From Candidatus Pelagibacter sp. HTCC7211 (lineage in GTDB: Bacteria > Pseudomonadota > Alphaproteobacteria > Pelagibacterales > Pelagibacteraceae), in assembly GCF_000155895.1 (NCBI RefSeq), contig NZ_DS995298.1, positions 1,200,001 through 1,232,000 on the forward strand: DNA of 32,000 nt, in the 5' to 3' direction. The position numbers and the translations under genes were made by a program. This document shows, piece by piece, positions 1-32,000 of this stretch. The notes under the pieces were generated by a model that was not told the DNA's origin, searched no databases, and saw only the letters and a list, made by a program, of their open reading frames with translations. Each line of letters begins with the position of its first letter. The stretch's first letter is position 1.

Positions 1-453
1 CCCGTTGGCTAAACAGGGTCCCGCTACAGCAGAAATTTTAGCATCAGCAATTCCTTTTTCTTTTAAAATGTTATCTAGTTTTTCTGCTAAAGTTTCAAAT
101 TTATTTTCAATTAAAGCTAAGCCTTTTGTTAATAGGAGAATATCAACTGATGGTTTATAAAATTTAGAGATTTCATTCCCTATCCATTCAATTCCTTTTG
201 AGCTAACTCCAACAACCAAGAGATCAATATTATTTTTAATTTCATCATTAAATTCTGAAAATTTTAAAACATTTATATTTTTTGGTAACTGACTTTTTAA
301 AATAGGATGAAAATTGTTTAAATTTTTAATTTCATCAATAACTTTATCTTCAAGAAATGAACCTACTAAAAAGACTTCATTTGAATTATCTGCACATGGA
401 ACAGAAAAAGCAGATCCCATTGCACCAGCACCAATAATTACAACTTTTTTCAT
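1..453 (-). CDS. gpsA: NAD(P)H-dependent glycerol-3-phosphate dehydrogenase-like protein, N-terminal 151 codons (3' end runs off the window)
   Basis: Absent from the ORF track because it is open at the window edge. My reverse-strand translation from the ATG at 453-451 gives MKKVVIIGAGAMGSAFSVPCADNS... (Rossmann GxGxxG) through ...ISAVAGPCLANG. This resembles the GpsA N-terminal domain. It lies at the end of a glycerol uptake/kinase gene string. Confidence 0.55.
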   Translation of the reverse strand, partial: MKKVVIIGAGAMGSAFSVPCADNSNEVFLVGSFLEDKVIDEIKNLNNFHPILKSQLPKNINVLKFSEFNDEIKNNIDLLVVGVSSKGIEWIGNEISKFYKPSVDILLLTKGLALIENKFETLAEKLDNILKEKGIADAKISAVAGPCLANG

Positions 454-456
454 AAA

Positions 457-813
457 TTATACGTATCTAAAGACAAATATTGCAAAAATAGTAGATAAAA
501 ATGTAGCAATCCAAAGATTCAAATCTGTGAGACCAAGCCAAGCTAAATGGATAAATGCTGCACTTAACAACGATACAAAAAGTCTATCTCCTCTAGTAGT
601 GTTCAGAGTAAGTATTCCTTTTCTAGGGTTGCCGCCCGGATCCTTTTTTTCCCAGAAATACATAGTTGTGATGCAAAGAGCTATAAAAATAAAAAAACTT
701 GCTGTAGGCCAAGTCCACGCCATCCATGTTATAAAATCAAAATCAAAAAGACCTTTTTCTTTTGGTTGTCCAACCGTAGACCAGCTAGATGCATGTAGTT
801 TTGTAAAAATCAT
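457..813 (-). CDS. Small integral membrane protein (DUF2160-like) associated with the glycerol-type ABC transporter
   Basis: 118-aa ORF with hydrophobic segments (WPTASFFIFIALCITTMYFW, LWIATFLSTIFAIFVF). ATGA overlap with the upstream permease gene. This type of small membrane protein accompanies rhizobial glycerol ABC transporter operons. Confidence 0.65.
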   Translation of the reverse strand: MIFTKLHASSWSTVGQPKEKGLFDFDFITWMAWTWPTASFFIFIALCITTMYFWEKKDPGGNPRKGILTLNTTRGDRLFVSLLSAAFIHLAWLGLTDLNLWIATFLSTIFAIFVFRYV

Positions 814-1610
814 ACTCTCCCCATTGCAAATCCCTTGGCAATGTAATTTCTTACAAAGTAAATTACTACTGCACCAGGTAAAATAGTTAAGCTTCCAGCT
901 GCTGCTAATAAACCAAGTTCATAACCTGATGTACTTGAGGTTCTTGTCATTATAGCTGCGATTGGTTTAGCAATTGTAGCAGTAAGAGTTTTTGCTAACA
1001 ATAATTCAACCCATGAAAACATAAAACAGAAAAACATAGTGATACCTATTCCAGCAGCTATTGTTGGAATAAAAATCTTAAAGAAAAATTTAGGAAAAGA
1101 ATAACCATCAACATATGCAGTTTCATCTAATTCTTTAGGAACAGCAGACATAAATCCTTCTAATATCCAAACAGCAAGAGGGATATTAAAAAGACAATGA
1201 GATAGAGCAATGGCTATATGAGTATCAAATAAATTTACTGATGAATAAAATTGAAAGAAAGGTAAAGCAAAAACAGCTGGTGGAGCCATTCTGTTTGTTA
1301 AAAGCCAGAAAAATAAATGTTTATCACCTAAGAATTTATATCTTGAAAAAGCATAAGCAGCAGGAAGCGCTGCAGATACAGAGATTATGGTATTAAATAC
1401 TGTATACATAATTGAATTTACATAGCCCATGTACCAAGTGCTATCTGTAAATATCGTTTTATAATTATCTAATGTGAAATCTTGTGGCCACAATGAATAA
1501 ACATTTATAATTTCAGTAGTTGATTTAAATGACATGTTTAGTAACCAATAAATAGGTAACATTAAAAAAATTATGTAGAATGTTGGTACCACCCATTTTA
1601 TTTTTTTCAT
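810..1610 (-). CDS. Carbohydrate/glycerol ABC transporter permease (MalG-like)
   Basis: 266-aa polytopic membrane ORF with an EAA-loop-like motif ETAYVDGYSFPKFFFKIFIPTIAAG. Overlaps both neighbours by 4 nt. Confidence 0.85.
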   Translation of the reverse strand: MKKIKWVVPTFYIIFLMLPIYWLLNMSFKSTTEIINVYSLWPQDFTLDNYKTIFTDSTWYMGYVNSIMYTVFNTIISVSAALPAAYAFSRYKFLGDKHLFFWLLTNRMAPPAVFALPFFQFYSSVNLFDTHIAIALSHCLFNIPLAVWILEGFMSAVPKELDETAYVDGYSFPKFFFKIFIPTIAAGIGITMFFCFMFSWVELLLAKTLTATIAKPIAAIMTRTSSTSGYELGLLAAAGSLTILPGAVVIYFVRNYIAKGFAMGRV

Positions 1611-2473
1611 GTTCTTCCCTCATTTTTCATCATTAAGCTATAAAAAACCCAACATATTAAAAGTACAATTAAAAAATAAATAAGTGACATAGCAGCTGCA
1701 GGTCCAAGATCAAATTGACCTAAGGCCATTTTTACTAAATCTAATGATAAAAAATTTGTTGCATTGCCAGGGCCACCTCCTGTTAAAACAAAAGGTTCAG
1801 TGTAAATCATAAAGCTATCCATAAACCTTAAAAGTATAGCTAAAGTTAAAACTTTTTTCATTTTTGGCAGTTCGATATATCTAAAAATATCCCATCTACT
1901 AGCACCATCTATTTCTGCAGCCTGATAGTAAGCTGGCTGAATTGAGTTTAAACCTGCATAAGACAAAAGAACAACTAAAGAGGTCCAATGCCAAACATCC
2001 ATAAGAATAGTTGTAAACCAAGCATCTCCACTCTGTTGTGTAAAATTATAATCAAAACCAAGTGAATTTAAAGAATTCCCAAGAAAACCTATGTCTGGAA
2101 GAGCAAATATATTCCACATAGCTCCTACTACATTCCAAGGTATTAATAGTGGCATTGACATTAAAATTAAACAAACAGGAACCCCCCAACCTTTTTTAGG
2201 CATAGTTAAAGCAATAGCTATTCCTAGAGGCAACTGAATTAAAAGAATTATAAAAGTAAATATAAATTGTCTTCCTAAAGATGCATGAAATCTTTCGGAA
2301 TGTAAAATTTGTTTGAACCATCTTGTTCCTTCCCATGCAAAAACGTTACTTCCAAAAGTTTCTTGGAAGGAATAGTTAACAACAGTCATTAATGGCACCA
2401 CAGCATTAAATGCAACAAGTACAAATACAGGAATAACAAAGAACCAGGCTTTTTGATTATATGTTTTGTTCAT
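1607..2473 (-). CDS. Carbohydrate/glycerol ABC transporter permease (MalF-like)
   Basis: 288-aa membrane ORF with the EAA loop QAAEIDGASRWDIFRYIELPKMKK. 1-nt overlap with the upstream ATPase gene. Confidence 0.85.
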   Translation of the reverse strand: MNKTYNQKAWFFVIPVFVLVAFNAVVPLMTVVNYSFQETFGSNVFAWEGTRWFKQILHSERFHASLGRQFIFTFIILLIQLPLGIAIALTMPKKGWGVPVCLILMSMPLLIPWNVVGAMWNIFALPDIGFLGNSLNSLGFDYNFTQQSGDAWFTTILMDVWHWTSLVVLLSYAGLNSIQPAYYQAAEIDGASRWDIFRYIELPKMKKVLTLAILLRFMDSFMIYTEPFVLTGGGPGNATNFLSLDLVKMALGQFDLGPAAAMSLIYFLIVLLICWVFYSLMMKNEGRT

Positions 2474-3537
2474 TATTCAATTATCCAATCGTCTCCATAT
2501 ACATAAGTATATTTTTGTTCAAAAGTTATATATGCACTGTCACTTGGTATTTCAGTAGAAGCATTGGCTAAAATTTTAATACTTCCGCTACTACACTCAG
2601 TATCAATTACTTTATGTCGGCCTGTATCACTAACTCTTTTAATCTTTACCTTAATTCCATTATCGGAAAAATTAATAAATTCAGGTCTAATACCTAATTG
2701 CGTTTTACTAAAATTTTTTTGTTTAATGCTGGTACTGTTAGGTATTATCTTTCCTTCAAAATTAATTTGACCATTTTCAATTTCACAAGGTAGAATATTC
2801 ATACCTGGAGAGCCGATAAAATGTCCTACAAAAGTATGTTTTGGTTTTTCAAATAATTCTACAGGAGTGCCTGTTTGAACAATTTGCCCTTCATGCATTA
2901 CTACTACTTCGTCTGCAAAAGTTAACGCTTCAATTTGATCATGGGTAACATAAATCATAGTTCGATTAATTTTTTGGTGTAATTCTTTTAACTTTGATCT
3001 TAAAACCCATTTTAGATGAGGATCAATAACTGTTAGAGGTTCATCAAACATAATTACATTCACATCTGATCTTACTAATCCTCTTCCTAAAGAAATTTTT
3101 TGTTTTCCATCTGCTGTTAATCCAGCAGCTTTATTATTCAGAGTTGATGTTAGTTCCAACATTTCTCCAATTTCTTTTACTTTTGTGTCAATTTCTGTTT
3201 TAGAAAGACCTCTATTTTTAAGTGGAAAAGCTAAATTTTCATAAACTGTCATTGTGTCGTAAATAACTGGAAATTGAAATATTTGAGCAATATCTCTCTC
3301 AACTGGGTTTAAAGCCGTAACATCCTTATCATCAAATAAAATCTCACCTTCGGTTGGTTTTAGTAGACCTGAGATAATGTTTAATAATGTTGTCTTCCCA
3401 CAGCCAGAAGGACCCAATAATGCATAAGCTCCTCCGTCTTTCCAATCAATATTAACTCCTCTTAATGCCCAATCTGCATCGTTACTTTGTTTTGATAAAT
3501 AACTGTGACTCAAATCTTTTAAAGTAATTTTAGCCAT
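2473..3537 (-). CDS. ABC transporter ATP-binding protein (MalK/UgpC-like), canonical Walker A/B and H-loop but degenerate signature motif
   Basis: Walker A GPSGCGKTT, Q-loop, Walker B VIMFDEP and H-loop YVTHDQ are present. LTADGKQKISLGRG occupies the position of LSGGQ. C-terminal regulatory/TOBE-like domain. Confidence 0.85.
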   Translation of the reverse strand: MAKITLKDLSHSYLSKQSNDADWALRGVNIDWKDGGAYALLGPSGCGKTTLLNIISGLLKPTEGEILFDDKDVTALNPVERDIAQIFQFPVIYDTMTVYENLAFPLKNRGLSKTEIDTKVKEIGEMLELTSTLNNKAAGLTADGKQKISLGRGLVRSDVNVIMFDEPLTVIDPHLKWVLRSKLKELHQKINRTMIYVTHDQIEALTFADEVVVMHEGQIVQTGTPVELFEKPKHTFVGHFIGSPGMNILPCEIENGQINFEGKIIPNSTSIKQKNFSKTQLGIRPEFINFSDNGIKVKIKRVSDTGRHKVIDTECSSGSIKILANASTEIPSDSAYITFEQKYTYVYGDDWIIE

Positions 3538-4594
3538 TGGTTACCAATCTGTTATTTGTATCAAAATACAAAAATTCATCCACATTCATAAATAATTTTG
3601 TATTTTCACCGATATTTTTCTGTTGCACACCATTTGATAATGAAACCCAATTAAGTTTTCCATTAGTAAAATGAATTAAGCTTTCTGAGCCACTTAATTC
3701 AGAAATCAAAACTTTTCCATTAATTTCAACTGAATTATTTCCTTCTTTGTATGTGGTTATATTGTGCGGTCTTATGCCTATTTTATAGTCTCCATCTTTG
3801 ATCTTTATATTTGACTTCCATTGGACATTATAATCCTTTAATTTGAACATCTCCCCACTTTTGCTTATCTCAGCAATGTTCATTGGAGGATCACTAAATA
3901 CTTTGGCTGAAATTAAATTTTCAGGTTTATTATAAACATTTAAAGTTTCTCCATACTGAATAACACGTCCTTCTAATAATGTTGCTGTGTTTCCACCTAT
4001 CATTAATGCATCTAAAGGTTCTGTTGTTGCATATACAACAATACAATCTCTATCTTCAAAAAGTTTAGGTAATTCTTCTCTTAGTTCTTCACGAAGCTTA
4101 AAATCTAAATTAGCTAATGGTTCATCAAGTAATATTAAATCTGAATTTTTTACTAGCGCTCTAGCTAAAGCAGTTCTCTGCTGCTGTCCTCCAGATAATT
4201 CATCAGGTTTTTTATTTAGCATAGCTGATAATTTTAAGAGCTCAGCAACTTTTCCCACTCTTTCTTTAATTTCGTCAGGTTTCACACCAGTAATTTTTAA
4301 CGGAGAAGCAATATTTTCAAAAACTGTAAAATTAGGATAATTAATAAATTGTTGGTAGACCATAGAGCAATTTCTTTTTTGAACTTCTTTTCCAGTAACA
4401 TTTTCATCATCAAACCAAATTTCACCTGATGTAGGCTTGTCTAGACCAGCCATAATTTGCATAAGTGTTGTTTTGCCCGCAAGTGTGGAGCCTAATAAAA
4501 CATTAATAGTGTTTTTTTCTAATTTTAGATTAGTTGGATATATATGAGTTTCTATTCCTACTTTTTTTTCAACATTTTTTAGTTCTAAACTCAT
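3530..4594 (-). CDS. ABC transporter ATP-binding protein (MalK/UgpC-like), canonical signature but H-loop His replaced
   Basis: Walker A GSTLAGKTT, signature LSGGQQQR and Walker B LILLDEP are present. The H-loop position reads VYATTEP, with no His. 8-nt overlap with the next ATPase gene. Confidence 0.85.
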   Translation of the reverse strand: MSLELKNVEKKVGIETHIYPTNLKLEKNTINVLLGSTLAGKTTLMQIMAGLDKPTSGEIWFDDENVTGKEVQKRNCSMVYQQFINYPNFTVFENIASPLKITGVKPDEIKERVGKVAELLKLSAMLNKKPDELSGGQQQRTALARALVKNSDLILLDEPLANLDFKLREELREELPKLFEDRDCIVVYATTEPLDALMIGGNTATLLEGRVIQYGETLNVYNKPENLISAKVFSDPPMNIAEISKSGEMFKLKDYNVQWKSNIKIKDGDYKIGIRPHNITTYKEGNNSVEINGKVLISELSGSESLIHFTNGKLNWVSLSNGVQQKNIGENTKLFMNVDEFLYFDTNNRLVTNG

Positions 4595-4629
4595 ATTTGT
4601 AAATTAATTATTATTTGTAATTTAGTTTT

Positions 4630-4655
4630 AAAAAAAGGGGGCAATAAATGCCCCC
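4630..4655 (-). terminator. Rho-independent hairpin (terminator/attenuator) between the binding-protein gene and the ATPase genes
   Basis: Minus strand reads GGGGGCA-UUUAU-UGCCCCC followed by a run of 7 U. It sits 27 nt after the binding-protein stop and 36 nt before the next start. Confidence 0.7.
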
Positions 4656-4681
4656 ATTTTTAAATTTAGATTAACCTTAGG

Positions 4682-6409
4682 TTACTTCCAAGCGTCTTTG
4701 TATGCTATAGTTTTACCTTGAGGTTTCTCATTAACTTTGGCTTTTGGTGAACCTGGCTGATTTAACCAATAAGAAGTTTCTTTTGGTTTATTAAGTCTTG
4801 GTCCACATCCACCGTACGCGTTACTAGCTTTGTCAGCAGCTTCCATACGAGACATAACTAAGTCCATCTCATCTGCAAGACGATCCATAGTTTGTTGTGG
4901 TGTAAATGTACCAGAGTTAACCTCTCCGATATGCTGCCACCATAATTGTGCTAGCTTCGGATAATCTGGAACATTGATACCTGTTGGAGACCACACATTT
5001 CTATTGTCTGATCTATAGAACTCAATAAGTCCACCTAATTCAGGAGCTCTCTTAGTGAAGTGTTTGTGATTTACAGTACTTTTTCTTACGAAAGTTAAAC
5101 CAACATCAGCTTTTTTAAGAGATACAGTTTTTGAAACTGCAAATTGAGCGTACAACCATGCAGCTTTTCTTCTCTCAACATCAGTAGACTTAAACAAAGT
5201 CCATGATCCAACGTCTTGATATCCAAGCTTCATACCTTCTTCCCAATAAGGTCCTTTAGGTGACGGGCCCATTCTCCATAAAGGCATACCCTCTGCATCA
5301 ACTACTTTATTATTAGGATTTTTTCCTACTAAAGAAGCTGTGAAAGCTGTATACCAGAAAATTTGCTGAGCAACATTTCCTGAAGAAAGAGATGGTAAAG
5401 ACTGATAAAAGTCCATAGCCGCTGCTCCTGGAGGTGCATAAGCTCTTAACCATTCATCCCATTTTCTAATTGCGTATACTGCAGCAGGGCCATTAGTAGC
5501 TCCACCTCTTGATACGTTAGCGCCAACTGGGTTACAAGAACCTTTTTCCATTCTAATTCCCCATTCGTCTACAGGCACTCCATTAGGTAGACCTTGACTT
5601 CCTGCACCAGCCATTGATAACCATGCATCAGTCATTCTCCAACCTAAGTCAGGAGCTCTTTTACCGTAATCCATATGACCATAAATATTAACACCATCTA
5701 TCGTCTTCACATCTTCTGAAAAGAATTTAGCAATATCTTCATAAGCAGACCAGTTTAATGGTACACCTAATTCATAACCATATTTAGCTTTAAATTGTTT
5801 TTTGATTTCAGGTCTATCAAACCAATCTTTTCTGAACCAATAAAGGTTAGCAAATTGTTGGTCTGGTAGTTGGTAAAGATTTCCATCTGGACCTGTAGTA
5901 AATTGAAGCCCTATGAAGTCATCTAAATCCAACATTGGATTAGTAACTGCTTTACCTTCACCTTTCATCCAGTCAGTTAAATTTACAGCTTGTTGCATAC
6001 GTGCGTGCGTACCAATTAAGTCTGAGTCATTTACATAGGCATCGTAAATACTTACGTTAGTTTGCATTTGTGTTTGAACAGCCATTACTACATCACCCTC
6101 TCCTATGATTTGGTGTTGTACTTTAATGCCAGTTATATCTTCAAACGCCTTTGTAAGAGTTTTAGACTCGTACACGTGAGTTGGTATACCTTCTGATACT
6201 ACTTTTAAAGTCATTCCTCTGAATGGCTTAGCAGCTTCATGAAACCACTTTAGCTCTTTCTCTCTATCTTTAGCAGATAAAGCAGACAAACTAAACTCAC
6301 CGTTAGACCATTTCTTAATTGCAGCCATATGACCATCTGCAAATGCACTAGAAATAGTTACGATTGAAAAAACAACAACTGCAAAAATATTTTGTAATGT
6401 TTTAATCAT
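4682..6409 (-). CDS. Periplasmic substrate-binding protein of the glycerol-type ABC transporter
   Basis: 575 aa with an N-terminal signal peptide (MIKTLQNIFAVVVFSIVTISSAFA|DG) and a strong SD (GGGAGAG) upstream. Large family-1-type SBP encoded next to glpK, as in rhizobial glycerol transporter clusters. Confidence 0.8.
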   Translation of the reverse strand: MIKTLQNIFAVVVFSIVTISSAFADGHMAAIKKWSNGEFSLSALSAKDREKELKWFHEAAKPFRGMTLKVVSEGIPTHVYESKTLTKAFEDITGIKVQHQIIGEGDVVMAVQTQMQTNVSIYDAYVNDSDLIGTHARMQQAVNLTDWMKGEGKAVTNPMLDLDDFIGLQFTTGPDGNLYQLPDQQFANLYWFRKDWFDRPEIKKQFKAKYGYELGVPLNWSAYEDIAKFFSEDVKTIDGVNIYGHMDYGKRAPDLGWRMTDAWLSMAGAGSQGLPNGVPVDEWGIRMEKGSCNPVGANVSRGGATNGPAAVYAIRKWDEWLRAYAPPGAAAMDFYQSLPSLSSGNVAQQIFWYTAFTASLVGKNPNNKVVDAEGMPLWRMGPSPKGPYWEEGMKLGYQDVGSWTLFKSTDVERRKAAWLYAQFAVSKTVSLKKADVGLTFVRKSTVNHKHFTKRAPELGGLIEFYRSDNRNVWSPTGINVPDYPKLAQLWWQHIGEVNSGTFTPQQTMDRLADEMDLVMSRMEAADKASNAYGGCGPRLNKPKETSYWLNQPGSPKAKVNEKPQGKTIAYKDAWK

Positions 6410-6479
6410 TAATCTCTCCCATATTTTAGTTAGTGTTTATTTTGATTAATTAAGTTAACTAAATTGAAGAGTGGAAGTC

Positions 6480-6507
6480 AAAAAAAAACTGAGACTATAA
6501 ACAGTTT
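6480..6507 (-). terminator. Weak candidate terminator after glpK
   Basis: Minus strand reads AAACUG-(10 nt loop)-CAGUUU followed by a U-run. The stem is short and AT-rich. Confidence 0.3.
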
Positions 6508-6526
6508 ACAATCAATGATTGAATAT

Positions 6527-8005
6527 TTAAGATAATGTTTTTTTAATTGCTCTGTTCCAACCTTGGATAAGATTTTTTCTAACTGAGCTATCAATTTTTG
6601 GACTAAAACCTTTGTCCACTTTCCAATTTTTAGCAATATCATCCAATGATTTGTAAACTCCGATTTGCAGACCTGCCATAAATGCTGCGCCCAATGCAGT
6701 TGTTTCGTTTACTTTGGGTCTTAAAACACTGGTGTTTATCGTGTCTGCTAAAAATTGAGAAAACCAATTGTTTCCAACCATCCCTCCATCAACTTTAATT
6801 AATTTAGGTTTTAATCCATCATTTTTCATTGCTTCAAATAAATCATAGGTTTGATAAGCGACAGACTCAATTGTTGCTCTTATAATTTCTTTTGGTCCCG
6901 TGTCTCTTGTTAAGCCTGTTAAAATACCTCTAGCGTTAACATTCCAATAAGGGGCTCCTAAACCTGTAAAAGCAGGAACTAAATAAATACCGTTGTTAGT
7001 ATCTAATTGTTTAGTAATTTTTTCAGTGTCTGAAGCTTTTTTTATAAATTTTAATTTATCTCTTAACCATTGGACACCTGCTCCTGCAATAAATATAGAG
7101 CCTTCTAAAGCATAAGTCGTTTTACCATTTATTCTATAACCTATGGTCGTTAATAATCTATTTTTAGAGTAAACTTTTTTAGATCCAGTATTTAAAAGCA
7201 CAAAAGCTCCAGTTCCATAAGTGCTCTTTACAGAACCTGTTTCAAAACAACATTGACCAATAGCAGCTGATTGTTGATCTCCAACCATTCCTGTAATTGG
7301 ATAAGAAGAGCCAGTAATTGAAGGATCTGTATAACCAAAATCAGCAGCACAATCTTTAACCGTTGGTAATATTTCTTTAGGTATATTTAAAATTTTTAAT
7401 ATTTGATCATCCCATTTATTTGTAGAAATATTAAATAACATTGTCCTACTAGCATTAGTTGCGTCTGTTGCATGATCCACACCTTTTGTTAACTTCCACA
7501 ATAAAAAACTATCAACAGTTCCAAACAATAATCTCTTTTTTTTAATTAAATCTCTAGCCTTAGGTACATTGTCAATTATCCACTTAATTTTAGTTGCTGA
7601 AAAATATGCATCAATTAATAGACCTGTCTTATTATAAATAATTGTTTCTTTTTTTAGTTTAATTAATTTTTTACAATACTCAGAGGATCTTCTATCTTGC
7701 CAAACAATTGCATTATAAACTGACTTTCCAGTTTTTTTATCCCACAAAATAGTTGTTTCTCTTTGATTTGTAATTCCGATAGTTAGTACTTTTCCTTTAA
7801 GCTTTTTACTTTTTTTAATAACTTCTTTTAAAACTTTTAAAGTAGTTTTCCATATTTCTTCTGGATCGTGCTCTACCCAACCATCTCTAGGAAAATATTG
7901 TGTAAATTCTAGCTGTGAAGTAAAAATAGGTTTTCCTTTTAAATCAAATAATATTGCTCTGCTAGAAGTAGTGCCCTGATCAATAGAAATTATAAATTTC
8001 TTCAT
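6527..8005 (-). CDS. glpK: Glycerol kinase
   Basis: 492-aa FGGY-family kinase. N-terminus IISIDQGTTSSRAILFD, internal GDQQSAAIGQ and overall length are typical of GlpK. Confidence 0.93.
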   Translation of the reverse strand: MKKFIISIDQGTTSSRAILFDLKGKPIFTSQLEFTQYFPRDGWVEHDPEEIWKTTLKVLKEVIKKSKKLKGKVLTIGITNQRETTILWDKKTGKSVYNAIVWQDRRSSEYCKKLIKLKKETIIYNKTGLLIDAYFSATKIKWIIDNVPKARDLIKKKRLLFGTVDSFLLWKLTKGVDHATDATNASRTMLFNISTNKWDDQILKILNIPKEILPTVKDCAADFGYTDPSITGSSYPITGMVGDQQSAAIGQCCFETGSVKSTYGTGAFVLLNTGSKKVYSKNRLLTTIGYRINGKTTYALEGSIFIAGAGVQWLRDKLKFIKKASDTEKITKQLDTNNGIYLVPAFTGLGAPYWNVNARGILTGLTRDTGPKEIIRATIESVAYQTYDLFEAMKNDGLKPKLIKVDGGMVGNNWFSQFLADTINTSVLRPKVNETTALGAAFMAGLQIGVYKSLDDIAKNWKVDKGFSPKIDSSVRKNLIQGWNRAIKKTLS

Positions 8006-8013
8006 TTTTGTGA

Positions 8014-10167
8014 TTAGTTTATGCCTAAATGTTTTTTTCTTTGGTCAACCCAAGTTCTAATAAGATTATCAAATATTAAACCAATAAAGGCGACACAAAT
8101 ACCTAATGTTAAACCTATTCCAGCACCATTTTTATCCGAGAGTGCTTTTAAAATGTATTGTCCTAAATCTTCTGTACCAATAAAAGCTCCAATAATGACC
8201 ATAAATAGTGCAAAAACTATCGTTTGGTTTAGGCCAAGCATCATATGTGGAAAAGCTAAAGGAAATTCTATTTTAGTTAATCTTTGAAATTTATTTACAC
8301 CTGACATTGTCGCAGCTTCATGTAAGCCAATTGGAACACTTCTTAGACCTTCAATAGTATATCTCGTTGCAGGAATTGTTGCATAAACTATTACTGCAAT
8401 TAAAACTGATGTATCGGTTATTCCAAAAAGCATCATTACTGGAATTAAATACACAAATGATGGGAAAGTTTGAAATATATCACAAACACCAAGCATAAAA
8501 GCTGCTGATTTTTTATTTTGAAAGCATAAAGTTCCAACAGAAAATCCAATTAAACAAGAAATCACCACTCCAAAAGTTGCCATGTAAAAAGTTACCAAAG
8601 CCCTATCCCACCACGGACTTAAAGCTATAAATAATGTTAATCCACAAACAACTAGAGCAGATCGAATTCCACCTATAATATAACCAGCGCCGACAACTAA
8701 AACTAATGTAGCTACAGCAGGCATTCTTAAATATAAAGCTCTCATCGGCTGAAGTACATCTTGAATTAACCATGTATTGAATGCTTTAATATACACGAAG
8801 AAAGTATCAAAAATCCAATCAACTCCCTTATTCCAAAAATCTGCTGTTGATATTCCTTTGTTATGGGGAATTTCAAACAAGTAATTAAAACTACCTTTGA
8901 AAATAAAAGTCCCAACATATGCAAGAATTATTCCAATTACAAATGAAGCTACAAAAAATATTACATTTTTATTTCTTTGAAAAAATGTCAGATTACCAAA
9001 ATAATCTGTTTGTTTATTTGCCCAAGCTAAAGACATTTTATCAAGAAGAATTGCAATTAAACTGATACACAATCCTGCTTCTAATGCTAATCCAATATTA
9101 AGTTGGTTCAGTGCTAATAATAAATTAAATCCTAAACCTTTGGCACCAATAAATGCAGATATTACTGCCATTGAAAAACAAACCATAATAACTTGATTAA
9201 CTCCAATTAAAATGTCTCGTCTTGCTGTAGGGATTAATACTTTGACCATTAACTGCCAATTGGTACAACCGCTCATTCTTCCTGCTTCAATAACTTCAGG
9301 GGGTATGGCTCTTAAACCTAAAATCGTAAGAAGTATCATTGGTGGAACAGCAACAACCATTGTAATAATTACAGCAGCATGATCACCTACTCCAAAAAGT
9401 ACAAGTGCAGGAACTAGTACGGCATATTGAGGCATAGTTTGCATAACTAATAGAATTGGGTACAAAGCTTTTTCAACACGTTTACTTTTATATGCTGCTA
9501 TGCCTAAACCTAATCCAAAAATAAACGAGAGTGGAGCGGCAACCAATATAAAAGATAGCGTTTGCATCGAAGGCTTCCATTGACCAAATAATGAAATATA
9601 AATCATCGTTAAACCTGCAAATAAAGCTAGGCCTCTTCCACTTAATTTATAAGAAAGTATAGTTGCTCCTGCTGCAACTATAGTCCACGGTAAACCTGGT
9701 AACTCCAACCAAGGATAAGCATCTATAAAATCCCAGCTAGTAAATGCAACTATGGTCTCCAATCCACCCAATAAAATCTCTCTAATTAATTCAATTAAAA
9801 AAGTCATAAATGAGGTTAAATTCCTACTTATTTGTAATAATAATGGCCGAGTTTTAAACTCCTGAGTATCTTCATTCCAAAACTCCATTAGCATCCACTC
9901 ATTCATTAAAAAAAATAAAGAATCGTTTATCCAAATAGGCAACCATCCAAGTAATGGAGGCAATCTCCAAAATACATCAAAGGCATAATACCTAACTTCT
10001 TTACCTAAGAAAAAATATACACTTTGATTTGGATCTTTAACAAATTCTGCTTGGCCTCTTATAAATTTATAAGTTTCGGGAACATCTATTGAAAAACATA
10101 AACCAAAAAATACAGCCAACAAAAATAACCATTGAAATAATTTTGGATATTTTTTTAAATATTCCAT
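8014..10167 (-). CDS. tmoW: Fused tandem-permease subunit of a betaine-family ABC importer, probable TMAO transporter permease
   Basis: 717-aa polytopic protein with two EAA loops (EAGRMSGCTNWQLMVKVLIPTARRD and EAATMSGVNKFQRLTKIEFPLAFPH), i.e. two ProW-like domains in one chain. Downstream of a ProV-like ATPase and in the same locus as tdm. Confidence 0.75.
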   Translation of the reverse strand: MEYLKKYPKLFQWLFLLAVFFGLCFSIDVPETYKFIRGQAEFVKDPNQSVYFFLGKEVRYYAFDVFWRLPPLLGWLPIWINDSLFFLMNEWMLMEFWNEDTQEFKTRPLLLQISRNLTSFMTFLIELIREILLGGLETIVAFTSWDFIDAYPWLELPGLPWTIVAAGATILSYKLSGRGLALFAGLTMIYISLFGQWKPSMQTLSFILVAAPLSFIFGLGLGIAAYKSKRVEKALYPILLVMQTMPQYAVLVPALVLFGVGDHAAVIITMVVAVPPMILLTILGLRAIPPEVIEAGRMSGCTNWQLMVKVLIPTARRDILIGVNQVIMVCFSMAVISAFIGAKGLGFNLLLALNQLNIGLALEAGLCISLIAILLDKMSLAWANKQTDYFGNLTFFQRNKNVIFFVASFVIGIILAYVGTFIFKGSFNYLFEIPHNKGISTADFWNKGVDWIFDTFFVYIKAFNTWLIQDVLQPMRALYLRMPAVATLVLVVGAGYIIGGIRSALVVCGLTLFIALSPWWDRALVTFYMATFGVVISCLIGFSVGTLCFQNKKSAAFMLGVCDIFQTFPSFVYLIPVMMLFGITDTSVLIAVIVYATIPATRYTIEGLRSVPIGLHEAATMSGVNKFQRLTKIEFPLAFPHMMLGLNQTIVFALFMVIIGAFIGTEDLGQYILKALSDKNGAGIGLTLGICVAFIGLIFDNLIRTWVDQRKKHLGIN

Positions 10168-10170
10168 ACT

Positions 10171-11202
10171 TTAACTTCCATTATTTCTTCCCCCAAAAAC
10201 TGTATCAATTATCTTCGATGGTTTAATTGAACCCACGACATTATTATTTGAGTCTATTACCTCTACAATTTTTTCTTGGGTAAGAATTTTTTCTGCAACG
10301 TTTTCTATAATTTCATCTTTTGAAACTTTTAAGTCACCTAAATTATCTTTACTTGGAGCATCCATCACGTCTTCAATTACTAAAACTTTCTCTCTAGGAA
10401 CTTCTTCAGTAAACTTTCTTACATATTCTGTAGCTGGATTTAATACTATATTTGCAGGTGTATCTAATTGTTCTATTATACCGTCTTTCATAATAGCTAT
10501 TCTGTCAGCTAATTTGAGTGCTTCATCAAAATCATGAGTAATAAACATAATAGTTTTTTGTAATTTTTCTTGAAGTCTTAAAAACTCATCTTGCATTTCT
10601 TTTCTTATTAATGGATCTAATGCTGAAAAAGGCTCATCCAAAAACCATATGTCAGGTTCTACAGCCAAAGATCTTGCAATCCCAACCCTTTGTTGTTGTC
10701 CACCAGAAAGTTCTCTTGGAAAATAATTTTCTCTTCCATCTAGTCCAACTAGTTTTACCATTTCCATTGCTCTGCTTATGCTATCCTCGGTACTTGTACC
10801 TTTGACCTGAAGTGGAAAAGCAATATTTTCAACAACTGTTTTGTGTGGTAACAAAGCAAAACTTTGAAACACCATTCCCATTTTATTTCTTCTAAGATCA
10901 ATAAGTTCTTTATTATTTAATTCTAATAAATCCTGCCCTTCTATGAAAATTTTTCCACCAGTTGCATCTGTTAATCTTGAAATACATCTAAGCAATGTTG
11001 ATTTACCTGAGCCAGATAAACCCATCACTACCAACATTTCTCCTTTTGCAACTTCAAAAGAAGCATTGTTAACACCAACTATACATCCTTTTTCTTGAAA
11101 AGTTTTTGCATCTACATTGCCATTTGCTTCCTCAAGCATTTTTTTGGCATTTTCTCCAAAAATTTTATAGACTGATTCACATTTGATAACAGTTTCAGAC
11201 AT
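10171..11202 (-). CDS. tmoV: ProV-like ABC ATPase, probable TMAO transporter ATPase
   Basis: Walker A GLSGSGKST, signature LSGGQQQR, Walker B IWFLDEP and H-loop ITHD, with a short CBS-like C-terminal tail as in OpuA/ProV ATPases. Confidence 0.78.
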   Translation of the reverse strand: MSETVIKCESVYKIFGENAKKMLEEANGNVDAKTFQEKGCIVGVNNASFEVAKGEMLVVMGLSGSGKSTLLRCISRLTDATGGKIFIEGQDLLELNNKELIDLRRNKMGMVFQSFALLPHKTVVENIAFPLQVKGTSTEDSISRAMEMVKLVGLDGRENYFPRELSGGQQQRVGIARSLAVEPDIWFLDEPFSALDPLIRKEMQDEFLRLQEKLQKTIMFITHDFDEALKLADRIAIMKDGIIEQLDTPANIVLNPATEYVRKFTEEVPREKVLVIEDVMDAPSKDNLGDLKVSKDEIIENVAEKILTQEKIVEVIDSNNNVVGSIKPSKIIDTVFGGRNNGS

Positions 11203-11266
11203 AAGTTGCTTAAAGTTATATTAAATTTAATATAATTAAAATGTTAATAATTGTTATCCTTCTTAG

Positions 11267-11821
11267 TTAAAAATTTTTAATAAAATAAACCCTTGTATCA
11301 ATTCCAGTACTTAAAAAACTTAAAGCCTCTCCACTTATAGTAATACTTTCATCAACTCCTACATTATTTCCACTAACCGTAAAACCTGCAATACACATTC
11401 TTTTTTCTTCATCCCATTTAACAAAAGTTTCATCAATTTTGTTTCCATTAATCGTATAAAGCTCATGAGCTCTATAATTTAAAAAATTAGCTCCCATTAT
11501 TGCTCTTTGAGGAATTAATTTCGTAGCCTTACATACTTTTTCATACACTTCATCAGTCAATTTATGATGATCTGTTCCATCAAATGATACCAATATGCCC
11601 GAAGGTAACTTTGATATCAATTCACTTAGTTTCTTTTCTTCAGCAATTCTTTGTTCTTCCAACTTCATTCTTTTGACCAGATCATCACCCTGACCAAAAA
11701 TTCCATTTAAAATACTAAAAGATAAAATCACAAGAATTGTTATAATTACTAGGCCAATAAATTGTTTTAAAGTCTCGGGTAAATCTTTTAATTTGTTAAT
11801 ATAATTGTCCTTAAACATCAT
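11267..11821 (-). CDS. Hypothetical membrane-anchored protein
   Basis: The track ORF starts at a TTG (11845). I prefer the ATG at 11821, which forms an ATGA overlap with the upstream MORN gene stop. One N-terminal TM helix (FIGLVIITILVILSFSILNGIF), then a charged coiled segment (MKLEEQRIAEEKKLSE). No family recognised. Confidence 0.55.
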   Translation of the reverse strand: MMFKDNYINKLKDLPETLKQFIGLVIITILVILSFSILNGIFGQGDDLVKRMKLEEQRIAEEKKLSELISKLPSGILVSFDGTDHHKLTDEVYEKVCKATKLIPQRAIMGANFLNYRAHELYTINGNKIDETFVKWDEEKRMCIAGFTVSGNNVGVDESITISGEALSFLSTGIDTRVYFIKNF

Positions 11822-12195
11822 TCTTGTATCTTGCCGTTTTTCCAAATACCTGATTTTTGTTTTCCGTCAGCCCAAGTAAAAGTGCCCTGGCCATTCATAA
11901 AACCATTAGCCCACTCCCCATCATAAGTAGAACCATCAGGAAAGGTTAAAATACCTTTACCACTCCATACACTATTTTTAAATTCACCTTTGTAGATGTA
12001 TCCATTTGGCCAAGTTTCTACACCTTGGCCATGCTTTTTAGTTCCTACCCAATCTCCTTCATAAGTAGTTTTATCTGTATAAACCCATTTACCATAGCCG
12101 TTATCACAATTGCCTTCTTTACAACCAGTGCTTCTTGCAAAAACAGAGGATGAAATCAGTAAACCTAAAATTATAGTTATAATAAATTTTTTCAT
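11818..12195 (-). CDS. Secreted MORN-repeat protein
   Basis: 125 aa with signal peptide MKKFIITIILGLLISSSVFA. Repeated YxGxWxxGxxxGxG units (YEGDWVGTKKHGQG, YKGEFKNSVWSGKG, YDGEWANGFMNGQG). Confidence 0.7.
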   Translation of the reverse strand: MKKFIITIILGLLISSSVFARSTGCKEGNCDNGYGKWVYTDKTTYEGDWVGTKKHGQGVETWPNGYIYKGEFKNSVWSGKGILTFPDGSTYDGEWANGFMNGQGTFTWADGKQKSGIWKNGKIQE

Positions 12196-12229
12196 ATTAA
12201 TATTTTACACAAAATCGTTTAAAAAAAAA

Positions 12230-12694
12230 TCAGACTTTTTTCGCCTTTTTTCTGCATGAATAAAAAAATATATATTTTTCTGAGTTTTCACTTTTAACAT
12301 TTTTGGTAATTTCATGAACTAATTCAACTGATTTTCTAGTTAATATCGCAGACTCTGAATAATTCTTTTCTTCATCAAAAGCTTTAAATAAAATAACGTC
12401 TTTATTAACAATCTTAACGTTTAATTTTTCAGATTTTGAAAGAAATAAAGACAACCCATTTATAAAAAGTTTTTCAGGTTTTATTGCTTCTATTTTAAAT
12501 TCTTCTAAATTTTTGTCGTTTATTTCCTCTGCTAAAAAAGTTTGATAATTATATTCTGAGTTTTTAATTATTTTTTTTCCTAACTTACATTTAAAACTAA
12601 GATTAATATTTTCTTGTATATTTATGTCTTTTGCAAAAGATAAATTAAAAGATAATAAACTTAATAAAATAACTAAAGAATTTTTTTTAATCAT
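12230..12694 (-). CDS. Hypothetical secreted protein
   Basis: 154 aa with signal peptide MIKKNSLVILLSLLSFNLSFA|KD, Lys/Asn/Glu-rich. No recognisable domain. Confidence 0.5.
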   Translation of the reverse strand: MIKKNSLVILLSLLSFNLSFAKDINIQENINLSFKCKLGKKIIKNSEYNYQTFLAEEINDKNLEEFKIEAIKPEKLFINGLSLFLSKSEKLNVKIVNKDVILFKAFDEEKNYSESAILTRKSVELVHEITKNVKSENSEKYIFFYSCRKKAKKV

Positions 12695-12710
12695 AGATAA
12701 TTATACTCTA

Positions 12711-12743
12711 AAAAAAAATCTCCCCCAACAATGTTGGGAGAGA
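12711..12743 (-). terminator. Rho-independent terminator/attenuator after the binding-protein gene tmoX
   Basis: Minus strand reads UCUCUCCCAAC-AUU-GUUGGGGGAGA (11 bp, one G.U) followed by a run of 8 U. It begins 22 nt after the tmoX stop and ends 17 nt before the next start. Confidence 0.75.
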
Positions 12744-12765
12744 TTATAAAATTTAACTTTTAACC

Positions 12766-13710
12766 TTATTTAGTAAAAGCTTGCCAAACTGACTTGTTGT
12801 CAGCTAACCATTTTTTAGCTGCATCTTCATGAGTCATTTTATCAACGTCAACTAAAGCTGCCATTGCACCAATGTGACTTGTTGAAAATGACATCTTTTT
12901 AAATACTGCCGCTGCATCTGGATGAGTTTTTGGAAAATCCTCATGAACTGCTTTTTTCAAGTATCCATCAGGTGAACCACATTTGCCATCTCCACCATCT
13001 TCTGGTCTACAACCAGCTGTGTATGGAGGGAAGTCAATAAATGTAAAACCAGCACCATCTGTAAAGTTTGGAGTCCAGTTAAAGATTATAGTTCCTCTTC
13101 CTTCTTTTTTTGCTGCTGCTAACTCTGCCCAAAGTGCGTCTGCACCTCCAGCAAATTTAACCCACCAAAGATCACCTAAACCAAGTGCATCAACCCTTTG
13201 AGGGATCAAGTCACCGTGCCAACTTTGAGGTCCTTCCAACATTCTTCCTTTTCCATCTGGAGAATCAGGTGTTGTAAAGTTTTTAGCACAATCTGGATTT
13301 TTTAAAGCTGTCCAGTCTGGTAGACCTGGGCATAAACCTTTTTCAACAACCCAATTTGGATAACCCATATCTTCAAGAGTTCTTGCCTCATGATCACCCC
13401 AATCTAATAAACCACCTTTATCTAAAGCAGTAGTAAAAGATTTACCAAAAGCAGATTCCCATACTTCATGAGATATAGTTACATCTCCAATTCTAATAGA
13501 TTCGTAAACTGCTTGTGAGTCTGCGTTAACGTATTTTACGTTATTTCCCATACTTTCGAAAATACCACCAATAACATAAGCCATTACAATTTGGCTTGAC
13601 CAGTTATGAGTTGGGATTACGATGGGCTTTTTGCTATCAGCATTAGATATTCCTGCAAAACTTACTACAGAAATAACTAGGGCAGATATTAATGATATTA
13701 TTTTTTTCAT
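12766..13710 (-). CDS. tmoX: Periplasmic glycine-betaine-family substrate-binding protein, probable TMAO-binding protein
   Basis: 314 aa with signal peptide MKKIISLISALVISVVSFAGISNA and a Trp-rich mature domain typical of ProX/OpuAC quaternary-amine binders. Divergently adjacent to tdm, the arrangement described for TMAO transporters. Confidence 0.72.
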   Translation of the reverse strand: MKKIISLISALVISVVSFAGISNADSKKPIVIPTHNWSSQIVMAYVIGGIFESMGNNVKYVNADSQAVYESIRIGDVTISHEVWESAFGKSFTTALDKGGLLDWGDHEARTLEDMGYPNWVVEKGLCPGLPDWTALKNPDCAKNFTTPDSPDGKGRMLEGPQSWHGDLIPQRVDALGLGDLWWVKFAGGADALWAELAAAKKEGRGTIIFNWTPNFTDGAGFTFIDFPPYTAGCRPEDGGDGKCGSPDGYLKKAVHEDFPKTHPDAAAVFKKMSFSTSHIGAMAALVDVDKMTHEDAAKKWLADNKSVWQAFTK

Positions 13711-13790
13711 TTTTTTCCCCTTATTAATATATTAATTAATAAAGTATGTTCTGAATTAAACTTCTAGTCAACTCGTTTTGATTATAATAA

Positions 13791-13815
13791 ACTTATAAAA
13801 AATATATATAATTTT
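13791..13815 (+). promoter_or_regulatory. Promoter-like block ACTTATAAAAAATATATATAATTTT upstream of tdm (copy A of a shared motif)
   Basis: Matches 21010-21034 at 23 of 25 positions. Contains TATAAT at 13807-13812, 8 nt before the tdm ATG. Confidence 0.4.
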
Positions 13816-13820
13816 GCGTA

Positions 13821-16148
13821 ATGTTAGGAACTAGCAACGAAATTAGAAATCCAGGTCTAAGAGCTTTACCACCAGGAGTTGAAAGATATTTTGTAAAAGG
13901 TGGTGGTTTATCTGTAATAGAGGTTTTTCCAGAAGATCAGATTGAAATTATTAATGATGAAGGAAAACAAATTTGTGAAATAATTGTATTTGACGCTAAT
14001 GGTAAACCAGATCAATCAATTTTAGATTTAAAAGAAAATGCAAATGCTGATTTCTCTAAAAGAGTAATTGCAAAAGATGAAAAAATAACAAAGATTTTTA
14101 AAAAGAGAAATCTAGACCTAAGTAAAGCAAAATCATCAATTATATTTAATGAAGATTGTTTAATGGGAGAAAAAATAACTCATTTAGCAAAAGATAAGTG
14201 CTTTGTATTAATTGCTGCTCCTGGTGATCCTCTAAATGTTCATGAGCAAAATCCGCCAACTGATTTAACAATTTTTGTTAATAGAGCAAAATATTCTGAG
14301 ACAGATGAACAATTTATTTTACCAGATCCTTTAAGTGATCCTATAGTTGAACAGCTTGTTAAAAGAAGAACAGCAGAAACTTATGAAGTTAAAGAAGGAG
14401 AATACATTCAAATTATTGATACAGGTGGAAGGCAATGTTCTGATTTTTTAGCATTTGACACTCATAAATTAAATGATGGTATTGAAAGCATTATTGATGA
14501 CAAAGCAACTAGAACATTTATGGGTAGCGCTTATCCAGGCCCAGGATTATTTTCAAAATTTTATGATGGAAATCATGAAGCAATGGTTGAGGTTGTAAGA
14601 GATACAGTTGGAAGACATGATACGTTCAATTTAGCCTGTACTTCAAAATACTATGAAGATCTTGGTTATATGGGTCATATAAATTGCACTGATAACTTCA
14701 ATAAAGGATTAGAAAAATATGATATCAATGCACGAAAAAGTTGGTCAGCAATAAATCTATTTTTTAATACAGGAATTGATGCAAATAATGTTGCAACATT
14801 CGATGAACCTTGGTCAAGACCTGGTGATTATGTTTTGTTCAGAGCTCTTAAAGATTTAACCTGTATATCATCTGCATGTCCTTGTGATGTAGATGCTGCT
14901 AATGGGTGGAACCCTACAGATATTTTTGTTAGAACTTATGCAAAAAATAATAAATATTCAAAAGCAATTGCATTTAGAATGAAAACTGACTCTGAACCAA
15001 AATTAACTCAAGAAACAGGTTTTCATAAAAAGACATCTGAATTAACAAGAAATTTTGTTGAATACAAAGGTTTTTGGTTGGCTAATAATTTTACAAATTC
15101 AGGAACCATAAAAGAATACAATGCTTGTAGAGAAAGTGCAATAGCAACTGATCTTTCTCCATTAAGAAAATTTGAAATCTTGGGCCCCGATGCTGAGAAT
15201 TTAATGCAATACACTTTAACTAGAAATGTTAAAAAATTATCTGTAGGGCAAGTAGTCTATACAGCAATGTGTTATGAAAATGGATGCATGTTAGATGACG
15301 GTACATTGTTTAAATTTGGACAAGATAATTTTAGATGGATTGGTGGAGATGAGTACAGTGGAGAGTGGTTAAAAGAACAGGCTAAAAAGAAAAAGTATAA
15401 AGTTTGGATCAAATCTGCAACAGATCACATTCATAACATTGCTGTTCAAGGACCAAACAGCAGAAAGATTTTAGAAAAATTTGTTTGGACTGCACCTATT
15501 CAACCATCAATAACTGAGCTTGAATGGTTTAGATTTAATATTGCAAGAATAGAACATGAAACTGGAACACCTATTGTAATTTCAAGAACAGGTTATACTG
15601 GTGAACTTGGATATGAAATTTGGTGCCATCCAAAAGATGCTTCAGAAGTTTGGGATAAAGTTTGGGAAGCTGGTAAAGAATTTGATATAACGCCTCTAGG
15701 TTTAGAAGCTTTAGATATGGTTCGTATTGAAGCTGGGCTTATTTTTTATGGTTATGAATTTAATGATCAAACAGATCCTTTTGAGGCTGGTATAGGTTTT
15801 ACAGTTCCGCTTAAAACAAAAGATGATGACTTTATAGGTAAAGAAGAATTGATTAAAAGAAAAGCAAATCCACAAAGAAAATTAGTTGGTTTAGAGCTTG
15901 TTGGACATGAGCCAGCTGTAAATGGCGATTGTGTTCACGTTGGTCGTGCACAAATTGGTGAAATAACAAGTGGAATGTTATCGCCAAAACTTGGAAAAAA
16001 CATAGCTTTATGTAGGATAGATGTAAAATATTCTGAAATTGGAACTGAAGTTGAAATTGGTAAATTAGATGGTCATCAAAAAAGAATTGATGCAAAAGTA
16101 GTTGCTTTTCCTTTTTATGATCCAACAAAATCTAGAGTGAGAGCTTAA
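13821..16148 (+). CDS. tdm: Trimethylamine N-oxide demethylase (DUF1989 domain fused to GcvT-like tetrahydrofolate-binding aminomethyltransferase domain)
   Basis: 775 aa. The N-terminal half is Cys-containing and DUF1989-like (..FNLACTSKYYEDLGYMGHINCTDNF.., ..CISSACPCDVD..). The C-terminal half has GcvT hallmarks (ISRTGYTGELGYEIW, IEAGLIFYGYEF). This is the domain fusion described for Tdm of Methylocella and SAR11. Confidence 0.85.
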   Translation: MLGTSNEIRNPGLRALPPGVERYFVKGGGLSVIEVFPEDQIEIINDEGKQICEIIVFDANGKPDQSILDLKENANADFSKRVIAKDEKITKIFKKRNLDLSKAKSSIIFNEDCLMGEKITHLAKDKCFVLIAAPGDPLNVHEQNPPTDLTIFVNRAKYSETDEQFILPDPLSDPIVEQLVKRRTAETYEVKEGEYIQIIDTGGRQCSDFLAFDTHKLNDGIESIIDDKATRTFMGSAYPGPGLFSKFYDGNHEAMVEVVRDTVGRHDTFNLACTSKYYEDLGYMGHINCTDNFNKGLEKYDINARKSWSAINLFFNTGIDANNVATFDEPWSRPGDYVLFRALKDLTCISSACPCDVDAANGWNPTDIFVRTYAKNNKYSKAIAFRMKTDSEPKLTQETGFHKKTSELTRNFVEYKGFWLANNFTNSGTIKEYNACRESAIATDLSPLRKFEILGPDAENLMQYTLTRNVKKLSVGQVVYTAMCYENGCMLDDGTLFKFGQDNFRWIGGDEYSGEWLKEQAKKKKYKVWIKSATDHIHNIAVQGPNSRKILEKFVWTAPIQPSITELEWFRFNIARIEHETGTPIVISRTGYTGELGYEIWCHPKDASEVWDKVWEAGKEFDITPLGLEALDMVRIEAGLIFYGYEFNDQTDPFEAGIGFTVPLKTKDDDFIGKEELIKRKANPQRKLVGLELVGHEPAVNGDCVHVGRAQIGEITSGMLSPKLGKNIALCRIDVKYSEIGTEVEIGKLDGHQKRIDAKVVAFPFYDPTKSRVRA

Positions 16149-16496
16149 ATGAAGGGAACAAAAGATTTATTAGAGTTTTGGGAAGATCAAGTGAGGCGTT
16201 CTCATAGTTCTAGTAATTATTTTTTTAGAAAATCTCCATCACATTATCATATGATGTTATTAGTTATGAATTCATATAAAGAAGGTGAAAAATTGTCTGT
16301 CGAAGAACTTAAAACAAAATTATTTAAAACTTCTAGACCCAAATCTGCACTGATAATAAATGAAGCATGTGAAAATAATTTTTTCTATTTAGAAAAAACA
16401 TCATCAGATCAAAGAAAAAAAAATATTAAACCAACACAGGCATTTGTTAAAGAATTTGATGAATACATGGAAAAATTAAAAAATTTAGAACTTTAA
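16149..16496 (+). CDS. Small winged-helix (MarR-like) putative transcriptional regulator
   Basis: 115 aa. Its ATG immediately follows the tdm stop (TAAATG). The pattern LSVEELKTKL...SALIINEACENNFFYLEKTSSDQRKKNIKPT fits an HTH plus D-x-R wing. No close family member recognised by eye. Confidence 0.45.
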   Translation: MKGTKDLLEFWEDQVRRSHSSSNYFFRKSPSHYHMMLLVMNSYKEGEKLSVEELKTKLFKTSRPKSALIINEACENNFFYLEKTSSDQRKKNIKPTQAFVKEFDEYMEKLKNLEL

Positions 16497-16530
16497 TTTT
16501 CTAGTAAGTAAATATTTTATTAAGATCAGT

Positions 16531-17418
16531 CTATTTTCTATTTAACACTTCTTTTACTGTTTCGCCCATAACAGATGGATTTTTAGAAATTGTTACACCG
16601 CATTCTTTTAAAAGTTCTACCTTTTCAACTGCACTTTCTCCGTAAGCTGAAACAATTGCACCAGCATGACCCATCACTCTTCCTTTTGGAGCGGTTAATC
16701 CTGCAATGTAACCTACTATAGGTTTTTTCATATTTTCTTTTGCAAATTCCCCAGCTGCTACTTCTTGAGGTCCACCAATCTCACCAATCATTAAAATCAA
16801 ATCTGTTTCATCGTCAGTTTCAAATTTTTCAATGATGTCTCTAAAAGAACTTCCATTAATTGGATCACCTCCAATACCAACACTTGTCGAAATCCCAATA
16901 TTTAAATCCATTAATTGTTGTGCCGCTTCATATCCTAAAGTTCCAGATCTACTAATAATTCCAACTCTACCCTCCTTGTAAATATGACCAGGCATAATTC
17001 CCAACATTGATTTACCAGGACTTATTATTCCTGCACAATTAGGTCCTACTAAGGTCATTTTTTCTTTTCTAGAATATCTTCGCATGTATCGTTTTATTCT
17101 GATCATGTCATGTGAAGGAATTCCATCAACAATAGCAACACATGTTTTTATTCCTGCATCTGCAGCTTCCATTGCAGAGTCTGCTGCAAAAGCTGGGGGA
17201 ACAAATAATATTGAAGCAGTGGCGCCTGTTTCTTGCACAGCATCTTTTACTGTGTTGAATACTGGTTTATCTAAATGTTTTTGACCACCTTTTCCAGGTG
17301 TTACTCCTCCAATAACGTTAGATCCATATTTTATCATTTCTTCAGCATGAAAAGTTCCCATTTTTCCAGTGAACCCTTGAATTAATATTTTCGTATCTTT
17401 TTGAATAATTACTGCCAT
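16531..17418 (-). CDS. mtkB: Malate--CoA ligase (malate thiokinase) alpha/small subunit, SucD-like
   Basis: 295 aa. ILIQGFTGKMGTFHAEE, GGVTPGKGG and the phosphohistidine loop MGHAGAIV match the succinyl-CoA ligase alpha family. Assigned to Mtk because it is operonic with malyl-CoA lyase. Confidence 0.7.
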   Translation of the reverse strand: MAVIIQKDTKILIQGFTGKMGTFHAEEMIKYGSNVIGGVTPGKGGQKHLDKPVFNTVKDAVQETGATASILFVPPAFAADSAMEAADAGIKTCVAIVDGIPSHDMIRIKRYMRRYSRKEKMTLVGPNCAGIISPGKSMLGIMPGHIYKEGRVGIISRSGTLGYEAAQQLMDLNIGISTSVGIGGDPINGSSFRDIIEKFETDDETDLILMIGEIGGPQEVAAGEFAKENMKKPIVGYIAGLTAPKGRVMGHAGAIVSAYGESAVEKVELLKECGVTISKNPSVMGETVKEVLNRK

Positions 17419-17422
17419 TTAA

Positions 17423-18583
17423 TTATTTTAATGCTGCAACAGCTTTATTTGCAGCATCCTCCAAAGTATTTGCCTCAATATAATTTAATTTGCTATCTTG
17501 AAGAATTTTATTTCCTTTTTCAACATTGGTTCCTGCTAATCTAATTACTAATGGAACTTTTATTTCAATTTTTTCAAGTGCTTGAACTATTCCTTCAGCA
17601 ACCCAATCACATCTATTAATTCCAGCAAAAATATTTACTAAAATTACTTTTACTTTTTTATCCATAGTAATTAGCCTAAAAGCCTTTACTATTTTTTCTG
17701 GAGTTGCTCCTCCACCGACATCAAGAAAATTAGCTGGTTCTCCACCAGCTAATTTTATCATATCCATAGATGCCATGGCTAGCCCAGCACCATTAATTAT
17801 ATTTCCAATATTTCCCTCTAAACTTACATAATTTAAGCCTCTATCTGATGCAAAAACTTCTTTTTCATCTTCTTGGGTTTTATCTCTTAATTCAGAAACT
17901 TTATCTCTTCTGAACATTGCATTATTATCAAAACTCATTTTACAATCTAAAGCTAAAATTTGTTTTTGTTTTGAAATCACTAATGGGTTTACTTCAACCA
18001 TTGTAGCATCTAGTTCACTAAATGCTTTAGCACATCCAATAATTGTTTCTGAAGCTCTTCTAATTAACTCTGGCTCAATACCCAATCCAAATGCTAGTTC
18101 TCTTGCTTGAAAATTTTGAATACCAACTGCAACTTCAATTTTTGATCTTATGATTGTTTCTGGTTTTTCTTTAGCAATTTCTTCAACACTCATTCCTCCT
18201 TCTGTTGAGGCCACAACCATTATACTTTCAGAGCTTCTATCAAAAACTAAACCAAGATATAATTCTTTTTCAATATCAGATGCTTCTTCAATGTAAATTC
18301 TATTTACTATTTTACCCTCAGGTCCAGTTTGATTTGTAACAAGTTTTTTTCCTAATAATTTGTCTGTTGCCTGAGCAACTTCTAATGGTGAATTACACAC
18401 AATTATTCCACCTGCTTTTCCTCTTGCACCAGAATGAATTTGTGCTTTAACAACCCACTTTGATCCACCAATTTCTCTTGCTTTATTTTCTGCGGTCTCA
18501 GGACTATAAACAATTCCTCCTCTTGGTATTGTTACTCCAAAACTAGATAAAATTTCTTTTGCTTGATACTCGTGTATATCCAT
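17423..18583 (-). CDS. mtkA: Malate--CoA ligase (malate thiokinase) beta/large subunit, SucC-like
   Basis: 386 aa with the ATP-grasp N-terminus MDIHEYQAKEILSSFGV...VVKAQIHSGARGKAGG, typical of SucC/MtkA. 2-nt spacer to mcl and 4-nt spacer to mtkB. Confidence 0.7.
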   Translation of the reverse strand: MDIHEYQAKEILSSFGVTIPRGGIVYSPETAENKAREIGGSKWVVKAQIHSGARGKAGGIIVCNSPLEVAQATDKLLGKKLVTNQTGPEGKIVNRIYIEEASDIEKELYLGLVFDRSSESIMVVASTEGGMSVEEIAKEKPETIIRSKIEVAVGIQNFQARELAFGLGIEPELIRRASETIIGCAKAFSELDATMVEVNPLVISKQKQILALDCKMSFDNNAMFRRDKVSELRDKTQEDEKEVFASDRGLNYVSLEGNIGNIINGAGLAMASMDMIKLAGGEPANFLDVGGGATPEKIVKAFRLITMDKKVKVILVNIFAGINRCDWVAEGIVQALEKIEIKVPLVIRLAGTNVEKGNKILQDSKLNYIEANTLEDAANKAVAALK

Positions 18584-18585
18584 AC

Positions 18586-19524
18586 TTATTTTTTATTAAT
18601 TAGTTTATCAATGTTTACAACATTCTCTGCCATTCTAGCAGATGCTGCATCTATCATTCTACCATCAAGTTGAGCTGCACCCTTACCTTCTTTTGCAGCT
18701 TTTTCTAATTCTTCTATAATTCTTTTTGCTTTATTTACTTCTGTTTCAGGAGGAGAAAAAACATCATTAGCGAGTTCAATTTGAGATGGATGAATTGCCC
18801 ACTTACCTTCTATACCAATAGCGGCACCACGTTTTGCTGCTGCAATGTAAGCATCAGGATCATTAAAATCACCAAATGGTCCATCAATTGCTCTTAATCC
18901 ATAAGCTCGACAAGTCATCGCTAATTCTGATAATCCATGATGCCACTGATCTCCTGGGTAATCTGGATTTAATCCTCCAATCACAACTGTTCTTGCTCTT
19001 AAACTGGCAGCATAGTCTGCAACACCAAAATGTAATGCCTCTAGTCTTTCACTTGAGCCTGCAATTTCTTTTATATTTGACATTCCTAATGCAGTTTCAA
19101 TTAAACACTCAATGCCAATTTTATTTTTTAATTTTTTATTAGTCTCGATTTGCGTCAACAAACAATCAACCATATAAACATCGCTAGCAGTTCCAGCTTT
19201 TGGTACTAAGATAGTGTCGATATTTTCTCCAGCTTGTTCAACAAGTTCTACTAAATCACTATACATATAATGTGTATCAAGACTATTAATCCTCACTGAA
19301 ATAGTTTTGCCATTATTTCTCCAATTCATCTCATTGAGAGCTTTTATAATATTTGCTCTGGCTGATATTTTGTCATTTGGAGAAACTGCATCTTCTAAAT
19401 CTAAAAAAATATAATCAGCTGAAGAATTTAATGCTTTTTCAAACATTTTAGGTGAAGATCCTGGAACAGCTAATTCACTTCTTTGAAGTCTAGATTTGGC
19501 CGGTTTATAGAATTTATGGCTCAT
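18586..19524 (-). CDS. mcl: Malyl-CoA lyase (HpcH/HpaI aldolase / citrate lyase beta-like family)
   Basis: 312 aa. LQRSELAVPGSSPKMFEKALNSSADYIFLDLEDAVSPNDK...RINSLDTHYMYSDLVELVE closely parallels the N-terminus of methylotroph malyl-CoA lyase as I recall it. Confidence 0.75.
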   Translation of the reverse strand: MSHKFYKPAKSRLQRSELAVPGSSPKMFEKALNSSADYIFLDLEDAVSPNDKISARANIIKALNEMNWRNNGKTISVRINSLDTHYMYSDLVELVEQAGENIDTILVPKAGTASDVYMVDCLLTQIETNKKLKNKIGIECLIETALGMSNIKEIAGSSERLEALHFGVADYAASLRARTVVIGGLNPDYPGDQWHHGLSELAMTCRAYGLRAIDGPFGDFNDPDAYIAAAKRGAAIGIEGKWAIHPSQIELANDVFSPPETEVNKAKRIIEELEKAAKEGKGAAQLDGRMIDAASARMAENVVNIDKLINKK

Positions 19525-19667
19525 AATTACTTTAATTAGATAATTTAATATTTATTAAAAAGGTCCTTATTACAAATAATTTAATTGTATTAAATATATA
19601 TATAAATTTTAGTACTATAAATAATACTTTCATCGTAAATCCATTTTGTTAATAATTGATTAAATTT

Positions 19668-20996
19668 ATGTCAAGTTTACCGAACAAAGCTAAAGTAGTT
19701 ATAATTGGTGGTGGAATTCACGGTTTAAGTACAGCTTGGAAACTTTCTGAAACTTATAAAAATCCAGGTGACATTGTCGTCTTAGAAAAAAAAGATATCG
19801 CTGCAGGGGCAAGTGGTATTGCATGTGGTGTTGTTAGAAATAATTATTTTCAACCGGCTATGAGAGAGTTAATGGCTCATTCAGTTTCTGTCTGGGAGAG
19901 CGACCCTAAGGCATTTAAATATAATGCTGTAGGTTATTTACAAATTTCTCCAGAAGTAATGCACGAAGATGTTGCAACGATTTATGAACAGCAAAAAGCT
20001 ATTGGTTACGATTCAGAATTTATTGAAGGTGAAAAAGATTGTATGAATTACATGAAAGGTATGTTTGATGATTGGCAAGCTCAAGGTATCACCTCAGTTC
20101 TTCATGAAAAAAAAGGTGGTTACGCTTTTAATAAAGATTCGATTAAAGCTCTTGAAAATAAATCTACTTCGAATGGTGTTCAAGTTATTAAAGGTGTCAA
20201 AGTTACAGGATTTAAAAGAGGAAGTAACAGTAAAGCTGTTACAGGTGTTGAAACTGATAATGGAACAATAGAATGTGAACAGGTTGTGGTTGGAGCGGGT
20301 CCGTGGGCTAGAGATTTTTGGAATATGTTAGAACTTCCTAAAACTGCAAGCATCAAAGGTAAAGATGGTAAAATGCATGTAACAGATATGTGGACATATT
20401 GGATGTTACAAGAGGGTGTGATTGGTGTTGAGCCTGATTTTTTAAAAATGAACAATGGACAACAGCCACCAGTTATTCATGTAGACTCTACTGCTCCATT
20501 ATATTCAGATAAAACTAAAAAATTAATCACAGATAAAATTTGGGGAATTTATTACAAACCTGATATTGAAGGTTTAGGTGTTCAAGGTGGAACTTCACCT
20601 TACATAGTAGATAAACATTTTGATCAAGTGAATGTTGATCCATATGGAATAGAGTCACCAGAATACCAAACTACAGAGGCGTTTAATGATATGTGGTGCT
20701 CTGCTTTAGCTCATTGTCAAAAAAGATTTGAAGGAAAATCTGATCTTTACAGAAAAGGTCCATCAGGTGGTCTTGGGTGTATGACGCCAGATTCTTTTCC
20801 GATCTTTGATAGATTTTTAGAAAACGTTTACATGATCGCTGATGCAAACCATGGGTATAAAATGATTGGTGTAGGTGAACTTGTTGCAAAAGAAATTCTT
20901 GGAACTGAGAGCGATCTTTTAAAACCTTTTAGATTCAACCGATACGAGAAAGGTGAACTTCACCCTACTTCAAACAGTCCATTCCCTTGGAGCTAA
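19668..20996 (+). CDS. FAD-dependent oxidoreductase, DAO family (sarcosine oxidase beta / MgdA-like), stand-alone
   Basis: The track ORF starts at a TTG (19656); the ATG at 19668 gives MSSLPNKAKVVIIGGGIHGLSTAWKL (a GxGxxG dinucleotide fold). About 442 aa with SoxB-like length and layout. No delta, alpha or gamma subunit genes lie nearby. Confidence 0.8.
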   Translation: MSSLPNKAKVVIIGGGIHGLSTAWKLSETYKNPGDIVVLEKKDIAAGASGIACGVVRNNYFQPAMRELMAHSVSVWESDPKAFKYNAVGYLQISPEVMHEDVATIYEQQKAIGYDSEFIEGEKDCMNYMKGMFDDWQAQGITSVLHEKKGGYAFNKDSIKALENKSTSNGVQVIKGVKVTGFKRGSNSKAVTGVETDNGTIECEQVVVGAGPWARDFWNMLELPKTASIKGKDGKMHVTDMWTYWMLQEGVIGVEPDFLKMNNGQQPPVIHVDSTAPLYSDKTKKLITDKIWGIYYKPDIEGLGVQGGTSPYIVDKHFDQVNVDPYGIESPEYQTTEAFNDMWCSALAHCQKRFEGKSDLYRKGPSGGLGCMTPDSFPIFDRFLENVYMIADANHGYKMIGVGELVAKEILGTESDLLKPFRFNRYEKGELHPTSNSPFPWS

Positions 20997-21009
20997 TTTT
21001 ATAAGTAAT

Positions 21010-21034
21010 ACTTATAAAAATTATATATAATTAT
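21010..21034 (+). promoter_or_regulatory. Promoter-like block ACTTATAAAAATTATATATAATTAT upstream of the GS-like gene (copy B of a shared motif)
   Basis: 23/25 identity to 13791-13815. TATAAT at 21026-21031, about 85 nt before the ATG. Overlaps the perfect palindrome TATAAGTA-A-TACTTATA at 21000-21016. Confidence 0.4.
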
Positions 21035-21116
21035 TATAGCCAACAAAAATTAGACACTAATTAAATTTTGAGCTAACGTTTCTCCATTAAAAAATTTATT
21101 CTTAAGGGGGAATGCA

Positions 21117-22586
21117 ATGACTGACCTAGAAAAACACGTTAACCAACCAGGTAGAACCAAATTAGTTAAACAAGTTAGAGCTAAAATAAATGAACTTGGT
21201 ATTGAATATATTTTTTTTCAATTCATATCTGTTACAGGTAGAGTTGTTGGGAAAGGAATTCCAACTGATCACTGGGAAAGAACATGTGAAAAAGGCTTTC
21301 AATTAGTATATGGAGCAACAGCAAACTTATTTACTGATCGACACGGCAATTACATCGGTTATGGACCTGAAGCAAAAGAACTTGTAGGTATACCTGATCC
21401 AGAAACTTTTTGCCAATTACCTTGGGATAAAAAAGTAGCAAGAGTATTTGTAACTTGTTTTAGAAACAGAGAAGAAAGAGATAATCCTGGTGCTCATTTA
21501 ACTTCAGATTGCAGAGGAAATTTAAGAATACATGCTCAAGAATTTAAGAAAAAACATGGTTATCAACTAAGAGTTGGAACTGAACCAGAGATGATGTGGC
21601 TAACAAAAAATGAAGATGGAACACCGACTGGAAAAGGTTTTTCTAAACCATATTGTTATCACATAGATCAATTCGAGTCTTTAAGACCAGTATTTATGCA
21701 AGTTATGAAATATGCGAGAGCTATGGGTCTTGACATGATTCAAGGTGATCATGAGGATGCTCCAGGACAATTAGAATTAAACTGGATGTATGATGATGTT
21801 TTAAGAAATGCAGATAGACTATCAACCTACAGACAAATTTGTGCTCAAGTTGCAAGAGAATTTAATCTAATTGCATGTTTCATGACAAAACCATTTATGG
21901 GAGTATCTGCAAGTGGATGTCATACTAATATGTCTTTATGGACAGGTGGAAAAGATAAAGTGAATAAATTAGGACATAAATCTCTACCCGCAATGGATGA
22001 GGTATTTACTTATGTTGAAGGTGGGAAAAATACATTTATGCCAGATACTAAAGATGTTCAATTACCAGGTAAAGTTGGTTTAAAAGCTATTGGTGGTGTT
22101 ATGAAACACCTTGGTGCTTTAACAGCAATTGGATCTTCAACAGTAAACTCATATAGAAGATTATGGGATCAAGGTTTTTGGGCGCCAGTTTATGCGGACT
22201 GGGGATACCAAAATAGAACTTGTGGATTAAGAGTATCAGCACCTGGTAGATTTGAGTACCGTTCAGTTGACTCTATGCATAATCCCTATTTGATGGGATC
22301 AGGATTGTTAAAATGTTTTGATGATGGGATATCAAACAATATCGATCCAGGAAAACCAGAGTCGCGAAGTATGTATGAAGCTCAAGCAGCTGGTAAAGAA
22401 GTTAAAAAATTACCTTTAAGTCTTGGTCAAGCACTTGACCGTTTAGCTGAGGATGAAGTGATTAAATCAGCTATGCCAGATGAAATGTATAAAGTCTTTC
22501 ATTGGTATAAAAATGATGAATGGGAAAGATTTTTAGGTGCTACAACTCAATGGGATCTAGATACATATCTTGATTGTCTACCATAG
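21117..22586 (+). CDS. Glutamine synthetase-family ligase (type III/GmaS-like, atypically long), substrate unknown
   Basis: 489 aa. GS catalytic motifs are present: GTEPEMMW, GDHEDAPGQLELNW, FMTKPFMGVSASGCHTNMSLW, NSYRRL. Strong SD AAGGGGGA upstream. Confidence 0.85.
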   Translation: MTDLEKHVNQPGRTKLVKQVRAKINELGIEYIFFQFISVTGRVVGKGIPTDHWERTCEKGFQLVYGATANLFTDRHGNYIGYGPEAKELVGIPDPETFCQLPWDKKVARVFVTCFRNREERDNPGAHLTSDCRGNLRIHAQEFKKKHGYQLRVGTEPEMMWLTKNEDGTPTGKGFSKPYCYHIDQFESLRPVFMQVMKYARAMGLDMIQGDHEDAPGQLELNWMYDDVLRNADRLSTYRQICAQVAREFNLIACFMTKPFMGVSASGCHTNMSLWTGGKDKVNKLGHKSLPAMDEVFTYVEGGKNTFMPDTKDVQLPGKVGLKAIGGVMKHLGALTAIGSSTVNSYRRLWDQGFWAPVYADWGYQNRTCGLRVSAPGRFEYRSVDSMHNPYLMGSGLLKCFDDGISNNIDPGKPESRSMYEAQAAGKEVKKLPLSLGQALDRLAEDEVIKSAMPDEMYKVFHWYKNDEWERFLGATTQWDLDTYLDCLP

Positions 22587-22617
22587 GTCTTAGATAAAAT
22601 AGAAGGGGTAAAATAAT

Positions 22618-23562
22618 ATGTGTGGAATTGCAGGTTTAATTCATAGAGGTAAATCTTCTAATGTTGGAAGCGAACTACAAGGTATGCTTCAAGCGTTAAA
22701 ACATAGAGGAGAAGATTCAACTGGTTACGCTTTATATGGTGATACAGATGGTAAAAACTTTATTATGCGTTTTAAAGTTGGAGAAAATGTTGGTGAAGGA
22801 AGTTCATCAATTATGGAGGATGTTTCGGTATATGACGAGAGAAAAAAGATAGTTGATGAGACCTTAAGAGAATTAGGTGCAAGAATTATAAAAGAAGAGA
22901 GAACCCTTCCCTACTCATTAAGATATGAAATCAGTTATGATAAGAAAGATTTATTGGATTTTTCTCAAAGAATCGAAAGTATTCCAGGTGTAGAGATACT
23001 TTCCATGGGTAAATCTTTAGAGGTAATTAAAGATCTTGGGAATGCTAAAGCTGTCTGTGATCGATACTCTTTAGATAAGCTTGTAGGAACTCACGCTATT
23101 GGTCATGCTAGGATGGCAACAGAGTCTGGGGTAGATATTAAATCTGCACACCCTTTTTGGGGCTATCCATTCAGCGATGTATCAGTAGTTCATAACGGTC
23201 AACTAACAAATTATTGGAACAACAGAAGAGCTTTAGAAAATAAAGGTATGAGATTTATGTCTGAATGTGACTCTGAGTTAATAGCAGTTTATATTGCTCA
23301 AAAAATGAGGGAAGGAGCTAGCCTTGCAGAAGGAATGAAAGAGTCTTTAACTGGACTTGATGGGGTATTTACTTATTTTGTTGCAACAAAAGACTCATTA
23401 GGAATGGCAAAAGATACTATGGCTGCTAAACCACTAGTTCTTTACGAATCAGATAACTTAGTCGCAATGGGTTCAGAAGAAATAGCGATCAGATCAGTTC
23501 TTCCACAAGAAATTGATACGTATGATCCATTTGATGGAGAGGTAAAAGTATGGCAAATCTAA
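22618..23562 (+). CDS. Class-II (Ntn) glutamine amidotransferase domain protein, GltB N-terminal-like / MgsA-like (module 1)
   Basis: 314 aa starting MCGIAGL (nucleophile Cys2), with GHARMATES and VVHNGQLTNY motifs. SD GAAGGGG upstream. Confidence 0.85.
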   Translation: MCGIAGLIHRGKSSNVGSELQGMLQALKHRGEDSTGYALYGDTDGKNFIMRFKVGENVGEGSSSIMEDVSVYDERKKIVDETLRELGARIIKEERTLPYSLRYEISYDKKDLLDFSQRIESIPGVEILSMGKSLEVIKDLGNAKAVCDRYSLDKLVGTHAIGHARMATESGVDIKSAHPFWGYPFSDVSVVHNGQLTNYWNNRRALENKGMRFMSECDSELIAVYIAQKMREGASLAEGMKESLTGLDGVFTYFVATKDSLGMAKDTMAAKPLVLYESDNLVAMGSEEIAIRSVLPQEIDTYDPFDGEVKVWQI

Positions 23563-24404
23563 AAACAAACGAGAAAAAATCTAAAGCCCAGTCAATGGGT
23601 ATGCACACAGAAGTTTTAACAGGAAGAACTCAGCAAAAGTTTTTTAATCCTGATGAGGCTGAAAACTTTTATTATTTTGGGACATATGATGTTGATTTTA
23701 ATAAAAGAACAGATCTTGATGTAAAAGATATGACAGCTCCCGAGGCTAACAAAGAAATTGATAAATTAATGAGTGAAGGTTATGGAACTATTGTAATTAA
23801 AAATCCTCAAGGAAAACATAGCTTAGGCGTTGGTATACTTAATAAACTAAACTTAATATTTGAAGGAAGTTTAGGATATTTTGGTATGGGTTCATGTGAT
23901 GGTCCAACGGTTAGAATTAATGGTAGAGTTGGTTGGTCCTGTGCTGAAAATTTAATGGCTGGTAAAGTTGTTATTGAGAAAAATGCAGGCTCATGTTTTG
24001 GTGCAGCTATCAGAGGCGGTGATTTAATTTGTAAAGGTAGTGTTGGTGCAAGAACTGGAATTGATATGAAAGGTGGAACTATCATTATTGGTGGTGACGC
24101 TGGTGCATTTACTGGATTTATGATGCAAAGAGGTAGAATAATTATCCTTGGAGACGTTGGTATAAACTTGGGCGACTCTATGTATGATGGGACAATTTTC
24201 ATAGGTGGAAGTATTGGTTCATATGGTAGTGATGCTGTAGATGCTGAATTGACTGTAAGTGACCAAGATTGGTTAAAAAGAAAGTTAAAAGTGGCTGAAA
24301 TTGGTGAAAATTTTGATGTAAGTAAAATGAAAAAAATTGTAGCTGGTAAAAAACTTTGGAATTACGATAATTTAGAACCTACAGAGAAGAAGGGAGCAAT
24401 ATAA
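23550..24404 (+). CDS. GXGXG-motif beta-helix protein, GltB C-terminal-domain-like / MgsB-like (module 1), with about 50-aa N-terminal extension
   Basis: 284 aa with repeated G-x-G-rich turns (GRVGWSCAENLMAGKVVIEKNAGSCFGAAIRGGDLICKGSVGARTGIDMKGGTIIIGGDAGAFTG). 13-nt overlap with the upstream gene and SD GGAGAGG. Confidence 0.8.
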   Translation: MANLKTNEKKSKAQSMGMHTEVLTGRTQQKFFNPDEAENFYYFGTYDVDFNKRTDLDVKDMTAPEANKEIDKLMSEGYGTIVIKNPQGKHSLGVGILNKLNLIFEGSLGYFGMGSCDGPTVRINGRVGWSCAENLMAGKVVIEKNAGSCFGAAIRGGDLICKGSVGARTGIDMKGGTIIIGGDAGAFTGFMMQRGRIIILGDVGINLGDSMYDGTIFIGGSIGSYGSDAVDAELTVSDQDWLKRKLKVAEIGENFDVSKMKKIVAGKKLWNYDNLEPTEKKGAI

Positions 24405-25813
24405 TGCCTAAGAAAAAAACAAAAAAGAAAAATGGTAATGGAAGTGTTGGTGGAAAAGCTGACGTTCATGCACATGAAGATGGAAAAAGAAACAAAAGCT
24501 TATTAGGTCATAATGCTATTTTTACTCCTGAGGTAATTGACGATATTCATATCAAGTCTCAGTTAGGAAGATACAGAATGCGTGGAATGGCATTAATGAA
24601 AAAAATTCCGACATTTGATGATCTAGTTTTCTTACCTGGTACACTTACAAGATTTGTAATCGAAGGCTATAGAGAAAAATGTGAAACTAAAACTGTAATT
24701 GGTCCAAGATGTGAAAACCCTATTGAGCTTGATATACCTGTTTATATTACTGGTATGAGTTTTGGGGCACTTTCTTATGAAGCAAAAACTGCTTTAGCAA
24801 GAGGAGCTACAATGGCTGGAAGCGCTACTTGTTCTGGAGAAGGTGGAATGATACCTGATGAAAGAAGATATTCTGAAAAATGGTATTACCAGTGTATTCA
24901 ATCAAGATACGGTTTTAATCCTCATCATGCTCAACTTGCGGATGGAATTGAAGTTTTCATCGGCCAAGGTCAAAAAGTTGGTATGGGTGGACACTTAATG
25001 GGTCAAAAAGTAACTGACCAAGTAGCTGAAATGAGATCATTGCCTTCTGGTATTGATCAAAGATCTCCTGCTAGACACCCTGACTGGTTGGGTCCAGATG
25101 ACTTAGCTCTTAAGGTTGAAGAATTAAGACAATTAACAAAAAATAAAGTACCAATTCAATTGAAGCTTGGAGCATCAAAAGTTTATGATGATGTTCGTAT
25201 GGCTGCAAAATGTGACCCTGACTCTATCTATCTAGATGGTATGGAAGGTTCTACTGGAGCTGGACCCCATATTGCAGCTGCAAATACTGGTATCCCAGGA
25301 ATTGCTGCAATCAGAGAAGCAAGAAGAGCAATTGATGATGTTGGTAAAACTGGAAAAGTAACTTTAATTTATGCTGGTGGTGTTAGAGATGGTGCTGATA
25401 TGGCAAAAGCTTTAGCATTAGGTGCTGATGCAATTGCAATTGGTACTGGATCAATGATCGCTTTAAACTGTAATAAAGACATCCCAGAAGCTAATTTTGA
25501 AAAAGAAATGGGTGTAAAAGCTGGTGAATGTTATCACTGTCATACAGGACGTTGTCCAGTTGGTGTTGCAACACAGGATCCTAAACTAAGAGCAAGATTA
25601 AATCCTGATGACGCTGCACTAAGAGTTTACAACTATCTTCACTCAATGACTTTAGAAGCTCAGCTTTTAGCAAGAGCGTGTGGTAAAACTAACATCCATT
25701 CTCTAGAGCCAGAAGATTTAGCTGCACTTACTTCTGAGGCATCAGCTTTAGCAAAAGTTCCTTTAGCCGGTACAAACTATACAGTTGGTGTAGATAACTA
25801 TCATAAAATTTAG
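24404..25813 (+). CDS. FMN-dependent glutamate synthase-like subunit (GltB FMN domain / MgsC-like, module 1) retaining a Cys-rich Fe-S-type motif
   Basis: 469 aa. GMSFGALS, IGQGQKVGMGG, YLDGMEGSTGAG and GECYHCHTGRCPVGVATQDP are present. TAATG overlap with the upstream gene. Lys-rich N-terminus MPKKKTKKKNGNG. Confidence 0.85.
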   Translation: MPKKKTKKKNGNGSVGGKADVHAHEDGKRNKSLLGHNAIFTPEVIDDIHIKSQLGRYRMRGMALMKKIPTFDDLVFLPGTLTRFVIEGYREKCETKTVIGPRCENPIELDIPVYITGMSFGALSYEAKTALARGATMAGSATCSGEGGMIPDERRYSEKWYYQCIQSRYGFNPHHAQLADGIEVFIGQGQKVGMGGHLMGQKVTDQVAEMRSLPSGIDQRSPARHPDWLGPDDLALKVEELRQLTKNKVPIQLKLGASKVYDDVRMAAKCDPDSIYLDGMEGSTGAGPHIAAANTGIPGIAAIREARRAIDDVGKTGKVTLIYAGGVRDGADMAKALALGADAIAIGTGSMIALNCNKDIPEANFEKEMGVKAGECYHCHTGRCPVGVATQDPKLRARLNPDDAALRVYNYLHSMTLEAQLLARACGKTNIHSLEPEDLAALTSEASALAKVPLAGTNYTVGVDNYHKI

Positions 25814-25821
25814 GGGTAACT

Positions 25822-26238
25822 ATGGTTAAGAAAAAAAATAAAAAAAAAGTCACAAAGTCAAAGGCTGCTAAAGACCAACAATTAGGCAAGAAAAAAGAAA
25901 CAGCTAGAGAAAAAATGATTGGTCAATCAATCGGTTATAGATATGACGTTAATCTTCTTCCTGACTATACAAAGATAACCCCGTTTCTTAAAAAATATGT
26001 AGAAGCAATGGGATGGGATGATCTTAACTGGTTAGAAGATGTTCATATGGGTTATGAAGAAGGTAGACCAGCAGTGTTTTGTAGAAATGCAAATGGCTGG
26101 GTAACTATTCCAAGTTCAATCAAACTTCCAAACAATCAGCAAGATAGAGATATGATTGCAAGAGAACTTTTAGTTAAGTTTCAAATGTCTCCAAAACACC
26201 CTCTTGTTGATTTGAAAAAAGCTTATCTAAAATTTTAA
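25822..26238 (+). CDS. Hypothetical protein with poly-Lys N-terminus, last gene of module 1
   Basis: 138 aa (MVKKKNKKKVTKSKAAK... then a Trp/Asp-rich globular part). SD AGGGG 8 nt upstream. An 8-nt spacer from the FMN subunit gene, followed by a hairpin. No family recognised. Confidence 0.6.
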   Translation: MVKKKNKKKVTKSKAAKDQQLGKKKETAREKMIGQSIGYRYDVNLLPDYTKITPFLKKYVEAMGWDDLNWLEDVHMGYEEGRPAVFCRNANGWVTIPSSIKLPNNQQDRDMIARELLVKFQMSPKHPLVDLKKAYLKF

Positions 26239-26266
26239 ATCTACAATTATAAGTTGATTATTTTTT

Positions 26267-26295
26267 AAAAACCTAGTGTTCATACTAGGTTTTTA
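26267..26295 (+). terminator. Candidate terminator/attenuator hairpin between module 1 and amt
   Basis: Perfect 11-bp stem AAAAACCTAGT / ACTAGGTTTTT with the 6-nt loop GTTCAT. The U-run is partly inside the stem and the flanks are symmetric (A-run before, T-run after). Confidence 0.5.
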
Positions 26296-26365
26296 AGTAT
26301 TCTTTTATTTGTATCGAATCATTTTCTTTTATAGGATTTCAAAAAACTAATATGGGAGAGATAAA

Positions 26366-27766
26366 ATGACTGATCAGTTAGGCGCTCTCACAACCATATT
26401 TACAGAATTTTACTACTGGGTAACAGTGGTACTGATGTTTTTAATTCACGTCGGTTTCTGTATGTATGAAGTTGGAGCGTCAAGATACAAACACCATCAA
26501 CATACCTTAATGAAAAATACAATGCTTATACCTTTGGTAACAGTAACTTGGTTTTTATTTGGTTGGTGGATTTATTGGGCTTTTCCAACAGGACCAGGAA
26601 TTGCTCCATCAATTATGACAGAAAGTACCGGGCTAGTTTTAGGTGGAGGATTTGGAGGAAATGATCTTGCTAATCCAACTAATGCTCTTATGGCAATTAA
26701 TCTTAACGACCATATAATGGGTGTTTTCTGGGCAGCATTCTTGTTATTTTCATGGACGGCTGCTTCTATTGTTTCAGGGGCTGTTATCGAAAGAATAACA
26801 ACTTTTGCATTTGGAGTTTTAGCAATTGCGATTGGATCTGTTTTCTGGTCGATAGATGCTTCATGGGGATGGCATTTTGATGGATGGATGCTTAAAATTT
26901 TAGGATATCATGATGCTTATGCGTCAGGTGTAATTCACGCAATAGCAGGTGGATTTGCACTTGGTGTTCTTATGGTTTTAGGACCTAGAATTGGAAAATT
27001 TGCATCAAATGGAGAACCTAGAAATATAGGACCACGAAATCCTTGGCTAGTTACTATTGGATTATTTTTAATTTATACTGGTTTCTGGGGATTTTATGCG
27101 GCATGTAATGTTCCAATATATGACCTTGGACCTGAGTATGGAATGGAAGGAGTAACATTCTGGACAGCAACTAACATTTACTTAACACCTACTACATTAA
27201 GTGGAATAACTATGAATTTCTTAATGTCGTTATCAGGTGGATTGTTAGCTGGATATGTTATTGCAAAAGGTGATCCTTTCTGGACTTACTCAAGTGGGCT
27301 AGCAGGTATAATATGTGCATCAGCTGGAAATGACTTATATCATCCAATTCAAGCATTGATTATTGGTATGATTGGTGTTGTGATTTCTTACAAACTTCAT
27401 TATTGGGTTGAACGGAAGTTCAAAATTGATGATGCAGTTGGAGCAGTAGCTGTGCATGGTTATGCTGGTTTTATTGGACTTGTAATTTGTGGATTTGTTT
27501 TAAATGGCTACCCAGCATCTGGTTACAGTGTTGGCGCTATGTGGGACGGATCAACATATGCAACAATTAATCCATTAGGACAATTCTTAGGAGCGATAAT
27601 AATGTTCTTAGTTCTTGGACTAATACCAGGCTACATCATAGCTAAGATACTAAACGGTATGGGTAAATTAAGAATCCCTCGTGAAGTAGAGATAGCTGGA
27701 TTAGACTATGAAACAATGGAATCTGCTAAAGAAGATGAAAAAGCAGTTTCATCGGCAACCAGGTAA
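26366..27766 (+). CDS. amt: Ammonium/methylammonium transporter, Amt family
   Basis: 466 aa, about 11 TM. Both conserved pore histidines sit in Amt contexts (AYASGVIHAIAGGFALG and DDAVGAVAVHGYAGFIG). SD GGGAGAG upstream. Confidence 0.88.
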   Translation: MTDQLGALTTIFTEFYYWVTVVLMFLIHVGFCMYEVGASRYKHHQHTLMKNTMLIPLVTVTWFLFGWWIYWAFPTGPGIAPSIMTESTGLVLGGGFGGNDLANPTNALMAINLNDHIMGVFWAAFLLFSWTAASIVSGAVIERITTFAFGVLAIAIGSVFWSIDASWGWHFDGWMLKILGYHDAYASGVIHAIAGGFALGVLMVLGPRIGKFASNGEPRNIGPRNPWLVTIGLFLIYTGFWGFYAACNVPIYDLGPEYGMEGVTFWTATNIYLTPTTLSGITMNFLMSLSGGLLAGYVIAKGDPFWTYSSGLAGIICASAGNDLYHPIQALIIGMIGVVISYKLHYWVERKFKIDDAVGAVAVHGYAGFIGLVICGFVLNGYPASGYSVGAMWDGSTYATINPLGQFLGAIIMFLVLGLIPGYIIAKILNGMGKLRIPREVEIAGLDYETMESAKEDEKAVSSATR

Positions 27767-27777
27767 AGGAGAAAAAT

Positions 27778-28008
27778 ATGGCTACAGTAACAAACTGGAT
27801 AGATCATCTAAATAAACCTGCAGAAGAGGTTGCTGGATCGGTTTATCCTGGAGCAGGATCTAGTGAATTTATACTAGTTCTATTGTTAATTGTTGTATGG
27901 ATTGGATGGAGTGTCATTACAGATAAATCTGAAAGAGAAGAACTTGAAAGATTATCTCGAAAAAGACACGGTGCAAACGACCATAAAAGCAATATTACCG
28001 ATTGGTAA
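27778..28008 (+). CDS. Small single-pass membrane protein with charged C-terminal tail, coupled to amt
   Basis: 76 aa with TM helix FILVLLLIVVWIGWSVI, then DKSEREELERLSRKRHGANDHK. Canonical SD AAGGAG at 27766-27771, 6 nt before the ATG. Only 11 nt separate it from the amt stop, and a strong terminator follows. Confidence 0.6.
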   Translation: MATVTNWIDHLNKPAEEVAGSVYPGAGSSEFILVLLLIVVWIGWSVITDKSEREELERLSRKRHGANDHKSNITDW

Positions 28009-28023
28009 TTAAATAAATAATTT

Positions 28024-28056
28024 GGGCGCTACTTAATTGTAGCGCCCTTTTTTTTT
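28024..28056 (+). terminator. Rho-independent terminator of the amt / small-protein unit
   Basis: GGGCGCTAC-TTAATT-GTAGCGCCC (9-bp GC-rich stem) followed by nine T. It starts 16 nt after the stop at 28008. Confidence 0.85.
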
Positions 28057-28065
28057 GATTTAAAT

Positions 28066-28218
28066 ATGACAGATGAAGATAAAAAAGTATTAAGACCATC
28101 GAAGATGAGAGGTGTAGTATTTCCAAAAGCTAAATACGGTGTGATAGCTGCTATAATCATCATTGTAGTAGCTAATGTTATCTACTATAAGGATTTTTTA
28201 ATTTCTTTAATAAACTAA
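28066..28218 (+). CDS. Possible 50-aa small membrane protein (unsupported by SD)
   Basis: My translation is MTDEDKKVLRPSKMRGVVFPKAKYGVIAAIIIIVVANVIYYKDFLISLIN, with one hydrophobic helix. It fills most of the gap between the terminator and mgsA. No SD, and it is too short for the ORF track. Confidence 0.25.
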   Translation: MTDEDKKVLRPSKMRGVVFPKAKYGVIAAIIIIVVANVIYYKDFLISLIN

Positions 28219-28230
28219 ACCAAAAAAATT

Positions 28231-29115
28231 ATGTGTGGAATTGTTGGCATCTACTTAAAAACAAAAAAATATGAAAAAAGTTTGGGTAAGATGTTGTCTG
28301 GAATGCTCAATAATATGGAGTCTAGAGGTCCTGATAGTGCTGGATTTGCAATTTATAAAAATGAAGAAAAAAAAATTTTTAAATACTCATTATGTATTGG
28401 TGATTTAGATTTCAATAAATTTAAAAAAGAAATCTCAAAAAAAATTAATAAATCTAAATTAAATCAATATTCAGATCACGTAATTCTTAAAACCCCGATA
28501 GAGCCTAAAACCGTTATAAAAATTATTAATAATAGTTTTCCAGAAATCTCACTGGTTGGTTATGGAAATTCAATTGAAATTTTTAAACAAGTTGGAAACC
28601 CAAAAGATGTAGTTAAAAAATTTAAATTAGATAGTTTTAGTGGTACCCATGGAATTGGTCACACCAGAATGGCAACAGAAAGTGCCATAACAACAGATGG
28701 TTCTCATCCCTATTCTACTGGAAAAGATGAGTGTTTAGTACACAATGGATCATTATCAAATCATAACAATCTTAGAAGAAAACTTATAAAAAAAGGTAAC
28801 ATTTTTAATTCTGAAAATGATACTGAAGTTGCAGCAGGTTATGTTTCAAATAGTTTGTCAAATAAGAAATCATTAAAAGATACTTTGGTGTCAGGTTTAA
28901 AAGACTTAGATGGATTTTATACATTTATTACTGGTACAAAAAAAGGATTTGCAGTTGTTAGAGATGAAATAGCTTGTAAACCGGCTGTCATAGCTGAAAC
29001 AAAAAACTATGTAGCAATTGCATCTGAATTTCAAGCGATGGCTCATTTGCCAGATGTAAATAGTGCAAAAATTTTTGAACCAGAACCTGGTATTGTTTAT
29101 TCTTGGGGAAATTAA
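28231..29115 (+). CDS. mgsA: N-methylglutamate synthase subunit A-like class-II glutamine amidotransferase (module 2)
   Basis: 294 aa starting MCGIVGI, with GHTRMATES and LVHNGSLSNH. First gene of an mgsA-mgsB-mgsC-gmaS-ordered set. Confidence 0.7.
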   Translation: MCGIVGIYLKTKKYEKSLGKMLSGMLNNMESRGPDSAGFAIYKNEEKKIFKYSLCIGDLDFNKFKKEISKKINKSKLNQYSDHVILKTPIEPKTVIKIINNSFPEISLVGYGNSIEIFKQVGNPKDVVKKFKLDSFSGTHGIGHTRMATESAITTDGSHPYSTGKDECLVHNGSLSNHNNLRRKLIKKGNIFNSENDTEVAAGYVSNSLSNKKSLKDTLVSGLKDLDGFYTFITGTKKGFAVVRDEIACKPAVIAETKNYVAIASEFQAMAHLPDVNSAKIFEPEPGIVYSWGN

Positions 29116-29798
29116 TGAAATTAGATTTAAAGAAATTAAAATTAAGAGAAGTAAATGAAAAATTACAAAGTTTAGATCGTAAACAAAATGATAGAAATTT
29201 TACAATAGTTAATCCAGAGGGAAATCATGCTCTTTGTGCAGGGTTAACAGATGAGATAAATATAAATATTAAAGGACATGTGGGTTATTACTGTGCTGGA
29301 ATGAATCAAAAAGCTCAAATTACTATTGATGGAAACGTGGGTACTGGTGTGGCTGAAAATATGATGTCAGGAAAGGTTCATGTTAAAGGTAATGCATCCC
29401 AATCAGCTGGTGCTACCGCACATGGAGGGCTATTAATAATTGATGGTGATGCTAGTTCAAGATGTGGAATTTCAATGAAAGGAATTGATATTATTGTAAA
29501 AGGATCAGTTGGACATATGTCTGGTTTTATGTCTCAATCAGGCAATATGGTAGTTTGCGGTGATGCTGGTGAGGCATTAGGTGATAGTTTATATGAAACT
29601 AACATATATATAAGAGGTAAAGTTAAATCACTTGGTGCAGATTGTGTTGAAAAAAAAATGGATAAAAATCATATTAAAAAACTTAATTCACTTTTAAAAG
29701 ACGCAAGTATTAAAAATCTTAAAGCTGAAAGTTTTAAAAGATACGGTTCAGCAAGAAAATTATATAATTTTAAAATTGACAATGTATCAAGCTACTAA
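29115..29798 (+). CDS. mgsB: N-methylglutamate synthase subunit B-like GXGXG protein (module 2)
   Basis: The track ORF starts at a TTG (29103). The ATG at 29115 forms the same TAATG stop-start overlap seen in module 1. GNVGTGVAENMMSGKVHVKGNASQSAGATAHGGLLIIDGDASSRCG beta-helix repeats. Confidence 0.7.
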   Translation: MKLDLKKLKLREVNEKLQSLDRKQNDRNFTIVNPEGNHALCAGLTDEININIKGHVGYYCAGMNQKAQITIDGNVGTGVAENMMSGKVHVKGNASQSAGATAHGGLLIIDGDASSRCGISMKGIDIIVKGSVGHMSGFMSQSGNMVVCGDAGEALGDSLYETNIYIRGKVKSLGADCVEKKMDKNHIKKLNSLLKDASIKNLKAESFKRYGSARKLYNFKIDNVSSY

Positions 29799-29800
29799 AT

Positions 29801-31120
29801 ATGAAAAAAAATAATAAAACACATCCTCGTCAGTCTTGGACTTTTGACAAATATACAAATTCTGAAATAAGACGAGCGGCAGAAACTGGAATATATGATA
29901 TCAGGGGCGGTGGATCAAAAAGGAAACTTCCGCATTTTGATGACTTATTATTCTTAGGTGCATCAATGTCTAGATATCCTTTAGAAGGTTACCGAGAAAA
30001 ATGCACAACTAATGTTACACTTGGAACTAAATATGCAAAAAAACCATTAGAGTTAGATATTCCAATTACGATTGCAGGTATGAGCTTTGGAGCTTTATCT
30101 GGTCCAGCTAAAGAAGCACTAGGTAGAGGTGCTAGTGCTGCTGGAACTTCTACAACAACTGGTGATGGAGGAATGACCCCTGAAGAAAGAGGACAATCAA
30201 AATATTTAGTTTATCAGTTATTACCCTCTAGATATGGCATGAATCCTGATGATTTAAGAAAAGCCGATGCAATAGAAGTTGTTATTGGCCAGGGTGCAAA
30301 ACCTGGTGGTGGTGGAATGTTATTAGGTCAAAAAATTAATGATCGAGTTGCAAAAATGAGAACTTTGCCAAAAGGTGTAGATCAAAGATCAGCGTGTAGA
30401 CATCCTGATTGGACAGGACCAGATGATTTAAAAATTAAAATTTTAGAATTAAGAGAAATTACCAAATGGAAGGTTCCAATATTTATTAAAATTGCTGGAG
30501 CTAGACCATATTATGATACCGCTTTAGCTGTAAAAGCAGGAGCAGATGTTGTTGTTCTTGATGGAATGCAAGGAGGAACTGCTGCAACACAAGAAGTATT
30601 TATTGAAAATGTTGGTCAACCTACCCTTGCTTGTATTAAGCCAGCTGTTGATGCACTTCAAGATTTAAATTCACACCGCGAAGTACAATTAGTTATTTCT
30701 GGAGGTATTAGAAATGGAGGTGACGTTGCTAAAGCTTTAGCCTTGGGGGCTGATGCTGTATCAATTGGAAGTGCAGCTATGATTGCACTTGGTGATAATG
30801 ATCCTAAATGGGAAAAAGAATATAATATGCTTGGGACAACTGCAGGTGCGTATGATGATTGGCATGAAGGAAATGATCCAGCTGGAATTTCAACTCAAAA
30901 TCCAAAATTAATGAAAAGATTAGATCCTGTTAAAGCAGGTAAAAGATTAACTAATTATTTAAAAGTAATGACGCTTGAAGCGCAAACTCTTGCAAGGGCT
31001 TGTGGAAAAAATAGCCTTCACAATCTTGAACCTGAAGATTTATGTGCTTTAACAGTAGAAGCAGCAGCTATGGCTGGAGTTCCCTTAGCTGGTACGAACT
31101 GGATACCTGGAAAAAAATAA
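29801..31120 (+). CDS. mgsC: N-methylglutamate synthase subunit C-like FMN protein (module 2), lacking the Cys motif
   Basis: 439 aa. GMSFGALS, IGQGAKPGGGG and VLDGMQGGTAAT are present. The position of the module 1 Cys motif reads AYDDWHEGNDPAGISTQNP. Confidence 0.7.
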   Translation: MKKNNKTHPRQSWTFDKYTNSEIRRAAETGIYDIRGGGSKRKLPHFDDLLFLGASMSRYPLEGYREKCTTNVTLGTKYAKKPLELDIPITIAGMSFGALSGPAKEALGRGASAAGTSTTTGDGGMTPEERGQSKYLVYQLLPSRYGMNPDDLRKADAIEVVIGQGAKPGGGGMLLGQKINDRVAKMRTLPKGVDQRSACRHPDWTGPDDLKIKILELREITKWKVPIFIKIAGARPYYDTALAVKAGADVVVLDGMQGGTAATQEVFIENVGQPTLACIKPAVDALQDLNSHREVQLVISGGIRNGGDVAKALALGADAVSIGSAAMIALGDNDPKWEKEYNMLGTTAGAYDDWHEGNDPAGISTQNPKLMKRLDPVKAGKRLTNYLKVMTLEAQTLARACGKNSLHNLEPEDLCALTVEAAAMAGVPLAGTNWIPGKK

Positions 31121-31154
31121 TTGATTATATTTTTTTAAACAAGTAGGGTTGTTT

Positions 31155-32000
31155 ATGCCAAAAAATCTTTCACAAATAGCAAAACAAAAAAAAATAAAAT
31201 ATTTTTTAATAAGTTTTGTTGATCTGTTTGGGGTTTTAAGATCAAAATTAGTGCCGGCACAAGCAATTGCTGAAATGCAAAAAAATGGAGCTGGATTTGC
31301 TGGATTTGCAACTTGGTTAGATATGACACCAGCAGACAGTGATATGTTTGGTGTACCAGACCCTGATAGTTTAATTCAATTACCTTGGAATAAAGAAGTA
31401 GGTTGGTTGGCATCAGATTTATATATGGACGGTAAACCTGTAAAAGCGTCTCCAAGAGTAATGTTAAAAGAACAAATAAAAAAAATGTCACAAAAAAAAT
31501 TACAGATGAAGTCTGGTGTTGAATGTGAATATTTTTTAATTTCAGAAGATGGTTCTTCAATTGCAGATAAAAGAGATATTCAATCTAAGCCTTGTTATGA
31601 TCAATCAGCTTTAATGAGAAGATATGAATTAATTAAAGAAATTTGTGATTGCATGATTGCAATGGGTTGGAAGCCATATCAAAACGATCATGAAGACGCT
31701 AATGGACAATTTGAAATGAATTGGGATTATACAGATGCTCTAATAACCGCAGATAGACATGTATTTTTTAAATATATGGTTAAAAGCTTAGCGGAAAAAC
31801 ATGGTTTAAGAGCAACTTTTATGCCAAAACCATTCCACAATCTGACTGGAAATGGATGTCATGCGCATGTCTCAGTTTGGAATGGAAAGAATAATAAATT
31901 TTTAGATAAAAAAAATAATCTTGGATTAAGTAAATTAGCCTATAATTTCTTGGGTGGTATTATGAATAACACGCAGGCATTATCTGCGTTTTTTAACCCA
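31155..32000 (+). CDS. gmaS: Gamma-glutamylmethylamide synthetase / type III glutamine synthetase-like ligase, N-terminal 282 codons (runs off the window)
   Basis: Absent from the ORF track because it is open at the 3' edge. My translation from the ATG at 31155 is MPKNLSQIAKQKKIKYFLISFVDLFGVLRSKLVP...GVECEYFLI...NDHEDANGQFEMNW...FMPKPFHNLTGNGCHAHVSVW, which carries the GS catalytic motifs. Its position after mgsC matches characterised NMG-pathway clusters. Confidence 0.72.
   Translation, partial: MPKNLSQIAKQKKIKYFLISFVDLFGVLRSKLVPAQAIAEMQKNGAGFAGFATWLDMTPADSDMFGVPDPDSLIQLPWNKEVGWLASDLYMDGKPVKASPRVMLKEQIKKMSQKKLQMKSGVECEYFLISEDGSSIADKRDIQSKPCYDQSALMRRYELIKEICDCMIAMGWKPYQNDHEDANGQFEMNWDYTDALITADRHVFFKYMVKSLAEKHGLRATFMPKPFHNLTGNGCHAHVSVWNGKNNKFLDKKNNLGLSKLAYNFLGGIMNNTQALSAFFNP

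Follow-up and report, generated by a model that had tools for sequence, protein, structure and literature searches.

The N-methylglutamate pathway (GmaS, MgsABC and MgdABCD) is known from Methylocella, Methyloversatilis, Ruegeria, Aminobacter and Rhizobium, and in a canonical Rhizobium region tdm, tmm, dmm, gmaS-mgsCBA and mgdABCD all lie in a span of 25 kb. RhGmaS prefers monomethylamine (MMA), and its Km is 16 mM for dimethylamine (DMA) and 8.7 mM for ammonium. The literature bears out the statement in a preliminary description of the locus studied here that SAR11 genomes lack dmmDABC. A 2022 paper reported that HTCC1062, which has no dmmDABC, grows on TMAO as the sole N source; the growth is weak, and the paper postulates an unknown Dmm isoenzyme. 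Here, we describe a conserved group of genes, related to those for the methylamine-to-glutamate enzymes but not studied before, that occurs in SAR11 and in many unrelated marine bacteria.

Gene content of the window

The analyzed DNA, hereafter the window, is a stretch of 32,000 nt from contig NZ_DS995298.1 of Candidatus Pelagibacter sp. HTCC7211 (SAR11). Two sets of genes for a GS-like ligase, an amidotransferase, a GXGXG protein and an FMN protein are encoded in it, and every gene in the earlier inventory was found where it had been placed. The features are as follows.

12766-13710, minus strand: tmoX, divergent from tdm
13821-16148, plus strand: tdm, TMAO demethylase (dimethylamine producer), with domains DUF1989, GCV_T and GCV_T_C
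16149-16496, plus strand: ORF of 115 aa 3' of tdm, no family match
19668-20996 (alternative start 19656), plus strand: DAO-family FAD flavoprotein (Pfam DAO, 2.3e-35)
21117-22586, plus strand: set-1 ligase (LIG1), 489 aa (Gln-synt_C, 1.2e-76)
22618-23562, plus strand: set-1 Ntn (class II) amidotransferase subunit, GAT1 (GATase_6/7)
23550-24404, plus strand: set-1 GXGXG subunit (PF01493)
24404-25813, plus strand: set-1 FMN (Glu_synthase) subunit (PF01645, 1.4e-88)
25822-26238, plus strand: orphan protein u138, 138 aa, no Pfam or NCBIfam match
26264-26297, plus strand: hairpin closing the set-1 operon, a terminator-like stem of 15 pairs
26366-27766, plus strand: divergent Amt-family transporter, amt (PF00909, 8.4e-53; below both NCBIfam Amt cut-offs)
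28024-28047: strong terminator 3' of amt
28231-29115, plus strand: set-2 mgsA, by identity to Aminobacter niigataensis MgsA
29103-29798, plus strand: set-2 mgsB, by identity to A. niigataensis MgsB
29801-31120, plus strand: set-2 mgsC, by identity to A. niigataensis MgsC
31155-32000 (cut by the window end), plus strand: gmaS, the set-2 ligase, by identity to Aminobacter GmaS

MgsA, MgsB and MgsC of set 2 are 53, 57 and 83% identical to those of A. niigataensis, its GmaS is 62% identical to Aminobacter GmaS, and the full-length SAR11 orthologue of this ligase matches the solved RhGmaS structure 7cql (E = 1.7e-173). Judged by these sequences, set 2 is a canonical mgsABC-gmaS N-methylglutamate synthase cluster. 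Set 1 has the same four folds as GmaS/MgsABC; however, whereas the identity of set 2 to the methylotroph enzymes is 53–83%, that of set 1 is only 26–35% (49–53% for the FMN subunit), and its ligase gene comes before the trio, not after it. The two sets had been estimated to be about half identical, which holds for the FMN subunits (50–52%) but not for the ligases (26–29%), the amidotransferases (31–35%) or the GXGXG proteins (∼35%); these comparisons place set 1 in a family separate from set 2.

In this window tdm lies 3.5 kb upstream of set 1, and the gap is filled by mtkAB/mcl-like genes, a minority insertion among SAR11; in most SAR11 genomes the DAO gene directly follows tdm and the 115-aa ORF. 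Tdm of the window is 54.5% identical to the Tdm of the canonical Rhizobium region. The module is already carried in the HTCC1062 annotation as SAR11_1304-1310, in which synteny identifies SAR11_1304 (“monomeric sarcosine oxidase”) as the orthologue of the DAO flavoprotein, SAR11_1305 (“glnT”) as that of the ligase, SAR11_1308 (“gltB2”) as that of the FMN subunit and SAR11_1310 as that of amt. In the literature searched, we found no paper that assigns a function to the set-1 genes.

Conservation and genomic linkage of set 1

The ligase, amidotransferase, GXGXG protein, FMN subunit and orphan form a fixed five-gene unit, which is 75–80% identical between SAR11, SAR324, Arenicellales and other marine lineages. 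The same gene order was found in more than 160 independent loci, a recurrence far beyond chance. The core of u138 is ∼75% identical between SAR11 and other lineages, and the protein (∼130 aa) is an obligate fifth gene of the module, present in all loci reaching far enough (32/32 non-SAR11 and 67/67 SAR11 loci); its homologues amount to only 305 cluster representatives among 1.84 billion proteins.

In SAR11, the five core genes were followed by amt in 67/67 loci, the DAO gene was upstream of the ligase in 66/66, and tdm was beside or upstream of set 1 in 65 of 66 species loci. The 115-aa ORF, found after tdm in 63 of 66 loci, is conserved in SAR11 only. Outside SAR11, 13 loci were well flanked (at least 4 kb on both sides; GC 41–68%): tdm and DAO were each present in eight of them, amt was adjacent in eight, mgdA was present in four, and at least one methylated-amine gene (tdm, mgdABCD or mgsABC) lay near set 1 in 12. 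The DAO gene was within the flanks of 29 of the 55 non-SAR11 loci, and is a frequent but non-obligatory partner of set 1, a difference from the N-methylglutamate clusters. In other respects set 1 keeps the company of GmaS/MgsABC clusters (tdm, mgd, amt), and its recurrent neighbours are tdm, tmoXWV, tmm, mgd, mgs and gmaS. At a few loci, hydantoinase or creatinase-like neighbours were also seen.

No DmmA/DUF3445 homologue (dmm) was detected within any of the ∼167 set-1 loci. Set 1 is situated among tdm/tmm and gmaS/mgs/mgd genes, the place of dmmDABC in the Roseobacter and Rhizobium clusters, and would work downstream of the TMAO demethylase, at the same pathway step. DmmDABC, a haem-dependent oxidative N-demethylase, has no sequence relationship to set 1, and its haem/NADPH oxygenation contrasts with the ATP-dependent gamma-glutamylation and flavin chemistry proposed here. 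This context favours the tdm-linked amine route raised in the preliminary description as one of two options; by sequence, the substrate may be either DMA or MMA. Our preferred reading, which we hold tentatively, is that set 1 is a dedicated methylated-amine module that, with the DAO flavoprotein, links the DMA released by Tdm to N-methylglutamate. This reading also agrees with the GmaS-type residues of the ligase, and it would meet the need that arises in SAR11 from growth on TMAO without dmmDABC.

In loci L086, L102, L103, L107 and L115, the DAO gene, set 1 and a soxBDAG/mgd-like operon are co-directional; its identity to Rhizobium MgdA is no more than 40% in L086 and L115 and reaches 59–62% in the other three. 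Two putative demethylases flank the module, which would fit a doubly methylated substrate.

The main rival, which we consider rather unlikely, is that set 1 is a second, isofunctional MMA system with no role in DMA metabolism: the ligase would make gamma-glutamylmethylamide and the trio N-methylglutamate, the sole differences from GmaS/MgsABC would concern affinity, regulation or the use of cofactors, and DMA would either leave the cell or be dealt with by the DAO protein on its own. SAR11_1304 alone was indeed named by earlier authors as a possible amine demethylase. Moreover, soxBDAG-type mgd-like genes directly follow set 1 in 7 of the 55 non-SAR11 loci, and in these seven the flanks contain no canonical gmaS/mgsABC. 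The set-2 trio is also the variable part in SAR11: of 67 loci, just 13 have mgsABC between amt and gmaS and 54 lack it at that position, so the set-1 trio might serve GmaS in those genomes. However, SAR11 genomes also carry canonical mgsABC elsewhere, and for this reason the set-1 trio would not be needed by GmaS. Both ligases, only 26–29% identical to each other, are retained in every streamlined SAR11 genome sampled. Set 1 stands beside bona fide gmaS and/or mgsABC in SAR11 and in L098 (GC 45%) and L135 (GC 57%), with both complete systems side by side in the window and in these two loci. An MMA-only route would need no DAO besides Mgd, and yet DAO, set 1 and mgd can form one co-directional cluster.

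The set-1 ligase

The set-1 ligase is 76–86% identical across phyla and 28–32% identical to GmaS, and falls below every NCBIfam cut-off (224 bits with the GlnA model, against a cut-off of 429). The seven residues that make up the methylamine pocket of RhGmaS (Y181, Q209, D211, E213, E220, N222 and K46) are all kept and are invariant across the set-1 family. As in GmaS, a Trp (Trp355) replaces the catalytic flap Glu of GS (E. coli E327), and Asp211 is of the GmaS type. The ligase exceeds GmaS in length by ∼45 aa, contains two invariant insertions specific to its family, and has an N176G substitution (RhGmaS numbering) next to the catalytic Asp. Its residues identify it as a probable GmaS-like gamma-glutamyl-amide synthetase of a distinct clade. 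Because the pocket residues are those of the MMA-preferring RhGmaS, MMA is equally compatible with the ligase sequence; the insertions and N176G speak against simple isofunctionality with GmaS.

The closest relatives outside the family are the ligases of Paracoccus and Ruegeria plasmids (52–56% identity, with a ∼24-aa insertion in common), which sit in gamma-glutamylation clusters with a P450, an aldehyde dehydrogenase and a gamma-glutamyl hydrolase. In these Ipu-like clusters, as in PuuABCD of E. coli, a GS-like ligase acting on an amine comes first, as in set 1, and the Gly at the RhGmaS N176 position is also found in such enzymes. Together with the larger amines that Ipu/Puu-like clusters serve and the occasional hydantoinase or creatinase-like neighbours, this would agree with gamma-glutamylation of another small amine unrelated to TMAO (ethylamine, ethanolamine, aminopropanol or a polyamine fragment) and its transfer to the glutamate skeleton. 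We regard this as improbable: the recurrent neighbours listed above are not genes for other amines, and set 1 has no aldehyde dehydrogenase, P450 or gamma-glutamyl hydrolase gene beside it. Puu/Ipu-like clusters further differ in having a P450 or oxidase, an aldehyde dehydrogenase and a type-1 amidotransferase hydrolase, and in lacking both a GOGAT-like trio and the 130-aa protein, and PuuA itself is only 23–25% identical to the ligase.

Amidotransferase, GXGXG and FMN subunits

GAT1 retains Cys1 and the RGxDS, HNGQLTNY and DSE motifs, and is 35% identical to Aminobacter MgsA. The ∼50 extra N-terminal residues noticed earlier in the GXGXG subunit are real: they are conserved throughout the set-1 homologues, and MgsB lacks them; this extension and the obligate orphan subunit distinguish set 1 from MgsABC. 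The poly-Lys N-terminus reported for the FMN subunit is present, but it is specific to SAR11, as is that of the 138-aa protein.

The FMN subunit is 49% identical to Aminobacter MgsC (49–53% over MgsC-type comparisons) and shares with it a 17-aa insertion that GltB lacks, which again suits an MMA system. The substrate loops had been read correctly as GQGQKVGMGG in set 1 and GQGAKPGGGG in set 2; across the set-1 family the loop is GQG[QC]KVG[ML]GG, which differs from that of MgsC, and the 2-oxoglutarate loop differs from that of GltB. Four Cys are invariant (ALNC...C-x2-C-x4-CPVGVATQ) in all complete set-1 copies (88 + 32 clean matches, with two other complete copies consistent), and three of them align with the 3Fe-4S Cys of GltB. 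Some MgsC-type subunits encoded in an mgsABC arrangement, with gmaS following in the SAR11 cases, have the same motif; these Fe-S cysteines are not unique to set 1.

The domain set of set 1 is also that of GlnA plus glutamate synthase (GltB/GltD, or the split archaeal GOGAT), and the second option of the preliminary description was an archaeal-style GS-GOGAT unit assimilating ammonium from the adjacent Amt. Its attractions are the alignment with the GltB 3Fe-4S ligands, the adjacency of amt in SAR11 and in 8 of the 13 well-flanked non-SAR11 loci, and the PDB comparison of the ligase, in which an archaeal GS (1.3e-51) ranks first, slightly ahead of GmaS (1.9e-47). We nevertheless consider it very improbable. 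Ammonium assimilation is unlikely because the ligase has all the GmaS pocket residues and a Trp for the flap Glu, and RhGmaS, with the same arrangement, has its millimolar Km for ammonium. The ligase scores below the GlnA cut-off, no GltD-like electron-donor gene was found in the cluster, and the FMN subunit combines the insertion of MgsC with a changed 2-oxoglutarate loop. The four-Cys motif is not a GOGAT signature here, since some MgsC-type subunits have it too. The module is linked to tdm and mgd, a context of methylated-amine catabolism, and in HTCC1062 proteomics under N limitation the orthologues of the ligase and FMN subunit fell to 0.67 and 0.66, whereas the separate SAR11 glnA/gltBD rose.

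Proposed pathway

The sequences establish which families the genes belong to, the constant layout of the five genes, catalytic residues of the GmaS type in the ligase, and a conserved linkage to tdm, mgd, mgs and amt. If set 1 links DMA to N-methylglutamate, the ligase would use ATP to couple glutamate to a small amine, most likely DMA, giving gamma-glutamyl-dimethylamide. The amidotransferase subunit would then free the amine into the GXGXG/FMN complex, where it would condense with enzyme-bound 2-oxoglutarate or iminoglutarate and be reduced by FMNH2 to N,N-dimethylglutamate, a chemistry copied from N-methylglutamate synthase. The DAO flavoprotein may take off one methyl to give N-methylglutamate, and MgdABCD would remove the last. 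In a sub-variant, the DAO protein would oxidise DMA directly to MMA, and set 1 would carry MMA to N-methylglutamate. We know of no description of N,N-dimethylglutamate as a bacterial intermediate. The four conserved Cys of the FMN subunit are not accounted for by the DMA scheme, and the DAO gene is outside the flanks in 5 of the 13 well-flanked non-SAR11 loci, which counts against it. Among genomic candidates, set 1 is the strongest for the step of DMA breakdown that has long been missing in the ocean's most abundant bacteria.

The DAO protein probably starts at the ATG at 19668, because its homologues align from residue 4–7. With the soxB model TIGR01373 it reaches only 86 bits (cut-off 529), its SoxB similarity in the PDB is confined to the N-terminal FAD half (2gag_B, 6e-16), and its match to PuuB spans only ∼50 residues.

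Expression and physiology

For an Arenicellales (UBA868) isolate, the authors of a preprint claim the complete set of methylated-amine functions, DMA among them, and name no genes; this counts against the DMA reading, as does the weakness of HTCC1062 growth on TMAO. In its favour, transcripts of SAR11_1302 (tmoX) and SAR11_1305 co-vary: in S-limited cells both were ∼five-fold down, among only 15 changing genes. Against it, in the N-limited HTCC1062 proteome the DAO orthologue was strongly up; as this response is opposite to that of the ligase and FMN orthologues, the DAO protein and these two subunits are not simply co-regulated.

Gene Layout of the Region

All genes called in the preliminary description were confirmed in place in the window, where the G + C content is 31–36%. 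The close relatives of these genes all belong to Pelagibacteraceae genomes, which identifies the window as SAR11 DNA. The features are as follows:

12766–13710, minus strand: tmoX, upstream of set 1
13821–16148: tdm, the TMAO demethylase gene, upstream of set 1
19668–20996: DAO-family flavoprotein
21117–22586: GS-family ligase of set 1, 489 aa
22618–23562: Ntn amidotransferase of set 1
23550–24404: GXGXG protein of set 1
24404–25813: FMN Glu_synthase protein of set 1
25822–26238: 138-aa protein of set 1, without a family match
26264–26297: hairpin
26366–27766: Amt transporter
28024–28047: strong terminator of amt
28231–31120: second amidotransferase/GXGXG/FMN trio (set 2), followed by a GS-like ligase cut by the window end

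Because the five set-1 genes overlap or stand 8–31 nt from their neighbors, we regard set 1 as one operon. An Rfam search of the window, including the set-1 region and the amt–mgsA intergenic region, found no known RNA family and only terminator-like hairpins. This intergenic region (27767–28230) is 465 nt, which is unusually long for SAR11, and contains a second hairpin (28145–28174) in addition to the terminator. A gap of like length occurs ahead of gmaS in SAR11 genomes that have no trio there.

Comparison of the Two Sets With the Canonical Pathway

The reference was a cluster on an Aminobacter niigataensis plasmid with the order mgsA-mgsB-mgsC-glnT/gmaS-mgdABCD, adjoining serine-cycle genes. 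Set 2 was 53, 57, 83, and 62% identical to MgsA, MgsB, MgsC, and GmaS of this cluster, respectively, and set 1 was 35, 33, 49, and 31% identical to the same four proteins. Set 1 has the three subunits of MgsABC in the same order (amidotransferase, GXGXG, FMN), with the Cys1 nucleophile and the other catalytic motifs of the amidotransferase intact, but its identity is not at the level of orthologs. Similarly, RhGmaS, a solved and biochemically characterized enzyme, was matched by the full-length SAR11 set-2 ligase with E = 1.7e-173 and by the set-1 ligase with 1.9e-47, and the latter matched an archaeal GS about equally well. Between the paralogs in the window, the identity was 26–29% for the ligase, 31–35% for the amidotransferase, ∼35% for the GXGXG protein, and 50–52% for the FMN subunit. 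The preliminary estimate of about half identical thus holds for the FMN subunit but is too high for the other three proteins (26–35%). Set 2 is the canonical mgsABC-gmaS cluster, and set 1, judged by sequence identity, is a distant paralogous family. The earlier observation that set 1 is distinct from set 2 and built differently is real.

Distribution and Gene Neighborhood of Set 1

We searched the genome collection with the set-1 ligase, and the best 80 species-representative loci (loci are numbered with the prefix L) were all from SAR11. The gene order in these loci was nearly invariant: tmoX / tdm–115-aa ORF–DAO–ligase–amidotransferase–GXGXG–FMN–138-aa gene–amt. Where enough upstream sequence was available, tdm was present in 65 of 66 loci and the DAO gene in 66 of 66; where enough downstream sequence was available, the five core genes and amt were present in all 67. 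The set-1 ligase was also 75–80% identical to proteins of Arenicellales and SAR324, among others, and we collected 55 set-1 loci from outside SAR11, with G + C contents of 41–68%. In these loci, the five core genes were all present on each of the 32 contigs that reached far enough, and a gene of ∼130 aa always stood alongside the FMN gene. Thirteen non-SAR11 loci extended 4 kb or more to either side; tdm was found in 8, the DAO gene in 8, amt in 8, mgdA in 4, and canonical mgsC in 2, and 12 of the 13 had at least one methylated-amine gene. The preliminary description had considered that set 1 might occur independently of tdm and of methylamine genes. Such independence is not supported, given a strong linkage that extends across lineages.

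Five loci (L086, L102, L103, L107, and L115) carried a co-directional cluster of the form (GntR) / DAO–set 1–soxBDAG-like operon, and this operon was 59–62% identical to Rhizobium MgdA in L102, L103, and L107 but only 40% identical in L086 and L115. In L098 and L135, canonical (gmaS-)mgsABC stood directly beside set 1, as in the window. The canonical region on a Rhizobium plasmid contains tdm, tmm, dmm, gmaS-mgsCBA, and mgdABCD inside 25 kb, where the dmm genes encode DUF3445, PDR, DmmA, and aminomethyltransferase proteins. When the Rhizobium proteins were used as tblastn queries, no homolog of DmmA, the DUF3445 heme subunit, or the PDR reductase was found in the window or in ∼167 set-1 loci.

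Several features of these loci varied. In the window, the malate-CoA ligase genes mtkB and mtkA and a malyl-CoA (“CoA ester”) lyase gene (16531–19524, minus strand), which are 65, 63, and 67% identical to their serine-cycle counterparts in Aminobacter, separate the DAO gene from the 115-aa ORF; the same insertion was found in just 5 of the 80 SAR11 loci (L002, L008, L021, L055, and L065). The tdm gene of SAR11 occupies one position but exists as two deeply divergent alleles, ∼62–69% and 90–95% identical to the Tdm of the window, with a few intermediates (75–77%). The 115-aa ORF (16149–16496), which has no family match, directly followed tdm in 63 of 66 SAR11 loci with 70–97% conservation, and was not found in the non-SAR11 loci. 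A ligase of the set-1 type occurred without the trio in L110 (750–11438); a further GS-like gene flanks it, and after it come soxBDAG-like genes and genes for an FAD-linked oxidase and a luciferase-like monooxygenase. In an Arenicellales locus (L084, 151–5539), a different split GOGAT-like set lay upstream of amt-GntR-DAO-set 1, consisting of a 303-aa amidotransferase, an 847-aa Fer4_20/Pyr_redox protein, and a 650-aa fused GXGXG + FMN protein in which the Cys are spaced as in GltB.

Orthologs in HTCC1062 and Previous Studies

Orthologs in strain HTCC1062 were assigned by gene order and annotation: SAR11_1302 (tmoX), 1303 (tdm), 1304 (“monomeric sarcosine oxidase”), 1305 (glnT), 1308 (gltB2), and 1310 (amt), with the set-2 region represented by SAR11_1313–1315 (glxBCD) and 1316 (glnT). 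The existence of the module is already annotated, since these genes carry names. Of the island SAR11_1302–1316, however, only 1313–1316 have been assigned to methylamine oxidation, and in the literature searched we found no paper that assigns SAR11_1304–1309 or describes a DMA route other than Dmm. The module is therefore annotated, yet never characterized in that literature. Published expression data for HTCC1062 indicate that under N limitation SAR11_1304 was seen in N-limited cells only, that SAR11_1305 and 1308 dropped to 0.67 and 0.66, and that SAR11_1310 was seen in N-replete cells only. The DAO and set-1 proteins are thus not co-regulated under N limitation. In S-limited cells, the SAR11_1302 and 1305 transcripts dropped together.

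Descriptions of the marine methylated-amine pathway since 2017 include a genetic bottleneck at DMA: tmm, tdm, and gmaS are found in SAR11 and other abundant clades, but dmmDABC is missing there, in SAR11 without exception, and this bottleneck has been invoked to explain DMA-derived marine aerosols. A 2022 study reported that HTCC1062 grows weakly on TMAO as the sole N source, and its authors invoked an unknown isoenzyme. A preprint on an Arenicellales isolate claims DMA genes without naming them.

Active Site of the Set-1 Ligase

The set-1 ligase scored 290 bits against the GmaS model (NCBIfam TIGR03105, “type III glutamate–ammonia ligase”; cut-off 469.6) and 224 bits against the model of GlnA, glutamine synthetase type I (TIGR00653; cut-off 429), i.e., below the cut-off in both cases. 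Its identity to GmaS from SAR11 and Aminobacter was 28–32%. A small neighbor-joining tree with few references placed it in its own clade, sister to ligases from Paracoccus and Ruegeria (52–56% identical) that belong to Ipu/Puu-like gamma-glutamylation clusters on plasmids. In this tree, the ligase does not branch with the proven GmaS enzymes, a placement that had been considered beforehand; the pocket residues of GmaS are conserved, however. All seven residues of the proposed RhGmaS methylamine pocket (Y147/Q175/D177/E179/E186/N188/K30′) are kept, as Y181/Q209/D211/E213/E220/N222/K46, among them the Asp with a proposed role in deprotonating the amine and the Glu by which the tetrahedral intermediate is resolved. 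As in GmaS, a Trp (Trp355) replaces the flap Glu of GS (E327 in Escherichia coli). These residues are invariant throughout the family. The ligase thus shares the pocket and the flap Trp with GmaS, although it lies under the family cut-off and outside the characterized GmaS clade.

The family has features of its own. Two insertions are invariant: the loop ANLFxDRxGxYIGYGPE, located where GS reaches the neighboring active site, and ∼24 residues after SLWTGG. Furthermore, Gly replaces Asn beside the catalytic Asp. The position of Asp50′ in the ammonium loop of GS corresponds to D74 in the HMMER alignment and to V64/Y65 in the MAFFT alignment, in a region that carries a family-specific loop. The AF2 model of the ligase, built from a shallow alignment, had a mean pLDDT of 49, and the insertions could not be located in it.

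Synthase Subunits and the DAO Protein

The set-1 FMN subunit shares a 17-residue insertion with MgsC that is missing from GltB. Its substrate loop is GQG[QC]KVG[ML]GG across the family and GQGQKVGMGG in the window, instead of the GQGAKPGGGG of MgsC. Four Cys are found in each complete copy, and three of them align with the 3Fe-4S motif C-x5-C-x4-C of E. coli GltB. We first read the four Cys as a hallmark of set 1 that would point to redox chemistry like that of GOGAT and so separate GOGAT-like from NMGS-like subunits. This reading was dropped because the same Cys occur, together with the loop GQGAKPGGGG, in a subset of MgsC-type subunits (L002, L004, L019, L049, L135, L139, L148, and L150), i.e., in seven SAR11 loci in which the trio precedes gmaS and in L135; they do not discriminate between the two types. 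The window, Aminobacter, and Rhizobium MgsC proteins have D/Y/W/D at these positions, so there may be N-methylglutamate synthases with and without an Fe-S cluster.

The preliminary description had raised the alternative that set 1 is a split GS-GOGAT unit that assimilates ammonium together with amt. The Cys that align with the 3Fe-4S motif are indeed shared with GltB/GltD glutamate synthase, but the QGAKPGEGG loop of that enzyme is not in the set-1 FMN subunit, which has the MgsC-type insertion instead. Neither a GltD-like NAD(P)H/FAD/Fe-S partner nor an Fd-GOGAT architecture was found in the window cluster or the conserved module. Given this, the GmaS-type active site, the tdm/mgd context, and the fact that SAR11 has glnA/gltBD elsewhere, which respond to N, we consider a GS-GOGAT function highly improbable.

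Across phyla, the ∼130-aa protein keeps a core of about 75% identity. The AF2 model of the 138-aa version had a mean pLDDT of 59.9, and a Foldseek search of the PDB with this model gave nothing under E = 1. Its profile retrieved only its own family, mostly fragments, from 1.84 billion representatives, and the few longer matches look like assembly chimeras. The FMN subunit (24404–24450) and the 138-aa protein (25822–25900) have N-terminal tails rich in Lys, which were observed in the SAR11 versions only. The DAO protein scored 86 bits against TIGR01373 (cut-off 529) and 38 bits against TIGR01377 (cut-off 480), and only residues 12–215, the FAD-binding half, aligned with SoxB structures. It is thus below the cut-offs for both sarcosine oxidase beta (SoxB) and monomeric sarcosine oxidase (MSOX), without full-length likeness to either.

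Candidate Substrate of Set 1

The preliminary description had also proposed that set 1 and the flavoprotein handle DMA or another amine. A role of set 1 in methylated-amine metabolism, as predicted from the tdm/mgd linkage and the GmaS-type pocket, is well supported. DMA itself, including a sub-variant in which the DAO protein first makes MMA, is favored only tentatively, on four grounds: set 1 occupies the place that dmm has in canonical clusters; three unrelated lineages have it beside a bona fide gmaS/mgsABC, which makes simple redundancy less likely in genomes that are streamlined; the DAO gene and the mgd-like operon place two demethylases around it, as a doubly methylated intermediate would need; and the physiology of HTCC1062 requires a DMA step. 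The same co-occurrence with gmaS/mgsABC speaks against the main rival, a second MMA system. That rival gains from the fact that the pocket residues of set 1 are those of RhGmaS, an MMA-preferring enzyme with a Km of 16 mM for DMA, and we regard it as possible but unlikely. Action on other amines appears improbable. We therefore treat set 1 as a putative variant of the GmaS/NMGS type and a testable candidate for the missing DMA step.

If DMA is the substrate, the ligase would gamma-glutamylate this secondary amine, in an extension of known NMGS chemistry. The released DMA and 2-oxoglutarate would form an iminium, whose reduction by FMNH2 would give N,N-dimethylglutamate, a tertiary amine that a DAO-type enzyme could demethylate. 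A more specific, and doubtful, proposal is that the DAO protein and set 1 together form the missing, ATP-dependent DMA route of those marine bacteria, SAR11 and SAR324 among them, that have no dmmDABC, with the ∼130-aa protein and the four-Cys FMN subunit as parts of a new four-subunit N-alkylglutamate synthase. This route would run from gamma-glutamyl-dimethylamide through N,N-dimethylglutamate to N-methylglutamate, and free MMA would never be formed.

Few unassigned gene sets of the island are as conserved and as abundant as set 1, and specific genes can now be named. If it acts on DMA, the bottleneck view would have to be revised, and so would calculations of DMA turnover in the ocean that rely on counts of dmm genes. 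If, instead, set 1 is a second MMA system, marker surveys based on gmaS undercount methylamine users, and the names glnT, gltB, or mgs given to set-1 genes, the first two of which are used in HTCC1062, need correcting.

Variable Presence of mgsABC

The variable element of the island, in contrast to set 1, is mgsABC (28231–31120): of 67 SAR11 loci, 13 carried it between amt and gmaS, and 54 had no trio there. The trio exists in two versions in SAR11, with mgsC ∼74% or 90–96% identical to that of the window, and the window mgsC is 94% identical to a protein labeled Gammaproteobacteria. These observations together suggest repeated acquisition of mgsABC. The idea that the set-1 trio must serve GmaS, as most SAR11 lack mgsABC, was dropped because some SAR11 single-cell genomes (L094 and L095, 7386–11341) carry mgsABC elsewhere in the genome, where it follows an amine-oxidase-like gene and has no gmaS with it. 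In L096 and L097 (577–13800), genes for an ABC transporter and N,N-dimethylformamidase-like proteins (DMF_alpha, DMFA2_C) lie directly upstream of mgsABC-gmaS-PALP, so that a putative DMA- or MMA-releasing enzyme adjoins the canonical pathway.

Follow-up and report, generated by a model that had tools for sequence, protein, structure and literature searches.

The cysteine motif that separates the two paralogous FMN subunits encoded in a 32,000-nucleotide stretch (here called the window) of a complete Pelagibacter (SAR11) genome of 1.46 Mb is a real and informative product of enzyme evolution, and it is not evidence that the two enzymes carry out different reactions. We consider it probable that the module 1 FMN subunit has inherited, in its cysteines, the Fe-S site of the glutamate synthase (GltS) FMN domain, that this site was lost once, in a crown clade of MgsC proteins, that the contrast between the two modules came about by a cassette swap, and that the cluster persists as a structural or redox-poising element.

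All of the module 1, amt, module 2 and gmaS genes of the window lie on the + strand (Table 1), and the equivalents of this block in HTCC1062 are SAR11_1304 to SAR11_1316. True GltB (1507 aa) is encoded elsewhere in the same genome. In the literature, methylamine oxidation is assigned to the second set only (glxBCD + glnT) and not to the first (PMC3160333, PMC3870248).

Table 1. Features of the window, in positions of the whole stretch.
Feature	Position	Strand	Remark
TMAO demethylase Tdm (DUF1989 + GCV_T)	13821..16148	+	Predictor of module 1 in a genome
DAO-family FAD oxidoreductase, SAR11_1304 type	19656..20996	+	Opens the conserved module 1 block
Module 1 GS-like ligase, SAR11_1305 type	21117..22586	+	27-29% identity to GmaS
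Module 1 class II GATase, N-terminus MCG	22618-23562	+	
Module 1 GXGXG protein	23550-24404	+	
Module 1 FMN subunit, Glu_synthase PF01645, SAR11_1308 'gltB2' type	24404..25813	+	Four-Cys, with the MgsC-type insertion
C356 codon (TGT), module 1 FMN subunit	25469..25471	+	Aligned to the first GltS 3Fe-4S ligand
C376-x2-C379-H-x3-C384 motif, then PVGVATQ, module 1 FMN subunit	25529..25555	+	C379 and C384 are the second and third GltS ligands; C376 is extra
138-aa protein, no known family	25822..26238	+	Constant 3' neighbour of the four-Cys module 1 FMN gene; 71-82% identity across families
Amt-family transporter, SAR11_1310 type	26366..27766	+	Separates modules 1 and 2
Module 2 GATase (MgsA-like, N-terminus MCG) and GXGXG protein (MgsB-like)	28231..29798	+	With mgsC, a cassette variable among Pelagibacter strains
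Module 2 FMN subunit, canonical Cys-less MgsC/GlxD	29801..31120	+	80-84% identity to Rhizobium, Aminobacter and Paracoccus proteins
Asp332 codon, module 2 MgsC	30794..30796	+	Counterpart of Cys356 by pairwise alignment
Y-DD-W-H-EGN-D stretch, module 2 MgsC	30851..30877	+	Aligned to the Cys motif; D/YDDW/D kept across the Cys-less crown clade
GmaS, type III GS, TIGR03105	31149..32000	+	Truncated by the window edge; 87-96% identity in strains with the four-Cys cassette

Translation of positions 25499-25600 gave ...GECYHCHTGRCPVGVATQDP for module 1, and translation of 30821-30922 gave ...GAYDDWHEGNDPAGISTQNP for module 2. The original prediction, that module 1 carries cysteine codons at 25529, 25538 and 25553 (all TGT) where the matching module 2 stretch has none, was borne out by both translations. 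Identity between the two FMN proteins is 50% across 439 residues; their motif stretches align without gaps, residue for residue. The three cysteines first counted in module 1 are real, but a fourth conserved cysteine, C356 (context ...ALNC...), had been missed; the complete set is C356, C376, C379 and C384, with the spacing C-x19-C-x2-C-x4-C-P. At these four positions, module 2 MgsC has D332, Y351, W354 and D359.

HMMER alignments to the GltS structures 7MFM, 6S6S and 1EA0 placed C356, C379 and C384 on the three cluster-ligand positions, with C376 as an additional cysteine three residues N-terminal of the middle ligand, C379. Ligand numbering along the 6S6S row, minus the 36-residue propeptide, led to Cys1102, Cys1108 and Cys1113 of Azospirillum GltS, the 3Fe-4S ligands of that enzyme; full-text searches turned up no open paper that numbers these residues. 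Between the first ligand position and the remainder, modules 1 and 2 share an insertion of about 17 residues. Despite this insertion and the extra C376, module 1 retains the three-Cys ligand feature of GltS (C-x5-C-x4-C-P), which module 2, with D, W and D there, does not have. The PF01645 profile matched module 1 with 298 bits (E 1e-88) and module 2 with 286 bits. An AF2 model of the module 1 FMN subunit, built with 69 sequences, had a mean pLDDT of 89.5 and a pTM of 0.88, with residues 350-390 at pLDDT 93-97, and its best structural matches in the PDB were the GltS FMN domains 1OFD, 7MFM, 1EA0 and 6S6S (the first three at E of about 1e-24), with their TIM-barrel FMN fold. Sequence comparison supports the originally proposed homology between the module 1 motif and the GltS Fe-S site; the ligands would be C356, C379 and C384, not the C376, C379 and C384 of the initial assignment.

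Module 1 resembles the glutamate synthase alpha subunit (GltB/Fd-GltS; 1EA0, 6S6S, 1OFD, 7MFM) in its PF01645 domain, in its best PDB sequence and fold matches, and in having three cysteines at the cluster-ligand positions followed by PVGVATQ. It differs in that its FMN subunit is a stand-alone protein of 469 aa with separate GATase and GXGXG genes, in that the ligand motif is split by the insertion and accompanied by a fourth cysteine, and in that no GltD or ferredoxin gene was seen in the operon, whose neighbours were compared only with the window's own proteins. The architecture of a bona fide glutamate synthase (GATase, central, FMN and GXGXG domains in one polypeptide, with GltD or ferredoxin) is not that of module 1. 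The three-gene split is shared with the MgsABC/GlxBCD + GmaS (GlnT) systems of M. extorquens, A. tumefaciens, R. etli and Methyloversatilis universalis, and the FMN subunit has the same insertion as MgsC/GlxD at the 50% identity given above. Unlike MgsC/GlxD, the module 1 FMN subunit belongs to a sister clade (support 100) and has four site cysteines, against none in crown MgsC; unlike mgsABC-gmaS operons, module 1 has a ligase with only 27-29% identity to GmaS and additional DAO and 138-aa genes. Its ligase scored 290 bits against the TIGR03105 cut-off of 470, and so module 1 is not an mgsA-mgsB-mgsC set beside gmaS, whereas module 2 is. Module 2 belongs to the MgsABC/GlxBCD family at 80-84% identity and is nested in the crown clade. 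A reading of module 1 as no more than the ordinary MgsC was rejected on account of its separate clade and its own ligase.

Three motif classes were found among the family representatives: insertion-free, insertion with four cysteines, and insertion with no cysteines. The insertion-free class reads either GC-x5-C-x4-CP, as in GltS, or GC-x2-C-x2-C-x4-CP, and the nearest insertion-free relatives have the latter form. In maximum-likelihood trees rooted on true GltB, the insertion clade was monophyletic (support 99) and nested among four-Cys insertion-free forms. Its first split separated the module 1 clade (100), which is uniformly four-Cys, from the MgsC lineage. The latter formed a four-Cys grade (P0129, G092, Paraburkholderia, G200, and a SAR11/HIMB59 clade of proteins from slot 2, the position that module 2 occupies here) ending in a single Cys-less crown (99-100), which contains the Rhizobium, Agrobacterium and Methylobacterium proteins together with module 2 of the window. 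Module 2 MgsC was nested in this crown among Rhizobiales- and Rhodobacterales-type rows (95-99), and the four-Cys slot-2 proteins formed their separate SAR11/HIMB59 clade (99). Membership of the clade of Rhizobium etli, Agrobacterium and Methylobacterium GlxD/MgsC was found for module 2 and not for module 1. Because a four-Cys grade leads to one Cys-less crown in the GltB-rooted trees, these show the four-Cys state to be ancestral in the insertion-bearing MgsC-like family, with a single loss on the stem of the crown clade.

The complete loss of cysteines first noted in module 2 thus proved to be the canonical GlxD/MgsC condition, with none of the four present. Proteins of the 'FMN-binding glutamate synthase family' from Rhizobium, Agrobacterium, Aminobacter, Paracoccus and Thioclava share 80-84% identity with the module 2 protein; they are encoded in glxB-glxC-glxD-glnT operons, and all lack the Cys set. 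A phylum-wide genome sample supplied another 20 canonical MgsC, and all 20 lacked the set as well (two of them had one stray cysteine each); the Cys-less consensus reads ...GDN...(A/F)YDDW(H/Q)xGxD-PAGI. MgsC without these cysteines occurs in the lineages in which the pathway has been studied, namely Methylobacterium, Agrobacterium and Rhizobium etli (GlxD), and therefore module 2 is not an oddity. A Methylobacterium plasmid copy of MgsC and its near-identical chromosomal relative are both Cys-less, and mgsABC of M. extorquens DM4 is active in P. putida (PMC6237917). This comparison used close proxies of the best-studied enzymes in place of the M. universalis FAM5, M. extorquens DM4 and Methylocella sequences themselves; judged by these lineage proxies, the cysteine triad is not a general feature of characterised MgsC, the alphaproteobacterial enzymes being without it. 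A view of module 2 as a decayed copy was rejected, given the high conservation of the motif that replaces the cysteines and a protein identity of 80-84% across orders.

In module 1 orthologs, all four cysteines were invariant in about 110 metagenomic sequences at 77% identity or more, in 81 of 81 Pelagibacterales/HIMB59 loci, and in 16 of 16 loci of other alphaproteobacterial families. Invariance across all three ortholog sets makes the four-Cys pattern more than a chance occurrence. The best 80 loci of the contig search came exclusively from Pelagibacterales and HIMB59, and among the plasmid-borne proteins in 72,556 records, none exceeded 52% identity to the FMN protein of module 1.

The four cysteines might instead hold no Fe-S cluster at all and bind zinc, form disulfides, or persist as a metal-free conserved structural relic. 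In favour of this, the fold of the crown clade does tolerate complete replacement of the site by Asp, Tyr and Trp. Against this, three of the positions are exactly those of the GltS ligands, in a conserved C-P-V-G-(V/I)-(A/T)-T-Q context, and the fourth cysteine is positioned as in the insertion-free four-Cys relatives; moreover, disulfides are unlikely in the cytoplasm, and the joint loss of all four cysteines in the crown is what would be expected for ligands of one cofactor. We regard a cluster-free site as very unlikely.

The original prediction had also drawn a functional conclusion from the motif, namely that module 1 performs a redox reaction and module 2 a redox-neutral one. This is not supported by the distribution of the cysteines, as four-Cys MgsC proteins occur in ordinary mgsABC-gmaS operons, including the module 2 slot of other Pelagibacter. 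The four-Cys proteins nearest to the crown are encoded in ordinary GATase-GXGXG-FMN-GmaS operons, and in two genomes (G200 and G429) the four-Cys MgsC is the sole MgsC ortholog. Among the best database relatives of the Paraburkholderia protein, 120 of 120 betaproteobacterial MgsC-type proteins, labelled at source as N-methylglutamate synthase subunit C, have at least four cysteines, so the presence of cysteines fails to separate the two chemistries there as well. These relatives come from Caballeronia, Aquabacterium, Zoogloea, Rhodocyclaceae, Derxia and Sphaerotilus, with no Methyloversatilis row among the matches listed. The four-Cys MgsC orthologs (Paraburkholderia, Zoogloea, Aquabacterium; slot 2 of nBUS_30 and HIMB59) share with module 1 the insertion and the motif ...(G/N)CN...C-H-H-C-H-T-G-(K/R)-C-P-V-G, and are 51-53% identical to the module 1 protein. 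Unlike module 1, they lie in gmaS-linked operons and cluster with crown MgsC in the tree.

Within Pelagibacter, the two forms alternate at one locus. Among the loci whose flank extends to the amt-mgsA-mgsB-mgsC-gmaS slot, the Cys-less form was present in 14 and the four-Cys form in 6. The four-Cys holders are nBUS_30 (a complete genome), HIMB1427, a Pelagibacterales MAG and HIMB59, and a further genome of the same genus, examined separately, also has a four-Cys MgsC in slot 2. The motif of these slot-2 proteins reads ...ALNCNADLY..DY.KLGTEPG(Y/F)CHHCHTGRC-PVGVATQ. Between nBUS_30 and the window, GmaS is 96% and the module 1 FMN protein 99% identical, whereas MgsA, MgsB and MgsC are 74%, 71% and 74% identical, respectively. 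At the nucleotide level, identity is 82-94% over module 1 and amt, falls to 69-80% over 28.0-31.0 kb (mgsABC) only, and is 86-90% over gmaS; in the comparison of HTCC8051 with the window, there is no identity dip over mgsABC. Since the dip is confined to mgsABC and the slot-2 forms fall in different clades, the sequences indicate that a Cys-less crown-clade mgsABC cassette replaced a four-Cys cassette in front of the resident gmaS in this Pelagibacter lineage, and it is for this reason that modules 1 and 2 would differ in cysteines here. The Cys-less and four-Cys forms evidently serve the same operon, and by their orthology and their place in the operon, the four-Cys slot-2 proteins are putative N-methylglutamate synthases. 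The contrast between modules 1 and 2 is thus strain-specific and cannot by itself mark a redox enzyme as opposed to a redox-neutral one.

These observations bear on the possibility that the module 1 Fe-S cluster is a working electron wire for a net redox reaction, with module 2 redox-neutral. The reaction could be the reductive amination of 2-oxoglutarate with an amine in the manner of GOGAT, or its oxidative reverse, and electrons would be exchanged with the DAO flavoprotein, the 138-aa protein, GltD or ferredoxin. The GltS cluster passes electrons to FMN, and three of the four module 1 cysteines align with the ligands of this homologous cluster; the cysteines are invariant in all module 1 orthologs, and a DAO-family flavoprotein and the conserved 138-aa protein accompany module 1 and are absent from module 2. 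The same four cysteines are nevertheless found in ordinary mgsABC-gmaS operons that have neither the DAO nor the 138-aa gene, including the slot of sister Pelagibacter, and the module 1 block of 20 genomes showed neither a GltD-like nor a ferredoxin gene, in a comparison of neighbours with the window's own proteins only. The 138-aa protein has a single cysteine, and DAO-family enzymes are not known to act as partners of Fe-S wires. The cofactors of N-methylglutamate synthase are given as unknown, its exact reaction is unsettled, and one published scheme is GOGAT-like (PMC6237917), which leaves some room for a wire; a full-text literature search found nothing on an N-methylglutamate synthase with a 3Fe-4S cluster. 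On balance, we consider a working electron wire unlikely.

The reading that we prefer, a retained structural or redox-poising cluster, would account for these patterns as follows. C356, C379 and C384 would correspond to the 3Fe-4S ligands of GltS, and C376, which is common to the four-Cys stand-alone GltB2-like relatives, could complete a 4Fe-4S cluster, so that the four cysteines would bind a 3Fe-4S or 4Fe-4S cluster beside the FMN. In the crown clade, all four would have been lost at once, with the conserved D...YDDW...D in their place. The classical mechanism of EC 2.1.1.21 begins with oxidation of glutamate to the imine, which is re-reduced once the amine has been exchanged. Because the FMN would cycle internally in this N-alkylglutamate-synthase reaction, the cluster would be dispensable for net catalysis, and the conserved D/YDDW/D that stands in for the cysteines in the crown agrees with a structural role in which other side chains can substitute. 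The module 1 cluster would then most likely be a retained structural or redox-poising element and not an obligatory inlet or outlet for electrons, and the distinctness of module 1 would stem from three proteins of its own, the GS-like ligase, the DAO flavoprotein and the 138-aa partner, and not from the cysteines. Strict conservation of the four cysteines in iron-poor, streamlined SAR11 genomes argues that the putative cluster does something useful, which could be electron transfer.

Module 1 itself is a conserved block of six genes (DAO, GS-like, GATase, GXGXG, FMN and 138-aa gene), whose order is kept at 54-87% identity in two large-genome Alphaproteobacteria and 16 further families. The 138-aa protein matched no Pfam or NCBIfam family, and the protein atlas gave unnamed clusters only; our literature search found no assignment of module 1 to any function. 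Co-occurrence was evaluated in an even set of 401 alphaproteobacterial genomes, with tests that ignore phylogeny. The module 1 ligase was present in 38 of these genomes, Tdm in 33, and strong hits to the Dmm marker PF11927 in 45. This marker was validated in two genomes: in the first it adjoins a gene with Pfam 'DmmA-like_N' and Fer2, and in the second it lies within a reductase-PF11927-tmm-tdm cluster. Tdm presence predicted module 1 presence in this sample, phylogeny ignored, with module 1 in 24 of 33 Tdm-positive and 14 of 368 Tdm-negative genomes (Fisher 1e-21, ignoring phylogeny); the 24 genomes with both represent about 16 family codes. Of the Tdm-positive genomes, those with module 1 had PF11927 in 1 of 24 cases and those lacking module 1 in 6 of 9 (p = 5e-4, likewise ignoring phylogeny).

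All SAR11 are reported to lack dmmDABC (PMC5520151), and what becomes of dimethylamine in these bacteria has been posed as an open question (PMC5520151, PMC3870248). We tentatively suggest module 1 as a candidate for the missing dimethylamine route of SAR11 and of other Tdm-positive Alphaproteobacteria without dimethylamine monooxygenase, an idea that we hold to be possible but not the likelier outcome, and which the co-occurrence with Tdm and rarity with Dmm support and do not prove. In such a route, the GS-like ligase would make gamma-glutamyl-dimethylamide, the GATase/GXGXG/FMN enzyme would transfer the amine to the 2-oxoglutarate skeleton, and the DAO flavoprotein would strip a methyl group to give N-methylglutamate for the known pathway; the Fe-S cluster of the FMN subunit may play a redox role in it. 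One GmaS accepts dimethylamine poorly, with a Km of 16 mM, but with a similar kcat (PMC7948447), which makes ligase chemistry on a secondary amine feasible.

For the family, the comparison removes a tempting but wrong marker, as a 'redox' enzyme and a 'neutral' one cannot be told apart by the cysteines. The enzyme exists in two interchangeable natural forms, one with a probable Fe-S site and one without, which are exchanged as a cassette inside Pelagibacter, and this pair offers a ready-made experiment on the purpose of the cluster and possibly on the iron economy of the ocean. Of greater interest than the motif difference is the wider module 1 system: a conserved set of six genes in the most abundant bacteria of the sea includes the one for the four-Cys enzyme, and the distribution of that system makes the handling of dimethylamine by SAR11 directly testable.

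Exchange between Pelagibacter strains is limited to the mgsABC cassette. Nucleotide identity between the window and locus L006 (figures given for Pelagibacter nBUS_30) was 69–80% across mgsABC, 82–94% upstream, and 86–90% in gmaS, and the exchanged cassette occurs in two versions, one with four cysteines and the other with zero. Within the clade of MgsC/GlxD proteins without the four cluster-site cysteines, to which the module 2 protein belongs, three genomes (G244, L094; G262, L101; and G024, L116) had a single stray cysteine back in the former cluster site, at differing positions and never more than one per protein.

Coordinates of the features in the window and at other loci
Feature	Window	Other locus
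Exchanged mgsABC cassette	28000-31000	L006 13590-16540
138-aa protein, no known family	25822-26238	L090 11099-11503 (likewise at other module 1 loci)
Split module 1 FMN gene, G200		L091 8931-10306
FAD-binding oxidoreductase gene, Candidatus Mycobacterium methanotrophicum plasmid		L084 6296-7486

Among module 1 genes at other loci, the FMN gene of G200 was split by a one-base frameshift immediately 3' of ...ALNCNKDIP, with both the CYHCHTGRCPVGVATQ motif and the C-terminus intact in the downstream frame; the frameshift reflects either faulty assembly or a break of very recent origin. G593 (L135), G718 (L136), and G443 (L137) carried a second, more divergent module 1-type ligase copy (54–59% identical), which adjoined a distant GS-like gene and was unaccompanied by GATase, GXGXG, or FMN genes. 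The mycobacterial plasmid carried a single FAD-binding oxidoreductase gene, resembling the module 1 DAO gene, directly after an actinobacterial glnT-mgsABC operon.

Two streamlined genomes with the TMAO demethylase gene tdm, G429 and G715 (family code f119, ~1.4 Mb), gave weak, partial matches to the dimethylamine monooxygenase (Dmm) marker PF11927 (E 1e-14 to 1e-16), which probably represent another HODM-like protein rather than Dmm. In addition to tdm, G429 carried module 1; in G715, module 1 was not found.

At module 1 loci, the four-Cys FMN gene was always followed by the 138-aa gene, which mgsABC-gmaS operons lack. The 138-aa protein, 71–82% identical between alphaproteobacterial families, is a candidate fourth subunit.
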